Part shown: piece after piece, positions 1 through 64,000 of the stretch
How positions within the stretch are numbered: the first letter of the stretch is position 1
How the letters are laid out: the number at the start of each line of letters is the position of its first letter
Virus record (IMG/VR): IMGVR_UViG_3300027782_000027
Span: 1 to 64,000 of that record
Strand: one strand, 5' to 3'
DNA length: 64,000 nt
Position numbers and translations under genes: made by a program
The notes under the pieces: generated by a model
What the model was told of the DNA's origin: nothing
Seen by the model: only the letters and a program-made list of their open reading frames with translations
Database searches by the model: none

Positions 1-6
1 TAAGTA

Positions 7-381
7 GTGATGATGTTTTATTGGACAAGGCAGTTTAAATCGGGACACTATCCACCTAATGTATTAGAAAAAATATGGGTAATGGCAACACCTTTTTTCG
101 CAACTGCTGATTATACACCTGTTGAAGTTGATTGGTATGGATTAGAAGATGACTCAAAGAAACCTAATGTAGGAATATACGATACAAGTGGTGATGGTGA
201 TTATTTTGTGGAACTTACACATAATACACACAATGGTAACTATTTTTTTAATAGTGTTGATAATTTATTTGATTGGTATAATACGTTTTATTTACCAGGA
301 GTTTATGAAATAATCATGAATGATTTTATATCTGAAGTCCAACAAGACACAGATGAGAGACTTAGAGATAAAAATACTTAA
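7..381 (+). CDS. hypothetical protein (start uncertain, window edge)
   Basis: 124-aa ORF followed by hairpins and a terminator. Confidence 0.55.
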   Translation: MMMFYWTRQFKSGHYPPNVLEKIWVMATPFFATADYTPVEVDWYGLEDDSKKPNVGIYDTSGDGDYFVELTHNTHNGNYFFNSVDNLFDWYNTFYLPGVYEIIMNDFISEVQQDTDERLRDKNT

Positions 382-419
382 GATACGGACTTAGGACCGT
401 TGTAGTTTAGGCTACATTA

Positions 420-451
420 ACCCCATTGAATTCGCTACTCAGTGGGGTTTT
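420..451 (+). terminator. intrinsic terminator
   Basis: ACCCCATTGA...TCAGTGGGGT stem followed by T run, between convergent genes. Confidence 0.7.
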
Positions 452-1235
452 CATTTAAGACATCTTCTACCACTGGTGAATTACATGTACGCGATGTGTG
501 TGTTGTAGTTACCTTATGATTTAGGACTTCTCCCACCTCACTGGGAACAATAGTGGGTCTACAATTGGTTTTAGTTACCTTATGATTTAATACCTTCTCC
601 ACCATATTCGGAAACGGCGGTGTATTGAATGATATTGTAGATACCTTATGATTTAATACATCTTCCACCTTTATTTCCAACTGAAAACAAGAATGACCTG
701 TTGTAGATACCTTATGATTTAATACATCTTCTACCTTATGTCCAACCCATCCATCATACCCATCAGTTGTAGATACCTTATGATTTAATACATCTTCCAC
801 CAAGAAACCTTCGTTACCGATATCGTTTTGCGTTGTGGATACCTTATGATTTAATACCTCTTCCATCTTCACACTTGCCTTCATGCCCATGTAAACAGTT
901 GTAGATACCTTATGATTTAATACCTCTTCCACCCCGCCTGTAATCATGGTCTGCGCCATGGCAGTTGTGGACACCTTATGATTTAATACCTCTTCCACCC
1001 AAGAAGCAAGTATTGGTTCAAAATCTTTGGGTTCCAATGAGAAAATAGTAAAAAAACTATTAAAGAAATAATATCTCCACCACAAACGACCACTCTTTTC
1101 AAATTCAAAATACCAATGTTCCTTTTCTCGGTCAATTAACCATATAGAATCTTTATATGGGATTATCTCCGTATTACCTAATTCTTTGTATAGTTGTTTG
1201 AATACGACCTGTTTTAATCTATCAGTTACTTTCAT
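435..1235 (-). CDS. repeat-array protein 1: N-terminal domain of about 80 aa plus (VEEVLNHKVSTT + unique 10 aa) x8
   Basis: ORF translation; paralog of 1222-1899, 1883-2521 and 9657-10385. Confidence 0.85.
   Translation of the reverse strand: MKVTDRLKQVVFKQLYKELGNTEIIPYKDSIWLIDREKEHWYFEFEKSGRLWWRYYFFNSFFTIFSLEPKDFEPILASWVEEVLNHKVSTTAMAQTMITGGVEEVLNHKVSTTVYMGMKASVKMEEVLNHKVSTTQNDIGNEGFLVEDVLNHKVSTTDGYDGWVGHKVEDVLNHKVSTTGHSCFQLEIKVEDVLNHKVSTISFNTPPFPNMVEKVLNHKVTKTNCRPTIVPSEVGEVLNHKVTTTHTSRTCNSPVVEDVLNENPTE
502..999. CRISPR. CRISPR-like array 1, in frame inside a CDS; 8 full 36-nt repeats plus a degenerate one ending at 471; 30-nt spacers
   Basis: Consensus GTTGTRGATACCTTATGATTTAATACMTCTTCCACC at 502, 568, 634, 700, 766, 832, 898, 964; exact 66-nt period; no cas genes in the window. 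Confidence 0.55.
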
Positions 1236-1899
1236 TTTCTTTTTTGTTGTTTAATACCTCATCTACCGATTCCGCTCTTCTTGAGATGTATTCTTCCGTT
1301 TTGGATACCTTACGATTCAATATATCTTCCACCAAAAAGTTTCCTTCACCTACGTCACGGACTGTTTTGGATACCTTACGATTCAATACCTGTTCCACCG
1401 CAATGGTTACAGTTCCTGCCTTTCCTGCAGTTGTGGATACCTTACTATTCAATACCTCTTCCATCATATCATTCGAAGTGAAACTGAATTGCTGAGTTGT
1501 GGATACCTTACTATTCAATACCTCTTCCACCCCTTGCTTAAAACTTCTGAAACGGCTTGCAGTTGTGGATACCTTACTATTCAATACCTCTTCCACCCCG
1601 CCATCCATGACATATTGAGTGCTGTCAGTTGTGGATACCTTACTATTCAATACCTCTTCCACCCAAGATGAAATAATTGGTTCAAAATCTTTGGACTCCA
1701 AAGAGAAAAAAGAAAAGAAAGATTTGAAATAATCATATCTCCAATATAAACATCCACTTTCAGTTAGTTGGAAATACCAGTATTTTTCTTCTCTATCAAT
1801 AAACCAATAACTGTATTGGGTAGGGATAATTTCCACATTACCTAATTCTTTGTATAGTTGTTTGAATACAACCTGTTTTAATCTATCCGTTACTTTCAT
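1222..1899 (-). CDS. repeat-array protein 2 (6 unique 10-aa cassettes)
   Basis: ORF translation; repeats VEEVLNSKVSTT. Confidence 0.85.
   Translation of the reverse strand: MKVTDRLKQVVFKQLYKELGNVEIIPTQYSYWFIDREEKYWYFQLTESGCLYWRYDYFKSFFSFFSLESKDFEPIISSWVEEVLNSKVSTTDSTQYVMDGGVEEVLNSKVSTTASRFRSFKQGVEEVLNSKVSTTQQFSFTSNDMMEEVLNSKVSTTAGKAGTVTIAVEQVLNRKVSKTVRDVGEGNFLVEDILNRKVSKTEEYISRRAESVDEVLNNKKENESN
1298..1663. CRISPR. CRISPR-like array 2, in frame; 6 full repeats plus a degenerate one ending at 1267
   Basis: GTTGTGGATACCTTACTATTCAATACCTCTTCCACC-type repeats at 1298, 1364, 1430, 1496, 1562, 1628; 30-nt unique spacers. Confidence 0.55.
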
Positions 1900-2521
1900 T
1901 TTCTTTTTTATTGTTTAATGCCTTTTTCACCCAAGCACTATTTAATACTTCTTCCACTGACCTTTCGGAAAACAAGGAATTATTTTTAGTTGTTGATACC
2001 CTACTATCTAATACTTTTTTTACCTTTCTTTTTTGGGCGGCGTCTACTTCAAAAGTTTCGGATACCTTATGATTTAAGACCTCTTCCACCCACTTTGCTG
2101 TTACAGTAGTTTTCTCTTCAGTTGTGGATACCTTATGATTTAATACCTCTTCCACCAGAGGAAATTCGTCAATTACAAACATTTTTGTTGTGGATACCTT
2201 ATGATTTAATACCTCTTCCACCTTTCGCGAGAAGTAACCGAGCTTATTGCCTGTCGTGGATACCTTATGATTTAATACCTCTTCCACCCAAGAAGATATT
2301 ATTGGTTCAAACTCACTCTGTTCCAAAGAAAAAATGCTGAAAAACGATGGGAAGAATGAGTATCTCCAAAATAAACATCCATCTTTAGACAACTGAAAAT
2401 ACCAATAACAATTTTCCCTATCAATGAACCATACAGAGTCTTTATACGGGATTATCTCCACATTACCTAACTCTTTGTATAGGTGTTTGAATATGAGTTG
2501 TTTTAGCTTATCTGTAACCAT
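1883..2521 (-). CDS. repeat-array protein 3 (5 unique cassettes); start moved to ATG at 2521
   Basis: ORF translation; TATCTTTG element just upstream of the ATG; start matches paralogs. Confidence 0.85.
   Translation of the reverse strand: MVTDKLKQLIFKHLYKELGNVEIIPYKDSVWFIDRENCYWYFQLSKDGCLFWRYSFFPSFFSIFSLEQSEFEPIISSWVEEVLNHKVSTTGNKLGYFSRKVEEVLNHKVSTTKMFVIDEFPLVEEVLNHKVSTTEEKTTVTAKWVEEVLNHKVSETFEVDAAQKRKVKKVLDSRVSTTKNNSLFSERSVEEVLNSAWVKKALNNKKENESNG
1989..2288. CRISPR. CRISPR-like array 3, in frame; 5 repeats plus a degenerate one ending at 1958
   Basis: Repeats at 1989, 2055, 2121, 2187, 2253; 66-nt period. Confidence 0.55.
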
Positions 2522-2546
2522 AAGCACAAAGATAATAAAAAATTAC

Positions 2547-3086
2547 TTAATAAACAGGTCCTGATTTGAATTTTTTACATACAGGTATATTAGCTGTGGT
2601 TTTAAACTCTCTTGGAATTGCTTCACGTATTTTACCCCATTTATTATACGTATAAACATATTTGTCAATATCATTATATAAATCACCTTTAAATTTATAA
2701 TATGAGTTTACAAATTGACAAAAATCTTTGGCGGTTGAGATAGTTTTTATTGCTGGAGTTATTAAATCTTCTGAAGATGTTGTTTGAATATCTTTTTTTA
2801 CTTGATTTGCAGCATAATTTCCATCCCAAGCGTATGTGTCGGCTTTTGAATCATATCTACACCAATTAAATGAATTTACAACAATTTCATAGTCTTCAAA
2901 TCTTTCTTCACAAAGCCTAATACTTTCAGTCCCCGAATCAGGAAGGCTTGCTCCAAGTGATAATCCCATATCATTGAGACTCCCTATTAGGTTACCTGCT
3001 GGTACTCCCCCAATAGTTTGTTCTTTTATTACACGTTTTATTAAATTAATTAATTCAGATTCGGTTAGTCTAATTTTTTTACTCAT
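2547..3086 (-). CDS. hypothetical protein with KKIRLTESEL leader
   Basis: N-terminal leader shared with about 10 other ORFs. Confidence 0.75.
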   Translation of the reverse strand: MSKKIRLTESELINLIKRVIKEQTIGGVPAGNLIGSLNDMGLSLGASLPDSGTESIRLCEERFEDYEIVVNSFNWCRYDSKADTYAWDGNYAANQVKKDIQTTSSEDLITPAIKTISTAKDFCQFVNSYYKFKGDLYNDIDKYVYTYNKWGKIREAIPREFKTTANIPVCKKFKSGPVY

Positions 3087-3112
3087 TTTGTTTTTTTTAT
3101 ATAAATATATTA

Positions 3113-3451
3113 TTAATTTTCAGACGGTAATTTTAACGACCATTGGGAGCTCATTATCTTGTTGGACATTTGACCCTCCAAATTTAGTTTATTCTTAACC
3201 CATTGCCCAACAATTCTGGTGGATTGATAACTGTTAAGAGAAAAGAAGGAAGAAATGGCTTCAATTAAACCTTTATAGATAAAACACAATTCATTATTGG
3301 AATGATTACCACCATATTGAATTTGAGCTGACTCATCTTCAGGATATGAAAAATATATACTGGCACCAGTTTTAGTTATAATGAAATCCTGACTATCAAG
3401 ATACCTGAATATTACTTTATCTAATTGTGATTCTGTGATTAAATATTTCAT
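3113..3451 (-). CDS. MKYLITE-family small protein
   Basis: MKYLITESQLDKVIFRYLD...FFSL...WV paralog family. Confidence 0.8.
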   Translation of the reverse strand: MKYLITESQLDKVIFRYLDSQDFIITKTGASIYFSYPEDESAQIQYGGNHSNNELCFIYKGLIEAISSFFSLNSYQSTRIVGQWVKNKLNLEGQMSNKIMSSQWSLKLPSEN

Positions 3452-3819
3452 GATAATGTTATACTTCTAACTGATTTAACCTCATAGTCAGGAAAGAACT
3501 CATTAAATACATCTGACATAATGAATTTGCCGTGAACTAACCAAATGGGATGAGGAAACGCTGTACCATATATATCGTCAAAGTTCCTATTATAGTATAA
3601 ATCGCCACTTGGTTTATTATAAACCATTACAGCGTTTTGGTCACTATCAAATAAGTTAAGTCTTAAATCATTTTCATCATATGAATTAACCAAATTTGCA
3701 AAATAAGGAACCAATTTAGGTTTCAGTCTTTCGTATTGTTCCGTATATTCAGAATCTCTCCAAGTTCTTTCAAGTTCAGATATTAATTTATGTTGTGACT
3801 CGGTAATAATATACTTCAT
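3448..3819 (-). CDS. MKYIITE-leader small protein
   Basis: shared leader; upstream TATTTAT motif. Confidence 0.8.
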   Translation of the reverse strand: MKYIITESQHKLISELERTWRDSEYTEQYERLKPKLVPYFANLVNSYDENDLRLNLFDSDQNAVMVYNKPSGDLYYNRNFDDIYGTAFPHPIWLVHGKFIMSDVFNEFFPDYEVKSVRSITLS

Positions 3820-3851
3820 GTAATAATAAATATAATTATATTTATTATATT

Positions 3852-4175
3852 ATGAACCTACAAGAGAATATAAAAAAAGTATTAAGGGAAGAAACAGATT
3901 TTTCACCACAGTTCAAAAGAAGACTGAATAGATTTAAATCGTTTGTATGGGATAACAATGTAACTAATTATCCATGTGATTTTGAAAACTTTGAAGCGTT
4001 CATGCGTGGTATACAACATGAAATTATGGACATGATTACAGATGGTTCTGATACCGATGGTCCATTGTCTGAGTGGTTAAAATATAAAGATGGTGTTACG
4101 TATGTAGAAAACTACATGAGGGATGACTTAGAAAAGTTTTATAATAAAGAATGTGTTGATGTCTTATACGTATAA
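3852..4175 (+). CDS. MNLQENIKKVLREE-leader small protein
   Basis: leader shared with 5643 and 9201. Confidence 0.8.
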   Translation: MNLQENIKKVLREETDFSPQFKRRLNRFKSFVWDNNVTNYPCDFENFEAFMRGIQHEIMDMITDGSDTDGPLSEWLKYKDGVTYVENYMRDDLEKFYNKECVDVLYV

Positions 4176-4520
4176 ATCAAGAAATTGTTCCACTGTTATT
4201 CCAAGACCTGAGATACCAAATAAATTCATAAATTCAGATTCATCATATCTATCACATCCGTTATTGATAATCCAAGGAATATCTGTAACATAATTCATCT
4301 GATAAAGTATATCATAACTATTATCTAATTTTATAAGATACATCGGACCATAGTTATCCATACTAAGTCTTCTTCGTAAACCATCATCAGTAATACAGTT
4401 ATCAAAAGACATCATTACATCAATCAAATCTGGGTCAATCTCCACACGACCCGTAAGGTCAATATTAAATTTGTCTTTAATTAATGTTTTTAATTTTGAT
4501 TCAGTGATTAAGTATTTCAT
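4164..4520 (-). CDS. MKYLITE-leader small protein
   Basis: shared leader. Confidence 0.8.
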   Translation of the reverse strand: MKYLITESKLKTLIKDKFNIDLTGRVEIDPDLIDVMMSFDNCITDDGLRRRLSMDNYGPMYLIKLDNSYDILYQMNYVTDIPWIINNGCDRYDESEFMNLFGISGLGITVEQFLDLYV

Positions 4521-4536
4521 TATATATAAATATTAG

Positions 4537-4947
4537 TTAACAGTTACCTGTATTATAAACCTCAATATTGTGACCTCTAATTAGACCTCCACCGAACTGA
4601 TATAAAGCCTTAGCAATAGTATCTCTATACACACTCCTATTACCTTCTTCATACATATACCTCCCCACATTTTCAGGTTCCGGCTTAGGTATGTAGACAA
4701 CCAAATCCATAGAGTTACGAGTGGGGATGATATTATAACTACAATATCTTAAGACGGTTGAAATATCATTTTCAAATATAGTTTTTGTTAGAAAGATAAT
4801 ATCTTCTCTTTTTCCTTCAAGACCAATCTCATCAATAATATCTTCAGGTTCCTTATCAGTCATTTTACACAGAGTACGCATACCAAATTTCTCTAATAAG
4901 GGTTTAAGAGTTTTGCTATATTGATTCTCAGTGATTAAGTATTTCAT
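4537..4947 (-). CDS. MKYLITE-leader small protein
   Basis: shared leader. Confidence 0.8.
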   Translation of the reverse strand: MKYLITENQYSKTLKPLLEKFGMRTLCKMTDKEPEDIIDEIGLEGKREDIIFLTKTIFENDISTVLRYCSYNIIPTRNSMDLVVYIPKPEPENVGRYMYEEGNRSVYRDTIAKALYQFGGGLIRGHNIEVYNTGNC

Positions 4948-4955
4948 ATATTATA

Positions 4956-5285
4956 TTAGTTATTTACTCTTATCCATACATTCGGTGCGGGTTTAGCCCC
5001 ACGGACTTGTACAACTATTACTTTGAGGGTATTTTCAACCCATCTACGGATAAGTTCCATGGAATCGGAGATACCCAAAGAAAAGAAAGAGGCCACTTCA
5101 TTAATTAAACTATTAACAATGTAACACCAGCCACTAATTTTATCATATCTAATCTCAGCGTATTCATCATCTTCTAAATTAACTAAAAATATAGTTGCAC
5201 CCTTTTTAATCTGAATAAAGTTCTTAATATCCAAATATCTAAAGATTACTCTGTCTAATTGTGATTCGGTGATAAGGTATTTCAT
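4956..5285 (-). CDS. MKYLITE-family small protein
   Basis: close paralog of 8520-8816. Confidence 0.8.
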   Translation of the reverse strand: MKYLITESQLDRVIFRYLDIKNFIQIKKGATIFLVNLEDDEYAEIRYDKISGWCYIVNSLINEVASFFSLGISDSMELIRRWVENTLKVIVVQVRGAKPAPNVWIRVNN

Positions 5286-5288
5286 ATA

Positions 5289-5609
5289 TTAATATTCAAA
5301 AAACATAACATCAACATCAAATACTTTACTAAACCAATCAGAAATGAATTTACCTGATTGCTCTTTATCAAGTGGATACATGGATGAAAACTTATCTAAA
5401 AAAGATTCATCAATAAATAATCTACCATCACTATGGTCAAACTCCATTAAAATAAAAAAATCAGGGCCTCTTTCCTGGCTATATATATTAATGAAATCAC
5501 TATCTGATGTTCTATCATAATCTAATATATTATTTAACTCAGATATCATTAAATTATTTATTACCGATTTGGCTTTATCTAATTGTGATTCGGTGATAAG
5601 ATATTTCAT
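5289..5609 (-). CDS. MKYLITE-leader small protein (start moved to 5609)
   Basis: shared leader begins at codon 8 of the track ORF. Confidence 0.8.
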   Translation of the reverse strand: MKYLITESQLDKAKSVINNLMISELNNILDYDRTSDSDFINIYSQERGPDFFILMEFDHSDGRLFIDESFLDKFSSMYPLDKEQSGKFISDWFSKVFDVDVMFFEY

Positions 5610-5642
5610 ATAGAATATAAATATAATCATATTTATAATAAT

Positions 5643-5972
5643 ATGGACTTAAAAGAATCTATAAAAAGAATACTGAGGGAAGAACTATCGGCGAGAATTA
5701 AAAGAAGACTTTCTAATGATGAAATGGAAAATGAGTTTCTTGAATCTTTTGAAGGTGCTTATCGTCTTACAAAAGACAGAAAGGTTTTAAGTTCACATTT
5801 TTTAGATGAGTTAGTCTACACAACAATAACCTTTATGATGGATGGGGTACATTGGAGATTTGTTAGCACATTACCTGAAGATGAATTTTGGTATGATGAT
5901 ATACACCAAGGGTTAGAAAATCATTATAGAAAAAGAATTACACGGATGTATAATGAAAGAAAAGGTTTTTAA
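5643..5972 (+). CDS. MDLKESIKRILREE-leader small protein
   Basis: shared leader; similar to 3852-4175. Confidence 0.8.
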   Translation: MDLKESIKRILREELSARIKRRLSNDEMENEFLESFEGAYRLTKDRKVLSSHFLDELVYTTITFMMDGVHWRFVSTLPEDEFWYDDIHQGLENHYRKRITRMYNERKGF

Positions 5973-5975
5973 AGA

Positions 5976-6254
5976 TTAATTAGAGTTTAAGAATTTAAGT
6001 AACGCTCCAATATATTTGGAACGTTTATCATAGAATTCAGTATCATCATCATATTGAAAAAACTCTTCACCTCTATGTCTATCAATGAACTTTTCAATTA
6101 ATTCATAAGCGTAATCATCTCTGTCGGCGGAATCTTCAAAATCTTCTTCATCCATAATGTAGTTATAATCATCCCTAAGTGCTTCCAATTCATCCATTGT
6201 AAACCTCCTAAGTAAAAATACTTCTAACTGTGATTCTGTAATTAAGTATTTCAT
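5976..6254 (-). CDS. MKYLITE-leader acidic small protein
   Basis: shared leader. Confidence 0.8.
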   Translation of the reverse strand: MKYLITESQLEVFLLRRFTMDELEALRDDYNYIMDEEDFEDSADRDDYAYELIEKFIDRHRGEEFFQYDDDTEFYDKRSKYIGALLKFLNSN

Positions 6255-6267
6255 TATTCGTTAACCA

Positions 6268-6621
6268 TTAATCTGTAACTATTAATCTGTAATCATATGG
6301 ACCATCCCAAATCGTACTATTACTAATACCCAAAGTATTATTAACCCATTCTTTGATTATATCCAAACAATCCGATTTACCAATGGGTAATAAGGTAGAT
6401 AAATCCTCAGTCAAACTACGATTTACAAACACCCAATTCCTAACTTCACCAAAGGCGTTGTTAACATAAACACTAATCTGTGATTGACTATCTGACTCAC
6501 TGTTTAAGAAATATATATAATTGTTGAATCTCTTCTTGTTGTCATATATCACAAAGTCCTGAATATCAAGATACTTAAAGATTACTTTCTCTAATTTTGA
6601 TTCGGTGATAAGGTATTTCAT
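6268..6621 (-). CDS. MKYLITE-family small protein
   Basis: paralog family motif. Confidence 0.8.
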   Translation of the reverse strand: MKYLITESKLEKVIFKYLDIQDFVIYDNKKRFNNYIYFLNSESDSQSQISVYVNNAFGEVRNWVFVNRSLTEDLSTLLPIGKSDCLDIIKEWVNNTLGISNSTIWDGPYDYRLIVTD

Positions 6622-6633
6622 TATATATAAATA

Positions 6634-7002
6634 TTAGTTAAGGGGTATTCCCAATAACGAATGAATAAGGATGTCTTTGTTAGACGGTATTTTTAACCAA
6701 GACTGGGACATCAAAGTAGCCTTGGTGGTATTTGTAACCTTCATTTGTAGGGTATTCCCAACCCACCTACCAATAGCTGATTTAGAATCAGATTCGTCCA
6801 AAGAAAATAACGATGAGATGTTCTTGATTAATTCGGGACTTATTACACAACCAAAATTACCATTTTTGATTTGAGCATATTCATCATCTTCAGAGTTAAC
6901 GAAGTATACTAAAAGACCTATTTTAATTTGAATAAAATCTTGATGGTTCAAGTAAATAAAGATTGCTCTATCTAATTGTGATTCTGTAATTAAGTATTTC
7001 AT
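6634..7002 (-). CDS. MKYLITE-family small protein (start moved to 7002)
   Basis: leader begins at codon 15 of the track ORF. Confidence 0.8.
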   Translation of the reverse strand: MKYLITESQLDRAIFIYLNHQDFIQIKIGLLVYFVNSEDDEYAQIKNGNFGCVISPELIKNISSLFSLDESDSKSAIGRWVGNTLQMKVTNTTKATLMSQSWLKIPSNKDILIHSLLGIPLN

Positions 7003-7109
7003 TATATATAAATACAAAGATACACATAAAACTGAACAATACATATTGGGTTAATAATTTAATAAGAATAAGATAATATGGTTTGAGGTCGTTTTTAATA
7101 CTTATTATT

Positions 7110-7817
7110 ATGGATTTATCAAAGTTTTTAACCATAGTAATCCCTTGTAAGAACGAGGGCAAGATAATTGAACAAACGTTGTCCTTATTAAACTTTCAAA
7201 AGGGAATACAAGATGTTAGAGTTATTGTTTGTGATTCATCGGATGATGATTATACATCCTATTCTTTGGAAAATAGGAGAACAGATTATTTTAATCTACA
7301 GATTATTTCAGGAGGACTTCCGTCTGTTGCAAGAAATAAGGGAGCAGAGAATGTGGAAACACCTTATGTTCTATTTTTGGATGCTGACATATTCTTATTG
7401 GATTTTGACATATTAAACAATTGTATATGGGAGTTCTTATTACATAATACAGATTTGATTACATGTAAGGTAAGGTCAACGACAGGTGAGTATAATAGTA
7501 TATTCAGATTGTTTGACACCATACAAAAGGTATTTAAACCAATCACGCCATTTTGTCTTGGTGGGTTTATGATGGTTAAGAAAGAAGTATATGATACAAT
7601 CGGCGGGTTTGATGAAAACGCAAGAGTTGCTGAGGATTATCTATTCTCCAAACAAGTTAAACCAAGTAAGTTTTATATCATGAATACAACAGTATTCACA
7701 AGTCCAAGAAGGTTCAAACAGAAAGGTGTGTGGTATATGTTAAAACTTATGGTTAGTTCATTCTTCAACAGGAACAATAAAAATCATTTTGAGGATGATA
7801 AAGGATACTGGGAATGA
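7110..7817 (+). CDS. glycosyltransferase family 2
   Basis: IVIPCKNE, ARNKGA, LFLDAD (DxD) and GGFDE...ED motifs. Confidence 0.9.
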   Translation: MDLSKFLTIVIPCKNEGKIIEQTLSLLNFQKGIQDVRVIVCDSSDDDYTSYSLENRRTDYFNLQIISGGLPSVARNKGAENVETPYVLFLDADIFLLDFDILNNCIWEFLLHNTDLITCKVRSTTGEYNSIFRLFDTIQKVFKPITPFCLGGFMMVKKEVYDTIGGFDENARVAEDYLFSKQVKPSKFYIMNTTVFTSPRRFKQKGVWYMLKLMVSSFFNRNNKNHFEDDKGYWE

Positions 7818-8527
7818 ATAATTGGAAAACGATAATCATGAGTGACTTACACTTAGGAGCGAGACAATCACAGACAGATAAGATAATAAGTTTCTTGGAT
7901 AATAACACAACGGAAAAACTAATACTGAACGGTGATATAATAGATGGTTGGGCTCTCAAAGGTAATGGTAAATGGACAAAGGATTGTACCAAGATATTCA
8001 GGAAGTTCATGAAGATGTCCGAGAAGAATACAAAGGTAATTTATATAAGAGGAAACCATGATGACTTCTTAAAAGATTTTATTCCATTTAAATTAAACAA
8101 CATCAGGATTGTAAGGAAGTATGTTCATACAGGGATAGATAATAGAAAGTATTTTTGTTTTCACGGAGATGTATTGGATTTTGTTATAATGGAAGCAAGA
8201 TGGCTTGCAGTAATCGGTGGATGGTCATATGATATTGTCATTAAGTTTAATACTCTATATAACAAAATAAGAAAGTGGTTTAACTTACCATATCATTCAT
8301 TAGCTAACACAATAAAACAATCTGTAAAAGGGGCGATTAACTTTGTATCTGATTTTGAGGATAACGCGAAAGGTTTAACAAAACAAAAGGGATATGATGT
8401 TGCGGTGTGTGGACATATTCATCACCCGAAGATAGAGAATGACTATATGAACTCAGGAGACTTTTGTGAGAACTCTACATGTCTTGTAGAAGATTACAAT
8501 GGGGTGTGGAAAATAATTACTATCTAA
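7814..8527 (+). CDS. UDP-2,3-diacylglucosamine hydrolase-like (LpxH family) metallophosphoesterase
   Basis: SDLHLG, GDIID, GNHD, HGD, GHIH, NSGDF calcineurin-like motifs; translationally coupled to the GT2 gene. Confidence 0.85.
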   Translation: MNNWKTIIMSDLHLGARQSQTDKIISFLDNNTTEKLILNGDIIDGWALKGNGKWTKDCTKIFRKFMKMSEKNTKVIYIRGNHDDFLKDFIPFKLNNIRIVRKYVHTGIDNRKYFCFHGDVLDFVIMEARWLAVIGGWSYDIVIKFNTLYNKIRKWFNLPYHSLANTIKQSVKGAINFVSDFEDNAKGLTKQKGYDVAVCGHIHHPKIENDYMNSGDFCENSTCLVEDYNGVWKIITI

Positions 8528-8816
8528 CTATAACTTCTTTAACTCTTCTATCCAAAGTATTCTCAACCCATCTAGCAATAACATATTTAGAATTATCAAA
8601 TTCTATAGAGAAGAAATCTTTAATCTCATCAATTAACCCAAAAATTATTACACACTCACCACCTCTAAAGTATTCGATTGATGAGTCGATATATTCACCA
8701 CCTTCAGAATTGGCGAAGTAAATTGCACTCCCTCTTTTAATCTGAATAAAGTTCTTAATATCCAAATATCTAAAGATTACTCTATCTAATTGTGATTCTG
8801 TTATAAGGTATTTCAT
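8520..8816 (-). CDS. MKYLITE-family small protein
   Basis: paralog family motif. Confidence 0.8.
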   Translation of the reverse strand: MKYLITESQLDRVIFRYLDIKNFIQIKRGSAIYFANSEGGEYIDSSIEYFRGGECVIIFGLIDEIKDFFSIEFDNSKYVIARWVENTLDRRVKEVIVR

Positions 8817-8832
8817 TATATATAAATATTAG

Positions 8833-9168
8833 TTAGAAGGGTAACCTCAATGTCAAACTTCCACTGTTTGTAATGGACATTGATTTTTCGTAACTGTATT
8901 TTACTTGTAATGTATCACCAATCCATCGAACAATAATCTTCTCAGAATCAGAATCACTCAAAGAAAATAATGATGAAATATCGTCAACTAATTCATAATT
9001 CATAAAAGAAAAATTATCACTCATATCGTATCTGATTTGACAATACTTATCACCTTCTGAATTAACAAAGTATATAGTGTCTTTATCCTCAACCTGAATA
9101 AAATCTTGATTGTCAAGATACCTAAAGATTACTTTTTCTAATTTAGATTCTGTGATAAGATATTTCAT
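8833..9168 (-). CDS. MKYLITE-family small protein
   Basis: paralog family motif. Confidence 0.8.
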   Translation of the reverse strand: MKYLITESKLEKVIFRYLDNQDFIQVEDKDTIYFVNSEGDKYCQIRYDMSDNFSFMNYELVDDISSLFSLSDSDSEKIIVRWIGDTLQVKYSYEKSMSITNSGSLTLRLPF

Positions 9169-9200
9169 ATGATAATAAATATAATTATATTTATAATATT

Positions 9201-9656
9201 ATGAACCTACAACAAAACATAAAAAGAATATTAAGGGAAGAATACACCGTAAAACAGATGAAGTTATTAACTATCGCAAGTCAGGTGGGGTTACTAAAGA
9301 CAGGAGAAATGTTCGGTGGTATAGAATACCTTATAAATGTGTTAGGTGATGAGTTCCTTACAACAAACAATAAGGTTAAGATTATTAGGGAAGTAGTAGA
9401 AACAACCGATTATGAATATATCACACTAATGGATATGAATGAAAACCCAATAGTTCTCAAGGTTGGAGACGGTAAACTTTCACAAATAGAAATGATAAAT
9501 AAAGAAGATGTTACAGTGTTCCATTATGGTGGATATGAATACTCACAAGATTTAGGTGAAAGTTATATATCTTATGAAGAACTACCAAAAGATGTATTAG
9601 ATGATATCTTTAATATGGTATTAGATTTCTATACAGATACTTTAGAGAATAAGTAA
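9201..9656 (+). CDS. MNLQQNIKRILREE-leader protein
   Basis: shared leader. Confidence 0.8.
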   Translation: MNLQQNIKRILREEYTVKQMKLLTIASQVGLLKTGEMFGGIEYLINVLGDEFLTTNNKVKIIREVVETTDYEYITLMDMNENPIVLKVGDGKLSQIEMINKEDVTVFHYGGYEYSQDLGESYISYEELPKDVLDDIFNMVLDFYTDTLENK

Positions 9657-10385
9657 TTATTGATTTAAGACCTGTTCCATCACATAATTCATTACAGACA
9701 TTTCTACATCCGTTGTACATACCTTATTATTTAATACCTCTTCCACTCCTCTTGTGAAAGGTCCAGAATATGCTTCCATTGTAGATACCTTATGATTTAA
9801 TACCTCTTCTACCTCAATTCTTCCAACGTAATCAAGTGAATCGGTTGTGGATACCTTATGATTTAAGACCTCTTCCACCAATGAATGTTCGGGGTATTTG
9901 AGAATGGTAGTTGTAGACACCTTAACATTATGACTTAATACATCTTCCACCTTCCAAGGAACACGAACTTTAACATCGCACGTTGTGGATACCTTATGAT
10001 TTAATACATCTTCCACCATCATGCTTTCAACACCGCTACCTGTCACGGTTGTGGATACCTTATGATTTAAGACCTCTTCCACCACGTAGTTCCTAAGCCC
10101 TATAGGGCGATATGTTGCGGATACCTTATGATTTAAGACCTCTTCCACCCAAGAAGATAGAACAGGACAAAAATCATCCGAACTCATGGAGAATATTTGA
10201 AAAAACGAATTAAAAAAATCGTATCTCCACCATAAAGTACCTGACTCATCAAGTTCAAAGTACCAATGTTTATTATCCCTATTAATGAACCATATAGACC
10301 CATTATAAGGAATAATCTCACAATCACCTAACTCTCTATATAGGTGTTTAAAAATAATTTGTTTTAATCTATCTGTAATAACCAT
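9657..10385 (-). CDS. repeat-array protein 4 (7 unique cassettes)
   Basis: paralog of 435-1235; TATATTTG element just upstream of the ATG. Confidence 0.85.
   Translation of the reverse strand: MVITDRLKQIIFKHLYRELGDCEIIPYNGSIWFINRDNKHWYFELDESGTLWWRYDFFNSFFQIFSMSSDDFCPVLSSWVEEVLNHKVSATYRPIGLRNYVVEEVLNHKVSTTVTGSGVESMMVEDVLNHKVSTTCDVKVRVPWKVEDVLSHNVKVSTTTILKYPEHSLVEEVLNHKVSTTDSLDYVGRIEVEEVLNHKVSTMEAYSGPFTRGVEEVLNNKVCTTDVEMSVMNYVMEQVLNQ
9712..10149. CRISPR. CRISPR-like array 4, in frame; 7 repeats (one with a 6-nt insertion) plus a degenerate one ending at 9681
   Basis: Repeats at 9712, 9778, 9844, 9910 (42 nt), 9982, 10048, 10114; all spacers 30 nt. Confidence 0.55.
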
Positions 10386-11198
10386 AGAGCAAATATAGTA
10401 AGAAATTATGAACTAAACAAACTCATTCCCCCATTCCACTATCGTGTCGTTCCATTCCCCTAGCGGGTCATTACACTAATGGGTTCATTCATTTGTTTAC
10501 TTCTTAATTTCCCCTATTGTATGAATCTATAATTAACGTACAACACTAATCTATAATAATCCCCCATAATGAAAGACATATAGTATGAGGGGACATAACA
10601 TATTACTGTTAATGGTATTGTACCCATCGGGATAATGAAATACCCTAAAGGGTATATAATATGATATGAGTATACCTGTTAGGGTATAAAATATATGGTG
10701 GAATGTGAAGGGGACAATGTCCTTTATAGGGAACATAACCCTACAGGGTTATCCCTTATATAACACATTATGTCCCACTTTTTACCACCACTATAATTGT
10801 CCATATCATGTGTCTATATGGTAAGGGGAAATCTTAAAAACCTCATTATATTCGGGTCAAGAACCCCGTTGAAGACACTATAAAATACACTTTTCGTTGA
10901 AGGATTTAAACAACTAAAGTCTGTCCACGCCACTTTATTGTTACATCCTATTTTTAGCTGGAAAATGTATATAGTTAAAAAAACCCTTCTCACACTATCA
11001 GGAGGACCACTTTTTTCACTTTTCATATAACCAAAAACCCCTCTCACATATATGTCAGTGGTAAAAAGTGGGAAATAAAAACTTAACATAAACTATACAT
11101 TATACCATATATTTATTATGATTATTAGGTCTAAAAGTGGTCAAGGGGATTATCCCCCATCTGACACTCAACTGACATTTTGACAAAATCAAGAAAAA

Positions 11199-11495
11199 AT
11201 GAATAATAATTTATCAACAATTCCCCCTGACGATATGTCTAACCCCATTTCCATACCTGACATACTGAAGAATGTGAGGGTTGTAACTGACCCTTTACGG
11301 GATGTTGTTGCGGTGACCCTATATTATAATGGGGAAAAGGTGGGTAAGATGGAGTATAGGAAAGCTTCATCTACATACCAAGGAGACATGAAGATATTAA
11401 CATTGTATTCACTGACCCCTGAGTTCATGGAGTTATTCAAGGGACAGGAAAACCCAATTAGGATTTTAGACAACCATATTAAAGTGTTTGTTTAA
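11199..11495 (+). CDS. hypothetical protein
   Basis: 98-aa ORF. Confidence 0.5.
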   Translation: MNNNLSTIPPDDMSNPISIPDILKNVRVVTDPLRDVVAVTLYYNGEKVGKMEYRKASSTYQGDMKILTLYSLTPEFMELFKGQENPIRILDNHIKVFV

Positions 11496-11865
11496 ACTGT
11501 TTCCAAATAACACTCTTGTATTTTGTTTCATTTCCCCGAGCTTCTATTTCAAAGGGGCAGTCCCAATAACCATGTCTTGTTTGTGATGATGCGTAGTTAC
11601 GTTTGATACCCCTTTGTATGTGGTGGGTGTATTCGTGTATGATTGTTTTTACAAACTTATCAACAGTCTCACATGTGGATGGGTTTATCACCAATGCTTC
11701 ATAATCGTATTGGCCATAGAGATTTGTTAACCCGTTTCTAATTTTTAGTTTCGGGGATGGTTTGTTTCCATGACCGAGTGTCTTTCTAACTATGGTTATA
11801 AGTTGTAACCCCATCTTACGAAGTTCGGTGGTTGTGTATGTGTCTAATCTATCTTTGAGTTTCAT
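11479..11865 (-). CDS. putative zincin metallopeptidase-like protein (start moved to 11865)
   Basis: IIHEYTHHIQ (HExxH) plus PFEIEA motif. Confidence 0.7.
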   Translation of the reverse strand: MKLKDRLDTYTTTELRKMGLQLITIVRKTLGHGNKPSPKLKIRNGLTNLYGQYDYEALVINPSTCETVDKFVKTIIHEYTHHIQRGIKRNYASSQTRHGYWDCPFEIEARGNETKYKSVIWKQFKQTL

Positions 11866-11866
11866 A

Positions 11867-12289
11867 TTAGTCGATGAATTTGTAAGTGATGTTCCCGATG
11901 ATTTCGTCATTGTGTCTTGGTAATGGGATAGAGGCAGCTTTGAAGAAGGTTGGGATGATTGTGTTGTTGATAAGTTTCTGTGCTCCGTTGTTAGCTGACC
12001 ACTTTCTGCTCTTGAAGTAACTTGCTCTGTGATGACTACGCCAAGAGTTAACACTTGGGATTGATGACTCAGCGTAACGGTGGCCTTCTTTCTTCATGGT
12101 TACCTCTATGTTAATCACACGACCATAAGCGTTAGCGTTCCAACTCCACTTATCTGTCTCACCCACAGATACAATACGAACCGATACCTCACCGAAGTGG
12201 TTCCATGTGTCAGTCATAACAACAAGGTTCTGCTTCTTGATGAATCTCATTAACAATTTGGTTGATAGTTTGTCTTGGGTGATTTTCAT
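11867..12289 (-). CDS. hypothetical early protein
   Basis: TATATTTG element upstream; C-ending codon bias. Confidence 0.75.
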   Translation of the reverse strand: MKITQDKLSTKLLMRFIKKQNLVVMTDTWNHFGEVSVRIVSVGETDKWSWNANAYGRVINIEVTMKKEGHRYAESSIPSVNSWRSHHRASYFKSRKWSANNGAQKLINNTIIPTFFKAASIPLPRHNDEIIGNITYKFID

Positions 12290-12615
12290 AGTGGTTGTTT
12301 ATTGTTCTACAAATATACAACAATTTTCTTCCCCCACAAGAAAAATCTTCTTTTTTTTTAAAAGCAGGGTGGAGTACACACTCCAAGCATTAACCGTGCC
12401 AGCCCTTTATCCCCTTATCGTTATAAGGTACAGTTAGGGGGCTAAGTAACAACGAAAATAATTAATAAAAAATTAGGATGTTAACTTTCTTCGCCGTATC
12501 TTTGTGTTGACGCTCTATTTTATATAAAAAAACATATAAGGCACCAAGCTAAGTTACGGCGAATATTTTGAATAAACAAATATATTTCCCCAAGATATTA
12601 TCTTATATTTGTATA

Positions 12616-12918
12616 ATGAGACAGAAGATATATACACTAAAAGATTTTGACTTCAAACCCCATGGAGTGGTAAAGGGTGCGGTACAAGGATTACTTACAC
12701 TCCCCAACAATATCACAGTATCCATTGTAGGTGGTGGTCTTCAATCTATTGTCGGTGGGATGAATATGTTACGTGGTGATGGAGTGGATACCTTTGAAGT
12801 AGCCGCTTGGTGGGGTGACCAAGGTGATTGGATTAAACTATCTGACTACGATGATGTATTATCATATGTTGATAAAGATAGACTACCAATCATACTACTT
12901 GACTTATCTAAGAAATAA
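12616..12918 (+). CDS. hypothetical early protein (start moved to 12616)
   Basis: TATATTTG immediately upstream of the ATG. Confidence 0.75.
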   Translation: MRQKIYTLKDFDFKPHGVVKGAVQGLLTLPNNITVSIVGGGLQSIVGGMNMLRGDGVDTFEVAAWWGDQGDWIKLSDYDDVLSYVDKDRLPIILLDLSKK

Positions 12919-12963
12919 TTTGTTTATGTAAAACCTTTGTCGTATATTTGTAGTCTACACACT

Positions 12964-13152
12964 ATGAAGAAATACATACTATCCCTAATCATGTTAGTCG
13001 TTATACTAACATCTTGTTCTACCCCACAACGTGGGTACAACTACAAGAAACATTCTAACACACAACAGAAGATGTATAAACAAACTAAGAGAGTGAACAA
13101 AGGTAAGAACCAACTACAACATCAGTGTACCCCTAAGAAACACAGACGATAA
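12964..13152 (+). CDS. small basic lipoprotein
   Basis: MKKYILSLIMLVVILTSC signal peptide II and lipobox; TATATTTG upstream. Confidence 0.7.
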   Translation: MKKYILSLIMLVVILTSCSTPQRGYNYKKHSNTQQKMYKQTKRVNKGKNQLQHQCTPKKHRR

Positions 13153-13153
13153 T

Positions 13154-13252
13154 ATGAAACGATTTAAGATGACCCCTGACTTGGGGATACTAATATACAT
13201 AGCCATAGTAATTACCCTTGTAGTAATACTAAGAGCTTACCACATACTGTAA
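13154..13252 (+). CDS. 32-aa single-TM peptide (not in the ORF track)
   Basis: MKRFKMTPDLGILIYIAIVITLVVILRAYHIL, abuts the previous gene. Confidence 0.55.
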   Translation: MKRFKMTPDLGILIYIAIVITLVVILRAYHIL

Positions 13253-13421
13253 AGGGGAGGGGATACTTATCATAAGTTATCAACACCCCCTCCTATACCC
13301 CCATATACCCCTACCTATGGGGCCCCTCCCCCCGTATCCCCCCTTATATAGGGGGTTTTTTGGGTCAGAAGGGGGGATAATCCCCTCAAAAAAATCCTGG
13401 AAAAATTTTTTAGAAAAGCGA

Positions 13422-13943
13422 CCCTTTGTTTTAAAATGTTCCCTATATGTAAAAAATAAATTTTTGGAAAAATTTTGTATTTATGAATATGAGTAATGTT
13501 ATTGGTTCGGAAAAGTTTAATGGGTTATTAACTAAGGTTGTTAATTCTGTTATTGGTAAGTATCTTAAAAACGCTACCACTATTGATTACGATTTTAATT
13601 TTAGTGTTAAGGTAAGAAGAGGTATGAGTAAACCATATGTTGGTTGTAATGCGGGTTCTCATGGGGAACCTTATAATTACGTGATTGAGGTTTATTCGGA
13701 TATTGATATACCGAAGGGTTTTACATATAATGATGAGTATAGAAAGAAACACAATAAGATTGCTGATGGGTTTCATAATAGTATAATAGCCAATGAAATT
13801 AAAAATCTTATTCCAATGATGGGTTTGGATACCAAGAGTCTTGGTAATGTGTTTGGTGTTTGTTTTATGAATGTAATTTAAGTACACCACCCCTTTGTTT
13901 TAAAATATTCCCTATATTTGAAAAATAAATTTTTGGAAAAATT
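13422..13943 (+). repeat. 53-nt direct repeat pair (13422-13474 and 13891-13943) flanking gene 13483-13881
   Basis: CCCTTTGTTTTAAAATRTTCCCTATAT...AAAAATAAATTTTTGGAAAAATT in both copies. Confidence 0.85.
13483..13881 (+). CDS. hypothetical protein
   Basis: 132-aa ORF. Confidence 0.7.
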   Translation: MNMSNVIGSEKFNGLLTKVVNSVIGKYLKNATTIDYDFNFSVKVRRGMSKPYVGCNAGSHGEPYNYVIEVYSDIDIPKGFTYNDEYRKKHNKIADGFHNSIIANEIKNLIPMMGLDTKSLGNVFGVCFMNVI

Positions 13944-14216
13944 ATGAGTATTTTGTCAAATAAGAGAATGGAATTTTTAAAGAATTATATTGAGGGTGAG
14001 TTACGTGATTATGATTGGTTTAAGGGTGTTAAGGTAAGTATGTCTGAATGGGAATATAATGATTTGAGATTACCTTGTTATGATATTGATATTGATTCGG
14101 GTGGTCAATCTTTGTATAGTGAGTTTATTGAGGACCTTGACACTATGTTTTCTGTATTGTGTCCCAAGGATAAGGATGGGGAGACAATTGCTGTATGGAA
14201 TTTAATCAGTGAATGA
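13944..14216 (+). CDS. hypothetical protein; paralog of 20516-20827 lacking the MKYIITE leader
   Basis: shared Y(D/E)WF.G and DTMF..L.PKDK.G...AVW. Confidence 0.75.
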   Translation: MSILSNKRMEFLKNYIEGELRDYDWFKGVKVSMSEWEYNDLRLPCYDIDIDSGGQSLYSEFIEDLDTMFSVLCPKDKDGETIAVWNLISE

Positions 14217-14241
14217 GTATTTATTGTAAACATTATATAAT

Positions 14242-14739
14242 ATGAAAAAAGTTGTAAGATTAACAGAGTCGGATTTAACAAGAATTGTTAAACGAGTAAT
14301 AAATGAGAAAAAAGAAATGATTCGTATTACGGGTGATTATAGTGGGGCTAAACATGTACTTGGTAGTTCTGCATCTCCTGAAGATATTATGGATGAATAT
14401 AATAATGCAGTTGAAGAGGGAACACCTCTTGTTAGTTATTCTGATGGTGTGTTCTATAATCAGGATGATAAAGAGATTCCTGTAGACGTTGTTTTGGATG
14501 AATTGAATTATGCAATTCTTGGTTATGAAGAAGAAGATTATGATGATATGGGGGATTCTCCAAAACAAAAAAGATTTGGTGATGGTAATGAAAATGAAAT
14601 GTATTTAACCGATAATGTAAGGTTCCACCGTAAAGGGGGGAGGTTAACTTTAAGTTACACTCCGACTAAGACTATGGGAGGACTTACTATATCTGATAAA
14701 CAGAAGAAGATGTTAATTGATTTTTTAAACAGGAATTAA
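14242..14739 (+). CDS. MKKVVRLTESDL-leader protein
   Basis: shared leader; internal domain shared with 17769-18362. Confidence 0.8.
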   Translation: MKKVVRLTESDLTRIVKRVINEKKEMIRITGDYSGAKHVLGSSASPEDIMDEYNNAVEEGTPLVSYSDGVFYNQDDKEIPVDVVLDELNYAILGYEEEDYDDMGDSPKQKRFGDGNENEMYLTDNVRFHRKGGRLTLSYTPTKTMGGLTISDKQKKMLIDFLNRN

Positions 14740-14767
14740 CCTCTCCAATGATAGTATTGTTGGACCG

Positions 14768-14794
14768 ACCCCTTCTTCAACGGAGGGGTTTTTT
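14768..14794 (+). terminator. intrinsic terminator
   Basis: ACCCCTTC...GGAGGGGT stem plus T run. Confidence 0.75.
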
Positions 14795-14823
14795 ATTTCA
14801 TTTTTTTTTCTTATTATTAATAT

Positions 14824-15066
14824 ATGGAAGAAGAGAAATTATCAGTTACTGTGGATGTAACATTAAAGGACAATAAGTTTTTTTATAACATAATGGCCAT
14901 GAAGGGTATGAATATGGATGATATTATGTCTGTATTGTGTGGAGGTCTTGCTTTATCTATTCGTAGTAGGGAAACCCCTGAGTTACAGGGTCAGACTCTT
15001 AGGGATATTATTGGTCATTTGGAATCTGAGTTTATTAATGTGGATTCATTTTCTGACGTTAAATAA
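14824..15066 (+). CDS. hypothetical protein
   Basis: 80-aa ORF. Confidence 0.7.
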   Translation: MEEEKLSVTVDVTLKDNKFFYNIMAMKGMNMDDIMSVLCGGLALSIRSRETPELQGQTLRDIIGHLESEFINVDSFSDVK

Positions 15067-15115
15067 TTTTTTGGAAAATTAAGATTATTGTTTTATCTTT
15101 GTAAAAAAAATATAT

Positions 15116-15616
15116 ATGGAACCTGAAGAAGAAAATATTGGTATGATGAATATTTTAGGAGATAATGTTTTGTTAACAAGGGATTATGGTAATTATACTA
15201 TAACTAATGGAGGAATGACTGTTAATCCGTATCTTGATAATGATTATCGTGTTTCTTCAATGAACAACAGAACGTATAATAAAGATGGTGAATTTGTTTT
15301 TCCTGAGATGTTATTCAAGGTTCTTAAGAAGAGTTTACCTGGTATTCATTCAATTGTTATTAATAAGTTTGAAACTAAATTTACATATACTGTTGATAGT
15401 TTTGAATCTACCCCAAAGTACTTGGTATTTGTTGATGTTATATACAATTGGGATTCAAGTGAGGTGTTATCTCCTGAGAAGTTGGGTGATAAAATCAACA
15501 TGTCATTTCCTATGATATATACTGATGTTAAGTTTGTCACCTTTAGTGTAAATACCGTTAAGGTTGAGAGACGTGATTACGAGAAAGAGTTTATGAATAT
15601 CTTTGGTAAAAAATAA
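15116..15616 (+). CDS. hypothetical protein
   Basis: 166-aa ORF; TATCTTTG upstream. Confidence 0.75.
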   Translation: MEPEEENIGMMNILGDNVLLTRDYGNYTITNGGMTVNPYLDNDYRVSSMNNRTYNKDGEFVFPEMLFKVLKKSLPGIHSIVINKFETKFTYTVDSFESTPKYLVFVDVIYNWDSSEVLSPEKLGDKINMSFPMIYTDVKFVTFSVNTVKVERRDYEKEFMNIFGKK

Positions 15617-15635
15617 TTTTTTTCTTCGTTGTTCC

Positions 15636-15658
15636 AATCCCCCCTACCCCCTTTTTTG
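15636..15658 (+). repeat. dispersed intergenic element AATCCCCC(C)TACCCCCTTTTTT (other copies at 16089, 16513, 20849)
   Basis: four near-identical copies, each just after a stop codon and before TATTTAT. Confidence 0.85.
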
Positions 15659-15679
15659 TTTTGATGTATTTATTGTAAT

Positions 15680-16072
15680 ATGAAATACCAAATCACAAAG
15701 GAACAATATTCTAAACTTGTCTATAAGTTAATTGAAGCATTTTTTAAGGATGTTAAATTTTACAAAGATGATGGTGGGGGTTATTTGACTTATGATATTA
15801 CTGTTGATGGTGAGGATGTTGCTTATATTCACACGAAAAAAAGTCCTCATATAGCTAAGGGATGTGAATATGAACTTGTAATATATGACGATACTATATT
15901 AAAGATAACAGACTTTGTTCCGATTTTTAGGAAGAAGGTATTCTCAAAAATACTCATTAAATATTTTTCTGATATTACTGGCGAAGATATTGATTGTATT
16001 AATTTTGATATGAAACATCCTGGAAGTGATGATACAATTATATATACAAAAAAATTCAAAAAGAAAAAATAA
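15680..16072 (+). CDS. MKYQITKEQ-leader protein
   Basis: variant of the MKYLITE leader. Confidence 0.75.
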   Translation: MKYQITKEQYSKLVYKLIEAFFKDVKFYKDDGGGYLTYDITVDGEDVAYIHTKKSPHIAKGCEYELVIYDDTILKITDFVPIFRKKVFSKILIKYFSDITGEDIDCINFDMKHPGSDDTIIYTKKFKKKK

Positions 16073-16133
16073 TTTTTTTTCGTCGTTCAATCCCCCCTAC
16101 CCCCTTTTTTGTTTTTAGATATTTATATATAAT

Positions 16134-16514
16134 ATGAATACAACAGAACAAGAGCTTAAAGAAATACTTGATTATCAAATTGAGACAATAATAAGAAAGG
16201 GAACAACATATGAATTTCAAATCATTGACTCACCATCAATTTTTATTGATGGGGAAAGTTTTTTATCTCGCACAAATACCGTATCTATAATTAGGGAACA
16301 TCAATTAACCTCAAAATTTAATTCTATAAGAGAAGAATTTGTGAGCCGAGATGAATACGAAACGGTTGATTTTATATTAACGTCCATGGAATTTATTTTA
16401 ACATTCTTGGAGGAACATAAAGGTAAAAGGATATTTATTATGGGTGAGTCATTTAATTCTGGACCAAATCCTTTTTTTGTGAGAACTAAAACTATTAGAG
16501 CAATAGTGGTTTAA
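16134..16514 (+). CDS. hypothetical protein
   Basis: 126-aa ORF. Confidence 0.7.
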   Translation: MNTTEQELKEILDYQIETIIRKGTTYEFQIIDSPSIFIDGESFLSRTNTVSIIREHQLTSKFNSIREEFVSRDEYETVDFILTSMEFILTFLEEHKGKRIFIMGESFNSGPNPFFVRTKTIRAIVV

Positions 16515-16553
16515 TCCCCCTACCCCCTTTTTTGTTTTTGGATACTTATTTAT

Positions 16554-16745
16554 ATGAAAGAATTTTTAAAATATCTTATCATATGGATTGCTGAGAATCT
16601 ATCTATTCCATTTTGGGTTGTTGGTCATGTCCATCTATCACTTAATGTTTATAACGACATTTATGAGGTTATTGCATCTTTTGGAATGAACATAATTGTT
16701 GGTGTAGGTTTTTATTTTGGTTGGAAAGAATCTTTAAAGAAATAA
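16554..16745 (+). CDS. small membrane protein
   Basis: two hydrophobic segments. Confidence 0.65.
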   Translation: MKEFLKYLIIWIAENLSIPFWVVGHVHLSLNVYNDIYEVIASFGMNIIVGVGFYFGWKESLKK

Positions 16746-16774
16746 AATTTGAGTATTTATAATAAAAAACTATT

Positions 16775-16951
16775 ATGAAAAAATTATTAATTATCTTATC
16801 TATTGGTTTGTTTAGTTGTGGGTCATTAAAGAGTTCATCATGTTGTGATACTCATAAGGATTGTGTTAAACAGACTGAGTGTTGTGGTATGGACCACTGT
16901 GATAAAAATCATTGTGAGGGAAATTGTTGTGATTCATCTTGTTGTAGATAA
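16775..16951 (+). CDS. Cys-rich small lipoprotein (not in the ORF track)
   Basis: MKKLLIILSIGLFSC lipobox, then 11 more Cys in 43 aa; TATTTAT upstream, terminator downstream. Confidence 0.7.
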   Translation: MKKLLIILSIGLFSCGSLKSSSCCDTHKDCVKQTECCGMDHCDKNHCEGNCCDSSCCR

Positions 16952-17033
16952 TCTGATAATTTTATTATCTTAAACCCCTTTTTAAACGGAGGGGTTTTTT
17001 ATTTGTGTAGTATATTTATAATAAAATATTAAT

Positions 17034-17687
17034 ATGAAAAAAGTTGTAAGACTAACCGAGTCTGATTTGGTTAAAATAGTTAAAAGAGTTATTAGTGAAC
17101 AGACACAACCAAAAAAATTTAGAATTGGTACAACAACTTACCAAATACAAAAGATAACACCTGTTGATAATATGTGGAATCAATTAGAGTATGTAAAAGT
17201 ACTATCTAATGGAATGATGGAAAAGAGATTAATTACGGGATTTGTTAAAAATGGTAATTCTAAATTTATTTATCAAACTAAAAATGATAAATCCCAAAAG
17301 ATGGGGCCATCTGATATCGAATTAGTTGTTGGACAAAATAAACCTGATAATAAACCACAGACTCAATCACAACCTACGGTTAGTCAAAAGGACATTAATG
17401 AACTTAAAAATTTTTATAAAAACTTAACGGATTATCTAAATGACTTTTCAGGAGAGTATAAAACAAAACCTGAGAATTCTACCGAAAGTAATAAAATAAA
17501 TTTTAAATTATTTAGTAGTGAAAACATAAATGTTGGAGGATTAGTTACTTTGTCTTCAGAGTCTGGTAAAATAAAAGTATTGTTTGGTGGTAGACCTATA
17601 TACGATACTGAGCCAAATGACCCAAGAGGTATTGTTTTAACATCTAAACGTTTAGTAAAAGAATTGTTTAAACAACAAAATTACTAA
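17034..17687 (+). CDS. MKKVVRLTESDL-leader protein
   Basis: shared leader. Confidence 0.8.
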   Translation: MKKVVRLTESDLVKIVKRVISEQTQPKKFRIGTTTYQIQKITPVDNMWNQLEYVKVLSNGMMEKRLITGFVKNGNSKFIYQTKNDKSQKMGPSDIELVVGQNKPDNKPQTQSQPTVSQKDINELKNFYKNLTDYLNDFSGEYKTKPENSTESNKINFKLFSSENINVGGLVTLSSESGKIKVLFGGRPIYDTEPNDPRGIVLTSKRLVKELFKQQNY

Positions 17688-17705
17688 ACCAATATTGAGT
17701 TATAC

Positions 17706-17733
17706 AACCCCATTCTTATGAGTGGGGTTTTTT
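17706..17733 (+). terminator. intrinsic terminator
   Basis: AACCCCATTC TTAT GAGTGGGGTT plus T run. Confidence 0.8.
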
Positions 17734-17768
17734 ATTTTATGATATATTTATATATAAATTAAAATATT

Positions 17769-18362
17769 ATGAAAAAAGTTGTAAGATTAACAGAATCAGA
17801 TTTAATTAGAATTGTTAAAAGAGTTATTAAAGAAGAAACTTCCCCAAAAGAAAAAGGAAAAGATTTATACACATTATTACATTCATTGAGGAATTCAATT
17901 AACGATGAAGATAAGAAAGAAGCGTTATCTAAACTTGAGGATGTATTTTCTATTGTTAGAGACATGGATGATAAAGATAAACCAAAACGTAAGGTTAATG
18001 AAAATAGACATGAAGAAAAAGATATTTTCATATCTAAAGGTTTTAAGGGAGTTAGAATGGAATTTGGAGGTGAATCGGCATCACCAAGTGATATTATTGA
18101 GTTATATAATGATTATGTTGAAGAGGGTACCCCGTTGGTGAAATATCTTGGACGTGATATCTTTTTGAATGTTAATGATGAGGAGGTTGATAAGTATATT
18201 GTTCTTGACGAATTGAACTATGCCATTCTTGGTGAAGAAGATGAAGAAGAAGATTATGATGATGAGGAAGAAGAGCAAGATGATGATAATAATCGTCAAA
18301 GCTTTGATGATACCGGTAGACATCTTGGATGGTTTAATCCCAAACGTTTGAATGATATGTAA
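17769..18362 (+). CDS. MKKVVRLTESDL-leader acidic protein
   Basis: shared leader; domain shared with 14242. Confidence 0.8.
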   Translation: MKKVVRLTESDLIRIVKRVIKEETSPKEKGKDLYTLLHSLRNSINDEDKKEALSKLEDVFSIVRDMDDKDKPKRKVNENRHEEKDIFISKGFKGVRMEFGGESASPSDIIELYNDYVEEGTPLVKYLGRDIFLNVNDEEVDKYIVLDELNYAILGEEDEEEDYDDEEEEQDDDNNRQSFDDTGRHLGWFNPKRLNDM

Positions 18363-18463
18363 AACAATATTTCTAAATAAAATTAAAACTCCTTATTTTT
18401 TAAGGAGTTTTTTATTTTTTAATATATTTATAGTAAACATAAAAAAAATAAAAATTAAACATT

Positions 18464-18661
18464 ATGAAAAAAATTAGATTATCAGAAAGAGAATTAACTA
18501 ATATTATTAAAAAAGTTATCCGCGAGGGTGTTTATATTACAATCCCAATAGAGGGTGAACATGACGGAGTAAAATATACAATACAATTCCCTGACGGTTC
18601 AGGAAACCCTGGAACTTTAACATACGGTGAGGAAACATATACTTTAACTGAATTAAAATAA
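18464..18661 (+). CDS. MKKIRLSEREL-leader small protein
   Basis: shared leader. Confidence 0.75.
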   Translation: MKKIRLSERELTNIIKKVIREGVYITIPIEGEHDGVKYTIQFPDGSGNPGTLTYGEETYTLTELK

Positions 18662-18668
18662 AATTATT

Positions 18669-19052
18669 ATGAGAAATATTGAGGCATATAAGAACAGATT
18701 TTATAACTTGATGGAATCAACTATTGGTAATGTAAAACCATTAATTAGTGAACAAGAGGAAACTGAACCACAAATTTTTGACAAAAATTATTTTATTACA
18801 AAAAAAACGGGCACATTATCTTTGAATGATAATAGTATAGTTAACAAAATAGATGATGTTGAATTAACAGATGCTGGAAGTCAATTCTATGATAGTTTTG
18901 AAAGACAAAATTTTGGTGGAAGAGGGAGCTCATCGGGAGACTACCAATGGTCATACGGGGATACCCTTGACATTGGAATTAACGGAGCTCCTGGACAACC
19001 AGGTATTTCGATAAGTCAAAATGGAACCGAATTAGGTACAATGATATTTTAA
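18669..19052 (+). CDS. MRNIE..RF.NLMES-leader protein
   Basis: leader shared with 20895. Confidence 0.75.
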   Translation: MRNIEAYKNRFYNLMESTIGNVKPLISEQEETEPQIFDKNYFITKKTGTLSLNDNSIVNKIDDVELTDAGSQFYDSFERQNFGGRGSSSGDYQWSYGDTLDIGINGAPGQPGISISQNGTELGTMIF

Positions 19053-19122
19053 AAAATATCAATACTATAGTACAACCCCTCCGATGTGAGGGTTTTTTTA
19101 TTTGGTATATATTTATTGTAAT

Positions 19123-19779
19123 ATGAAAAAGATTGTAAGATTAACTGAATCAGATTTGGTTAAAATAGTTAAAAGAGTTATAGAAGAAGAACAGTCGTTC
19201 TCAGATAAATTGAAGCAGAAGATGTTATTCTTTAAACCTTTAAAGTTAACGGATGATAGAAAACTGAAGTTGTTTGAGTTTGTTGTTGATTCTATTGATT
19301 CTGGTGATTTTAGTACAGATGCTCGTAGAACACATCAAAAGGATGTAAACCTTGTAATTTATTCTAAGGGTGAGATAGTCATTGATGGTATCAAGACAAC
19401 TGCAAGTGTTGTTGTGTTTAATGTTAGAAAAAATATGGATGTTGGTCGTATTCCATCTTCTGATGTTATTGTTCAGATTCCAAAACATACAAAGGGTTAT
19501 GGTGATATGGGTTTTATGGATGAAAATAACCCTCTGTTTCAGAAGTTTGTCGGGTTATGTAAAAATATATTTGAAACCGACAAAAAATTACATATGGAGT
19601 TGGAAAAAGCTCAAATTAATTTATCTCGTGTTTCACCACATAAGAAGAAAGAAGACGAACCAATTCCCCGTTATGGAGTTTATTATGATTTTGATGATGA
19701 TGATTACACCAACAATAATGGTTTTGGGGGATTTGGTGGAGGTAGTTTCGGAGGTGGTGGAGCTGGTAGTGATTTCTAA
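19123..19779 (+). CDS. MKKIVRLTESDL-leader protein with Gly-rich tail
   Basis: shared leader; C-terminus GFGGFGGGSFGGGGAGSDF. Confidence 0.8.
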   Translation: MKKIVRLTESDLVKIVKRVIEEEQSFSDKLKQKMLFFKPLKLTDDRKLKLFEFVVDSIDSGDFSTDARRTHQKDVNLVIYSKGEIVIDGIKTTASVVVFNVRKNMDVGRIPSSDVIVQIPKHTKGYGDMGFMDENNPLFQKFVGLCKNIFETDKKLHMELEKAQINLSRVSPHKKKEDEPIPRYGVYYDFDDDDYTNNNGFGGFGGGSFGGGGAGSDF

Positions 19780-19794
19780 AGTATTTATTGTAAT

Positions 19795-20502
19795 ATGAAA
19801 AAGATTGTAAGATTAACTGAATCTGATTTGACAAGAATTGTTAAACGTATTATTCGTGAAAACGAGGAACAACAAATAACTGACGAGGTAACCAATATAA
19901 TTCTTAATAACATATCAAAAGAAGATTTATTAACTCTTGGGAAACTATACAACTCTATTGGGGAAGATGAATTTAAAGACGTTGTCGAAGATGTTGTTGA
20001 TAGTGTTATTGAAGGTGATACGGTTAGTGAATCAATAGGTTTTTCTAGAAGGGGTATTACTGTTGACACTCAATCTGAAAAAGATAAACTTGATGTTGCA
20101 AAAATAATCACACGATTTGCAACTACAGTACTGTCGTTACTGACAGGAGCGGTTACTATTAATACCTTGAATCCACAACACCAAGACATTGATAGTGCGA
20201 TGGTTGCCGGTATAATTACCGCAGCATTAGTAGGAACAAATCTATTAACAAGAATCCCACATAAAATTGGTACTAAACCGTTATCTAAAAAATTAAAAAA
20301 TTCAAGAATGGTTGGATTGGTTGACTCTAAATTGAACAATTTTGATAACCCAAAAAACACATTAATTGATGATGCAATTGAACATTTAATGGATAGTGGA
20401 ATTCCTGAAACAGTTACAAGACAATTTATTGAGGATTGGGAAGAAACAAATAATATTAAATTTAAAAGACCTCCTGAAAAAAGGGTAAAAAGGGCTAAAT
20501 AA
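19795..20502 (+). CDS. MKKIVRLTESDL-leader protein with two hydrophobic segments
   Basis: shared leader. Confidence 0.8.
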   Translation: MKKIVRLTESDLTRIVKRIIRENEEQQITDEVTNIILNNISKEDLLTLGKLYNSIGEDEFKDVVEDVVDSVIEGDTVSESIGFSRRGITVDTQSEKDKLDVAKIITRFATTVLSLLTGAVTINTLNPQHQDIDSAMVAGIITAALVGTNLLTRIPHKIGTKPLSKKLKNSRMVGLVDSKLNNFDNPKNTLIDDAIEHLMDSGIPETVTRQFIEDWEETNNIKFKRPPEKRVKRAK

Positions 20503-20515
20503 CATTAGTTTGAAA

Positions 20516-20827
20516 ATGAAATATATTATCACCGAGTCTCAAGAGATGTCAATTAGAAAAGTTAATTTCTTTAAAGAATATCTTGAGAACCTATTATCTA
20601 AATACGAATGGTTTAATGGTGATGTCTCGATAGAAACAAAAAATTGGAAAGTTAAAGATAAGACATATCCTGTATATCAAATTATACTAAATACAGGTGG
20701 TCGTAGTTATCACGCTTATGACGAGGGTTCAGAGATTGATGATAATATTGACACTATGTTTAAATTATTATTCCCTAAAGACAAGAACGGAGATTCTACT
20801 GCGGTGTGGGATGTTATTTTTATATAA
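20516..20827 (+). CDS. MKYIITE-leader protein
   Basis: paralog of 13944-14216. Confidence 0.8.
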   Translation: MKYIITESQEMSIRKVNFFKEYLENLLSKYEWFNGDVSIETKNWKVKDKTYPVYQIILNTGGRSYHAYDEGSEIDDNIDTMFKLLFPKDKNGDSTAVWDVIFI

Positions 20828-20894
20828 AATATTTTTTCCCGTTGTTCCAATCCTCCCTACCCCCCTTTTTATTTTCTGATGTATTTATAGTATT

Positions 20895-21677
20895 ATGAGA
20901 AACATAGAACAATATAGAAAAAGATTTTTTAATTTAATGGAATCAACCATTGGTGATGTTAAACCATTGATTAATGAAATTTTCGAGACGGATACAAATG
21001 GAACTTTAAACTATCCTGATGGTACATACACCGGAGACTATCATGCTAAACCTTTCAATCAACCTGTACGACGTGGTTATGGAATTATGAAATGGAATAA
21101 TGGTAATATATACACCGGTAATTGGGGTAATAATACGATGGATGGTTATGGAACTTTTATATATGCTAATGGTCAAAAATATATAGGGGATTTTAAAGAA
21201 GGGACTTTCAGTGGTTATGGAAGTATGACATGGCCTGATGGTCAAAAATATGTGGGATATTTCGAAAATGATTATGCCAATGGTTATGGTTCTTATACAG
21301 AAAAAAACGGAACTATTTACAAGGGAATGTGGAAAGACTTTGAGTTAGTAAATCCTGACATTGTTGAAAGTGAAGTATCGAGTACTGAATGTAATACTTT
21401 AAAGGCGGAAGCCGATAAACAAACATTATATAATCCGACTAATCTTAGTTCAGGTAAATTATCTATTGGTTTAAAAAATCAAGGACCTCTTGTAAAATAT
21501 GTTCAGTGTTTATTAAATGGAAAAAACAAAGAATTAAGTCTTGGTCTAACTGACCTTACAGTTGATGGTATTTTTGGAAATAATACAAAGAAAATGGTTA
21601 GAAAATTTCAAGAAAAGACTGGAGGATTAGGTAATGATGGTGTCGTTGGTAAAAATACATTTTTGAAATTGGTTTAA
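20895..21677 (+). CDS. MORN-repeat protein with C-terminal peptidoglycan-binding domain
   Basis: Y.G.(F/W)....(D/N)GYG repeats; VKYVQ.LL...VDGIFG..T...V..FQ...DGVVG..T (PG_binding_1-like). Confidence 0.85.
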   Translation: MRNIEQYRKRFFNLMESTIGDVKPLINEIFETDTNGTLNYPDGTYTGDYHAKPFNQPVRRGYGIMKWNNGNIYTGNWGNNTMDGYGTFIYANGQKYIGDFKEGTFSGYGSMTWPDGQKYVGYFENDYANGYGSYTEKNGTIYKGMWKDFELVNPDIVESEVSSTECNTLKAEADKQTLYNPTNLSSGKLSIGLKNQGPLVKYVQCLLNGKNKELSLGLTDLTVDGIFGNNTKKMVRKFQEKTGGLGNDGVVGKNTFLKLV

Positions 21678-21678
21678 T

Positions 21679-21990
21679 ATGAAGTATATCATTACCGAGA
21701 GTAAGTTAAATGAGGTTATTAAGAAGTACATGGAGGCCACCTATGGTGATGTTGAAATGAACATTGACAAAGATGATGGATATATTCATTTCTTTAGTAG
21801 GAAAGACTTTGATAGTGATGGTTACCCTGTAAGAATTGCCCACAGAAATAATCACGGGACATTATGGATTGATTATTCTTTTTTTGAAAAGATGCGTGTT
21901 TTATTTGGAAATTCAGTGGGTGAAGGTATTGAAAAATATTATTCCGATAAGTTTGGAATAGAAATTAAGAGAATTAACATGGAGTTTTAG
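21679..21990 (+). CDS. MKYIITE-leader protein
   Basis: shared leader. Confidence 0.8.
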   Translation: MKYIITESKLNEVIKKYMEATYGDVEMNIDKDDGYIHFFSRKDFDSDGYPVRIAHRNNHGTLWIDYSFFEKMRVLFGNSVGEGIEKYYSDKFGIEIKRINMEF

Positions 21991-22023
21991 TATTTTATCA
22001 AAAACTTTTTATATATTTGTTCT

Positions 22024-22527
22024 ATGGATTTATCTAATTATACAATAGAACAACTTGTTGAATTGAAAGACAAGATTAGTAGTCAAATTTATTCTTTTGA
22101 AGATGGATATTTTTATATCTGTAAAATTAATTCTTATGGAAGAAGTTGGGAAGATAAAGGTATAACAAACCCATATACTCTTCAAGAGTTATGTAATCAG
22201 TATGATGGTGATGAGGGTATTCTTAATGTTTATACAAACAACCCTGATTTGAATATTTATAACTATGGTGACGTTAAATTCGTTCCCACACGTGAGGACT
22301 ACGAGAAGTGGTATAAATATTCATATGTAAAACGACAAATCCCTAATATAGAAAAAGAATTGGAGGAGTGGAAAACCCGTGATGAGGTTCCATTTAATCG
22401 TCGTCCATTATTTGCTCCCATCTATTCAGTTGAGACTGTTGAGGAGTATAAAAAAGAAATGTCTGAACTTGAGGGAACATTTGTGGAACCTGTTAATATT
22501 GAGAGACATTTTGATGGAGAGGAATAA
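22024..22527 (+). CDS. hypothetical early protein
   Basis: TATATTTG just upstream. Confidence 0.75.
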   Translation: MDLSNYTIEQLVELKDKISSQIYSFEDGYFYICKINSYGRSWEDKGITNPYTLQELCNQYDGDEGILNVYTNNPDLNIYNYGDVKFVPTREDYEKWYKYSYVKRQIPNIEKELEEWKTRDEVPFNRRPLFAPIYSVETVEEYKKEMSELEGTFVEPVNIERHFDGEE

Positions 22528-22584
22528 TTTTTATACCCCATTCATCTGAGTGGGGTTTTTTGTTTTATAATGTATTTATCTTAT

Positions 22585-23094
22585 ATGTCTGATAATTTTT
22601 CACAAAAAGTAATTAGTTTAATAGATAAGGGAGGGTCTGTTTTGGATATTGCCAAGTTTTTCGGTGGGTTAGAACAATTCATTCAAAAAGTTTCCCAATA
22701 TCCATATTTAAAAGCATTGGTTGATTCAAAGTTAGGAGGTAATATTGAGTTCTATCTTGACGATTTGTCCAAAAGGTACCGACTTCCTGTTCAAATAAAA
22801 GCTGTTGAAGAGGCAGATGACTACTTTGGAGAAATGTATGACGTTTATGTTGATGTAATAATACCTGAAGTTACTGATGAAGTTGATATTGCAATCTTAT
22901 ATAATTATTTGAAAATGTATGAGGATGATACTGCGGATGAATGGGCATTACTTAACGATAAAAAACTTAATTCAGGTATGACAATGGTACATATTCTATC
23001 AATCAATGGTATTGATTGGAGAGATATGAAACGAGTGATTAATACGACAGAAGAAGACGTTGAAGAAATAATCCCTGACGAATACGAAATATAA
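22585..23094 (+). CDS. hypothetical acidic protein
   Basis: ORF; start after TATTTAT motif. Confidence 0.7.
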   Translation: MSDNFSQKVISLIDKGGSVLDIAKFFGGLEQFIQKVSQYPYLKALVDSKLGGNIEFYLDDLSKRYRLPVQIKAVEEADDYFGEMYDVYVDVIIPEVTDEVDIAILYNYLKMYEDDTADEWALLNDKKLNSGMTMVHILSINGIDWRDMKRVINTTEEDVEEIIPDEYEI

Positions 23095-23097
23095 TAT

Positions 23098-23802
23098 ATG
23101 AGTAATTTACGTCCCAAATACAAAGCGTTTTCTAAAGTAATGTCCGTCTATTTTAAGTCAAAAGAGATTTACGGATTAATAATTTATCATGATAACGAAT
23201 ATACTGGAGTTTATTTGGATAATGAACTAGTTAAGGTCCCAATCTTAAAGATAAAAAATCCAAATAACATTCCGTTTTCATACAATGCACTCAGCTCTTT
23301 ACTTGATGATGAATTAGATACTGTTGGAAATTTTGCCAATGTATCAATTAAATCATATCAACGTCCATCACTTATAGTATTAAATGATTTCAATAAAGGA
23401 GAGTTTTATATTCCTAAAGAAAATGAAAAAAAATTAAGGAAATGTTTAAATACAGATACCGTTGAGATAAAATACAGAGATAATAACAGCATAATATATA
23501 CAATATATGGAAAATATATTGTTGATGATAACTTTGAAATGTATTGGGAAAGTAGTGAATCTTTTAGAATAGACATCACTTTTGAAATTGAAAAAATATT
23601 TGTTGATGACCTTGTTAGAAAGGTTCATCATTTTATGAAAAACTATGATGAAATGGTTCACTTGGTTTATGATATAAAGTATGATAATGATGAATTGTTT
23701 GAAAACCCTGTATGGGATTGTATTATAGAAAATTTGGGTCAATATAAAACAATGATAAACAGAGACTGGCAATATGTTGATGTAAACATTATCGTTGCGT
23801 AA
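23098..23802 (+). CDS. hypothetical protein
   Basis: 234-aa ORF. Confidence 0.75.
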   Translation: MSNLRPKYKAFSKVMSVYFKSKEIYGLIIYHDNEYTGVYLDNELVKVPILKIKNPNNIPFSYNALSSLLDDELDTVGNFANVSIKSYQRPSLIVLNDFNKGEFYIPKENEKKLRKCLNTDTVEIKYRDNNSIIYTIYGKYIVDDNFEMYWESSESFRIDITFEIEKIFVDDLVRKVHHFMKNYDEMVHLVYDIKYDNDELFENPVWDCIIENLGQYKTMINRDWQYVDVNIIVA

Positions 23803-23816
23803 GGTATATATAATAT

Positions 23817-24164
23817 ATGAAGTACATCATAGACCAAAAACAATTAGAAAAGACAAAAAATTTAATTCAGGGATTAATTAATTCTAAATTAGATAGTTTA
23901 AGAGAAGAATCTGAAGAATGGGGAATGGGTGAGATGGATGAATTACACGAAGTTGAATCTGTTGATAAGATTGAGGTTGTTGATATTGTAATGTCAGGTA
24001 AGATAAAAGTTCTTATTAATATTTATAGAACTCAGTTAAGAGATGATTTTGATAATATTAGGGCGGAAATTCAATATAGATTAGAAGATTTGTTACCCAA
24101 TATTGAATTATACATAAACGATATTATTGATGAAAGGAAATTTGGTCCTGGAATTGATTGGTAA
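23817..24164 (+). CDS. MKYII-leader protein
   Basis: variant leader. Confidence 0.75.
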   Translation: MKYIIDQKQLEKTKNLIQGLINSKLDSLREESEEWGMGEMDELHEVESVDKIEVVDIVMSGKIKVLINIYRTQLRDDFDNIRAEIQYRLEDLLPNIELYINDIIDERKFGPGIDW

Positions 24165-24203
24165 TTTTTAAAATAAGTCAGATATTTATAAATAAAAAAC
24201 ACA

Positions 24204-24500
24204 ATGAAAAAAATTATTAGATTAACTGAATCAGATTTAACTCAAATTATTAAAAGAGTTATAAAAGAACAAACGTCTTCTAACGGTCCAATACAAGGAG
24301 ATAATGCCATAAAAATCACAATAAAAGGTAACGAAAAAAAAGTAACACTAAAAGGTGGGTATCAAACTAAAATTACTGACCATAATTATGGTAACGTAGA
24401 AGTAACTAATGCTATCCCTCAATCAGGTAAATACATTAAGTTTGTTTTTAATGGTTACACTTACACTTGTAATGGAACACAAACTTGTGTTAAAGGTTAA
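24204..24500 (+). CDS. MKKIIRLTESDL-leader protein
   Basis: shared leader. Confidence 0.8.
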   Translation: MKKIIRLTESDLTQIIKRVIKEQTSSNGPIQGDNAIKITIKGNEKKVTLKGGYQTKITDHNYGNVEVTNAIPQSGKYIKFVFNGYTYTCNGTQTCVKG

Positions 24501-24558
24501 TTAAAAAAACCAATAATTGAATTTTTTCACTATATTTGTAATCTAAAATAAAAACACT

Positions 24559-24657
24559 ATGACACTAAACAATTTCCCCGATGAAGACTATTACGACCAA
24601 GAAGTTTATGATGATGGAGAATTGTTAGATGACTGTGATGATTATTGCGGAAGTTGA
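24559..24657 (+). CDS. 32-aa highly acidic peptide (not in the ORF track)
   Basis: MTLNNFPDEDYYDQEVYDDGELLDDCDDYCGS; TATATTTG upstream. Confidence 0.5.
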   Translation: MTLNNFPDEDYYDQEVYDDGELLDDCDDYCGS

Positions 24658-24688
24658 TTATATTTATATAGTATAAAAACTTATAATT

Positions 24689-24844
24689 ATGAAATTCAAC
24701 AACTTTTGGTTAAAATTACAGGAAATTGATGAAATCAATATCACTGTTAAAGTCTTAGCATTTACAATTCTTTCAATTGAATTGGATTGGTCAGCAAAAA
24801 AAGTTTCTTTTACTGTATTGAACTTTAATTGGTCAAACAAGTAA
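24689..24844 (+). CDS. 51-aa hypothetical protein (not in the ORF track)
   Basis: MKFNNFWLKLQEIDEINITV...; TATTTAT upstream, terminator downstream. Confidence 0.55.
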   Translation: MKFNNFWLKLQEIDEINITVKVLAFTILSIELDWSAKKVSFTVLNFNWSNK

Positions 24845-24902
24845 TTTTAAACCCCTTGTAAAAAGGGGTTTATTTTTTTAAATTTATTTTTATTTTTATT
24901 TT

Positions 24903-25091
24903 ATGACACAAGAACAAAAATCACAATTGTATAGTAATCTATTATTACAACATACTCGTTTAGATAATCAAATTAATGAGATTAAGGCAGAACATTTTGA
25001 GATGAATGATGAACAGATGGGTAGAATTCGTGTATTACAGTCTAAACAAGGACAACTTGTTGGTCAGATGCAACAGTTGATGCAGGGTTAA
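24903..25091 (+). CDS. small Gln-rich coiled-coil protein
   Basis: 62-aa ORF. Confidence 0.65.
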   Translation: MTQEQKSQLYSNLLLQHTRLDNQINEIKAEHFEMNDEQMGRIRVLQSKQGQLVGQMQQLMQG

Positions 25092-25575
25092 ACCATTCAG
25101 GAATATCTTTATTTTTCCATTTAGCAAAATCTTTCTTAGCTCCGTTATAATAGTTTCTATATGATTCTATAACGTCTGTTACTTTGTATTTATCGGGCAT
25201 TGCTTTTGGCGGTTCTGTAAAACCTTTGTCATGAATGTTTAATTTATTTGTTAAACACCATTCAATCACATCCTGTGATTTATGACGTTTTCCGTATCTA
25301 TAAGTGTATTCCTTACATAACTCAAGTCCTAAGTCACATAGATAAAGATAGTTTGATAATGACTCTCTAACCCATATTGAACAAGGGTGGTTTTTGTGTG
25401 ATAACTTATACGGTACTTGGGCGGTACTTGGGCGGTACTTGGTGGGTGCTTGGTGGGTCACATGGTGGGCTCCACATAATAGTTGTGCAGTCTCAAGTAT
25501 CATCTTAACCACGTGTTTATCACAATGGTATTCTGCGCATTTTTTTGTGTTCCAGTCTAAAAAGAAAATATTCAT
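25042..25575 (-). CDS. pyrimidine dimer DNA glycosylase (denV-like) family protein
   Basis: MNIFFLD...HCDKHVVKMILETAQLL...HKNHPCSIW...YR.YY motifs; start moved to 25575. Confidence 0.8.
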   Translation of the reverse strand: MNIFFLDWNTKKCAEYHCDKHVVKMILETAQLLCGAHHVTHQAPTKYRPSTAQVPYKLSHKNHPCSIWVRESLSNYLYLCDLGLELCKEYTYRYGKRHKSQDVIEWCLTNKLNIHDKGFTEPPKAMPDKYKVTDVIESYRNYYNGAKKDFAKWKNKDIPEWFNPASTVASDQQVVLV

Positions 25576-25642
25576 AATGTAAAAATAGTTATTTTTTTTC
25601 ATTGTTTGATATATTTATAGTAATAAAATTAAAATTAAAATT

Positions 25643-26254
25643 ATGAAAAGATTAGTTATAACCGAATCTGAAAAACAAAGAATTTTGGGAATGCACCAAA
25701 CTGCCGCAAAAAAATTAAACTTATTAGAACAAACAGGAAATCAAACTCTTGATAGAATACTACAACAAAATAACGATGCTGCTTGGAGATTCATTGATGG
25801 TGTTACCGCAGCTGAAAAGGCGGGTACGCTTGGAACTGTTGATGAAGAGGCAATTGCTAACTTAGTTTATGGTATTAAAACAGTTGACTTATATATTGCT
25901 ATATTGTGGAATGTTAGAAATAATGTCAAAGATAATTATTGTGATGTTACTAGCTTCTCAGTTAAAACTATGTTTAGAGGTGAAGCCGGTGCAGCATCCG
26001 ATGTTCCATACTATGTAGACCCTATTAATAAACAGTTAAGAGGATTATGTACTTCCGCGGAAAAATCTTATGGTGGTGAGAATGGTAAACCTGAAAAAGG
26101 TGGATTTGAATTTACGTGTCGTGAAACGGCTGTTTATACTTCACTTCCTGCTGGTTGTAAAGGAAGTTTTAAAGTTGGTGCAACTAAATCGATTAATAGT
26201 GGTGGATTAAATAAGGTGTTTAATCTTATAGGTGACGGAGGAATTAATCCTTAA
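25643..26254 (+). CDS. hypothetical protein with ITESEKQRILGMH leader
   Basis: leader similar to 34130. Confidence 0.75.
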   Translation: MKRLVITESEKQRILGMHQTAAKKLNLLEQTGNQTLDRILQQNNDAAWRFIDGVTAAEKAGTLGTVDEEAIANLVYGIKTVDLYIAILWNVRNNVKDNYCDVTSFSVKTMFRGEAGAASDVPYYVDPINKQLRGLCTSAEKSYGGENGKPEKGGFEFTCRETAVYTSLPAGCKGSFKVGATKSINSGGLNKVFNLIGDGGINP

Positions 26255-26291
26255 ATATGAATTGAATCTGTAGTTAATATACTTTTTAAAT

Positions 26292-26324
26292 AAAAAAGGA
26301 GGGATAGTTAAATCCCTCCTTTTT
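26292..26324. terminator. bidirectional intrinsic terminator
   Basis: AAAAAAGGAGGGAT...ATCCCTCCTTTTT between convergent genes. Confidence 0.8.
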
Positions 26325-26524
26325 TATTTGATAACATTTTTTGTTGAACGGTAAATAGTAATCATCACACTTGGAACAACCAAGAAAATAAGAGTTAGTT
26401 TATTTAACGCTGAGATTAAATTTACAGTATTAATGAATTGAACTGGACATCCCGTACCTAAGAAGTTAACTAACAATGTAGAGATGATGAAGAGGGTTAC
26501 GATTACGAAGGTGAATTTTTTCAT
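26324..26524 (-). CDS. small two-TM membrane protein
   Basis: hydrophobic; TATATTTG upstream. Confidence 0.65.
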   Translation of the reverse strand: MKKFTFVIVTLFIISTLLVNFLGTGCPVQFINTVNLISALNKLTLIFLVVPSVMITIYRSTKNVIK

Positions 26525-26655
26525 TTTGTTGTAAGTATTAGAGGGTTATTGTTTGATTATCTTCTACAAATATACACATGTTTTTTGATTATACAAATTT
26601 ATTTTAAAAAAAAATCCCACAAAAGTGGGAAATTTTTAAAATAAATGAAATTGTA

Positions 26656-27081
26656 TTAGTTTACTGACACAACTTCTAAATCAAAGATAAGTTTCTTACC
26701 TGCTAATGGATGGTTCATATCCAATACCGCAGTACTTTCTTTAACTTCTGTAACTACAACGTTTACAGGACCAAATTGGTTTTGTCCTTGTAACATATCC
26801 CCAGCTTTAACACCTTCAGGGACTTGAGATAGTGGTACTTCACTCATCATTTGAGGTTTAATATCTCCGTAAGCATTTTCTGGCTCAATTTCAATTGTTT
26901 TCATTTCGCCTGCGGTCATATCAATTAATCCGTTTTCAAAACCTGGAATTAATTGACCTTGACCTAATGTTACTGTAAGAGGTTCTCTACCCTCAGCTAA
27001 AGATGTGTCGAATACTGAACCATCTTCTAATTTACCTGTATAATGAACAGATACATTATCACCGTTTTTAATTTTTGTCAT
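26656..27081 (-). CDS. FKBP-type peptidyl-prolyl isomerase (SlyD/FkpB-like)
   Basis: VSVHYTGKLEDGSVFD, LIPGFE, PENAYG, DMNHPLAGKKLIF. Confidence 0.93.
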   Translation of the reverse strand: MTKIKNGDNVSVHYTGKLEDGSVFDTSLAEGREPLTVTLGQGQLIPGFENGLIDMTAGEMKTIEIEPENAYGDIKPQMMSEVPLSQVPEGVKAGDMLQGQNQFGPVNVVVTEVKESTAVLDMNHPLAGKKLIFDLEVVSVN

Positions 27082-27190
27082 ATTTCAATATTAAATGAAA
27101 AAAAATCACTTTCAAAGTGAAAAATCAAAATTTCTTAATATTTATTACATATTAATGTGATTAATACTTAAAATAAAAAAAATATAAAAA

Positions 27191-27607
27191 ATGAAAAAAA
27201 TTGTAAGATTATCAGAATCAGAATTAACTAACTTAATTAAAACAGTAGTTAAAGAAACAAAAAGAAATAAAAGAAATGGTGTTAACGAAGAGCTTCAAAA
27301 CTACTTTAATCCTGAAGCTATGGAGACTGGTAGTGCAATTGTAACAATGGTTGGTACGGTTATAGGACTTTTAGGTATTGCTGGATGGGATTATCTTAAA
27401 GAACTTTATAGTGAATTAAGAAATACTAAAGGGAAACAAAAAGAAGCAATGGAACTTAAGTCTATTATCCAAGATTACGAAAGTAATAAAATGGATTCAG
27501 GTGAAGAAATGGATTCTGAAGTTGAAGTGGATAATATGGATATGGAAGATGAAGAACCAATGAATCCAATGGCTGAGAGTATCAGAAGACACATTAGAAG
27601 ACGTTAA
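27191..27607 (+). CDS. MKKIVRLSESEL-leader protein with one TM segment
   Basis: shared leader. Confidence 0.8.
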   Translation: MKKIVRLSESELTNLIKTVVKETKRNKRNGVNEELQNYFNPEAMETGSAIVTMVGTVIGLLGIAGWDYLKELYSELRNTKGKQKEAMELKSIIQDYESNKMDSGEEMDSEVEVDNMDMEDEEPMNPMAESIRRHIRRR

Positions 27608-27688
27608 TTTTTTAAAAAAAATAATGAAAAACTCCCAATCGGGAGTTTTTTTGTTTATATTTGTAGAACAATTAACACCAACACGACT

Positions 27689-27853
27689 ATGAAAAACTTA
27701 AAACTAAAATTGACTTCAGCAATGTTCGCTCTTGTATTATCAGTTGTATTAATGGTAAACTCACCATCATTACCTGTATTCGTTTTAAGTGTTGGTCTTA
27801 TTGTATTACAGACGGTTTTGTGGGGTAAGTTGATGAAAGAGATTAAAGAATAA
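27689..27853 (+). CDS. 54-aa two-TM protein (not in the ORF track)
   Basis: MKNLKLKLTSAMFALVLSVVLMV...; TATATTTG upstream. Confidence 0.6.
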   Translation: MKNLKLKLTSAMFALVLSVVLMVNSPSLPVFVLSVGLIVLQTVLWGKLMKEIKE

Positions 27854-27885
27854 AAAAATCCCCTTATTTGGAGGGGATTTGTAAT

Positions 27886-28710
27886 TTATACTGTTACTTC
27901 TTGTTGTAGTAGTTCGTAAGCTCTTGATAAACGAGTCATTCCTATTCCACCACCAAATCGTGGGAAGAAATCGTGTGATAAAAACTCTTCCAATTCTTTT
28001 TCTACTCTTTCTTTTCCGAATAATTCAAAAAGTTTTTCAGAGTATTTTCCATTTTCTATTGTGTAGAAGTTATTTCTCATTTCTTCTACGTTAGAACTTC
28101 TTTCAGCAGAACCGATAGTCTCTTGTCCGTAAAGAATTACATCAACTTTGTTGAATATTTTGTTTTTACCTTCTCTCATGTTCCAAAAAGGATTTGTTCT
28201 GTAAGGAAAGTTTTGTAGAGACACTACTGGTCCTTTTTCTTCCCACATTTTTGTCTCGTGTTCGTTCTCTAAAATGGATACTCCACCATATTCTTCACAA
28301 ACATCGTCGTAGTTAACTTCTACCTCACTATCAAATCCAAGATAGTCTAAAAGTTCTGATTCAAGTTTTAACATTTCTTTCATTCCACCTTTTGATTCAA
28401 ACTCAAACATTGGAAAAATCATTTCATGACGACCTGGGATTGGGTCTTTTTCTTGTCTATACGACGTTGAAATACAATATACACCATTCCATTCAGGATT
28501 TTTAAGAAGTTCGTATTCTAACCACATTTGACCTGTCTGTGGTAGTGGCCACACTTCTCCTTGATAATTAAATGTTGTTATTGAGTGTGGATTTTCACAC
28601 GCTGCCAAGATTGACAATCTTGATTGGGTTGGAACTTCTTTAAAACCTTTGTTTTGGAAGAATGTTCTCATTTTTTGAACTAACTCGTTGTAAGTTTCTG
28701 TGTTTTTCAT
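27886..28710 (-). CDS. class IIb aminoacyl-tRNA synthetase-like catalytic domain without anticodon domain (AsnRS-like; possible archaeal-type asparagine synthetase)
   Basis: motif 1 FFQNKGFKEVPT, motif 2 SYRQE...RH..IF.MFEFE, motif 3 FGGGIGMTRL; only 274 aa. Confidence 0.8.
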   Translation of the reverse strand: MKNTETYNELVQKMRTFFQNKGFKEVPTQSRLSILAACENPHSITTFNYQGEVWPLPQTGQMWLEYELLKNPEWNGVYCISTSYRQEKDPIPGRHEMIFPMFEFESKGGMKEMLKLESELLDYLGFDSEVEVNYDDVCEEYGGVSILENEHETKMWEEKGPVVSLQNFPYRTNPFWNMREGKNKIFNKVDVILYGQETIGSAERSSNVEEMRNNFYTIENGKYSEKLFELFGKERVEKELEEFLSHDFFPRFGGGIGMTRLSRAYELLQQEVTV

Positions 28711-28745
28711 TTTTTTGTTTTTTTTGTTTTATTTATTAAAAGGGC

Positions 28746-28834
28746 AAAAAAAATCCTGACAAATGTCAGGATTTCTTAAAAATATTATTGTTATTTAAAT
28801 TTCGTAATTTTCTTTTAACTTTTTTTGTAGTCAT
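28746..28834 (-). promoter_or_regulatory. putative Asn-rich leader peptide with terminator (attenuator)
   Basis: uORF 28834-28766 MTTKKVKRKLRNLNNNNIFKKS; hairpin AAATCCTGAC-ATTT-GTCAGGATTT plus U tract. Confidence 0.55.
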
Positions 28835-28907
28835 TAAAATTAAATATATGCGTTTTATTAAAAATAATCAAGATTAACAAAATATTTATTAAAAAGTATT
28901 TATCAGT

Positions 28908-30695
28908 ATGAGGAATTTATTGACTGAAGTTAGTAAGATGAAAAACATGATGGGTTTACAAGAGGCAGATAAGCCAAAATATAACCCTGAAGTAAAATAT
29001 CTTGTTTCAGTTTTAAAAGATAATAAAGTGTATAGTGCTCAAATCCAAAAATTCATTAATAGGATTAATGAATTTTCAAAAGACGGTTTAGTTGATTTTG
29101 GATTAATTACCCGAGGTATTTTAAAAACTTTAAAGTTAAAAGGTAACAAAGATATTAATGTTTTTGAATTTTTCAAACAACTAACTAAATCATTAGAAAA
29201 AAGAAAAAATAAAAAAGAAGTTGTTAATCCTGAAGAAGAACCATCAATTTTAGATAAAGACATTTATAAAAAAGAAATATTTTTTCTACAGGTTGAACTT
29301 TTAAAGTTACAGGAATGGTTAAAACAAACAGGTAAAACTGTTATAATTGTTTTTGAAGGAAGAGACTCGGCAGGTAAAGGTTCTACAATTAAGAAATTCA
29401 CTGAAAATTTAAATCCAAGATATTATAAAGTTATTGCTCTTGGTATCCCAACACCTGATGAAAGAAAGAACTGGTGGGATAGATACAGTAATCAAATTGA
29501 AAAAGGTAAGATAAACTTCTTTGATAGAAGTTGGTACAATAGAGGATTAGTTGAACCTGTAATGGGTTATGGTTCATCAGAAGAGTACGAAGACTTTATG
29601 GATAATGTTCAGGATTTTGAAGAATCATTGGTTGTTGATGGGGATTACTTATTTAAACTTTGGTTCTCAATAGATAAAGAAACTCAAGCTAAGAGATTTG
29701 ATTTCAGACAGAAGTCACCATTGAAATATTGGAAGTATTCTGAGAATGATGAGAAGATGCAAGATGTGTGGGAAAAGTTTACAGAGTATAAACAAAAACT
29801 TTTTGATAAAACATCAACCGTAAACCATCCGTGGGTTATTTTGGACGCTAACGATAAAAAGATTTCAGGTTTAAACTCAATTAGATACGTTTTACAAAAT
29901 ATTCCTTATACAAATAAGGATGAGGATGTTTTAAACAAAGACTTCCCTGAAGCGATGACGGTTTTAAAACCAAATATTAATGAGCAATCAGTTTTTGATT
30001 TCTATAACCAATTAACGGGTAAATCACAACAAAAACAAGAACCAAATTTTATGGATACATGGTCATCTATGGGACAACCAAAAGACCAAATGACACCAAA
30101 TTCAGGAGGTGCTGTTGATGCAGTTAAAGCTGGTGCTAAAAAAATTGCAAAAATTGCAAAAGAAAAGTCATCAAATTCAAATACAGTTGGGGTCGGAACA
30201 GTTTCAGATAAACTTGTAAATTTTGTAGCGAATATTGAGTTTTTTGTTAAGTGTGTTTATGACGACGCTAAAGGTGGTAAATGTGTGAGAAAAGAACCTG
30301 ATTGTTGTTTAAGAGGAAAATCCCCAACTCCCGGAGCAAAGGCAACAATAGGTTATGGTACAACGTATTATCCTGGTGGAATACCTGTTAAACCTAATGA
30401 CCCTGACATTACTGAAACAAGAGCAAAAGAATTAATGAGAAATACATTAAACAAAAATGCAAAAAAAATACTTAATTTATACCCAAACTTAAATCAACAA
30501 CAATTAGATGCGATGGCTTCATTATGTTACCAAATGGGACCTGATGGTTGTACAACAGAAGCTCCAAATTTATCAGCAGCCTTAAAAAGTAATCCAAATA
30601 ATTTACAAAATGTTGGACAACATTTTGTTGATTTCCCATTCAAAGACAGAAGAGAAAAAGAGTGGAAAATTTATAGTCAAGGAATTTATTCTTAA
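28908..30695 (+). CDS. ppk2: polyphosphate kinase 2 fused to a C-terminal GH24 lysozyme-like domain
   Basis: FEGRDSAGKG and FDRSWYNR (PPK2); E...VYDD, TIGYG, LNQQQLDAMASL.Y..G, RR.KE (phage lysozyme). Confidence 0.85.
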   Translation: MRNLLTEVSKMKNMMGLQEADKPKYNPEVKYLVSVLKDNKVYSAQIQKFINRINEFSKDGLVDFGLITRGILKTLKLKGNKDINVFEFFKQLTKSLEKRKNKKEVVNPEEEPSILDKDIYKKEIFFLQVELLKLQEWLKQTGKTVIIVFEGRDSAGKGSTIKKFTENLNPRYYKVIALGIPTPDERKNWWDRYSNQIEKGKINFFDRSWYNRGLVEPVMGYGSSEEYEDFMDNVQDFEESLVVDGDYLFKLWFSIDKETQAKRFDFRQKSPLKYWKYSENDEKMQDVWEKFTEYKQKLFDKTSTVNHPWVILDANDKKISGLNSIRYVLQNIPYTNKDEDVLNKDFPEAMTVLKPNINEQSVFDFYNQLTGKSQQKQEPNFMDTWSSMGQPKDQMTPNSGGAVDAVKAGAKKIAKIAKEKSSNSNTVGVGTVSDKLVNFVANIEFFVKCVYDDAKGGKCVRKEPDCCLRGKSPTPGAKATIGYGTTYYPGGIPVKPNDPDITETRAKELMRNTLNKNAKKILNLYPNLNQQQLDAMASLCYQMGPDGCTTEAPNLSAALKSNPNNLQNVGQHFVDFPFKDRREKEWKIYSQGIYS

Positions 30696-30713
30696 CCCTT
30701 ATATTTATAGAAT

Positions 30714-31031
30714 ATGAAAAAGTTTATTATCACAGAAAACCAATTAGAATTTATCGTTAAAAGATATATTAACGAAGATGCAAGATACGTAATGTCTTTT
30801 GACGAATTTATGAAACATAAAAACAAAGACCAACAATATAAATGTGGTTATGAAAACTTATGTTTTATCATTCATGATGGAAATCACCAAATTGACTTGG
30901 ATGAAAAATTCCATGAAACACACAAAATTCCTAATGGAGTTGGTGGAACAATTTACCACGATGGTAATAATACTTATTTCTGTCCTGACTTTGGTGATGA
31001 TAGACCACAAAGAACTATTCAGGTTTATTAA
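30714..31031 (+). CDS. MKKFIITENQL-leader protein
   Basis: variant leader. Confidence 0.75.
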   Translation: MKKFIITENQLEFIVKRYINEDARYVMSFDEFMKHKNKDQQYKCGYENLCFIIHDGNHQIDLDEKFHETHKIPNGVGGTIYHDGNNTYFCPDFGDDRPQRTIQVY

Positions 31032-31726
31032 AATTCAAATTGGTGTTTATATTCGTAACCTGTTGAAGATTCTTCAACATTCATACGAAAATCTAATTCT
31101 ATAATTTGGTTTTCATTATCAATTGTGAACGTTCCCTCAGAACCTTCATTTATTTCCCATCCACCATGATTTTGTTCCAAAATGTTGTATAACTTACTTT
31201 CCCAAACCGCTGTAAATTCATAATGTTTGTCATCAGTATCATTGATTAGACCAACGTCATCAATATAACCTGAATCACCACCACCGCTAAAATTAACTCT
31301 AATTTTAAGTTTACCATCTTCTTTCCACTGAACCATATCCTCAAGTAATTCCTTTTCGTCAATTTCAAACTCTTGGTAATACGATTCATAACCCATAGTT
31401 TGAATATTTTCTTCAATTATTAAAGTTTTGTCTGTTGTTGAATACTCACATGACACCGTTGCTCTAGAATCACCATCACCTTCTAATGAATCTAAAACTT
31501 CATCTTTAATAGAATCAAAAAAATTATCTAAAAAATCAAATAATTTATTAGGTATAATATCATAAGCACCACCTTTATTAGTCCAAGGTGAAAAGTGATA
31601 ATCAACATTTCCATCATAATCAACATAAAAGTCATTACTCATACGAGTAACACCATTACTTAATAGGATATAATGTAAAAGTTTAAAATTTTTTATAGTT
31701 TCAGGGTTATTTAATAATTCTTCCAT
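31028..31726 (-). CDS. acidic hypothetical protein (DUF6878-like by recall)
   Basis: FSGGGDSGYI and GWEINEGSEG motifs. Confidence 0.6.
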   Translation of the reverse strand: MEELLNNPETIKNFKLLHYILLSNGVTRMSNDFYVDYDGNVDYHFSPWTNKGGAYDIIPNKLFDFLDNFFDSIKDEVLDSLEGDGDSRATVSCEYSTTDKTLIIEENIQTMGYESYYQEFEIDEKELLEDMVQWKEDGKLKIRVNFSGGGDSGYIDDVGLINDTDDKHYEFTAVWESKLYNILEQNHGGWEINEGSEGTFTIDNENQIIELDFRMNVEESSTGYEYKHQFEF

Positions 31727-31737
31727 AACAATAAATA

Positions 31738-32091
31738 TCAATCATTAATTTCTAACTTCATCGTTTTAATCATCCATAAAGGTCTTTGTTTATTTTCTAA
31801 TGCTAACACCCATTCTTTTCCAGACGGAATATATCCGTTACAATCTTCCATTACATGTTGTTCACCGACATAACGGGTATATACAGTTTTTCCATCACTA
31901 TTTTTGAATTCAGGACCAAACTTTTGTTCCATTTCAAAGATACCCTCTGAATGATGTCTCCATATTCTGTGTAATGAATGTCCATACCATGATTTCGTAT
32001 TATCAAACCATTCATGAATTTCAATATAATCTTCCCATTTTCCTCCGAATTTTTTTGCTGAGGATTTAGCGTGTACGATTGGATGTGGCAT
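31738..32091 (-). CDS. His-rich hypothetical protein (DUF6915-like by recall)
   Basis: HP..HAKSSAKKFGG..EDY..IH.WFD, HR..RHHSEGIF, EQHV.ED. Confidence 0.65.
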   Translation of the reverse strand: MPHPIVHAKSSAKKFGGKWEDYIEIHEWFDNTKSWYGHSLHRIWRHHSEGIFEMEQKFGPEFKNSDGKTVYTRYVGEQHVMEDCNGYIPSGKEWVLALENKQRPLWMIKTMKLEIND

Positions 32092-32094
32092 AAT

Positions 32095-32364
32095 TTAGTG
32101 TTCTATAGATGTTGTTAATATATAATCCTCAGGAAGTGAAAGACTTTTGATAGTATGTAGGATAAGAATTTCCAGGCCTTCCGGAAAAAGTTCAATAGCA
32201 TATTCATAATTTGATGGGTATAATTTTACTGATAAAATGTTTTTTTTCTGACTAATTGAATGAGAAAATTCCGTAACTTTGATTTCAGAATTTTCACCAA
32301 ACCATTGGTCGATGTCTTGTTTGTTTGTTTTATTTAAGACTTTTTCAAAAAAACTCTTTTTCAT
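32095..32364 (-). CDS. hypothetical protein
   Basis: 89-aa ORF. Confidence 0.65.
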   Translation of the reverse strand: MKKSFFEKVLNKTNKQDIDQWFGENSEIKVTEFSHSISQKKNILSVKLYPSNYEYAIELFPEGLEILILHTIKSLSLPEDYILTTSIEH

Positions 32365-32405
32365 AATTATATATACAAAAGAAATATAAGATATTTATTG
32401 TTAAT

Positions 32406-32789
32406 ATGAAAGTAAATTTATATGATAAATCTAGTGGACTTAGTTCTGAGCAGATAAATGTTATTCAGGACTTCTTGAGATTTTGTCAAAAAAACTCTCC
32501 ACTTAAGAAAGACGTTGACATCCAACTTCTTGGTGAACGTTTTGGTAAGATGACTACAGGTAGTGAAATACTTGGTAGAATTAAAGTTCTTGCTGGTGGA
32601 AGAATGTTAATTGACATTTTAAGAACTATTGCTCACGAGTGGGTTCATGAGTTTGCTCGTCAAAGAAATATCAAATTGCAAGGGTTTAACACCGTTTCTC
32701 AAGAAAACTTTGCAAATTCTGAAGCAGGGATTATGATACGTATGTATGAAAAAAGTAATCCACAATTAACTGCGTTGTTGTATAATTAA
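32406..32789 (+). CDS. putative zincin metallopeptidase-like protein
   Basis: LRTIAHEWVH (HExxH) plus E..AN. Confidence 0.7.
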   Translation: MKVNLYDKSSGLSSEQINVIQDFLRFCQKNSPLKKDVDIQLLGERFGKMTTGSEILGRIKVLAGGRMLIDILRTIAHEWVHEFARQRNIKLQGFNTVSQENFANSEAGIMIRMYEKSNPQLTALLYN

Positions 32790-32812
32790 GAAAGATTATG
32801 TATATTTGTCCT

Positions 32813-33019
32813 ATGGATAGGGACTTTCAATGGATACGTAAGGTAATTGGTTCGATTACCCACTTTGGACAAATTCAATCTGCCGAAAATTTGATTGATT
32901 TATATGTTAAAAAGTATGAAGAATCTGAAGAATTAACACAATATTCTTTGGACTTTGAATGTAGTATTGTTTCCTTAAAGAAAAATTTAATTGGTAAAAA
33001 AGCAATTCTTGAACTATGA
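32813..33019 (+). CDS. hypothetical protein
   Basis: TATATTTG upstream; overlaps the start of the next gene. Confidence 0.65.
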   Translation: MDRDFQWIRKVIGSITHFGQIQSAENLIDLYVKKYEESEELTQYSLDFECSIVSLKKNLIGKKAILEL

Positions 33020-33612
33020 AAGAAAAAATAAGTGATTTTATTTGGAAATATTTTAGAAATCCCGTTAGAAACTTTTCTACATCTGTTGGTAATCTAATCA
33101 AGTGGTTTCCTGTGATTTGGAAAGACAGAGATTGGGATGACCATTATATTTTTGAGGTATTCAAGTTCAAGTTAGAGAAACAGGCTAAGTACATTAAAGA
33201 AAAAGGATTTCACACTAATTCAGACCTTGATTCTAAACGAATGATGTTGTGTGTCAAATTGATGGAAAAAGTTCAGGAAGAGTTTTATACAATGGAATAT
33301 ATGGACTATGAGGACAAAGATTTTTTCTTTGTTCCGACAGGTGATGATATTGAAGATGTATTGGGTGGTTATTATATGGAGACACGTTTGAAAAAAGAAA
33401 ACTTAAATGACTTTTTCAAAAAATATCCATTGGTATATAAGAAAATTGTTACCGATAAAAAGTATCATATTTTTAAAATGGACAACGAGGACTTAACTTC
33501 ATACGAGGTTAAATCAAGAATCGCTTTGAATATCGGAAGATACAATCACGAAAGGGCAAGAAAGTTACTTTTCAAAATCTTGAGTGAGAATATTGAACGT
33601 TGGTGGAATTAA
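33016..33612 (+). CDS. conserved phage hypothetical protein
   Basis: WFPVIWKDRDWD...WW motif typical of large phages. Confidence 0.75.
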   Translation: MKEKISDFIWKYFRNPVRNFSTSVGNLIKWFPVIWKDRDWDDHYIFEVFKFKLEKQAKYIKEKGFHTNSDLDSKRMMLCVKLMEKVQEEFYTMEYMDYEDKDFFFVPTGDDIEDVLGGYYMETRLKKENLNDFFKKYPLVYKKIVTDKKYHIFKMDNEDLTSYEVKSRIALNIGRYNHERARKLLFKILSENIERWWN

Positions 33613-33923
33613 CCGTTAATCTCTTCTTCAGTAGTTTCTGTAACTTCTTCTACCGTAGGTTCCTCTGTCTTATCTTTTGATTTTCTATAACCTAAAAGAG
33701 TTGCTCCAATACCAACAAGGACTACTGATTGTGTAATAACGTCAATATCCTTGTTTAAAAACATTTTATCCACACAACCCATGAAGAATGTCAAACCTCC
33801 AATAAAGACGATGTAAAGACCCGCCGTTCCACTTCCTGATGTCTTCCCTGAACTATTGGAAGTCATCTCTGCGAATGAAAACTGTTTGATGTTTCCGATT
33901 TGTTTTTTAATATATTCTTTCAT
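33609..33923 (-). CDS. two-TM membrane protein
   Basis: hydrophobic segments and acidic tail. Confidence 0.7.
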   Translation of the reverse strand: MKEYIKKQIGNIKQFSFAEMTSNSSGKTSGSGTAGLYIVFIGGLTFFMGCVDKMFLNKDIDVITQSVVLVGIGATLLGYRKSKDKTEEPTVEEVTETTEEEING

Positions 33924-33926
33924 CTT

Positions 33927-34058
33927 TTACCTCCCTTGACCTTTATAAGGTTTTTTGTAATTCTTACTTGTTTTATTGGATGTAAACTTCTTTGAAGATT
34001 TACCTGATTTCTTAACTCCGAATGATAACTTCGTTGAACCTGTTGATTTAGCTGCCAT
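33927..34058 (-). CDS. 43-aa basic peptide ending YKGQGR (not in the ORF track)
   Basis: MAAKSTGSTKLSFGVKKSGKSSKKFTSNKTSKNYKKPYKGQGR. Confidence 0.65.
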   Translation of the reverse strand: MAAKSTGSTKLSFGVKKSGKSSKKFTSNKTSKNYKKPYKGQGR

Positions 34059-34129
34059 TATTTCATTTATTTAGCAATAAGTATATACGTTTTTTAAAAT
34101 GACATATATTTATTAATAAAAATTATATT

Positions 34130-34825
34130 ATGAAAAAACTATTTGAAATTTCTTCGGAAGAAAAACAAAGAATATTGGAAATGCATGAAAGTGCCACCAA
34201 GAGAAATTATTTAAGTGAACTAGACACAACACAAGCAACTACTAAACCAGTTAAAACAACACAAATTATACCAGGTGCGGAATCAGTTGAATCTTTTATT
34301 ATACCAAGAGATTTTTGTAAAGTTCAATATGGGATTGATTTACAAAAAATTATTGATGAATATAGACAAGGTATCACTCAAGGATATTTGATTGGTAAAG
34401 ATAAACCATATTTATGGTCTGTTGAACAAGATGATTCCAAATTCGTACAATTTCAGATTAACGAATTATTTAAAACAGGTAATTTGGACCGAGTACAAAC
34501 GGTGACTTATTACAAAGATTCAAAATCATGGGGACAACAATATTTACGTCCAGATTCCGAAAAAGTTAATAACGATAAAGTTACTGACGAATATTGGAAA
34601 CCTACATTTTTTTGGAGAGGAATAGTTAACGATTTATCTCAAATAACGAATTCTTTAGTGTTAACTAGATTTCTTCAGGCTAGTAAACAAATGAATCAAC
34701 CATATAATTTAAAAGATATGATAAATAAAAAATCGCAATTGTATGTAAATCCTGAAAGTGATATTAGTCAACAAACAATAGACAATATAAAATCATCTTT
34801 AGTATATAAGACTCTTGCAACTTAA
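34130..34825 (+). CDS. hypothetical protein with ISSEEKQRILEMH leader
   Basis: shared leader type. Confidence 0.75.
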   Translation: MKKLFEISSEEKQRILEMHESATKRNYLSELDTTQATTKPVKTTQIIPGAESVESFIIPRDFCKVQYGIDLQKIIDEYRQGITQGYLIGKDKPYLWSVEQDDSKFVQFQINELFKTGNLDRVQTVTYYKDSKSWGQQYLRPDSEKVNNDKVTDEYWKPTFFWRGIVNDLSQITNSLVLTRFLQASKQMNQPYNLKDMINKKSQLYVNPESDISQQTIDNIKSSLVYKTLAT

Positions 34826-34831
34826 TTATTT

Positions 34832-35338
34832 TTATTGTAAAATTGAGTATGTGAGGGTATCTACAAAAAATACAAATCCTGATTGAGTTTCTAATAACAC
34901 TATTGTATTATATTGATTATCATTTAGGGTCTCAACAATTTGAATTGATTTATATTTACCACCATAAAGATTAATTTTTGAAAAACCAATTACTTTAAAA
35001 TTAAGTTCTGAAAGCATAGAATTTGTAAAAGTTTCATCACCTAAAAAAACAAGTGACTCTGAAAATACCCCCCAATCTACTGAAGGGGTATTTTTTGTTG
35101 GGGAAAAATCAAACTCGTATTTACTAAAATATTTGTTATGTTTTTTAACACTTCTTTCAAATGGTCCATCAGAGTAAATTGGTTCAGTCCCATTTCTTTG
35201 TGGAATTGGTACATATGGTATGTCTAAAGAATCTAAAACAAATTGTGACTCGTAGTTAGGAAAAAAATATTTTGATTCCTGAGCATTGGATACCAAACCA
35301 ACCATCACTAAAACAAGAGAAAGGAATAAGTTTTTCAT
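34832..35338 (-). CDS. secreted protein (signal peptide I)
   Basis: MKNLFLSLVLVMVGLVSNA|Q; Gln at +1 is typical of Bacteroidota. Confidence 0.75.
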   Translation of the reverse strand: MKNLFLSLVLVMVGLVSNAQESKYFFPNYESQFVLDSLDIPYVPIPQRNGTEPIYSDGPFERSVKKHNKYFSKYEFDFSPTKNTPSVDWGVFSESLVFLGDETFTNSMLSELNFKVIGFSKINLYGGKYKSIQIVETLNDNQYNTIVLLETQSGFVFFVDTLTYSILQ

Positions 35339-35421
35339 AGGACTTGATTATTTAATTATTTCTACAAATATACACAAAATATTCGTCTACACAAACATAT
35401 TTATAAATAAAATATTTTATT

Positions 35422-36246
35422 ATGGCAAAAATAGTTAGACTAACTGAAAATGATTTAGTTAAAATAATCAAAAAAGTTCTATCTGAACAAGAGACTCAAC
35501 CAACAACTCAACCTACTGGAACAACTCAAACTACGACACAAACTACAACTCAAAGTCCTGATTTATCTAATTTAGGTATAAAAACACTTAATGGTGGTGT
35601 TAAAGTCGTTGAGGTTCCTCAAAAACAAAGTCGTAATATAGAAGAAATTGCCAAACAAACTGGTGATAAAGTTTATGGTGTGGGTAAATATGAGATAATG
35701 AGTGACGTGGGTGGAAATTATCCAGGAATGCTTGTAGTTAAAAAAGAGGCGTATCAAAAATTATTATCAGACAAAGGTATTACTGTTGTGGAAGGGGAAC
35801 ATTGTTCTGAACCAAAATGGACAGGTAAAAAAGATAAAAATAATCCTACCGGTTGGGTATACACATTTAAGGCAGGTAATGATTCTTCTAATTACGTTGT
35901 TAAACCATTACCATGGAATTTATTTAATAAAATACTTAATGAAAGAGGAACACCAGGATGTCCTGACGATAGAGTGAATAGGCACATTCATCCTAAAGTT
36001 AAAGGGGATTATTCAGGAGGTAATTTTATGGACTCTGATTACAGTCAAGCCTCAAAGAATTTCTTTGATAACCCGAATTCAAATCAAGCTATGAATGCTT
36101 TTTGTAGTGGTTTAAAGCCTACAAGTTTTTATCGTATAAATGGTTTTCCAGGTGTATCGGCAAAATGTCCTGTATTTGTTGATGGTAACGAAGATATGGA
36201 ACGGGCATTTTCTACAAATGATTATATAAGGATTCAAACTATCTAA
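35422..36246 (+). CDS. MAKIVRLTENDL-leader protein with T/Q-rich linker
   Basis: shared leader. Confidence 0.8.
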   Translation: MAKIVRLTENDLVKIIKKVLSEQETQPTTQPTGTTQTTTQTTTQSPDLSNLGIKTLNGGVKVVEVPQKQSRNIEEIAKQTGDKVYGVGKYEIMSDVGGNYPGMLVVKKEAYQKLLSDKGITVVEGEHCSEPKWTGKKDKNNPTGWVYTFKAGNDSSNYVVKPLPWNLFNKILNERGTPGCPDDRVNRHIHPKVKGDYSGGNFMDSDYSQASKNFFDNPNSNQAMNAFCSGLKPTSFYRINGFPGVSAKCPVFVDGNEDMERAFSTNDYIRIQTI

Positions 36247-36258
36247 TTAAAAAACCCT

Positions 36259-36711
36259 CTAACGAGGGTTTTTCTTTTTACATTTAACATCAAAACACAT
36301 GTAACCTTCAGTGGTTTCATTATTAATGTCATACTCAACTAACATATTAACTGATTTATTATCATTTTTGTAAACGACTACAACACCTTTAAAACCTTTA
36401 GTATCGACACATTCAAAAGAAACTAAAATATCGTTTGATGGATTTTTGAATACCTCAGTGATTACAAAATTAAACACCACACCCTCACCATTTTTCATAG
36501 TTAAAGATTTATTGTCGACATCAATAGTGTAAACAACTTCCCCCTGACCAAGAGTAGTGTATGTAATTAAACCATTTTCCAATGATGGAATAAAATTAAC
36601 TTCTTTTGGGTGTTGGAATTTTTGAATAGTATCAGTTTTTACAACAAATACTTGTGAGTTAGCCACCAAACCAACCATCACTAAAACAAAAGAAAGAAAT
36701 AAGTTTTTCAT
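36259..36711 (-). CDS. secreted protein (signal peptide I)
   Basis: signal peptide nearly identical to that of 34832-35338. Confidence 0.75.
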   Translation of the reverse strand: MKNLFLSFVLVMVGLVANSQVFVVKTDTIQKFQHPKEVNFIPSLENGLITYTTLGQGEVVYTIDVDNKSLTMKNGEGVVFNFVITEVFKNPSNDILVSFECVDTKGFKGVVVVYKNDNKSVNMLVEYDINNETTEGYMCFDVKCKKKNPR

Positions 36712-36825
36712 AGGACTTGATTATTTAATTATTAATACAAATATACACAAAATATTCCTCCACACAAATATATTTATAAATAAAGTGAACTTTGTTCATA
36801 AACTTTAAACCCACGTTAATGGATA

Positions 36826-37029
36826 ATGACAAAAATGAAACGAATTCTAAAGGAAAATGTTGCCACTTACTGCCTTATGCTCGCAATGTTTTTCAACCCA
36901 CTAGGATTCGACATAATGTTCAAAGCAATTTTAGACTACACAAGTTCTTATTGGATTACCACAGGAATTTTTTATTGTATATCGGGATTGTTCTTTGGGT
37001 TGTATTTCTTATTACGAAGTAAAAAATGA
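36826..37029 (+). CDS. small two-TM membrane protein
   Basis: hydrophobic; overlaps the next start. Confidence 0.6.
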   Translation: MTKMKRILKENVATYCLMLAMFFNPLGFDIMFKAILDYTSSYWITTGIFYCISGLFFGLYFLLRSKK

Positions 37030-37625
37030 ATATCAAAAAACTTATCAAAAAAGTTCTTACAGAATCGGTGGAAAAACCACTTATTTCAGAACACCTTAAT
37101 TATCATATAACAAATGAAGTACCATTGAATGATAATATCTTCAGATTTGGTTCAGAAGAGTTCTTTAATGTTATTAACGAAGCTCGTGAGTTGTATTACG
37201 AAGGAATGGTTGAGTTAAATGAAGATGATGTTGAACTTATTGAATCTGATTTTGGAACACAGGTTAGATTATCAAGTGGTAGAGTTATTTACTTGGATAC
37301 TCCTATGGAAGAATCATTTATTTCTGAGGCGGAACATAATGGTAAGAAAGTTGAACTTGGTAAACCAAGAAGAAACAGTGGTGGTGGAAAAAAATACGTT
37401 GTTTATGTTAAAAACCCATCGACAGGTAGAGTTAAAAAGATTTCATTTGGTGATGTTAAAGGTGGATTAACCGCTAAGGTATCTAATCCTAAAGCTCGTA
37501 AATCATTTGCCGCAAGACATCAGTGTTCTAAAAAGAAAGATAGATTAACTGCGGGGTACTGGGCATGTAGACTCAATCGCTTTGGTTACCTCTGGGGAGG
37601 TAAAACTTATCCAGGATTTTGGTAA
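37026..37625 (+). CDS. conserved T4-like phage hypothetical protein
   Basis: KKY.VYVKNP..G.VKKISFGD, ARKSFAARH.C, AGYWAC. Confidence 0.75.
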   Translation: MNIKKLIKKVLTESVEKPLISEHLNYHITNEVPLNDNIFRFGSEEFFNVINEARELYYEGMVELNEDDVELIESDFGTQVRLSSGRVIYLDTPMEESFISEAEHNGKKVELGKPRRNSGGGKKYVVYVKNPSTGRVKKISFGDVKGGLTAKVSNPKARKSFAARHQCSKKKDRLTAGYWACRLNRFGYLWGGKTYPGFW

Positions 37626-37626
37626 T

Positions 37627-37893
37627 ATGAAACCGTATAAAGATAGAAAACTAACAGAAACTTCAAAGATTAGAGTTTTTAAATCCAATGTTGATAGTGG
37701 TGAACTACAATGGCATCGTGATAGAGAAGATAGATTGGTTGAAGTGGTACAAGGTGATGGATGGAAATTTCAAATGGATAATCAACTACCTATAGAGTTA
37801 ACTGAAGGACAAGTATTATTAATCCCTGAAGGAACTTACCACAGAATATTCAGAGGAACGTCTGATTTGGAATTAAAGATTGATTTTATTTAG
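37627..37893 (+). CDS. cupin-fold small protein
   Basis: WHRDREDR..EV and IPEGTYHRI. Confidence 0.7.
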   Translation: MKPYKDRKLTETSKIRVFKSNVDSGELQWHRDREDRLVEVVQGDGWKFQMDNQLPIELTEGQVLLIPEGTYHRIFRGTSDLELKIDFI

Positions 37894-38506
37894 TAATTCT
37901 ATCAACGATTAAATCCATAAGTCGTTTTAAGAAATTACCCGAAATTGTTATTAATCCAAATGCCGATAATGATTTAACCAACATTTCAGTATCTTTCATA
38001 TCCCATATACCTTCAGAGACAGCGTCATATATCATTGGTATAATTGGAACCAAGAATGCATAACTTAACATATTTGTCACACTGAATGCTGATAAATTCA
38101 AACTCTTTAAAAAACCTGCCAAAACAGTTTTAAGTTGATTAGCTTTAATTGCTCCCAATTTAAATGGTTCTTCAAGTCCGTCTTCTTTAATCTTTTTAAT
38201 AATTGATTTGGTAAAACTTCTTTCCTGAAAGAATATTACTGAAGCAATACCCGCAGCAATCAATGATGAATCTTTTTCTGTTAACTCTGGTACCTGTCCA
38301 TTTAACCATTGCATAATTGGTCCCATAAACCCTCCAATTGCCGCACCCCATGTAAGCATCATCTTTAAGTTTATTGAAGCATGTGATTTAGTGTCTTCAA
38401 CAATCTTTTTAGTTAGTTCAACACCATCTTCTTGAACTTCTTTAATCCTATCATTTATTGATTCAAGGATAATTTGCTTTTGAGATTCTTTAATTATATA
38501 TTTCAT
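37886..38506 (-). CDS. MKYIIKESQ-leader membrane protein
   Basis: variant leader and several hydrophobic helices. Confidence 0.75.
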   Translation of the reverse strand: MKYIIKESQKQIILESINDRIKEVQEDGVELTKKIVEDTKSHASINLKMMLTWGAAIGGFMGPIMQWLNGQVPELTEKDSSLIAAGIASVIFFQERSFTKSIIKKIKEDGLEEPFKLGAIKANQLKTVLAGFLKSLNLSAFSVTNMLSYAFLVPIIPMIYDAVSEGIWDMKDTEMLVKSLSAFGLITISGNFLKRLMDLIVDRITK

Positions 38507-38521
38507 TATATTTATAAATAT

Positions 38522-39124
38522 ATGAGTAAGAAATTAAATCCTGAACTTAAACCTGATGATAGAATTGTTGTCATTGAACTATTAGGTGAACCTCAATTAT
38601 CGTTTGGTGACAGAGGAACTGTTAAAGGAATTCAAAAAGGACCTGGATTTGTTCAGTATGTTGTTAAATGGGACAATGGGTCAAGTCTTTATTTATTGGA
38701 TGAAGATAAATGGATGTATGAATCTGAGTTTGATGAAATGAGAGAAAGAAAAAGAAAAAAAAATATTCAGGAAAATAAATCAACTGATTTAACACTACAT
38801 TCATTGTTAGTAAAACATTTCAACATGTTGTATTTAAAAAAATATCTTAATAAATTAAGAGAGACTAGTGTTGTTAATATGTTTGCAGCGGCACCATATC
38901 TTTATATAGGTAAAGAAAGATTGGCTCACGAACACAAATATAACGATACTAACGAATCGTTTGATGAGTTACTTGATATGGCCGATAAGGCTCAAGGTGA
39001 AATGGTAAACGGAGTAATCAGTATTATTGAAGACGAAAATAAAGAAGTAACCGTAGAAAGAATCAATGCTTATTTAAGAAGATACTCTCCAAAAATTATT
39101 TCATTTTACGCAAATTACTTCTAA
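38522..39124 (+). CDS. hypothetical protein (N-terminal DUF4314-like by recall)
   Basis: GDRGTV...VKWDNGSSL.L..EDKW. Confidence 0.65.
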   Translation: MSKKLNPELKPDDRIVVIELLGEPQLSFGDRGTVKGIQKGPGFVQYVVKWDNGSSLYLLDEDKWMYESEFDEMRERKRKKNIQENKSTDLTLHSLLVKHFNMLYLKKYLNKLRETSVVNMFAAAPYLYIGKERLAHEHKYNDTNESFDELLDMADKAQGEMVNGVISIIEDENKEVTVERINAYLRRYSPKIISFYANYF

Positions 39125-39357
39125 AGTAAAAACAAAGGATTTCTTTCACCGAAATGTCCACCAACAATGTTGTAGTAGTAATATTCTAAAGCATCTTCAT
39201 AAGACATATCTTTTTGTAATGACTCAAGTATTTTATCACGTGAATAAAGTATTCTTATACCATTACCAAACTCTTCAACAACTCCTGTAATACAATCATC
39301 AAATCCGTCTAATAGAATTGCTCCTTCAGCTAATTCTTCTACTTCTTCTTTTGTCAT
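39121..39357 (-). CDS. conserved phage hypothetical protein
   Basis: LDGFDDCITG...YS...A.EYYYYNI.G...GE..P. Confidence 0.7.
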   Translation of the reverse strand: MTKEEVEELAEGAILLDGFDDCITGVVEEFGNGIRILYSRDKILESLQKDMSYEDALEYYYYNIVGGHFGERNPLFLL

Positions 39358-39863
39358 TTGTTTTTGTATTCTTTCAGTGTGATTCCTTCGGTGTCTTTAT
39401 CACTAATCTTAACTTTAAAGTTAAATCCTCTCATGTATTTTGTGATAATATCTTTCACTTCTTCTACGGTATCCCATTGAATACATCCTTCATGTTCTTT
39501 TGAGTATTCATTGTCAACCAAATAGTTAACGATTGTTCCACTTTGAAGTGTTAAAAATCCGTGAGCGTATCCTTTTGGAACATATACCGATTCACCTGAT
39601 GTTAAAATGAATGTTTCTAACTTACCGAAGTCTTCACTGTCTTTATCTAAGTTGATAACAAAATCAATTACTTTTCCTTGAATAACTGAAACTAATTTGG
39701 ATTGAGCCATTGGGTCATCTTGATAATGTAATCCACGAAATACGAATATATCGTCGTTTATGCTAATGTTTGATTGAACCCACTTGTCAGAAAGTTTAAT
39801 TGGTGTAAAAGACCCACGATGGTCTTTAAAAACTGGTTGTAATAGTTGATAAGGTTTTTCCAT
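39354..39863 (-). CDS. rmlC: dTDP-4-dehydrorhamnose 3,5-epimerase
   Basis: FKDHRGSF, RGLHYQ, Q.KLV.VI.G, VPKGYAHGF. Confidence 0.88.
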   Translation of the reverse strand: MEKPYQLLQPVFKDHRGSFTPIKLSDKWVQSNISINDDIFVFRGLHYQDDPMAQSKLVSVIQGKVIDFVINLDKDSEDFGKLETFILTSGESVYVPKGYAHGFLTLQSGTIVNYLVDNEYSKEHEGCIQWDTVEEVKDIITKYMRGFNFKVKISDKDTEGITLKEYKNK

Positions 39864-39927
39864 GTGTAAAATATAATAAATTAATATTATTCAATCAACC
39901 ATATATTTATATAGAAAACAATTATAT

Positions 39928-40395
39928 ATGAGAAACGCATTTTTTTTGAATATTACTAAAGAAGAAAAAGAATCAATACAAGATAAACACAGAAGTCAAT
40001 ATGATGGATATGTTACTCGTGGATTTAACACACCAAAAGAACAAATCCTTAATGTTGAAAATTTGGCGTTAGATGAAAAAGGAATTACTGTTAATAATAA
40101 AGGTGATGTTACTGAATATAGAAACACGAACATTAATCAAAAACTTAAAAAAGTTTGTGAACAATGTACTGGATTATATGAAGGTGATATGTGTGAACAA
40201 TGTTCATCCATGAAAGAAGGTGAAATGTGTGAGCAGTGTGGTGGTGGAATAAAAGAGGGAGAACAATGTGAACAGTGTTCAACTAAATCATATTCTATGG
40301 AAGAAATTGAAGAAGGTATTAAAGTAAAATCAAAGGCTTATTTAGTACAAGAACAAATTAATGAATCACTTAAGTGGTTCAAGAAAATCATTTAA
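39928..40395 (+). CDS. protein with four CEQC repeats
   Basis: (EG..)CEQC x4. Confidence 0.75.
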   Translation: MRNAFFLNITKEEKESIQDKHRSQYDGYVTRGFNTPKEQILNVENLALDEKGITVNNKGDVTEYRNTNINQKLKKVCEQCTGLYEGDMCEQCSSMKEGEMCEQCGGGIKEGEQCEQCSTKSYSMEEIEEGIKVKSKAYLVQEQINESLKWFKKII

Positions 40396-40399
40396 TGAA

Positions 40400-40735
40400 A
40401 TGAAAATCAAAGAAATCGTTGATTACTATTACAATCCAAAATCTGAAATCATACAAGTTAGTTTCAGATTAAAAGAAGATGGTGAAGACGAGATAAGAGA
40501 ACATGAATTTGAACTGGACTTTGTTGAAAAGTCTGGTTTTTTCATTTTAGAGAACTATGATTATGAATCAAATGATTTACCAATTATATATGAAGAAGAT
40601 ACTGACGAGTTAATTATTGATGAAGAAGCGTCAGATGAAAAAGAATACGAAGTAGATGTAACTGAGTTAAAGGATTTTATGGAAGAATTCTACAAATTAA
40701 ATCCAAAGAAAATTCCACCTTCGTTTTTATTCTAA
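40400..40735 (+). CDS. acidic hypothetical protein
   Basis: ORF, start moved to 40400. Confidence 0.7.
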   Translation: MKIKEIVDYYYNPKSEIIQVSFRLKEDGEDEIREHEFELDFVEKSGFFILENYDYESNDLPIIYEEDTDELIIDEEASDEKEYEVDVTELKDFMEEFYKLNPKKIPPSFLF

Positions 40736-40777
40736 TAACTACATTTTTTTTATTGGTTGTGTTATATTTATGTAATA

Positions 40778-41035
40778 ATGACACAAGACGTTGATTACAT
40801 AATTTCATTACTTAAAGAATTGACTACCAATAACAGAAAAAAAGGTAGTAAAGATGAGTTAGGTGAACAAGACGCCGCCGCTGGTGGTGGAGGGGGAACT
40901 GCTAACACAAATAAAAGAGGTAGTAATTGGAATGAATTATATGTAACAACAAGAGGACCTGCAAATATGTTAGGTAAGAAAGGTGAGAAATGGGACTCAG
41001 GAGTTAAACGTGGTTCGGCAAATCAAGTTTGGTAA
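40778..41035 (+). CDS. hypothetical protein with RG(P/S)AN repeats
   Basis: ORF after TATTTAT motif. Confidence 0.7.
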   Translation: MTQDVDYIISLLKELTTNNRKKGSKDELGEQDAAAGGGGGTANTNKRGSNWNELYVTTRGPANMLGKKGEKWDSGVKRGSANQVW

Positions 41036-41037
41036 AT

Positions 41038-42873
41038 ATGGATAGTAAACAAGAATTATTAGAAAGAGTGTTGTTGATGATGAAATATGACTCATCAAGA
41101 ACTTTAAATGAAAATGTTCAAATTATAAATGAACAGTCAGATGCAAATTGGAAAACCAAATATGCGTGTGTTCCCAAACACTATGGTGCTACAAAGGATA
41201 CTTTAAAAGATGGCTCTACCGCATATAAAATTAATGGACTTTATTATTACAACAACGGAAGAGCTCAACCGTCACGAACATATTCATGTAATGACGCTTT
41301 TTTCAAATATCCTAAAAATCAAGTCGATGGAGATGCGTTTAGAAAATGGTTTTATAAGAATTATAGTAATGACAAATATTTAGGTAACATTGCAAAAAAA
41401 TATAAAGTTTCACAAACAGGTCCTTACAATTCACCTGAATTAAGAAATGCTTGGGAATCGTATGGGTGGGAATTTTTAGAAGGTGGAGGGAAATTAACAC
41501 CAGATGAAGTAATTGCTAAACGAAAAGAAATAGAAAATTCTGATATTGATGGTTATATGAGAAAGGTATGGGGAACAAGTTTTTCTATGCCTAACGCTAA
41601 ATCTAAACAAGAATGGATTAATGGTTATGCTAAGTACGCGGCTAAAGAAATTGAAGGAGCTATTTACATGGTGTGGGGTACTAATCCTGATGGTAAATGT
41701 TCTAGAAAAGATAAATCATTTTTGGATGATAAACCAATCGGTTTAAAATGGCCTTCATTATGGGAAAGATTAAATAAAAAAGGAAGTTACAATGACGGAG
41801 GTAGTACGGTTAACGAATATAATACATGTTATAATGAAGATGTTGCAATGGGATTAAAAGATGCTTACAAACCTTCTTGGGACCATGTCGTTAAAGCTTA
41901 CGGTATCAATACTACAGTATCTGTTGAAAAGATTGTTGATAAATTATGGAAAACATATACGGATGGTCATGGAAGTATTTCAAACGTACCGTCATATAGT
42001 AATCGTAGAATTTATAGAAATACGGGTTCTGTTTCAAAATCGGGTGGTATAACAATGGAAGAATTCCATGAAATTATGATGTATTTAGAAATAGGTTCAG
42101 CGTTTATACCTGGTATCGGCCCTATATTATCTTTCGGATTTGGTTTTGGTGACGCATTATTTTATATGGATGAAAATCCGGAAATGGGGGCCTTTGTTTT
42201 ACTTTTAACTGTATTACCTGAATTAAAATTGTTTACTAATACTGTAAAATTAGGTAAAGCAACAGGTGTTTATGCCACTACCTTAAATAAACTCGCCAAA
42301 GGTGATGTTAAAGCGTTAACGAAACAAGAGATTGCGTTTGTTAATGAAGTTAAGACATTAGTTGAAACAAATAAAGGTGAGGTTAAATCTGAAGTTAAAA
42401 AGGTTGTAGGTAAAGAAGCTGATAAAATTTTAAATAATCCAAGTGCGAAAAAACAATTAAAACAGGAAGAGATTAAAGCTTTAAACACAGTATCTGCTGC
42501 GAAAAATTTAGAATTTTTAAAATTAGATACTTTATTTGGTATTGCTTTACCATTTACAACAAAATATGGTAGAGATATATTAAAACGAATTTTTGGATTA
42601 TATGAAGAAAATTTTGGAGGAATGACGGAAGCTCAATGGGTTGATTTAGAAAGAAAACTTAATAAAGTTCCTAAAGAAGTAATGCCTCCAACTGTTACCG
42701 CTTTTGAAAACAAACCTGAGGAGTTTGTAGCGTATGTAAAAGAAGAAAAAGTTTCTAAAGCAATTAATTCAAGATTACAAAACTTAACACTAAAAGTACC
42801 ATTAAACCAATTAGAGACTAAAACAACTGAAGAAGATATTGCTGTTATGATGGCACAAGAACCAAACAAATAA
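41038..42873 (+). CDS. large putative virion-internal protein with hydrophobic hairpin
   Basis: leader ending INEQ; AFIPGIG.....FG..DA..Y segment. Confidence 0.65.
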   Translation: MDSKQELLERVLLMMKYDSSRTLNENVQIINEQSDANWKTKYACVPKHYGATKDTLKDGSTAYKINGLYYYNNGRAQPSRTYSCNDAFFKYPKNQVDGDAFRKWFYKNYSNDKYLGNIAKKYKVSQTGPYNSPELRNAWESYGWEFLEGGGKLTPDEVIAKRKEIENSDIDGYMRKVWGTSFSMPNAKSKQEWINGYAKYAAKEIEGAIYMVWGTNPDGKCSRKDKSFLDDKPIGLKWPSLWERLNKKGSYNDGGSTVNEYNTCYNEDVAMGLKDAYKPSWDHVVKAYGINTTVSVEKIVDKLWKTYTDGHGSISNVPSYSNRRIYRNTGSVSKSGGITMEEFHEIMMYLEIGSAFIPGIGPILSFGFGFGDALFYMDENPEMGAFVLLLTVLPELKLFTNTVKLGKATGVYATTLNKLAKGDVKALTKQEIAFVNEVKTLVETNKGEVKSEVKKVVGKEADKILNNPSAKKQLKQEEIKALNTVSAAKNLEFLKLDTLFGIALPFTTKYGRDILKRIFGLYEENFGGMTEAQWVDLERKLNKVPKEVMPPTVTAFENKPEEFVAYVKEEKVSKAINSRLQNLTLKVPLNQLETKTTEEDIAVMMAQEPNK

Positions 42874-42913
42874 TTTTTTATCAAAACAATAATATTTATA
42901 AAAAAAGACAAAA

Positions 42914-44422
42914 ATGAAATCAGAAATTTTACTTGAAATAAATAGAGTTAAAGAGATTATGGGGTTATCCCCATCATTACTCAACGAGCAACTTGCGTTT
43001 TTAAAATCAATTGCAAAATCAGGAAAGGCAGAATTAAAGGCAGAATTAAAAAATTATTTAGATACATATGCAAAGGCTATGAATGTAAGTACGGACACCG
43101 CTCTTGAAGCATTTGAAAAAGACTATGCTGAGGCTTTGTTAAAAAATGACGATAATGTAGTTAATAAAGTATTTGATGATTATTTTAGTATTGTTTCTAA
43201 AGATTATGCGGATGATTTAATTGAGATGTATGCGAGAGTTTCACCTATAGAATTTGGTAAAGAGGTAGTCGGTGCTCAGTTAGGAGTTCAATATAAAGGA
43301 GTGTATGCTAAATATATTAAACCAGAAACTAAACTTACCGACGAAACTTTTAACAGTGTTAGAAATATGTTATACGATGTTAAATCTAAAAAATTAAATA
43401 TTGTTGGAGATAGTTCTGCGGACATATTAGCAAGAGAGTCTCTTGCAGAATTTGAAGAAGCTCTTGAAAAGAAATTTACTGATTATAACGATGAGTATAT
43501 TAAAAGGGAAGAAAAAAGAGAAGCTGAGGAAATACTAAAACAACAAGAAAAGGAACTGGCAACAAGAAGTTTAGATGACTGGTATGATGATGTTTATACG
43601 GTTGATACTAAAAATGCAAGTAAAAAGCCATTAACAAGAGAAGAATTCAAAGCTCAGGTAAAATCAGCTCAAGCTAAAGTCGCTGGTGCAAAACCAGTAG
43701 ACATTGTAAAAGAGTTAATTGAAAGTGCTCCGAATAAGAAAAATGCGGTTGAATACATTAATAATGCGTTTAGAAAAAAAGGAGGTGTTGGAGATGTTGT
43801 TGACATGGCGGCAGATGGTAGTATAAAGACAACTAATAAATTGGTTGAATTTACAAAATCACTTGGAGCATTGGGTTGGGGAGGGTTATTAGTTATAGGT
43901 ATTGCGGTTGCGGTTTTTGCACCAAGTGTTATTGAGTCTATTTACCAAAAATATAAAGAAATGAGCACTAAGTATAATGATGTTTATGATGCTCTTGGGG
44001 AAAGATTATCTGGAAATTATTATGATTTACCTGATGATGTTAAATTTTTTATTAGTCGGGAATTCACAATTGAACAAGCTAAAAAAAATGACACTACACC
44101 ATATATTAAAAATATAGAATATAAAGAAAATACGGACTCTGAGGCAGGTTCAATAACAATTAAAATGAGTGATGACTCTATTGTAAAATATGAAACCTCT
44201 GATGGTAAAACATTTAATAAAGTTGGTGGTGAAGGTGAAGTTGAAAGCGGAAAAAAAACTGAAGAGGAATTTAAAGCCGCCGCTATAAAAGGAGGTTTTG
44301 ATATTGGAAAATCATTTGTTAAACAAACAGACACAAAATATTGGGGGGTTGATAACGATGATACAGAAAGTACTACTGAATGGAACGGGACAACGTTTAT
44401 TGTAACGGCAGGACACATTTAA
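42914..44422 (+). CDS. large helical putative virion-internal protein with one TM segment
   Basis: leader LLEINRVKEIMGL...LNEQ; TM GALGWGGLLVIGIAVAVFA. Confidence 0.65.
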   Translation: MKSEILLEINRVKEIMGLSPSLLNEQLAFLKSIAKSGKAELKAELKNYLDTYAKAMNVSTDTALEAFEKDYAEALLKNDDNVVNKVFDDYFSIVSKDYADDLIEMYARVSPIEFGKEVVGAQLGVQYKGVYAKYIKPETKLTDETFNSVRNMLYDVKSKKLNIVGDSSADILARESLAEFEEALEKKFTDYNDEYIKREEKREAEEILKQQEKELATRSLDDWYDDVYTVDTKNASKKPLTREEFKAQVKSAQAKVAGAKPVDIVKELIESAPNKKNAVEYINNAFRKKGGVGDVVDMAADGSIKTTNKLVEFTKSLGALGWGGLLVIGIAVAVFAPSVIESIYQKYKEMSTKYNDVYDALGERLSGNYYDLPDDVKFFISREFTIEQAKKNDTTPYIKNIEYKENTDSEAGSITIKMSDDSIVKYETSDGKTFNKVGGEGEVESGKKTEEEFKAAAIKGGFDIGKSFVKQTDTKYWGVDNDDTESTTEWNGTTFIVTAGHI

Positions 44423-44431
44423 AAAAATATT

Positions 44432-46174
44432 ATGAAAAAAATAATACTAGAACAGGTTGATAAATTAAATGTTAAAGAAAAGAGTAAATACGATGCCGCT
44501 ATAAAGTCGGGATTTAAAATTACTACTGTTAAAGAGTTTAATAAGGATACTGCGAATTATGAATATAAGTCGTTTGGAACGGGATATAGTCCCGCAATTC
44601 AGCCTGTTTATGTTAGAAAAAAGAAAACAGTTAGCCCCCCAAAACCAGTTGAAACTGAAAAAGAAAAAAAAGACAAAAAACCTTATAGTGAAGTAAAATT
44701 ACCGTTTACAAAAACTTCAGAGAGTGATGAGTTTAGAGCTTGGTTATTATCAAAATTTCCTGATTATGGAGATGAGGTAAAAATGACCAAATTATTAACT
44801 GTCGCTAAACCATCATCAAAATACAAAACATCAGACGCCCTTAAAAACGCTTATTTTGATAAAGGTGCTGAATATGTAAAATGGGTTACTGGTGGTGGAA
44901 AAGTTGATAGTAAAACATTTGCAGTTACTGACGGAACATATATACCAACCAATGACAAACCAACTGAAATAGAAAAAACTACTAAGAAGATAAAAAGAAT
45001 GGGATGTAAAAATGTTGGTGATACTAGCAGATTTAAAACCTTATCCTCTGACGATTCTCAAAGAAATGATTTTGTTAGAGATTTTTTATCGTGGTGGAAG
45101 AAAAAATTCAATAAGATATTTTTTGTATCAGATGGTAAATGTGGTATGTATCCTAGAACGGTATCCAGTTGGATTTATGGTGTTTTATATGATGAAAACG
45201 GTGATGAGTATTACGCATGGCAAGATGAAAATATAAATAATCTCGCAAATGTTAAAGATACAACTGAAGAAGGAGATGATACTACATATTTTGATATGTG
45301 GTTAAGAGATAGAGAGTTAAATATAAGAGCTCAAGAAGAAAAAAGAAAAGAAATACAAAATAAATACGGTGATAAAAACGAAAAAGAAATATCAGTTGTT
45401 AAAGATTTTGAAGGTCTTAAACTAGCGGCTGGTAACGCCAAAATTAACCCTACTAGACAAAATTGTAAGGTGTTATTCCAACAAACGAAAGGTTACAATA
45501 ATACTGATAAAACTATTAACGCAACCATTGAAACTTGTAGGTCAAAATTCCCATTGATGGACATACCTGAAAGTCTTGAAAATAAAATATCCGGAAAATT
45601 AAAACTAATGAAAGAAAATAAAAGTTTAAGTGAATCTATAACTAATAAGATTAAATCAAAGAAATATGAAAAAACTTTGGGTGGTCTATCAGAACAGTTC
45701 GACAAACAAAATTACAGAAAATTCTTTGATACGTTAACTAAATTTAGAAATAACAATATCAACGAAGCGACAAATTCAGAATTTGAAAAATCATTTGATG
45801 TTATTTTCCAAGGTAAAGAAACAGAGTTTAAAAACAGAGCGATAGAATATATCTTAGGTAAATTGGAAGTTTCACCATCGTCTGAACTTGGTAAAAGTAT
45901 TAAATCAGAATTAGATAGAGTACCAGCTAAAGACATGTTTAGAAATGAATATGATGTCCCTGAGGCAATATCAAAGGCTATTGAGACATCTTCACAATCA
46001 AATAATGGTGAACAAACAGGATTAAAAGGTATTGTATCTCAATCAATTAAATTTGACGATAAACAAATCAAACAAGGTGTTAGACAACATCTTCATGATT
46101 ATATCGAAGGAGTTAAAGATGATATTAAGTCTTTGGAACAAAAATTAAAAAGTTCGATAGTACAAGGTCTTTAA
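44432..46174 (+). CDS. large hypothetical (putative virion) protein
   Basis: 580-aa ORF. Confidence 0.7.
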   Translation: MKKIILEQVDKLNVKEKSKYDAAIKSGFKITTVKEFNKDTANYEYKSFGTGYSPAIQPVYVRKKKTVSPPKPVETEKEKKDKKPYSEVKLPFTKTSESDEFRAWLLSKFPDYGDEVKMTKLLTVAKPSSKYKTSDALKNAYFDKGAEYVKWVTGGGKVDSKTFAVTDGTYIPTNDKPTEIEKTTKKIKRMGCKNVGDTSRFKTLSSDDSQRNDFVRDFLSWWKKKFNKIFFVSDGKCGMYPRTVSSWIYGVLYDENGDEYYAWQDENINNLANVKDTTEEGDDTTYFDMWLRDRELNIRAQEEKRKEIQNKYGDKNEKEISVVKDFEGLKLAAGNAKINPTRQNCKVLFQQTKGYNNTDKTINATIETCRSKFPLMDIPESLENKISGKLKLMKENKSLSESITNKIKSKKYEKTLGGLSEQFDKQNYRKFFDTLTKFRNNNINEATNSEFEKSFDVIFQGKETEFKNRAIEYILGKLEVSPSSELGKSIKSELDRVPAKDMFRNEYDVPEAISKAIETSSQSNNGEQTGLKGIVSQSIKFDDKQIKQGVRQHLHDYIEGVKDDIKSLEQKLKSSIVQGL

Positions 46175-46665
46175 AAAGACTTTTGATATTCAGTCCAAAC
46201 TTTTTGTAAAGATTGACCCACAGAATCCGAAAATATAGAAGGTTCTGTGGGTTTTTTCATTAACCTCATATTGGTTTCACCCAATAACTTGTCCCCTTTC
46301 TTCGAATTACACGTTATACAACACGTAACTAGGTTATCCCATGTGTTACCCCCACCTTTTGATTTAGGGATGATATGGTCTATTGTAAGGTCTTTTTTAC
46401 TACCACAATAAACACAAGCGTTATGGTCACGTCTCATGATTCTATGACGATTAACACGAATACGTCTACGAGTGATTGAAACGTAGTTTAAAAGTCTAAT
46501 AATAACGGGTCTAACGAGTTTTATAATACCGCACACGACTGGCTCGTCAGATGATTTTACAACCTCTGCCTTCCCTTTATAGACTAAATTAAACCCACGA
46601 TTAAACGATGTTACATTTAAGGGACTATAATCTGAATTAAGAACTAATACTCCATTCATATTCAT
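46171..46665 (-). CDS. HNH endonuclease (McrA-like)
   Basis: RD...CVYCG....LTIDHIIPKSKGG..TWDNLVTCC..CN..KG. Confidence 0.92.
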   Translation of the reverse strand: MNMNGVLVLNSDYSPLNVTSFNRGFNLVYKGKAEVVKSSDEPVVCGIIKLVRPVIIRLLNYVSITRRRIRVNRHRIMRRDHNACVYCGSKKDLTIDHIIPKSKGGGNTWDNLVTCCITCNSKKGDKLLGETNMRLMKKPTEPSIFSDSVGQSLQKVWTEYQKSF

Positions 46666-46734
46666 AAAGATATTAATAAAAATTTATTAGGACAAATTGA
46701 ATTTACCAATAAGTATTATTATACTTAAATTGTT

Positions 46735-46986
46735 ATGTCAGAAAACAAAATACAAATATCAGAAAAATATAGAAATGATGTTAAGGGATTGACTCATGAT
46801 AAACTTATATTAGTTCCTTTGGAGGTATTAGAGAGTTTATGTGATTTTTATACATGGAAAGAATTTATGTCAAATCCATACTTTATTGAAGAACAATCAT
46901 CTCCAATCATTAAAAAATATGATAAAGTGAAGTTTTCGTTTGATGACGAATGGGATAATTATAGTGGAACACATTTTGGGTATTAA
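46735..46986 (+). CDS. hypothetical protein
   Basis: 83-aa ORF. Confidence 0.65.
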   Translation: MSENKIQISEKYRNDVKGLTHDKLILVPLEVLESLCDFYTWKEFMSNPYFIEEQSSPIIKKYDKVKFSFDDEWDNYSGTHFGY

Positions 46987-46988
46987 TT

Positions 46989-47165
46989 ATGTTTGTAATC
47001 GTTAAATTTATAAAAAACAAAAAAGGAGTTGAGATGCCAGTCATCCTTCTAAACATCCATGATGAAATCTTGGAGTTTAATACCTATGAAGAAGCTGAAA
47101 TAACAAAAGAATTATTTGAGAAAAATTCTGATTCAGGTCATAAGTATATTGTCAAAGAACTTTAA
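46989..47165 (+). CDS. 58-aa hypothetical protein (not in the ORF track)
   Basis: MFVIVKFIKNKKGVEMPVILLN..., abuts the previous gene. Confidence 0.6.
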   Translation: MFVIVKFIKNKKGVEMPVILLNIHDEILEFNTYEEAEITKELFEKNSDSGHKYIVKEL

Positions 47166-47204
47166 TATTGTCACAAATTTAATCTATATTTGTGACAAAT
47201 AAAT

Positions 47205-47278
47205 GCCTTCGTAGCTCAGTAGGATAGAGCAACAGATTTCTAATCTGTGGGCCAGGGGTTCGAATCCCTTCGGGGGTA
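47205..47278 (+). tRNA. tRNA-Arg (anticodon TCT)
   Basis: GCCTTCG acceptor, TAGCTCAG..GGATAGAGC D arm, ACAGA-TTTCTAA-TCTGT anticodon arm, GGTTCGAATCC T arm; CCA not encoded; promoter and terminator flank it. Confidence 0.93.
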
Positions 47279-47284
47279 CTATTT

Positions 47285-47311
47285 AAAAAGGGTAAATTTT
47301 TACCCTTTTTT
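47285..47311 (+). terminator. intrinsic terminator after the tRNA
   Basis: AAAAAGGGTAAA...TTTACCCTTTTT. Confidence 0.8.
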
Positions 47312-47363
47312 ATTTTTACTAATATTTATCAATTAGTGATATAAAAATTTAAAGAAAAAAACG

Positions 47364-47981
47364 GTGAAGGAAATTATACCAACAATTATTACATCAGTAA
47401 CATCTATCATTATAGCATTAATTACCGCAGGGGTTTTTAACATGATGAAAGAAAAAAGAGCGAAACAAAACTCAAGAAACAAACTTTCACAACAAATAGA
47501 AACAGACGAAATTGTTCATTCTACGTTAAGAGAAATAAGAAGAAAATATAACGCAGATAGAATATATGTCATCCAATTTCACAATGGTGGTAATTTTTAT
47601 ACATCGTCAGCAATGCAAAAAGCCTCAGTTACATATGAAAGATGTTCTGACGGACTTGAAAGAATAACTGAAAAAATACAAAATGTATTTGTAAGTCACT
47701 ATAATTGGTTGATTAAACAAACTATGGAGCACGGATTGTTTATTCACGATTGTGAGCATATTTCCGATATATCAACAAGAGCATTAATTAAAAAGTTTGG
47801 AACACAGTCTATGGTAGCATTACCAATTACGGATAAAGATAATCATTTGATTGCTCTTCTTTGTATGGATTGGGTATTCAGTGAGCATGTTGAGATATAT
47901 TGTGAAAATGAGGAGTTTACAAAGACTTTTGTTGAAGAATTTAAAACTGATACCGAATCGGTTAAAAACTTTTTGATTTAA
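47364..47981 (+). CDS. N-terminal TM plus GAF-like domain protein; candidate T4 T-type holin
   Basis: single TM, then ADRIYVIQFHNG...SMVALPI....LIALLCMD; near the endolysin. Confidence 0.55.
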   Translation: MKEIIPTIITSVTSIIIALITAGVFNMMKEKRAKQNSRNKLSQQIETDEIVHSTLREIRRKYNADRIYVIQFHNGGNFYTSSAMQKASVTYERCSDGLERITEKIQNVFVSHYNWLIKQTMEHGLFIHDCEHISDISTRALIKKFGTQSMVALPITDKDNHLIALLCMDWVFSEHVEIYCENEEFTKTFVEEFKTDTESVKNFLI

Positions 47982-48745
47982 TAATCTAAATCAAAGTTTG
48001 GGTTACTAGCCCTATTACCAACCCATCCAGCGGTATCTATTTCATAAAAATATTCGGTATTATATTCTAAATCTTCAGTTGTCTCAACTTCTATTGCTAT
48101 TGGTAGTGCATATATAAATATAGTTTCATTTGTCTCTTCATAATCTGTGATTGTGTCAGAGTCAATTTTGTCATATCTGTTAAGTTTACTAACTTCTGAT
48201 TTTAATTCTTCATTAATACTAAAATAAATGTCTAATTTTAATTCGTAAGCATCGCTTTTTTGTTGTTCACCTGTACCACTACAGTCATAACAATCTTCAT
48301 GACCGCTACCCCCACAGGTATCACAATCACTTTTACCACCACCATCACAATTTCCACATGTTTCACCTTCTTCGTTTTCACCTTCACCACCACAATCAGA
48401 ACATTCTACTTCACCTGAACCATCACATTCACTGCAACTAATCTCACCATCACCACCACAGTAATCACAGCTTTCCTGAACTTCAGTATCAAATACATTG
48501 GCAATTGCGTAGGTAAATCTTTCATTATCTACTTTCCATAATATTGATTCAAATTCTTTTTCACCATTATTAATAGCACCGATTAAAAATACCAATTTAA
48601 CAAAATCCCATCCTTCTAACACGGACATCATTTGTTGATACGGGCCTTTACTGCTATTTAATTTTCTTGATATTTGTGCGACATTTGTATCTTTAATCGA
48701 TAAAGATAACTTTTGAGCAATTCTAATTAATTTATTGTTTTCCAT
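47978..48745 (-). CDS. DnaJ-type CxxCxGxG zinc-finger repeat protein
   Basis: six CxxCxGxG repeats. Confidence 0.8.
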   Translation of the reverse strand: MENNKLIRIAQKLSLSIKDTNVAQISRKLNSSKGPYQQMMSVLEGWDFVKLVFLIGAINNGEKEFESILWKVDNERFTYAIANVFDTEVQESCDYCGGDGEISCSECDGSGEVECSDCGGEGENEEGETCGNCDGGGKSDCDTCGGSGHEDCYDCSGTGEQQKSDAYELKLDIYFSINEELKSEVSKLNRYDKIDSDTITDYEETNETIFIYALPIAIEVETTEDLEYNTEYFYEIDTAGWVGNRASNPNFDLDY

Positions 48746-48772
48746 AATATTTATAAATATACCATTTTTATA

Positions 48773-50434
48773 ATGAATAAAAAACAATTACACGAACAAT
48801 CGTTAAAGGAACTACGTAAGTTAGAATATATCTTTGAGGAGGAATCAACTGCAAGACCTGTTGCAACAAGTGTTAAAAGTCACTTGGAAGGTTTAGGATA
48901 CGAAACTAAAAGAACAATGGCGGAAGTTGGTGATTTAACTCCTGAATTTGGGGACACCTTAAAAGATGTCGGAAGTGCATTTAAACAAAAATTACCTGAT
49001 TTAAAAATAAAGTTTGGTTCAGGTAGAGATTTATTTCATAAAGCATATCCAAATAGTAGACACAATAAAGGTAATGCTATTGATGTTGTATTCAAAGGAA
49101 TTGAAAAAGGTGATGATGATGAATTAAATAAAATCTCAACTTTACTATGTGCGTTAAGAAAAAAATACCCCGGATTTACATTTATTGATGAGTATAGAAG
49201 ACCAAGTAGATTCTCAACAGGAGTTCATTATCATTTATCATATTCAGATAGTAAAACAGATGAAGGTGGTGGAACCTCTCAATTTTGTTCGTCCCTAAAA
49301 AACTTAGATAATTTAGAAGATATTGATTTTGAAAAAATTGATAACCTACAAACAACAGAAACAACAAAAGACCCTAGTAAATTAGAGAAGTTCTTAGATT
49401 ATATTGGATTAGGAAGTTTAACTGATATTAAATCAGGTGATAAAGAAAGTCAAAAAGAATTGGTATCAAAGGTTCAAGATAAAGAAGATGTTAAAGATAC
49501 TGATGACGGATTTGAAATCTTTGGATATAATGTTGACGATATAATAAATAAAATTGATGACATTTTACCTCAATTTGAGTCGGAACAAAAGAGAAAGAAT
49601 ATTTTAGAAACTCTTGCAATTAGAGATATTTCAGGAATGTCAACTTACGGAAGGAAAAATGAAAAACTTAAATCAAGAGATTTTTTTGTTATCCACCATA
49701 CCGCAGGTAGAGGTGATGCTGAAAAAGTTGTTGGTATTCTTAACAGTAGAAAAGGTGGATTAGGAGTTCAGTGGGTTATAGAAAGAGATGGGTCAATTGT
49801 TAGAACATTACCAAGTGGAAGTAGAGGCGCACACACTTTAAATTCAAGTGATTTCCCATCGGCACCACAAGGAATTAATAATTCTAACGCTGAAGGTGTT
49901 GAAGTTATTGGTATGAATGATGAGGACATTTTACCAGTACAAGCGGTTTCAGCACTTAAATTAGTTAAATCTTTGGGGTATAGTCCTGATAGTATTTACG
50001 GTCATGGTGAAATAAATCCGGGGCATAAAGCAAAAACTGAGGGTCAAACAATCAAACAATTCATTTTAAAAAATTGGGGTAATAGTGAATCTGATTATGA
50101 TTATTCTATGTTTGAAAATAGGGGAATTGATGTTGAGGCGGAAACAAAGAATATTAAAGAACCAAGTAAATTGGATTCATTTTTAGATGCCGTTGGATTA
50201 GGAAGTCTGACAGGGGCTAAAGCTGGTGATAAAGAAAGTCAAAAAGAATTAGTTTCAAAGGTTGAGAATGAAAAAGACGTTAAAGATACTGGCGATGGAT
50301 TTGAAATTTTTGGATATAAAGTTGACGATATATTAGATAAAATTGGTGATTTATTACCTCAATTTGAATCAGAACAAGAAAAAAAGAATCTTTTAGAAGA
50401 TATTGAAAGAATTAAATCAAAAATGATTAAATAA
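48773..50434 (+). CDS. two-domain cell-wall hydrolase: M15-like peptidase plus Amidase_2
   Basis: SRH..GNAID...HYHLS; VIHHTAG...GAH...GVEVIG...YGHGEI. Confidence 0.8.
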   Translation: MNKKQLHEQSLKELRKLEYIFEEESTARPVATSVKSHLEGLGYETKRTMAEVGDLTPEFGDTLKDVGSAFKQKLPDLKIKFGSGRDLFHKAYPNSRHNKGNAIDVVFKGIEKGDDDELNKISTLLCALRKKYPGFTFIDEYRRPSRFSTGVHYHLSYSDSKTDEGGGTSQFCSSLKNLDNLEDIDFEKIDNLQTTETTKDPSKLEKFLDYIGLGSLTDIKSGDKESQKELVSKVQDKEDVKDTDDGFEIFGYNVDDIINKIDDILPQFESEQKRKNILETLAIRDISGMSTYGRKNEKLKSRDFFVIHHTAGRGDAEKVVGILNSRKGGLGVQWVIERDGSIVRTLPSGSRGAHTLNSSDFPSAPQGINNSNAEGVEVIGMNDEDILPVQAVSALKLVKSLGYSPDSIYGHGEINPGHKAKTEGQTIKQFILKNWGNSESDYDYSMFENRGIDVEAETKNIKEPSKLDSFLDAVGLGSLTGAKAGDKESQKELVSKVENEKDVKDTGDGFEIFGYKVDDILDKIGDLLPQFESEQEKKNLLEDIERIKSKMIK

Positions 50435-50460
50435 AAAAAGGGACTGAAAAGTCCCTTTTT
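50433..50460. terminator. bidirectional terminator between the hydrolase and tmRNA
   Basis: AAAAAAAGGGACT-GAAA-AGTCCCTTTT. Confidence 0.85.
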
Positions 50461-50463
50461 AAT

Positions 50464-50856
50464 TGGTGGAGGTGCTGGGTTTCGAACCCAGGTCCAAAAA
50501 TGTTTACGATAAAACACTACACGTTTAGGTCATTGTTTTTCTAAACAATCCGAAACTTCACAATTCCCTTATTTTATAGTGGTTCGGTTTACTGAGAACT
50601 AATCCTCCACTTTGTTCCTTTTCGGATAGAAACCACACCACGGTACGAGCTTCTGTTTCAAGGCGTATGCTTACCGGCCCATTGTATACTAATCTTAGAT
50701 TAGGCTACAGATACTTCTTCAGTACGGATTAAACCGAGTGTAGAAAGTTTTGCAATTGTGTTGCCGTTTGTTTTTTAAACCAGTTTTACAGGGTTAGTTT
50801 AGCCCCGACGTGCGTTTTATAATAAATTCATTCCTGTCAAATCCAGAAACACCCCC
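50464..50856 (-). ncRNA. ssrA: tmRNA
   Basis: 5' GGGGGTGTTTCTGGATTTGACAGG; 3' CTGGGTTCGAAACCCAGCACCTCCACCA; tag ORF 50765-50700; TATCTTTG promoter upstream. Confidence 0.92.
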
Positions 50857-50930
50857 ATAAATCAAAGAACTATGTTACAAAGATATAAATATATTCTTCT
50901 TTTACCAAGTATTTATTTAAAAAAAGTTTA

Positions 50931-52010
50931 ATGAGTCAACTTTATCAAGCATTAAAAGATTTTACGGAAGGTTTAGCTACTGCAAATTTTGTTAGATACG
51001 AAGACGATGAAGATATTTTACGTATTACAAGAATAAATGAAAAAAATCTTGGTAAATCTTTGGTTTATTTAACATTTGATACTGAGGATTATGTTGACCT
51101 TTTCACTAGAAATAATGATGAAACTAATAACGGTTATTTAATTAGAGTTGCTTTCCAAGGGGGGTATTATGGAGATAATGTTTTCGTTGATGATTATTCC
51201 ATGGATTATGATTGGGATGAGGGTTATTTACTACATTATTTCAATAATGAGAATTTAGATAGGGTCAAACAAATAGTAAAAATATTACGACCTAGTCTTT
51301 CCGTAGAGAATTTAACAGAACATAACGATAAAATTATTGAAATTTGTAAGTGGTTAAAAAATGATTTTTCAAATGAGATAGATAGTATTATTTACGATTA
51401 TTCAAGTGAATATGATGAAGCACTCGTTAAAGGATTAAGACAATATGTTACATCTAAATTATGTAACGCTTTACTTCCTTTAAATATCTTTGAGAAAAAA
51501 TGTACTAATCTCTACATGACAACTGTAGCAATTCTTTTAAATACTTGGGATAAATCTGGTGAAGACAAAGACGCTAAACTTTCAGATATGTTAAAAACAA
51601 GTATTGACCAATTGGGAATACAGTTTGATGAAGATTTATATGAAGATTATTATGCTTATTTTGATAGTCAAAATTATGATGATGAAAGTTTTAACAGAAG
51701 TGTAACTTGGAATCTTGATAAAATCATGGAAAAAATTGAAGATAGTGATAATATTGATTCTTATCGTAAAAACTCTGAAGTACTTGAAAAATTGTCAAAT
51801 TTAAAGTATGGTGATATTGGTAAATGGTATGAATTTCCTCCACAAAAAACATTTGGCGAAAAAACACCAAACAAATTCATAATTCAAGATGTTAATGACG
51901 GAAAAATACTTATTACATATACTGACTATGAAAAAAATCAATTTAACCAAACCGTTAAAATTGATTATGATACTTTCTTAAATTTTTTATATCATCCTGA
52001 ATTGTTTTAA
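50931..52010 (+). CDS. acidic hypothetical protein
   Basis: 359-aa ORF. Confidence 0.75.
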   Translation: MSQLYQALKDFTEGLATANFVRYEDDEDILRITRINEKNLGKSLVYLTFDTEDYVDLFTRNNDETNNGYLIRVAFQGGYYGDNVFVDDYSMDYDWDEGYLLHYFNNENLDRVKQIVKILRPSLSVENLTEHNDKIIEICKWLKNDFSNEIDSIIYDYSSEYDEALVKGLRQYVTSKLCNALLPLNIFEKKCTNLYMTTVAILLNTWDKSGEDKDAKLSDMLKTSIDQLGIQFDEDLYEDYYAYFDSQNYDDESFNRSVTWNLDKIMEKIEDSDNIDSYRKNSEVLEKLSNLKYGDIGKWYEFPPQKTFGEKTPNKFIIQDVNDGKILITYTDYEKNQFNQTVKIDYDTFLNFLYHPELF

Positions 52011-52037
52011 TAGAAAAATGGCTTATCTTTATAAGCT

Positions 52038-52856
52038 ATGATAGAAAATGTTGATTTCTTAAAAAAGGTATTGTCAATACCTACAAAATCATTTAAAGAA
52101 GATTTAATGATTGAATTTTTGGTTGAATATTTAACCGAAAAAAAACACAATTTTAAAGTTGATGACTTTGGAAATGTTTATGTCACAAAAGGTGAAATAA
52201 ACGAGGGTGAATCCTACCCTTGTATTGTTGCACATACCGATACGGTTCATAACATTGACACAATCAATATCCATGAAGAACAACTTAAAGACTCAAAAGG
52301 TAATCCAAGTTTATCACTTAAAGCATATAATGATTTGGGTAACCCGACAGGTATTGGTGGTGATGATAAGTGTGGAGTGTTTGCCTGTCTTCAGTTATTG
52401 GAAGTCTTTGATGTAATTAAAGTTGCTTTATTTGTATCTGAAGAAGTTGGTTGTTTGGGTTCAAAAGAAGCTGACAGGGATTTCTTTAGTAATGTGGGTT
52501 ATGCAATTCAATTTGATGCTCCTGACGATTACATGGTAACAGAATATTGTTATGGTGTTAAAGTATTTGAAACGGATTCTGAATTTGAGACAAAGGCTAA
52601 AAAAGTTCTTTCTGAAGGTATGTTGTCTGAACCAAAATATATGCAACATCCTTACACTGATGTTTGGCAACTTCGTAAGAAGTTTGATTTCTCTTGTATT
52701 AACTTTTCAATCGGATATCACAACTATCACACACCAAATGAATATGTTGTTGTTCATGAAGTTTTTGCTGGTATGAATACAGGTAAAAAACTAATTGAAG
52801 AACTTGGTAAACAGAAATACAAATTCATACATAGTTCACAAGTTTTTAATTTTTAA
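52038..52856 (+). CDS. M20/M28-family zinc peptidase
   Basis: AHTDTV, GGDDKCG, SEEVG, D and YH..HT.NE ligands. Confidence 0.85.
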   Translation: MIENVDFLKKVLSIPTKSFKEDLMIEFLVEYLTEKKHNFKVDDFGNVYVTKGEINEGESYPCIVAHTDTVHNIDTINIHEEQLKDSKGNPSLSLKAYNDLGNPTGIGGDDKCGVFACLQLLEVFDVIKVALFVSEEVGCLGSKEADRDFFSNVGYAIQFDAPDDYMVTEYCYGVKVFETDSEFETKAKKVLSEGMLSEPKYMQHPYTDVWQLRKKFDFSCINFSIGYHNYHTPNEYVVVHEVFAGMNTGKKLIEELGKQKYKFIHSSQVFNF

Positions 52857-52873
52857 TCATAAAAAAAGGGGGT

Positions 52874-54937
52874 TTATTCCCCCTTTTTCTTTCTTGGTCT
52901 TTTCACTTTTGATGTTTCATCAGGTTGAATTTCAATTTCTGATATTGACACTTCTTCCTCATTAATTTCAATATTGTAGGTTTTATCCATTACAATTTTT
53001 TCACGTAATACTTCATCTGAAATGTAGTCTTCAATCTTTTCTTGAATTGCTCTCTTCAAAGGACGCGCTCCGTAAACATCATCAAATCCAACTTTTGAAA
53101 CAAAGTCAATTACTGACTGACCGAAGTTAATGTTATATCCCAATTTTGACAAACGAGATTTCAATTTGTTAACTTCAACCAAAACAATCTTTTGAATATC
53201 GTCATTTTGAAGTGTATTGAATACAATTACCTCATCCAAACGATTGATAAACTCAGGTGCGAAGTGATTCTTCAATTCTTTGTTTAACATTGTTTTCTTA
53301 AGTTCTTCGTTGGTATAAACATTACCTGTCTTACTAAATCCAACACCTGCTCCAAACTCTTGCATCTTTTTCACCCCAAGATTTGATGTCATAATGATTA
53401 GACAGTTCTTGAAATTAATTTTTCTTCCAAAACTATCCGTCATATAACCTTCATCTAATAGTTGAAGTAATGCTGAGAAGATATCTTTGTGTGCTTTCTC
53501 AACCTCGTCAAATAATACCACAGAGTATGGTTTAGTTTTAACTTGTTCTGTAAGTTGTCCACCTTCATCGTATCCTACATAGCCAGGAGGAGAACCAATC
53601 AAACGAGATACAGTATGTTTATCTTGGTACTCAGACATATCAACTCGAATAAGATTTTCATCGCTACCAAAGATTTGTTTTGCTAATTCTTTTGCCAATA
53701 ATGTCTTACCAACACCTGTTGAACCTAAGAATATAAATGAACCAATTGGTTTATTTGGGTCCTTGATACCTAATCTATTTCTACGAATAGATTTCGCAAT
53801 CTTTGTAACCGCTTCTTTTTGTCCGATAACCGATTTATTTAATTCTTCTTCTAAATTAATAAGAGCAATCTTATCATCTAAATTAAGTTTTGTTAAAGGT
53901 ATTTTTGTCATTGTTGACACCACCTCGTAAACCAATTCTTCAGAAATTGTTTTTCTATTATCTAATAAAGTTTGTTCAAACTTTTTCTTTTCAATATCAA
54001 GTTGTGATAAAACTTTCTTTTCTTTATCTCTTAAGTTAGCAGCTTCTTCGTAATTCTGTTTTTTAACAACAAGTAATTTTTGTTGTTTAATCTCTAACGC
54101 CTGACGTTTTAATTCATCAATTATCTCAGGATTTTTTACATCCACCTGAGCTCTTGCTCCGACTTCATCCAAGATGTCAAATGCTTTATCAGGGAACTCT
54201 CTGTCCGTGATATATCGCTCTGCTAAGTCAACACAGATTTGTAGAATATTATCGGTATAATTTACTTTGTGATAATTTTCGTATCTGTCTTTAACATTTT
54301 TAAGGATTTGTAATGTTTCTTCTTTTGTTGATGAACTAACAATTACTTTTTGGAAACGTCTATCCAACGCTCCGTCCTTTTCAATTTGTTTTTTGTATTC
54401 GTCCAATGTAGTAGCTCCAATACATTGTATTTCACCTCTCGATAATGCTGGCTTTAAGATGTTGGATGCGTCCATGGAACCTGAGGCATTACCCGCTCCG
54501 ACAATAGTATGGATTTCATCAATGAATAGAATAACATTTGGGTTTGCTTGAATTTCTTCCAAAATAACCTTTAATCTCTCTTCAAATTGACCACGATACT
54601 TTGTTCCGGCAACAACTGAATTCATTTCTAATGAAAGAATACGTTTGTCAACCAAGTTTCTTGGACAATCACCTTCAAAAATCTTCATTGCTAATCCCTC
54701 AACAATTGCCGTCTTACCACAACCAGGTTCACCGATGATAATTGGGTTATTTTTCTTTCTTCTTGAAAGAATTTGAGCAATACGTAATATTTCGTCTTCC
54801 CTACCAACAACTGGGTCTAACTTACCTTCTTCAGCAAGTTTAATAAGGTCACGACTAAAATTGTCTAAAACAGGTGTACTTGAGTTAACCTCTGCTTTTT
54901 TTGGTAGTTTCCCACCTTCTTCAACTGAATCTGTCAT
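52874..54937 (-). CDS. clpC: ClpC-like AAA+ ATPase lacking the N-terminal Clp-repeat domain
   Basis: GEPGCGKT, FIDEIH, UVR-type M domain, GSTGVGKT, LFDEVEKAH, YGARPL. Confidence 0.92.
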   Translation of the reverse strand: MTDSVEEGGKLPKKAEVNSSTPVLDNFSRDLIKLAEEGKLDPVVGREDEILRIAQILSRRKKNNPIIIGEPGCGKTAIVEGLAMKIFEGDCPRNLVDKRILSLEMNSVVAGTKYRGQFEERLKVILEEIQANPNVILFIDEIHTIVGAGNASGSMDASNILKPALSRGEIQCIGATTLDEYKKQIEKDGALDRRFQKVIVSSSTKEETLQILKNVKDRYENYHKVNYTDNILQICVDLAERYITDREFPDKAFDILDEVGARAQVDVKNPEIIDELKRQALEIKQQKLLVVKKQNYEEAANLRDKEKKVLSQLDIEKKKFEQTLLDNRKTISEELVYEVVSTMTKIPLTKLNLDDKIALINLEEELNKSVIGQKEAVTKIAKSIRRNRLGIKDPNKPIGSFIFLGSTGVGKTLLAKELAKQIFGSDENLIRVDMSEYQDKHTVSRLIGSPPGYVGYDEGGQLTEQVKTKPYSVVLFDEVEKAHKDIFSALLQLLDEGYMTDSFGRKINFKNCLIIMTSNLGVKKMQEFGAGVGFSKTGNVYTNEELKKTMLNKELKNHFAPEFINRLDEVIVFNTLQNDDIQKIVLVEVNKLKSRLSKLGYNINFGQSVIDFVSKVGFDDVYGARPLKRAIQEKIEDYISDEVLREKIVMDKTYNIEINEEEVSISEIEIQPDETSKVKRPRKKKGE

Positions 54938-55025
54938 AAAATAGTTTTTATTAAAATTAAATGAATTTGTTCTTAAATTCAACTACAAATGTAATTCAAA
55001 ATTATTTATCATTAAAAAAAAAGTT

Positions 55026-55268
55026 ATGGCAATCACAAAAGAAACAATCAGTGGAACAAATATTATTTGTGAAATTGAATCATCAAACATTACTAAAACT
55101 GATTTCAACACGGAGAGTAAAAAACTAATTGTTGATTTTAAAACAGGGGCTCAGTACGAGTATGAAGGAGTCCCACATGAAGTTTATACAAGATTTAGAA
55201 TGGCGGAATCACAGGGAAGTTTTTTTAATAAAAACATTTCAAAAACATACAAATATAAAAGATTGTAA
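55026..55268 (+). CDS. KTSC domain protein
   Basis: SSNI....F......L.V.F..G..YEY.GVP..VY..F..AES.GSFFN..I. Confidence 0.88.
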   Translation: MAITKETISGTNIICEIESSNITKTDFNTESKKLIVDFKTGAQYEYEGVPHEVYTRFRMAESQGSFFNKNISKTYKYKRL

Positions 55269-55288
55269 TTAGTTGATATTTATTATTT

Positions 55289-56050
55289 GTGAAAGATAAT
55301 AATATAATCCAAAGTTTTTTTTCTAAAGATGAACTCAACTCAAAAATTTGGGATGAGAATCAAAAATTGAGAAAAGAAGTAAGAGAAAAACTACTTCAAA
55401 CAGCCAATGAATTTATTGATTTTATTGGTGTTCCTTTATTAATTGAAGATGTTATTTTCACAGGTTCTTTAGCAAACTATAATTGGTCTGAGTATTCTGA
55501 CATTGATTTACACGTAGTTTGTGATTTTATTCAATTTTCAGATACTGAATTATCACTTTACGAAGAATTATTTAAAGTTAAAAAAACTATTTTTAATACC
55601 AATCACGATATTAAAATCTTTGGGTATGAAGTTGAACTATATGTTCAAAACGCATCTGAAGCACATTTTAGTTCAGGGGTTTATTCAGTTCTATATGATG
55701 AATGGGATGTAAAACCTGAAAAAGAAGATTCAAATATTGACACTAAAATTCTTAAATCAAAAATTAATCATTGGAAAAGTCAAATTGATACTGTTGTTGA
55801 TAACGCAACTGAAAAGGATATTGATGAGGCTCGAGAATATATTAAAAAGTTTAAAGAGAAACTTAAAAAATATCGTAGTTCAGGTCTTAAAAAAGAAGGT
55901 GAATATTCTTACGAAAATTTGGTGTTTAAATACTTAAGAAGAAGTGATTATTTAGAAAAATTATTTAATTTAGAGAATAATCTTTTAGATAAAGAACTTT
56001 CTTTAATGGAACAAAACATAGATTTTTTACTTAATCTAAAAAAATCCTAA
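55289..56050 (+). CDS. Pol-beta-type nucleotidyltransferase domain protein
   Basis: TGSLANYNWSEYSDIDLH and VELYVQ. Confidence 0.8.
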   Translation: MKDNNIIQSFFSKDELNSKIWDENQKLRKEVREKLLQTANEFIDFIGVPLLIEDVIFTGSLANYNWSEYSDIDLHVVCDFIQFSDTELSLYEELFKVKKTIFNTNHDIKIFGYEVELYVQNASEAHFSSGVYSVLYDEWDVKPEKEDSNIDTKILKSKINHWKSQIDTVVDNATEKDIDEAREYIKKFKEKLKKYRSSGLKKEGEYSYENLVFKYLRRSDYLEKLFNLENNLLDKELSLMEQNIDFLLNLKKS

Positions 56051-56080
56051 TTTTCTGTATATTTATAAAGAAAAAATAAC

Positions 56081-56266
56081 ATGGCAGTATTTTCGTCGGG
56101 AACTTATACTTATAAGTTAATTAATTACACAGGTGTAACTAATTGTGAAGCGTGTACTTCATCAATACAACCACACCCAATATATGGTAGTATGTCAAAT
56201 TCTGCGGACACTATTGTTCAACTAACTGCAATAACCCTTGGCGGATTTAATGGATTAAATAATTAA
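56081..56266 (+). CDS. small hypothetical protein
   Basis: 61-aa ORF after TATTTAT motif. Confidence 0.65.
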   Translation: MAVFSSGTYTYKLINYTGVTNCEACTSSIQPHPIYGSMSNSADTIVQLTAITLGGFNGLNN

Positions 56267-56272
56267 AAAAAA

Positions 56273-57520
56273 ATGAGTAAGATAAACCCAATCGGTAGTG
56301 AAAAACTACAAGGAATTGAAAAATTACAAAGAATTATGGAAATTGCAAGATATAAAGAAGCAATCCCAAATTCTATAAATGAAACATCATCAATTGATTA
56401 CAGAATCACATTGGCTGATGGTAATACCTATGAGATTGTTAAAGAAAGATTAGGATACATTATTAAGAAACAAATTAACGAATCTACTTCAGATTATATT
56501 GATGTTATTAAAAATAGAAAACATTTTTCATCATATTCTGCGGCAATGAGAAAATTAAACTTAATGGCTGGTGAACTTAACAGAGTTAATGGTATTAGTG
56601 AAGGTATATCTTTATTTACTGAAGATAAAAAATATATGTTGAAGGCACCTCAACCAAAAATGGAAGCTCCAACTGAAGAACCTTCAGATTTACCGCCACC
56701 ATCTCCTGAGCCAGCTCCGGCACCGGCTCCTGAGGGCGCAATGTCAACACCTCCATCAGATGAGGAATTACCAATGTCTCCTGAAGGTGAAGAGCCGGAT
56801 ATGGACATGGATTTACCTGATATGGAAGATATGGGTGGAGAACCGTCAGAAGGTGGTGAAGGTGAACCTGTTACATTTAAGTCTATCCAAAAGTTAACTG
56901 GTAAGTTGGCTCAAAAGATTAGAGATTATTCAGGTGAAGACGAGTTATCAAGTAAAGATGTAAAATATGTTATTAATTCAATATTATCTTCTTTAGATTT
57001 AAATTCATTAGATGAAGAAGATAAGGAAGAAATCTTAACAAGATTTGATGGTGAAGAAGATTCTGACTATGGAATGGAAGATATGGGTTCAGAAGAAGAC
57101 GAAATTGATATTGATACTGAAGAAGAACCAATTGAAGAACCTGAGGGTGAAATGGCTGAAGGATTTATGGATGAAATGGAATTTAAAGAAGAAGATTATG
57201 TTAATTCAGCTTTAAACAGTATTTTCAGTGAATCAACAATTGAAAAAGTTCTTAAAAGTTATGTTGTAGTTAATGAAAATGAAAAGAAATTTGTTAATAA
57301 CAAGAAAAAAGAACAAAAAGTTATTTCAGAATCAAAAAAAATAAGATACTCAAAAGAAATTGAAAGATTATCTTTAACTGAAGCACAAGCTGAAATATCA
57401 AAAAAGATTGTTAATAATTTCCCATATATAACTTTTGTTGGTAAGACTAATAAAGGTAATTTAGTATTTGAAAATAAAAACAAACAACTTAAGGTATCCC
57501 CACAAGGTAATATCCTATGA
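56273..57520 (+). CDS. acidic Pro-rich putative head/core protein
   Basis: low-complexity P/E/D regions; many (I/L)xE sites; upstream of terminase. Confidence 0.6.
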   Translation: MSKINPIGSEKLQGIEKLQRIMEIARYKEAIPNSINETSSIDYRITLADGNTYEIVKERLGYIIKKQINESTSDYIDVIKNRKHFSSYSAAMRKLNLMAGELNRVNGISEGISLFTEDKKYMLKAPQPKMEAPTEEPSDLPPPSPEPAPAPAPEGAMSTPPSDEELPMSPEGEEPDMDMDLPDMEDMGGEPSEGGEGEPVTFKSIQKLTGKLAQKIRDYSGEDELSSKDVKYVINSILSSLDLNSLDEEDKEEILTRFDGEEDSDYGMEDMGSEEDEIDIDTEEEPIEEPEGEMAEGFMDEMEFKEEDYVNSALNSIFSESTIEKVLKSYVVVNENEKKFVNNKKKEQKVISESKKIRYSKEIERLSLTEAQAEISKKIVNNFPYITFVGKTNKGNLVFENKNKQLKVSPQGNIL

Positions 57521-57936
57521 GTTATTTAGTTTTTGTTAACGGATTAGGGGCAAATTATAAAGGGAATAAAACTTACGAGTTTATTTTCTCAGAAACCACT
57601 GATGTATTTGGTGATGATTGGGACACAAACCCCGCAAATGGGAATCCAACACCACCTGATACTGAAGAAATTAAAAAAGTAGGAGTATTGAATAGAGACG
57701 GAATAGATATGGAGCTCATTCAAAACTCCGATTTTTTTTGTATGAAAGATGCGATTGATAAAGTAATTGCGTTGGCTTGGGAAAAGGATAGTGATAAAGA
57801 TAATAGATTAGTATTTCACTTTGGAATGAGTGAACAACAGGTTAAAGATAAACTATACGAAAAGGACATAATCCTTGAGTATTACAAAGAATTTGAAGAA
57901 AATGGTAACAGAAAAACAAATCCAAGAAATAATTAA
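57517..57936 (+). CDS. hypothetical protein
   Basis: 139-aa ORF coupled to its neighbours. Confidence 0.75.
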   Translation: MSYLVFVNGLGANYKGNKTYEFIFSETTDVFGDDWDTNPANGNPTPPDTEEIKKVGVLNRDGIDMELIQNSDFFCMKDAIDKVIALAWEKDSDKDNRLVFHFGMSEQQVKDKLYEKDIILEYYKEFEENGNRKTNPRNN

Positions 57937-58726
57937 GATGGGTGTTAGTAAAAACACTTTATCAAAGATGACATTAAAAGAAATTAAAAACTTACATGAG
58001 AGTATGGTAAATTCTCAAGGGTTTGTCGGAATGGATAAACCAATCGGAAGAATGGAAACTAAAGAACAAGTTACATCAGTACCTGGAAAACCATCATATA
58101 AGATTGGAGACAAGGGTGGAGTAGTTCCCGCAAACGATAAGGGGTATTCAATAAAGAAAAATACTGATAATACGGTTACCGCAACTCCAATGGAAGAAAA
58201 TAAAAAACCAAAGAAAAAAGTTGAACAAAATCCTTTTGGTATTTGTACGACATCATTAGGTTTAAAAGGTAAAAAGAAAGACGATTATACTAAAGGTGAA
58301 GAGAAAAAATTTGAAAGATGTGTTCTTGATGTCAAAAAGTCATTAAAAGAAGGTAAAAATCCATATGAAGTAATTTTGGAACAAAAAATGAGAGAGATTG
58401 TTGAATCAAATTTAAGACCCACTATGACAAAGAACGATTTAATCAATAGTATTTTGGAATCAAAAACAAAAGAAAAAACTAAAGAGAAAGAAAAAACAAC
58501 TACTCCTACTAGAAAGAATCCTTTCAAACCGGCTCCTGATACTGAGCCAAGACCAAAAGGTTCAGGTACTAAGGAAAAAGAAAAAACTAAAGAAAAGGAA
58601 AGAACAACAACAAATCCTAGAAAAAATCCTTTTCAACCAGCTCCTAACACAGACCCAAGACCAAAAGGTGAATTACCATCATATTTGAATTTTGGTAAAA
58701 TGAATATTAAATTAAAAGGTGAGTAA
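57902..58726 (+). CDS. basic protein with duplicated KEKEKT..RKNPF.PAP...PRPKG tail
   Basis: translation. Confidence 0.75.
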   Translation: MVTEKQIQEIIKMGVSKNTLSKMTLKEIKNLHESMVNSQGFVGMDKPIGRMETKEQVTSVPGKPSYKIGDKGGVVPANDKGYSIKKNTDNTVTATPMEENKKPKKKVEQNPFGICTTSLGLKGKKKDDYTKGEEKKFERCVLDVKKSLKEGKNPYEVILEQKMREIVESNLRPTMTKNDLINSILESKTKEKTKEKEKTTTPTRKNPFKPAPDTEPRPKGSGTKEKEKTKEKERTTTNPRKNPFQPAPNTDPRPKGELPSYLNFGKMNIKLKGE

Positions 58727-60026
58727 GATGAAAAAAGAACAATTAGTAAAAAGATTGGTTAGTCGAATTAATGAGGCTCCTATCGGATACGAAGGACCTG
58801 AAAGAATGGCTCCTGATATCCAATCTAAATTTGAAAAAGGTGAAACTCCTCATTCAGGTAGTAAAGCATTTCCTGAAATTACACCTGAAGGACCGGATAA
58901 ACCATCTAACTTTGAGCAACTTATTGCTTCACAAAGATTTAAAGAGGTTATCAACAGACTAAAAAGATATACTGGTCTTCAAGATGTTACATCACAAAAC
59001 GCGATGATGCAACTTCAAATGATGGTGATGAGTGCTATGCAAGAGATTGCTCAGATTGAATCTGAAAACAAAGAATACTTGGAAGAACTTGCAATTGAAG
59101 TTGTTCAAAAAGAATTCGCAATTCCTGAAGGTTCATTACAATATGATGTAAAGTTAGTTCAACCAAATGATATTGACTCAAGTAAGTTATCACCTAAAGG
59201 TGAAGAACCAAGTGAAGAAGAAATTGAAAATATGTTTGGGTCTGAAGAAGAACAAGAACAACTTGAAGATTTCATGGACTCATTCGAACAATTTGACTTA
59301 GAAAAGGCAAAAAGAAGATTTATCAACTCACTTATTCAAGGAGCCGCTAAACAATCTTCTTATATGTTTGAATTGTTAAACAGAGAGTTAAATGCTATTA
59401 ACCCAAGGTTATTAAATTTGTATGGTGTGTTTATGTCATTTGCTGATTCACTTTATTGGTTAATGCCTGACTCAATGGTTCAAGGTATGGCAGGTGATGG
59501 AGAATCTACTTTTGGTATGTCTGAATTGGATGCTAAAACTGACCCACCGACAGTAAAAGCTCGTGGTGTTAACTTACCAATCCTTATTCATGAACTTGCT
59601 AAAGGTGTTATGGAAATTGCTGGAACATACGGATTACCAAAAGATAAAACAAGACAAGAGGCGGTGATTAACTCACAAGATACTGTTGTAGGTGAAATTT
59701 GGGATATGAGATTAGGTCCTGTTATTTGGCAAAAGTTCCGTGAGTCTTATCCTGATGAGTTATTTGATGACGATAAAAGAAACTTACAACAATATTTTCT
59801 TGTAAAGTTTGCAGAACTTACACCAAACGAATTCTTTGCTATGGCTCGTGAAATTTTATCAGGTTCACCAAAAGGAAAGAAAATGGTAAAAGACATGGTT
59901 GATGAAATTGTAGAGGAATTAAAAGGATATGAGTATGAAGATACTATGAAGAAATATGAGGATGATGATGACGACGATGATGATGAAGATTTTGATGACT
60001 TCTTAAAAGGATTAGGTATCAACTAA
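58719..60026 (+). CDS. conserved large-phage hypothetical protein
   Basis: 435-aa ORF with KRRFINSLIQG and LIHELAKG. Confidence 0.75.
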   Translation: MSKMKKEQLVKRLVSRINEAPIGYEGPERMAPDIQSKFEKGETPHSGSKAFPEITPEGPDKPSNFEQLIASQRFKEVINRLKRYTGLQDVTSQNAMMQLQMMVMSAMQEIAQIESENKEYLEELAIEVVQKEFAIPEGSLQYDVKLVQPNDIDSSKLSPKGEEPSEEEIENMFGSEEEQEQLEDFMDSFEQFDLEKAKRRFINSLIQGAAKQSSYMFELLNRELNAINPRLLNLYGVFMSFADSLYWLMPDSMVQGMAGDGESTFGMSELDAKTDPPTVKARGVNLPILIHELAKGVMEIAGTYGLPKDKTRQEAVINSQDTVVGEIWDMRLGPVIWQKFRESYPDELFDDDKRNLQQYFLVKFAELTPNEFFAMAREILSGSPKGKKMVKDMVDEIVEELKGYEYEDTMKKYEDDDDDDDDEDFDDFLKGLGIN

Positions 60027-60033
60027 AAACTTT

Positions 60034-60059
60034 AAAACCCTTCAGAGATGAAGGGTTTT
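60034..60059 (+). terminator. intrinsic terminator
   Basis: AAAACCCTTCA-GAGA-TGAAGGGTTTT. Confidence 0.8.
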
Positions 60060-60091
60060 CTATTTTACGATAAATTTTATATTTATAGTAT

Positions 60092-61837
60092 ATGAGTTTA
60101 TCTAAAGAAGCCGTTTTAATGGAGTATGCCAAGTGTATGAAATCAACACCATACGCCCTTAAAACTTATTTACAGACATATGACAACACTGTTTCAAAGT
60201 ATGTCCCATTAGAGTTATTCCCTGACCAAATTAGTCTGGTTGAAGATTATGAAAACTATAATGAAAATATTGCACTAAAGTATAGACAAGCTGGTGTATC
60301 TACGGTAACCGCTGCTTGGTCATCAAAAAAACTTGTTTTTGCTAAAAAGAATAGTCCTGAAAAGGTTTTGATTATAGCAAATAAGTTGGATACTGCGGTG
60401 GAGGTGGCGAATAAGATTAGAGGATTCACCGACCAATGGCCTAGTTGGGTTGGTGTTGGGTTTTCTGCTGAAAAAAATTCACAAAGACATTTTAAATTAA
60501 CTAACGGATGTGAAGTTAAGGCAGTTGCGACATCTAAGGATGCTCTTCGTGGTTATACACCCACAATATTAATATTTGACGAGGCTGCGTATATTGAAGC
60601 TGATGGGGATTTTTGGGCGGCTTGTATGGCATCCTTATCTACAGGTGGTAAAGTAATAGTTGTATCAACACCAAACGGATATGACGCAATCTATTATGAA
60701 ATTTACGACCAAGCATTAAAGGGAATGAATGAATTCAAAGTTTCCGAAATGGTTTGGTGGAAAGACCCAAGATATGCGAAAGATTTATCATTAGTTAATG
60801 TTAAAGATATTATTCATTATTATTTAAATCGTAATGAATACCCGAATGTTGAAATTATTGAATATAATAATAAAGAAAAGAACTTTGATGAGATAAGACA
60901 ACTGATTTCACAGGGTTATAAGCCAAACTCATCTTGGTATGAGTCAATGGTAAAGAAACTTAAATACGATAAACGTAAAGTTAACCAGGAGTTGGAATGT
61001 GCGTTTCTTGGTTCAGGGGATAACGTATTTAATTCTGATATGTTGGAAGATTTAAGGGTAAATATGGTTAAGGAACCACCTACGAAGATGATGGGTGGTG
61101 GACTATGGATTTGGAAAGAACCTGAAATAGGTAAAAAATATATCATGGGAGTTGACGTATCTCGTGGTGACAGTGAAGACTTTTCAACATTTCAAATTGT
61201 TGATTTTGATACAAGAGAACAGGTTGCTGAGTATGTTGGTAAACTTCCTCCTGACACTTTGGCTGAAATATGTTATAAGTGGGGTAATATGTATAATGCG
61301 TTCATTGTTGTGGATATTACTGGTGGTATGGGTGTTACAACATCTTTAAGATTAAGGGAACTTGGATATAGGAATGTGTATGTTGATGGAGTTGATGTGT
61401 CAAACAAATGGCAATACGACCCAAAGGCAACTGAAAAAATACCAGGAATTAACTTTAATGCTAAAAGAGTTCAAATTATAGCAACTTTTGAAGAATATCT
61501 AAGACATGGATTTAGAATAAATTCAAGTAGGTTGTTAAATGAAATGAATACATTTATTTACATGAATGGAAGACCTGACCACCAAAAGGGACAACATGAT
61601 GACTTGATTATGTCTGTTGCGATGGCACTTTATGTTGGTGAAACATCATTTTCATCACTTAACAAGGTGACAAATCAAACAAAGGCGATGATTGACTCGT
61701 GGACTGTTAACACTAATGAATTTAATAGAAGACAATTTATGGACCCGGTAATTTCACAACAACAAGAAAACTTTAAACGAGAGGCAACAAAAAGTGACTA
61801 CGAAAACTATTTATGGTTATTCGGTGGTAAACGATAA
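60092..61837 (+). CDS. terL: terminase large subunit (T4 gp17-like)
   Basis: KYRQAGVST Walker A variant, ILIFDEAAY Walker B, STPNG, QELEC.FLG, GVDVSRG, HDDLIM. Confidence 0.93.
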
Positions 61838-61841
61838 AAAT

Positions 61842-63122
61842 ATGGGATTATCTAAAAGACAAAGAACGGGAACATATAACGCGACTGGGTCAAGAATGAT
61901 TGTACCTGGACTGGGTGGATTAAGTTCTAAAATACAAAATGGAGATAAAGTTTCTATTCGACCAAATAACACAATTATTTTTGAACCATCTCCGACGCCT
62001 TCGTCAACATCTATACCAACATCTACACCAACTCCAACACCTTCTATAACTCCAACACCTTCTATAACCCCTACTAATACTGTTACGCCAACAAATACAA
62101 TTACTCCTACTAACACTCAAACACCAACTAATACTGTTACACCAACAAATACTCAAACACCAACTAATACTGTTACACCAACAAATACAATTACACCAAC
62201 AAATACAATTACTCCAACTCAAACACCGACTAATACTGTTACACCAACAAATACTCAAACACCAACACCTACTCAAACTCCTACTAATACACCGACACCT
62301 TCAATTACCCCAACTAAAACTGTAACTCCAACGGTAACTCAAACACCTACTAATACTATAACTCCAACACCTTCAATTACTCCAACTAAAACTGTAACTC
62401 CAACGGTTACTCAAACACCAACTAATACCACAACTAAAACACCTACACCAACTACTACACCTACACCAACAAGATTACCAGCATTAGTTTATGATTTAGA
62501 CGCCGCTTATTATTCCGCAATGCCAACTAATGGTTCTGTAGTTTCTGGAACAGGAGCCTATAGTGTTACAGTAACTAATGCAGGAAGTAGTATATCTTGG
62601 AACAGTGCAAATGGTGGGGTATTTATTAAATCAAATAATGTTGGTACAGATGCGATATATGGTGGTCCAAACTATGTAACCAGTCAAAGTTACACAGTAT
62701 TTATGGCCTATAAACTATCAGCAACATCTCTTGGAAGATTGTTAAACACTCAAAATGAAAGTATTAAGGATTGGTTGATGGGGGCATACAATGGTAATCC
62801 AAATACTTTTTATCCAAACTTTAGTGTAAACTTACCATCATCAGGAGCTGATACAGTTTGGCATTTAGATTGGGCAACTTGGGATACGGGGACTAATACA
62901 GGTACACTGTATACCTCAACAAATACCGCCCCAACTAATTTCTCATATTCTGCAACTAATGGTGGTGGAGGTGGATTTAACCAAATAAGATTGTTTAGTC
63001 GTTCATCAGGTAGTGAAGTACAAACAGCAAACATAGGATTTGTTAAAGTTTGGGATGGGGTATTATCATTATCCCAAATACAGGCTCAACACGCTTTATA
63101 CAAAACTAGATTTGGATATTAA
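61842..63122 (+). CDS. Pro/Thr-repeat stalk protein with C-terminal LamG/ConA-like domain
   Basis: about 160 aa of TPTNT/TPTPT repeats; LVYDLDAA...IG.VKVW...LS..QI...Y..RFG. Confidence 0.8.
61988..62470 (+). repeat. coding tandem repeat (18-nt units encoding TPTNT(V/I/Q) and variants)
   Basis: ACACCAACTAATACT.. units. Confidence 0.85.
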
Positions 63123-63191
63123 AAACCATTCTATGTGTCCATCATGTTTTGATTAAACTTTAATTTAATTTAAAAGTATTTATATTTTAGT

Positions 63192-64000
63192 ATGAGTGAA
63201 AATAAACTAACGGTATGGCAACGGTTATCCCAAACATTTGGACCCAATTCTCTTTTGGGGCAGGATTATCCTACGTACAAATATGATAAAAGTGAATTAT
63301 TAAAAACAACCTCTAAGTCTGAATATGATAGAGAAAAACTTCAGGCACAACAAACATATTATTTAGCTAACCAATGGGGTAGAATTGAAAATAATCTATA
63401 TACACAGGCGGTTTATTATGAACCAACTCGTTTATCATCTTTCTACGACTATGAGTCAATGGAATTTACCCCTGAAATTGGTGCCGCTCTTGACATATAC
63501 GCTGAAGAATCTACAACCATTGACCAAAATGGTTTTATGTTACAAATTTATTCTGAATCATCGAGAATTAAATCAATTCTTGGAGATTTGTTTAATAATG
63601 CTTTAGATATTAACACTAACTTACCTATGTGGATAAGAAACACATGTAAGTATGGTGATAATTTTGTATATCTTAAATTAGACCCTGAAAAAGGTATTAT
63701 AGGATGTATGCAATTACCAATCATTGAGATTGAACGATTGGAAGCGGGTATGGGAGCACACTCAACAGACTCAACAACTAATCCTGAAAAGAAACATTTG
63801 AAGTTCAAATGGAAACAAAAGGATTTAGAGTTTAATACTTGGGAAATTGCTCACTTTAGATTACTTGGTGATGATAGAAGACTTCCTTATGGAACTTCTA
63901 TGTTAGAAAAGGCTCGTCGTATTTGGAAACAATTATTGTTATCTGAAGATGCTATGTTAATCTACAGAACATCAAGAGCACCTGAAAGACGTGTATTTAA
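63192..64000 (+). CDS. portal protein (T4 gp20-like), truncated by the window end; not in the ORF track
   Basis: MSENKLTVWQRL...ESMEFTPEIGAALDIYAEES...HFRL...PYGTSMLEKARRIWKQLLLSEDAMLIYRTSRAPERRVF. Confidence 0.92.
   Translation, partial: MSENKLTVWQRLSQTFGPNSLLGQDYPTYKYDKSELLKTTSKSEYDREKLQAQQTYYLANQWGRIENNLYTQAVYYEPTRLSSFYDYESMEFTPEIGAALDIYAEESTTIDQNGFMLQIYSESSRIKSILGDLFNNALDINTNLPMWIRNTCKYGDNFVYLKLDPEKGIIGCMQLPIIEIERLEAGMGAHSTDSTTNPEKKHLKFKWKQKDLEFNTWEIAHFRLLGDDRRLPYGTSMLEKARRIWKQLLLSEDAMLIYRTSRAPERRVF

What the first reader, a model, noticed from the sequence alone, without database searches (positions are those of the whole stretch)
28746..28834. Asn-rich leader peptide and terminator upstream of the AsnRS-like gene: candidate amino-acid attenuator in a phage
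Seen: minus-strand uORF MTTKKVKRKLRNLNNNNIFKKS has 5 Asn in 6 codons. Its TGA lies in the 5' arm of a perfect 10-bp hairpin with a U tract, about 35 nt before the gene start. Established: leader peptides enriched in the cognate amino acid control biosynthetic and synthetase genes. Inference: Asn-sensing attenuation, which supports an asparagine-related function. Caveats: AAT is common in AT-rich DNA, and no antiterminator was identified, so the switching logic is unresolved.
Basis: partly seen in the sequence, partly recalled or inferred. Interest (0 to 1): 0.68.

Follow-up and report, generated by a model that had tools for sequence, protein, structure and literature searches.

The report
Phage leader peptide attenuator, Asn-biased
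A jumbo phage places a tiny asparagine-rich reading frame and a strong terminator hairpin between a promoter and a synthetase-like gene, and dozens of related phages keep the same layout, so it is most likely a translation-sensing switch rather than chance.

Summary

It is not chance. Among 81 distinct upstream regions of orthologues in viral contigs, 59 keep the same order: promoter-like box, ATG 12-17 nt later, short ORF, hairpin, T7-9, mostly GCCC, A-rich spacer, gene. The hairpin has 12 different, always perfectly paired cores. The uORF frame stays open up to the hairpin in all 25 representatives, against 3/25 for each other frame. None of the 59 has the promoter box between terminator and gene, so the gene must be read through the terminator.

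No antiterminator exists, and the stop lies -14 to +13 nt from the hairpin core. This fits a pyrBI/pyrE-type attenuator, in which a closely following ribosome blocks the terminator, better than a trp/his-type one.

Asn is about 1.6-fold enriched over a composition-matched null and peaks 12-35 nt before the hairpin. Asn runs occur in only about 40-45% of lineages, so Asn sensing is plausible but unproven. The gene is an AsnRS/AspRS catalytic-core paralogue of unknown function.

The parts
28866..28871 (-). -35-like hexamer TTGATT of the leader promoter
   Evidence: TTGATT, 17 nt, TATATT. TTGAYT-like hexamers sit at the same spacing in many related leaders.
28841..28848 (-). Promoter-like box TATATTTA, 13-14 nt before the uORF ATG
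   Evidence: TATTTAT/ATATTTA is 22-26-fold enriched upstream of genes of this genome. It lies 12-14 or 21-25 nt before real start codons. It lies 12-17 nt before the uORF ATG in 23 of 25 lineages.
28766..28834 (-). Leader ORF (uORF), 22 codons plus TGA, probably leaderless
   Evidence: The frame is open to the hairpin in 25/25 lineages against 3/25 in each other frame.
28784..28801 (-). Asn-rich stretch (codons 12-17: N L N N N N)
   Evidence: Asn enrichment and position.
28751..28774 (-). Terminator hairpin: 10-bp stem, 4-nt loop, with the uORF stop in the 5' arm
   Evidence: -12.8 kcal/mol. There are 12 distinct perfectly paired cores among relatives.
28746..28753 (-). Run of eight T (U tract); the first three also close the stem
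   Evidence: T8 in 41, T9 in 16 and T7 in 2 of 59 leaders.
28742..28745 (-). Conserved GCCC right after the U tract; role unknown
   Evidence: GCCC in 42 and ACCC in 7 of 59 leaders. Unique to this site in the window.
28711..28741 (-). A-rich, unstructured spacer with no promoter box and no Shine-Dalgarno
   Evidence: No box between T run and ATG in 59/59 leaders under the strict pattern. Only 7% of genes in the genome have an SD-like site.
27886..28710 (-). Regulated gene: 274-aa class IIb aaRS catalytic-core paralogue (AsnRS/AspRS-like, no anticodon-binding domain)
   Evidence: PF00152 E 8e-13, phrog_29758 E 2e-96, AsnRS by profile and by fold.
27856..27880 (-). The gene's own bidirectional terminator, which makes the unit monocistronic

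Best explanation
This is a ribosome-mediated transcription attenuator without an antiterminator, of the pyrBI/pyrE type. A promoter (TTGATT, 17 nt, TATATTTA) starts an RNA at or next to the uORF AUG. RNA polymerase then meets a strong intrinsic terminator 35 nt before the AsnRS-core gene. That gene has no promoter of its own, so it is made only when the terminator is read through. Read-through happens when a ribosome translating the uORF follows the polymerase closely enough to occupy the 5' arm of the hairpin, where the stop codon lies. If the ribosome starts late or is held up, the hairpin folds and the transcript ends. Asn codons are concentrated 12-35 nt before the hairpin. A ribosome waiting there for Asn-tRNA would leave the hairpin free, so low Asn-tRNA would switch the gene off and ample Asn-tRNA or active translation would switch it on. 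Shown here: the anatomy, its conservation, the stem covariation, the maintained reading frame, the lack of an antiterminator or a second promoter, and the Asn bias and its position. Inferred: that the uORF is translated, that the terminator works, the polarity, and the Asn specificity. My confidence in a translation-coupled attenuator is about 0.5. My confidence in the Asn-specific part alone is about 0.35.
For: Anatomy. 59 of 81 distinct orthologous upstream regions keep box + uORF + hairpin + T7-9. There are 12 distinct hairpin cores, all Watson-Crick, with 3-4 pair types at stem positions 4-6. The uORF frame is open to the hairpin in 25/25 lineages, against 3/25 in each control frame. The uORF ATG sits 12-17 nt after the same box that precedes about 70 real genes of the genome at 12-14 or 21-25 nt, and the genome uses almost no SD, so lack of an SD is not an objection. 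The uORF stop lies -14 to +13 nt from the hairpin core in 56 of 59 leaders and beyond the hairpin in the other 3. In E. coli a stop codon 5 bp before a terminator lowered termination from about 90% to under 10%, and the effect vanished beyond 27 nt (PMC4824070). There is no upstream partner for the 5' arm in 20/25 lineages and only 3-5 weak pairs in the rest. There is no promoter box between terminator and gene in 59/59 leaders, and the spacer is only 10-13 nt in some lineages. It is the only terminator in the genome that lacks an upstream gene. Asn is 17-20% of uORF codons, against 11-12% in a Markov null trained on the same regions and 6.6% in intergenic small ORFs. NN share is 41-45% against 13-16%, and NNN 20-22% against about 1.5%. 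With 12 conservative clusters, P is about 0.005, 0.015 and 0.0004. Lys matches the null. Asn makes up 28-31% of codons 12-35 nt before the core and 4% at 48 nt or more. The gene is AsnRS-like. Its cyanophage homologues are followed 8 nt later by a tRNA with the Asn anticodon GTT.
Against: There is no expression data. The only RNA-library evidence is contigs of relatives, which cannot show ends and may be DNA. Asn runs are absent from more than half of the lineages. The CCCCTC lineage has no Asn before the hairpin, and several others have only one. The window's lineage has no recognisable pause hairpin to synchronise ribosome and polymerase, although seven other lineages have a small hairpin inside the uORF. 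A terminator within the first 100 nt of a transcript is expected to be hard for a ribosome to catch (PMC4824070). The host is unknown, so transcription-translation coupling is assumed. The polarity 'Asn low = off' is unusual for a biosynthetic or charging enzyme. The lineages are related, so the P values are approximate.
Confidence: 0.5

Rival explanations
1. The architecture is the same, but it is not an amino-acid sensor. The leader is a generic translation-coupling gate, or simply a leaky terminator that keeps expression of the enzyme low. The Asn bias would be a by-product of A-rich, (AAT)n-like sequence in a frame that must avoid TAA.
For: Asn runs are missing in about 55-60% of lineages. 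In an AAT repeat only the Asn and Ile frames are open, and frame +2 carries 56 stops. Lys is as abundant as Asn and is explained by composition. The uORF-terminator coupling is the universally conserved part.
Against: Asn exceeds a null trained on the same sequences. It is the most enriched abundant residue when lineages are grouped into 12 clusters; at 23 clusters Pro, a rare residue, shows a higher ratio. Asn peaks in a defined window before the hairpin while Lys does not. The runs mix AAT and AAC, so they are not pure repeats. There is an independent Asn link: an AsnRS-like fold, and tRNA(GTT) next to the cyanophage homologues.
Confidence: 0.25
2. Classical polarity: a ribosome stalled at Asn codons close to the hairpin covers the 5' arm and prevents termination, so Asn starvation turns the gene on, as in biosynthetic attenuators.
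For: In some lineages (L022, L037, L038, L057) Asn codons lie 2-5 nt before the hairpin core, or form the AAU at the base of the stem. In the window the last Asn codon starts 15 nt before the core, so the front of a stalled ribosome would reach the A-U extension of the stem. This polarity would suit an Asn-making or Asn-charging enzyme.
Against: Most Asn codons lie 12-35 nt upstream, where a stalled ribosome leaves the GC core free (distance dependence in PMC4824070). Asn is only 14% of codons in the last 11 nt before the core. The positions vary widely, which a steric-block model tolerates poorly.
Confidence: 0.12
3. The promoter, short ORF and terminator form an independent tiny gene for a micropeptide or a 70-100 nt small RNA. 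The enzyme gene downstream is expressed only by incidental read-through or from an unrecognised promoter.
For: Promoter + short transcript + strong terminator is also the anatomy of an sRNA or micropeptide gene. Ordinary genes of this phage likewise have a terminator 13-27 nt after their stop. Sub-threshold Rfam hits are to sRNAs and a Phe leader, all driven by the terminator.
Against: Peptide sequence and length are poorly conserved (7-44 aa) while the open frame is kept, which is typical of regulatory leaders and not of functional peptides. An sRNA does not need a maintained ORF. The unit is always linked to this one gene, in 59 leaders. The spacer can be as short as 10-13 nt, and no promoter box follows the terminator. 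No Rfam family reaches threshold.
Confidence: 0.1
4. It is a chance ORF next to an ordinary terminator in AT-rich DNA.
For: The genome is 32% G+C, and short ORFs and AAT triplets are common.
Against: Conservation of the layout, the frame test, the covariation, and its uniqueness among the genome's terminators.
Confidence: 0.03

Closest known systems
E. coli pyrBI and pyrE attenuators (translation-coupled intrinsic termination)
   Same: A leader ORF whose translation runs into or up to an intrinsic terminator. There is no antiterminator. Read-through depends on how closely the ribosome follows the polymerase (my own knowledge, plus PMC4824070).
   Different: There the coupling is set by UTP-sensitive polymerase pausing, and the leaders are 44 codons (pyrBI) or a whole upstream gene (pyrE). 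Here the leader has 7-44 codons, probably on a leaderless RNA, is biased to Asn codons, is carried by a phage and controls an aaRS-like gene. No pause site was identified in the window's lineage.
trp/his/leu/thr/phe-type leader-peptide attenuators
   Same: A short leader peptide enriched in one amino acid, an intrinsic terminator before the structural gene, and an amino acid thematically linked to the gene.
   Different: Those have a mutually exclusive antiterminator and keep the terminator more than 20 nt from the leader stop (PMC4824070). Here no antiterminator exists, the stop lies within or next to the hairpin, and the regulatory codons are not conserved in all lineages.
Archaeal asparagine synthetase A (AsnRS-core paralogue, PDB 3P8T/3RL6) and AsnRS catalytic domains
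   Same: The regulated protein has the same size and fold: a class IIb catalytic core without an anticodon-binding domain. Motif 2 and motif 3 residues are invariant in 26 homologues.
   Different: Identity is only 20-22%. The NCBIfam scores are far below the cut-offs (22-29 bits against 322-414). It is a virus-specific family (phrog_29758; Atlas clusters are 75-100% viral). Its substrate is unknown.
T-box leaders of aaRS genes
   Same: A terminator-based leader in front of an aaRS-type gene that would read tRNA charging.
   Different: There is no specifier loop or T-box sequence, the leader is only about 90 nt, and there is no Rfam hit. Sensing here would go through a translating ribosome.

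Membership tests
Leader-peptide transcription attenuator, classical trp/his type | Short translated ORF in the leader transcript | tested here: inconclusive
   The ORF is present, keeps its frame (25/25 against 3/25) and has the start context of real genes. Translation itself was not observed.
Leader-peptide transcription attenuator, classical trp/his type | Intrinsic terminator between the leader ORF and the structural gene | tested here: met
   A 10-bp stem plus U8, -12.8 kcal/mol, conserved with covariation.
Leader-peptide transcription attenuator, classical trp/his type | Alternative antiterminator pairing with the terminator 5' arm | tested here: not met
   Folding from the AUG to the 5' arm in 25 lineages gives no pairs to the arm core in 20 and 3-5 weak pairs in 5. 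The leader energy is 0 to -2 kcal/mol in most of the short leaders.
Leader-peptide transcription attenuator, classical trp/his type | Conserved cluster of codons for the sensed amino acid | tested here: inconclusive
   Asn is enriched 1.6-fold and positioned 12-35 nt before the hairpin, but NN is present in only 41-45% of lineages.
Leader-peptide transcription attenuator, classical trp/his type | Read-through responds to the amino acid | not testable with these tools
   This needs reporter assays, Term-seq or coupled in vitro assays.
pyrBI/pyrE-type coupling attenuator | Leader ORF ends within, or a few nt before, the terminator hairpin | tested here: met
   The stop lies -14 to +13 nt from the hairpin core in 56/59 leaders and is read through the hairpin in 3. 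In the window the TGA lies in the 5' arm.
pyrBI/pyrE-type coupling attenuator | No antiterminator; the ribosome itself blocks the hairpin | tested here: inconclusive
   The absence of an antiterminator is shown. Blocking by the ribosome is inferred from the E. coli data in PMC4824070.
pyrBI/pyrE-type coupling attenuator | Polymerase pause sites that let the ribosome catch up | tested here: inconclusive
   Seven lineages have a small hairpin inside the uORF; the window's lineage has none. The GGA-U8-G arrangement resembles the elemental pause consensus, but this rests on my own knowledge and was not tested.
T-box riboswitch | Match to the T-box covariance model | tested here: not met
   No Rfam hit at gathering score or at E up to 1.
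Asparaginyl-tRNA synthetase / asparagine synthetase A (regulated gene) | Class IIb catalytic core with motifs 2 and 3 | tested here: met
   PF00152 E 8e-13. Motif residues are invariant. Foldseek gives E 5e-13 to AsnRS, with TM by query 0.62-0.73.
Asparaginyl-tRNA synthetase / asparagine synthetase A (regulated gene) | Score above the family's curated cut-off, or an anticodon-binding domain (AsnRS) | tested here: not met
   NCBIfam gives 22-29 bits against cut-offs of 322-414. The protein covers only the catalytic core, 274 aa against about 430-450.
Asparaginyl-tRNA synthetase / asparagine synthetase A (regulated gene) | Asn or Asp as substrate | not tested
   Active-site specificity residues were not analysed, and no biochemistry is available.

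The most novel reading that the evidence does not exclude
This would be a phage-encoded, asparagine-sensing leader-peptide attenuator built on a leaderless uORF, with feed-forward polarity: the gene is on only when Asn-tRNA is plentiful. It would control a virus-specific AsnRS-core enzyme that acts on Asn or on a tRNA with the GUU anticodon, as hinted by the odd long-arm tRNA(GTT) next to the cyanophage homologues. That would be the first Asn-type leader and one of very few amino-acid attenuators known in a virus.
Probability: 0.3. Interest if true: 0.75.

Novelty: new variant of a known kind. Interest (0 to 1): 0.62.

Why it matters
Leader-peptide attenuation is textbook bacterial regulation, but it is hardly documented in phages. 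I found no described Asn-type leader in four of my six full-text searches aimed at this. Here the comparative signal is strong: 59 independent upstream sequences, 12 compensating stem variants and a maintained reading frame. That gives a compact element of about 130 nt that can be tested directly in reporters or coupled in vitro systems. It would show how a jumbo phage ties expression of a translation-related enzyme to the host's translational state. It also gives a functional hint (Asn, AAY codons, tRNA-GUU) for a widespread viral aaRS-core family of unknown function. Finally, it is a natural example of direct ribosome-versus-terminator control on a probably leaderless RNA in a system that uses almost no Shine-Dalgarno sites.

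Tried and rejected
1. Consensus terminator scan. It missed the site, apparently because stem extension consumed the T run, so I read the site by hand and with a custom scan.
2. MAFFT/RNAalifold on the hairpin. The 5' arms were misaligned because stems differ in length, so its pair counts are not used. I replaced it with per-sequence stems counted from the base.
3. Single-linkage clustering of leaders at 65% identity. It chained nearly everything into one cluster in this low-complexity DNA, so I repeated it at 80% and 72%.
4. T-run+GCCC as a genome-wide motif or promoter. Rejected: the only other copy lies inside a gene with no hairpin. A MotA-box-like or -35-like reading fails in lineages where the spacer is only 10-13 nt.
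5. A second promoter for the gene. The box is absent in all 59 leaders.
6. Antiterminator search: none found.
7. Rfam at gathering and at permissive thresholds: only terminator-driven sub-threshold hits.
8. Sequencing runs. Only assembled contigs of relatives were available, with shares of 0.23 or less. One contig from a metatranscriptome spans promoter, leader and gene start of a relative, with a 72-letter replacement of the uORF region. It also runs into the divergent gene and may be DNA, so it is no evidence of a transcript, its ends or read-through.
9. tRNA next to the gene in this phage family. None was found in 16 family loci (L073 carries tRNA-Met and tRNA-Arg about 1 kb upstream, not adjacent). 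The genome itself has only tRNA-Arg and a tmRNA.
10. Two further locus scans with divergent queries mostly returned the same contigs and added 14 new upstream sequences.
11. Literature searches found no description of this element or of the protein family's function.
12. The large protein searches, complex prediction and the covariance-model tools were not used, because no claim here needed them.
I redid it with numeric offsets only.

Full report
**Context.** The window is the first 64 kb of a 240,759-bp virus record with about 32% G+C. It carries a large terminase subunit (60092-61837), a Lon-like protease, a tmRNA and one tRNA. Its nearest DNA matches in the phage collection are uncultured huge phages and T4-like cyanophages.

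The finding lies in the 197-bp divergent intergenic region 28711-28907. On one side is a 274-aa gene on the minus strand (27886-28710). On the other is a PPK2-lysozyme fusion on the plus strand (28908-30695).

**Observation.**
- The uORF is 28834-28766, with 22 codons. Codons 12 and 14-17 are Asn.
- The TGA (28768-28766) lies inside the 5' arm of a perfect 10-bp hairpin (28774-28751, loop 28764-28761, -12.8 kcal/mol).
- Eight T follow (28753-28746), then GCCC, and the gene ATG is 35 nt after the T run.
- The generic terminator scan missed the site. I think its stem extension consumed the T run; this was not tested.

**Is it more than chance? Comparative evidence.** The protein has hundreds of close relatives (72-100% identity) in viral contigs. 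I collected 81 distinct upstream sequences.
- 59 of them have the same order of elements: a promoter-like box, an ATG 12-17 nt later, a short ORF of 7-44 codons, a GC-cored hairpin, T7-9, usually GCCC (42) or ACCC (7), and an A-rich spacer of 10-50 nt before the gene ATG. One more (L119) has the layout with an imperfect stem.
- Five have the hairpin after an ordinary upstream gene.
- The rest have other contexts.

The hairpin occurs with 12 different cores among 25 representative lineages. All are perfectly complementary, with three to four different Watson-Crick pair types at stem positions 4-6. That is compensatory change under selection for structure.

The reading frame is also selected. 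Starting from the ATG that follows the box, frame 0 runs to within 15 nt of the hairpin or beyond in 25/25 lineages. Frames +1 and +2 do so in 3/25 each. I originally picked the uORFs by where they end, but the box-to-ATG distance is an independent criterion and agrees in 23 of 25.

Within this genome, 33 terminator-like hairpins exist. Ten are followed by a gene within 70 nt. Nine of those sit 13-27 nt from the end of a same-strand gene. Only the one at 28751-28774 has no gene to terminate.

**Promoter and translation signals.** The heptamers TATTTAT and ATATTTA are 22-26-fold enriched in the 30 nt upstream of this genome's genes (69 and 49 of 270). By a looser pattern, 77 of 270 genes carry the box within 60 nt. 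The box starts 12-14 nt or 21-25 nt before the ATG. Only 7% of genes have an SD-like sequence.

The uORF ATG lies 13-14 nt after TATATTTA (28848-28841), with a TTGATT 17 nt upstream. This is the same context as about 30 real genes of the short-distance class. I infer that the transcript starts at or within a few nucleotides of the uORF AUG, making it leaderless. I also infer that the absence of an SD is not evidence against translation.

In none of the 59 leaders does the box occur between the terminator and the gene (0 by the strict pattern, 1 by the loose one). In several lineages the spacer is only 10-13 nt. The enzyme gene must therefore be transcribed through the hairpin.

**Mechanism.** I looked for an antiterminator by folding the RNA from the AUG to the end of the 5' arm in all 25 lineages. 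In 20, the arm core pairs with nothing. In 5 there are 3-5 weak pairs. The upstream leader is nearly unstructured in the shorter lineages.

The uORF stop lies -14 to +13 nt from the first base of the hairpin core in 56 of 59 leaders. In three (the CCCCTC lineage) the ORF runs through the hairpin and ends about 9 nt before the gene ATG.

Experiments in E. coli bear on this geometry. A stop codon 5 bp before an intrinsic terminator reduces termination from about 90% to under 10%. The repression needs translation and disappears when the stop is more than 27 nt away. Classical amino-acid attenuators keep their terminators more than 20 bp from the leader stop precisely to avoid this (PMC4824070).

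The geometry here therefore matches the pyrBI/pyrE type. A ribosome that keeps up with the polymerase occupies the 5' arm and lets the polymerase pass. A late or stalled ribosome lets the hairpin fold.

**Asparagine.** I counted the codons of 25 representative uORFs that lie before the hairpin.

| Measure | Observed | Comparison |
|---|---|---|
| Asn share, in frame | 20.4% | 8.7% and 4.4% in the other two frames |
| Asn share | 20.4% | 6.6% in small ORFs of this genome's intergenic DNA; 12.4% in a second-order Markov null trained on the uORF regions themselves |
| Lys share | 19% | 18% in the Markov null, so explained by composition |

Because the lineages are related, I repeated the test with one member per cluster.

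| Clusters | Asn | NN share | NNN share |
|---|---|---|---|
| 23 | 18.1% vs 11.3% | 45% vs 13% | 22% vs 1.1% |
| 12 (conservative) | 17.2% vs 11.0% (P about 0.005) | 41% vs 13% (P about 0.015) | 22% vs 1.4% (P about 0.0004) |

With 12 clusters Asn is the most enriched of the common residues. With 23 clusters Pro, which is rare in these peptides, shows a higher ratio.

The Asn codons are also positioned. They make up 28-31% of codons whose first base lies 12-35 nt before the hairpin core, 18% at 36-47 nt, 14% at 1-11 nt and 4% at 48 nt or more. Lys shows no such peak. Within the window's own lineage, an AAT/AAC exchange keeps Asn.

Against a strict Asn sensor:
- More than half of the lineages have no Asn doublet.
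- The read-through lineage has no Asn before the hairpin.
- Part of the bias is expected, because an AAT-rich stretch can only be open in the Asn or the Ile frame.

The position of most Asn codons means that a ribosome waiting there would not cover the GC core. The simplest reading is that scarce Asn-tRNA leads to termination. A minority of lineages have Asn codons 2-5 nt before the core, where a stalled ribosome would block the hairpin. The polarity is therefore not settled.

**The regulated gene.**
- Pfam tRNA-synt_2 (D/K/N), E 8e-13.
- A virus-specific PHROG of unknown function, E 2e-96.
- Weak NCBIfam hits to AsnRS, archaeal-type asparagine synthetase A and EpmA, all far below their cut-offs.
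- A profile of 26 homologues finds only AsnRS in PDB (E 4e-8).
- An AlphaFold model (pLDDT 72.7, pTM 0.77) matches AsnRS/AspRS catalytic domains best. It also matches, over its full length, the archaeal asparagine synthetase A, which has the same core-only architecture.
- Motif 2 and motif 3 residues are invariant.

The gene is thus an AsnRS/AspRS-core paralogue. Its substrate is unknown.

A second, independent link to Asn comes from Prochlorococcus phages P-SSM2 and P-SSM7. There the homologue (annotated 'tRNA ligase') is followed, 8 nt after the stop in P-SSM7, by an unusually long (85-88 nt) tRNA with a long variable arm and the Asn anticodon GTT. Those phages have no leader, and this genome has no such tRNA.

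**Unexplained.** The conserved GCCC after the U tract has no partner in the leader and is not a genome-wide motif. From my own knowledge, GGA-U8-G resembles the elemental pause consensus (G at -10, pyrimidine at -1, G at +1). That could lengthen the time window at the terminator. I did not test this.

**Expression data.** The only runs holding related sequence are assembled contigs with shares of 0.23 or less. They cannot show transcript ends or strands, and the one bridging contig may be DNA.

**Verdict.** It works most like the pyrBI/pyrE class and is not a member of the trp/his class, because the antiterminator was tested and is absent. Asn sensing is statistically supported but not universal, and its polarity is open. 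I rate it a new variant of a known kind.

Noticed in passing
L083:1434-1520 and L082:1425-1512 (Prochlorococcus phages P-SSM7, P-SSM2): An 85-88 nt tRNA with a long variable arm and the Asn anticodon GTT lies directly after the stop of the AsnRS-core homologue (8 nt after it in P-SSM7). A type-II-shaped tRNA with an Asn anticodon next to an anticodon-domain-less AsnRS-like enzyme looks like a dedicated pair.
   Followed up: partly
window 28908-30695 (+): A single 595-aa ORF joins a polyphosphate kinase 2 domain (residues 115-338, E 2e-70) to a phage lysozyme domain (residues 475-548). It is transcribed divergently from the leader.
   Followed up: no
window 50464-50856 (-) and 47205-47279 (+): A phage-borne tmRNA (Rfam 130 bits) with an unusual tag peptide ending in VSVA, and a tRNA-Arg(TCT). 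These are the only two such RNA genes in the 240-kb record.
   Followed up: no
whole genome G000; e.g. window 3819/3852, 9168/9201, 19118: A promoter-like box (TATTTAT core) sits 12-14 or 21-25 nt before the ATG of about 70 of 270 genes, often as back-to-back divergent pairs. Only 7% of genes have an SD-like site. Many genes may therefore be expressed from leaderless or very short-leader mRNAs.
   Followed up: partly
L030, L037, L038, L055, L061, L069, L078 (10-25 nt before the terminator): These leader lineages carry an extra small hairpin inside the uORF, a candidate polymerase pause site. The window's lineage has none.
   Followed up: partly
L042, L068, L080: In the lineage with stem core CCCCTC, the uORF reads through the terminator and ends about 9 nt before the gene ATG. 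This suggests translational coupling to the main ORF in addition to terminator masking.
   Followed up: no
window 27689-27853 (+), between hairpins 27626-27651 and 27856-27880: A 54-codon hydrophobic ORF, a possible small membrane protein, is boxed in by two bidirectional terminators just downstream of the AsnRS-core gene.
   Followed up: no
window about 15640-15680, 16095-16134, 20855-20895 (+): A repeated C-rich element (CCCCTACCCCC followed by a T run) lies directly before the promoter box of three genes. It looks like a recurring terminator-promoter cassette.
   Followed up: no
window 52874-54982 (-), 26656-27081 (-), 25042-25602 (-): A Lon-like ATP-dependent protease (phrog_4871, E 1e-237), an FKBP-type prolyl isomerase and a T4 endonuclease V-like pyrimidine-dimer glycosylase are encoded near the finding.
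   Followed up: no

What the first reader, a model, noticed from the sequence alone, without database searches (positions are those of the whole stretch)
28908..30695. PPK2-lysozyme fusion with a virion-type leader
Seen: leader MRNLLTEVSKMKNMMGLQE, a full PPK2 domain, a linker containing INEQ, then a GH24-like domain, all in one frame. Inference: a packaged polyprotein cleaved at (I/L)xE sites into a polyphosphate-driven NTP regenerator and an entry muramidase.
Basis: partly seen in the sequence, partly recalled or inferred. Interest (0 to 1): 0.6.

Follow-up and report, generated by a model that had tools for sequence, protein, structure and literature searches.

The report
Leader-tagged PPK2–lysozyme fusion in T4-like phage
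A freshwater T4-like jumbo phage encodes one real 595-residue protein that joins a polyphosphate kinase to a lysozyme behind a short leader, and several indirect lines suggest, without proving, that the phage's head protease cuts it into two enzymes that travel inside the capsid.

Summary
Window 28908-30695(+) is one uninterrupted ORF: leader (1-19), four-helix N-domain (27-101), complete class-I-like PPK2 (115-355), INEQ (357-360), a disordered ~67-residue linker, and a GH24 lysozyme fold (427-595) with an invariant catalytic Glu.

The fusion is not an assembly error. Contigs from independent studies bridge the junction, and more than 45 protein clusters share the architecture.

New findings:
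- Near-identical PPK2 cores carry swapped C-terminal wall-hydrolase modules, with at least 30 changes on the tree.
- Standalone PPK2s stop just before INEQ.
- Some relatives are leader + KPNINEQ + lysozyme, with PPK2 exactly missing.
- The genome has a T4-type head module with a gp21-family protease.
- T4 gp23's known cleavage site aligns with I-N-E|A in this capsid protein, the same tripeptide as at the junction.
- Both candidate sites lie in flexible segments.
- Similar leaders head about 30 other genes and resemble T4 propeptides.

Best reading (about 0.5): a cargo polyprotein tagged with a capsid-targeting sequence. Packaging, cleavage and an entry role are not shown. The main rival (about 0.3) is an unprocessed PPK2-endolysin in a lysis cassette, because two small double-TM ORFs lie nearby.

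The parts
28908..30695 (+). Whole gene: 595-aa precursor (68.5 kDa) made of leader, N-domain, PPK2, junction, linker and GH24
28883..28890 (+). Promoter-like word TATTTATT, 17 nt upstream of the ATG. It is a general phage promoter motif, not a marker of late genes.
28908..28964 (+). Leader, residues 1-19 (MRNLLTEVSKMKNMMGLQE): a low-confidence helix at 2-14, then a flexible stretch. Candidate protease sites are L5-T6-E7 and L17-Q18-E19|A20.
28986..29210 (+). Four-helix N-domain, residues 27-101 (pLDDT 80-91). It has no Pfam or PHROG match, is conserved in all leader-bearing phage PPK2s, and is absent from bacterial and other phage PPK2s.
29250..29972 (+). PPK2 domain, residues 115-355. The P-loop GRDSAGKG (151-158), DRSWYNRG (206-213) and the lid KRFxxRxxxPxKxWKYSxxD (262-281) are invariant in the family.
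29973..29987 (+). Junction N356-I357-N358-E359|Q360, in a flexible segment. Every fused relative has it and every standalone PPK2 lacks it. It is the same I-N-E as the inferred capsid-protein maturation site.
29988..30185 (+). Disordered linker, residues 361-426 (pLDDT below 50), with the conserved motif EPNFMDTWSSM (378-388) and a basic stretch KKIAKIAKEK (411-420). Close relatives that carry different hydrolase modules share this linker.
30186..30692 (+). GH24 lysozyme fold, residues 427-595. Catalytic Glu444 and T480-x-G-x-G are invariant. A four-Cys insertion loop spans 449-467.
27689..27853 (+). 54-aa ORF with two predicted TM helices, a holin-like candidate. In relative L026 its counterpart lies immediately upstream of the leader-lysozyme gene.
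26324..26524 (-). 66-aa ORF with two predicted TM helices, the only other small double-TM ORF in the 240-kb record
42914..44422 (+). 502-aa protein of unknown function with the same leader type (MKSEILLEINRVKEIMGLSPSLLNE|Q)
41038..42873 (+). 611-aa protein of unknown function with a related leader that ends IINE|Q
20895..21677 (+). Leader-bearing protein (…VKPLINE|I) with MORN repeats and a PG_binding_1 domain, a second wall-directed cargo
60092..61837 (+). T4-type large terminase, the start of the T4-like morphogenesis block. The gp21-family protease lies at genome 66499-67218 and the gp23-family capsid protein at 68978-70867, both beyond the window.
63192..64000 (+). Portal protein gene of the T4 gp20 family, which runs off the window end

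Best explanation
The gene encodes a precursor built like a T4 internal-protein precursor.

Proposed mechanism:
1. A 19-residue N-terminal leader acts as a capsid-targeting sequence and brings the precursor into the scaffolding core of the prohead.
2. The phage's gp21-family prohead protease, which cuts after Glu in (L/I)-x-E, removes the leader at L17-Q18-E19|A20, and possibly also cuts at L5-T6-E7.
3. The protease also cuts the polyprotein at I357-N358-E359|Q360.
4. This releases a ~40-kDa N-domain+PPK2 and a ~26-kDa linker+GH24 lysozyme, which stay in the head and leave with the DNA at infection.
5. The class-I-type PPK2 would then use host polyphosphate to turn NDPs into NTPs at the very start of infection, and the lysozyme would act on the wall.

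Shown: the domains, the fold, the reality of the fusion, the module boundaries, the swapping of modules, the T4-type head module, and the homology-inferred I-N-E|A site in the capsid protein.

Inferred: targeting, cleavage, packaging, ejection, and both physiological roles.
For: 1. Protease. A gp21-family protease is present: Peptidase_S77 at E 1.9e-26, 33% identity to T4 gp21 with the ELNHP and SSRG motifs conserved, and a hit to PDB 5jbl at E 8.5e-18. It sits in the T4 gene order portal-x-x-protease-scaffold-capsid. gp21 cleaves after L/I-X-E, and N-terminal propeptides of 7-19 residues target IPs and Alt into the core (PMC9026906).
2. Capsid site. T4 gp23 L63-T64-E65|A66 aligns exactly with I58-N59-E60|A61 of this capsid protein. 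That is the same tripeptide as at the junction.
3. Accessibility. Of ten [LIV]xE sites in the protein, only E19 and E359 fall in low-pLDDT segments between folded units.
4. Module boundary. All ~70 fused relatives continue LKP-x-[IV]-[NGE]-E-[QS], and all 42 standalone PPK2s stop 0-6 residues after LKP.
5. Portable leader. P0122, P0123, P0124 and P0127 are leader + KPNINEQ + linker + GH24 at the same syntenic locus, so cleavage at INE|Q would give the same mature lysozyme N-terminus with or without PPK2. P0129 puts the same GH24 behind a different leader class.
6. Leader conservation. The leader helix is conserved across PPK2s that are only ~60% identical. It is followed by a φ-x-E in 76 of 86 distinct N-termini, against 44 expected, with P1' mostly Ala or Ser.
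7. Other leader genes. About 30 other genes carry related leaders (MKYLITE|S, MKKVVRLTE|S…VIxE|Q). They are conserved as peptides, not as DNA, and match the style of T4 propeptides read from NC_000866: MKTYQEFIAE|A, MELITE, MAKINELLRE|S. φφxE is about 2.5-fold enriched in the first 30 residues of this phage's ORFs.
8. Cargo swapping. Cargo diversity behind a conserved tag parallels the T-even IP loci (PMC3012670). At least 30 module changes occur on the tree, and seven sets of identical PPK2 cores carry different modules.
Against: - There is no virion proteome, N-terminal sequence or expression timing. The shared promoter-like motif also precedes the replicative helicase, so it does not mark late genes.
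- (L/I/V)xE is a three-residue motif in Glu- and Ile-rich proteins. The enrichment statistics are inflated by paralogy and shared ancestry.
- The leader has no sequence homology to T4 CTSs. It is only the same style.
- The protease-leader complex prediction gave no verdict.
- This is the only GH24 in the record, and the only two small double-TM ORFs lie within 2.6 kb of it. One is directly upstream of the lysozyme gene in a relative. That looks like a lysis cassette.
- A contractile-tail phage normally carries its entry lysin on the baseplate, and proteins ejected through the tube would not obviously meet the wall.
- PPK2 works perfectly well as an ordinary expressed auxiliary gene.
Confidence: 0.5

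Rival explanations
1. It is an unprocessed cytoplasmic bifunctional protein. The GH24 part is the phage's endolysin within a lysis cassette, released through a holin at the end of infection, and it happens to be fused to an auxiliary PPK2 that boosts NTP supply during replication. The leader is a conserved N-terminal helix with some other role, or none.
For: - It is the only GH24 match in the 240-kb record.
- The only two small double-TM ORFs of the record (26324-26524 and 27689-27853) lie within 2.6 kb of it. In relative L026 the 54-aa one is 75 nt upstream of the leader-lysozyme gene.
- Swapping of catalytic modules is typical of endolysins.
- The best fold matches are endolysins.
- Phage PPK2s are usually listed as auxiliary metabolic genes.
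Against: - It does not explain why every fusion keeps (I/V)xE(Q/S) exactly at the module boundary.
- It does not explain why the lysozyme keeps the non-hydrophobic leader when PPK2 is lost, or acquires another leader class.
- It does not explain why about 30 unrelated genes share such leaders.
- It does not explain why an endolysin would carry a ~67-residue disordered linker with a conserved motif.
- The 54-aa ORF has no significant holin family match.
- A separate 553-aa Amidase_2 protein could serve as the endolysin.
Confidence: 0.3
2. It is a virion-associated lysin mounted on the tail or baseplate, not inside the head. PPK2 serves as a carrier or oligomerisation module, and the leader is an assembly tag.
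For: - Relatives carry PF18013 'Phage tail lysozyme' and SleB-like Hydrolase_2 modules in the same position.
- No lysozyme domain was recognised in any hub or baseplate candidate.
- Rapid module exchange fits adaptation to host walls.
Against: - The gene lies 30 kb from the morphogenesis block, among leader-bearing small genes.
- The leader style and the I-N-E site match head-protease substrates.
- The standalone leader-PPK2 forms have no lysin at all.
- The hub and baseplate proteins are simply unrecognised by the profiles, so the absence of a tail lysin is not established.
Confidence: 0.08
3. The fusion is an artefact: an assembly chimera, or two adjacent genes read as one.
For: None was found. 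The record is a metagenomic contig.
Against: - Zero-difference contigs from two other studies, and a diverged strain, span the junction.
- More than 45 clusters from JGI, ENA, NCBI and Logan keep one frame across it.
- A syntenic 298.6-kb contig encodes the same 590-aa fusion.
- The standalone PPK2 in L007 has no hydrolase gene next to it.
Confidence: 0.01

Closest known systems
T4 internal proteins IPI/IPII/IPIII and Alt (capsid-targeting sequence cargo processed by gp21)
   Same: - Both have a T4-type head module with a gp21-family protease.
- Both have a short N-terminal propeptide ending in (L/I)-x-E, here 19 residues against 7-19 in T4.
- In both, diverse and rapidly exchanged cargo sits behind a conserved tag.
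- Alt is an enzyme that is packaged, cut at both ends and injected (PMC9026906, PMC3012670).
   Different: - There is no sequence homology between this leader and the T4 CTS.
- The cargo (PPK2, wall hydrolases) is not known for T4.
- An internal site would split a two-enzyme polyprotein, which is not described for T4 IPs.
- About 30 tagged genes compare with a handful in T4.
- Nothing here has been shown experimentally.
Class I polyphosphate kinase 2 (Francisella FtPPK2 4yeg/5ll0, SMc02148 3czq, PA3455 C-domain 3czp)
   Same: The PPK2 domain is full length, with E 1e-58 to 1e-71 to solved enzymes. The best NCBIfam hit is TIGR03707, and the P-loop, DRSWY and lid motifs are intact.
   Different: - It scores below the TIGR03707 equivalog cut-off (268 against 302 bits).
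- It carries a phage-specific leader and a four-helix N-domain.
- It has a C-terminal hydrolase module.
- Its substrate preference is untested.
GH24 phage lysozymes (T4 e, P22 gp19, Acinetobacter phage endolysins 6et6/8app/9kbs)
   Same: The fold matches with TM-scores up to 0.80 and rmsd 2.5 Å. The catalytic Glu and the T-x-G-x-G motif are invariant.
   Different: - Sequence identity is only 13-28%.
- The Pfam match covers only profile positions 14-83 of 125.
- There is a four-Cys insertion loop.
- A long disordered linker precedes the domain.
- It is never seen without a leader in this phage group.
Ejection and inner-body proteins of giant phages (phiKZ, 201phi2-1, SPN3US) cut by gp21-like proteases
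   Same: These are also large-genome myoviruses with many paralogous head-internal proteins, each carrying a propeptide removed after Glu by a diverged gp21 homologue (PMC9026906; PMC5694885, listed).
   Different: - Their motif is S/A/G-x-E, not L/I-x-E.
- The phage lineage and capsid protein family differ.
- No PPK2 or lysozyme cargo is described in the papers read.

Membership tests
PPK2 (Pfam PF03976; class I, NDP-phosphorylating) | Full-length match to the PPK2 profile above the curated cut-off | tested here: met
   237.6 bits against a cut-off of 22.3, profile positions 2-227/229
PPK2 (Pfam PF03976; class I, NDP-phosphorylating) | Walker A P-loop, Walker B-like DRSWY motif and basic lid motif intact | tested here: met
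   GRDSAGKG 151-158, FDRSWYNRG 205-213 and KRFDFRQKSPLKYWKYSEND 262-281 are invariant in 45 aligned relatives
PPK2 (Pfam PF03976; class I, NDP-phosphorylating) | Equivalog-level match to the class I model, or measured polyP:NDP phosphotransferase activity | tested here: inconclusive
   TIGR03707 is the best model at 268.2 bits, below its 301.8-bit cut-off. Activity cannot be tested here.
GH24 lysozyme (Pfam PF00959) | Profile match above the cut-off | tested here: met
   42.2 bits against 22.3, but only profile positions 14-83/125; 44.6 bits in the genome scan
GH24 lysozyme (Pfam PF00959) | T4-lysozyme-type fold | tested here: met
   The model has pLDDT above 90 for residues 427-595. Foldseek gives probability 1.00 to GH24 endolysins, P22 lysozyme and T4 lysozyme, TMt 0.63-0.80.
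GH24 lysozyme (Pfam PF00959) | Catalytic Glu at the end of helix 1, and Thr/Asp partners | tested here: met
   E444 and T480-I-G-Y-G are invariant across 40 sequences of three GH24 subtypes, and D452/D453 are present. Muramidase activity was not tested.
T4-type CTS cargo (internal head proteins processed by gp21) | The genome encodes a gp21-family prohead protease in a T4-type head module | tested here: met
T4-type CTS cargo (internal head proteins processed by gp21) | An N-terminal propeptide of about 7-19 residues ending in (L/I)-x-E at an accessible position | tested here: met
   L17-Q18-E19|A20 lies in a flexible segment. The feature is conserved in 76 of 86 relatives' N-termini. It is a low-information motif.
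T4-type CTS cargo (internal head proteins processed by gp21) | The leader is sufficient to target a protein into the prohead core | not testable with these tools
   This needs a leader-reporter fusion and purified particles.
T4-type CTS cargo (internal head proteins processed by gp21) | The protein is present in mature virions in processed form | not testable with these tools
   No cultured isolate or virion proteome exists, and the literature searches found none.
Endolysin of a holin-endolysin lysis cassette | A recognisable holin gene adjacent to the lysin | tested here: inconclusive
   A 54-aa double-TM ORF lies 1 kb upstream, and is adjacent in L026. It has no significant family match (phrog_10606, E 0.036).

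The most novel reading that the evidence does not exclude
A widespread group of freshwater T4-like jumbo phages, probably of Bacteroidota, uses a family of short N-terminal capsid-targeting leaders to load its heads with an exchangeable arsenal of about 30 cargo proteins.

One of these is a polyprotein that the head protease splits into two enzymes:
- an injected polyphosphate-driven NTP-regenerating kinase, which would be the first metabolic enzyme known to be delivered with phage DNA to energise a starved host;
- a swappable wall hydrolase.
Probability: 0.3. Interest if true: 0.8.

Novelty: new variant of a known kind. Interest (0 to 1): 0.62.

Why it matters
If the leader really is a capsid-targeting tag, three things follow.
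- **Generality of the T4 system.** The T4 'expression-packaging-processing' principle would be shown to be general. In these phages it would be expanded into a large cargo system that can be read from sequence alone: leader, (L/I)xE, cargo.
- **A new strategy.** A packaged PPK2 would mean the phage brings an enzyme that converts the host's polyphosphate store into NTPs before any phage gene is expressed. That is relevant to infection of starved cells in lakes and to phosphorus cycling.
- **Practical use.** The leaders and the I-N-E junction would be candidate tags and cleavable linkers for loading proteins into capsids of phages that infect Bacteroidota.

Even under the rival reading, the frequent exchange of four or more hydrolase types on an almost invariant PPK2 is an unusually clear natural example of cassette shuffling at a defined linker.

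Tried and rejected
- **Complex prediction.** The prohead protease with residues 1-45 returned 'no answer' (score 0.00, controls not run). It is no evidence either way.
- **Promoter-like word TATTTAT[AT].** I tested it as a possible late-gene marker linking the gene to head genes. I rejected this because it also precedes the DnaB-like helicase, so it is a general promoter.
- **Hub, baseplate and head-core candidates.** Profile scans of ten ORFs at 65-79 kb recognised only the protease. I could not establish whether the tail has its own lysin.
- **Other large or leader-bearing proteins.** Scans of 41038, 42914, 44432 and the RLTESDL family found nothing, apart from MORN + PG_binding_1 in ORF 20895.
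- **The unidentified C-terminal module of P0054/P0055/P0041.** It has no Pfam hit, and the Atlas look-alikes are unnamed viral proteins. The 0.78-0.79 scores to PF18013 and Glucosaminidase clusters are only leads.
- **Literature.** Searches for a packaged PPK2 or a PPK2-lysin fusion found nothing relevant. The library is open-access only.
- **DNA search against deposited phages.** The structural region gave one trivial TerL hit, so no close cultured relative exists.
- **Big representative-protein search.** I did not use it, because the word search had already answered the fusion question.
Full report
**1. The observation**

Window 28908-30695 (+) is a single uninterrupted ORF of 595 codons that starts MRNLLTEVSKMKNMMGLQE.
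- Pfam finds a complete PPK2 domain at residues 115-338 (E 1.7e-70, profile 2-227/229). It also finds a partial but above-threshold Phage_lysozyme match at 475-548 (E 1.3e-10).
- PHROGs (endolysin phrog_7) and NCBIfam (TIGR03707 PPK2 as the best model, below its equivalog cut-off) agree.
- INEQ is residues 357-360.

**2. Is the C-terminal part a lysozyme, and is the junction real?**

An AlphaFold2 model of residues 356-595, built on 40 homologues, gives a disordered stretch at 356-426 (pLDDT below 50) and a confident domain at 427-595 (pLDDT above 90). Foldseek against the PDB returns GH24 phage endolysins, P22 lysozyme and T4 lysozyme at probability 1.00, with TM-scores normalised to the target of up to 0.80. 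Catalytic Glu444 and the T480-x-G-x-G motif are invariant across three GH24 subtypes.

The junction at nt ~29973-29990 is bridged without a single difference by contigs from two other studies (X2 28800-30115, X3 29470-30584). A diverged strain (X6) bridges it as well. The word-indexed protein search finds the same PPK2 + Phage_lysozyme architecture in more than 45 clusters at 47-94% identity, from JGI, ENA, NCBI and Logan. One of these sits on a syntenic 298.6-kb contig.

**3. The genome**

The window is the first 64 kb of a 240,759-bp IMG/VR virus record that is about 82% complete and about 30% G+C. It occurs in freshwater and lake metagenomes from 17 studies.

Just downstream lies a T4-type morphogenesis block:
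- TerL at 60092-61837;
- the portal (gp20 family) from 63192;
- a Peptidase_S77/gp21-family prohead protease at genome 66499-67218;
- an acidic scaffold-like protein;
- a gp23-family capsid protein at 68978-70867.

The gene order matches T4's 20-67-68-21-22-23. The protease is 33% identical to T4 gp21, keeps the ELNHP and SSRG motifs, and hits PDB 5jbl. The nearest cultured capsid proteins (about 42% identity) are from Flavobacterium phage 'immuto', Microcystis phage Mel-JY01 and Rhodothermus phage RM378. This is therefore a distant T4-like jumbo phage, probably of a Bacteroidota host. The host assignment is an inference from signal-peptide style and from a promoter word that resembles TAnnTTTG.

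**4. Anatomy of the family**

Comparison of 129 relatives shows a strict modular grammar.
- *(a) Leader.* A leader helix, M-[RK]-[NK]-L-L-[ST]-E-[VI]-x-[KR]-x-[KR]-x-[ILM]-[ML]-G, is conserved even between PPK2s that are only ~60% identical. A spacer of variable length follows and ends in φ-x-E. This holds for 76 of 86 distinct N-termini against 44 expected from shuffles, and P1' is mostly Ala or Ser.
- *(b) N-domain.* A phage-specific four-helix N-domain (27-101) is absent from bacterial PPK2s and from PPK2s of unrelated phages, whose matches begin at residue ~113.
- *(c) PPK2 core.* All catalytic motifs are invariant.
- *(d) Standalone forms.* All 42 standalone forms stop 0-6 residues after …FPEAMTVLKP.
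- *(e) Fused forms.* All ~70 fused forms continue x-[IV]-[NGE]-E-[QS], and then a linker and a module.
- *(f) Module types.* The module may be one of three GH24 subtypes, PF18013 'phage tail lysozyme', PF07486 SleB-like Hydrolase_2, or one of two unidentified domains.

On a tree of 114 PPK2 cores the module label changes at least 30 times, and seven sets of identical cores carry different modules. For example, P0002 carries GH24 and P0038 carries PF18013. The cassette is exchanged often and recently, downstream of a shared linker motif (EPNFMDxWSSM).

Some relatives (P0122, P0123, P0124, P0127) are leader + KPNINEQ + linker + GH24, with PPK2 exactly missing. They sit at the same syntenic locus. 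P0129 has the same GH24 behind a different leader class. So three states exist: leader-PPK2, leader-PPK2-hydrolase and leader-hydrolase.

**5. Evidence that bears on cleavage**

According to the T4 literature, gp21 cuts after Glu in the short motif L/I-X-E. Virion proteins lose N-terminal propeptides of 7 residues (Alt) to 65 residues (gp23). The 10-19-residue IP propeptides are capsid-targeting sequences. Alt, an injected enzyme, is cut at both ends. The CTS is regarded as a way for T4-like phages to load varied proteins into heads (PMC9026906; PMC3012670).

Four results here connect to that.
- Aligning this capsid protein with T4 gp23, read from NC_000866, puts T4's L63-T64-E65|A66 exactly on I58-N59-E60|A61, and the Glu-Ala pair is invariant. 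The inferred maturation site of this phage's own capsid is therefore I-N-E|, the same tripeptide as I357-N358-E359|Q360 at the PPK2/lysozyme boundary.
- The protein has ten [LIV]xE sites, and only E19 and E359 lie in low-confidence segments between folded units.
- Cleavage at INE|Q would give the same mature lysozyme N-terminus whether or not the precursor contains PPK2.
- The predicted products are a 2.3-kDa leader, a 40.3-kDa N-domain+PPK2 and a 26.0-kDa linker+GH24.

**6. The leader is one of a family**

About 30 ORFs, nearly all in the first 40 kb, begin with related leaders:
- MKYLITESQL, 16 genes;
- MKKIVRLTESDLxxIVKRVIxE(Q/E), 10 genes;
- M(N/D)LxxxIKxxLREE, 3 genes;
- MRN/MKS…(L/I)xEQ types on ORFs 18669, 20895, 41038 and 42914, and on the PPK2-lysozyme itself.

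In the RLTESDL family the conservation is at the peptide level. There are 143 synonymous against 170 non-synonymous codon-pair differences, and the upstream DNA is only 42% identical. φφxE is about 2.5-fold enriched in the first 30 residues of this phage's ORFs (52 against 20 expected), although paralogy inflates the figure. One tagged protein carries MORN repeats and a peptidoglycan-binding domain. T4 propeptides read from the T4 record have the same style: MKTYQEFIAE|A, MELITE…, MAKINELLRE|S, MLKEQLIAE|A and MNEPQLLIE|T. The N-terminal L-I-E of T4 gp21 also aligns with L17-I18-E19 of this protease.

**7. What counts against the packaging model**

- Nothing shows packaging or cleavage. No isolate, proteome or expression timing is available. 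The complex prediction gave no verdict.
- The motif carries little information.
- The promoter-like word shared with TerL and the portal gene also precedes the helicase gene, so it does not date expression.
- The fusion holds the only GH24 in the record.
- The only two small double-TM ORFs in 240 kb (26324-26524 and 27689-27853) lie within 2.6 kb of it. In relative L026 the 54-aa one is immediately upstream of the leader-lysozyme gene, which is the look of a holin-endolysin pair. The ORF has no significant family match, however.
- A separate 553-aa Amidase_2 protein (48773-50434) could be either the endolysin or a structural lysin.
- For a contractile-tail phage, it is not obvious how a lysin coming out of the head would reach the wall.

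**8. Verdict**

A leader-tagged polyprotein processed by a T4-type protease is the explanation that accounts for the most features: the boundary motif, the portable leaders, the flexible sites, the I-N-E capsid site and the large leader family. I put it at about 0.5. An unprocessed PPK2-endolysin in a lysis cassette is at about 0.3, a tail-mounted lysin at about 0.08, and an artefact at about 0.01.

The role of the PPK2 (polyP + NDP → NTP) follows from class I similarity and is untested. An 'entry' role for the lysozyme is not established.

I found no description of a PPK2-wall-hydrolase fusion or of a packaged PPK2 in the literature library. I rate the finding a new variant of known kinds: CTS cargo, phage PPK2 and modular lysins.

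Noticed in passing
window 50464-50856 (-) and 47205-47279 (+): The phage encodes a tmRNA (Rfam RF00023, 130.5 bits; tag peptide AKLSTLGLIRTEEVSVA by ARAGORN) and a tRNA-Arg(TCT).
   Followed up: partly
window 435-10385 and 14242-38506: Multigene families are defined by conserved N-termini and confined to the first ~40 kb: MKYLITESQL (16 genes), MKKIVRLTESDL…VIxEQ (10), M(N/D)LxxxIKxxLREE (3) and MKVTDRLKQVVFKQLYKELG (4). Most of the cargo has no recognisable family.
   Followed up: partly
whole genome; e.g. window 28883-28890, and upstream of 60092 and 63192: The oriented promoter-like word TATTTAT[AT] lies within 60 nt upstream of 72 of 281 ORFs, against about 5 expected. It precedes structural, leader-bearing and replication genes alike. 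It resembles the Bacteroidota -7 element TAnnTTTG, and its reverse complement is the T4 late-promoter word TATAAATA.
   Followed up: partly
window 28898-30700: One low-depth contig (depth 3.2) in run X4 skips the whole PPK2-lysozyme gene and has 33 other bases in its place. This suggests a presence/absence polymorphism in the phage population.
   Followed up: no
window 26324-26524 (-) and 27689-27853 (+): These are the only two small ORFs with two predicted TM helices in the 240-kb record. Both lie close to the only GH24 gene and are candidate holins. Neither has a significant family match.
   Followed up: partly
window 27886-28710 (-) and 26656-27081 (-): A class-II aminoacyl-tRNA-synthetase-like (tRNA-synt_2 / AsnA-like) 274-aa protein (phrog_29758, E 2e-96) and an FKBP-type peptidyl-prolyl isomerase lie directly upstream. 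The aaRS-like gene is missing in the relative that also lacks the PPK2 module (L026).
   Followed up: no
window 48773-50434 (+): A 553-aa protein has an Amidase_2 domain at residues 303-417 and ~290 unassigned N-terminal residues. It is a second wall hydrolase, either an endolysin or a structural lysin.
   Followed up: no
window 52874-54937 (-): A full-length ClpB/ClpC-like double-AAA+ ATPase (phrog_4871, E 2e-237) is encoded by the phage.
   Followed up: no
window 30252-30308 (residues 449-467): The GH24 subtype fused here has an inserted loop with four conserved cysteines (C-x11-C-x6-CC). Two other subtypes lack it. It could form disulfides or bind a metal.
   Followed up: no
window 61842-63122 (+) and 35422-36246 (+): The protein between TerL and the portal has long Thr/Pro-rich tandem repeats ([12 protein letters not shown]…). 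A leader-bearing 274-aa protein has a TTQ-rich low-complexity stretch.
   Followed up: no
relatives P0041, P0054, P0055 (residues ~430-585) and P0081, P0089, P0096 (residues 372-478): Two further C-terminal modules fused to the same PPK2 have no Pfam match. One has a conserved RNNNPGNLDY motif. Whether they are wall hydrolases is unknown.
   Followed up: partly
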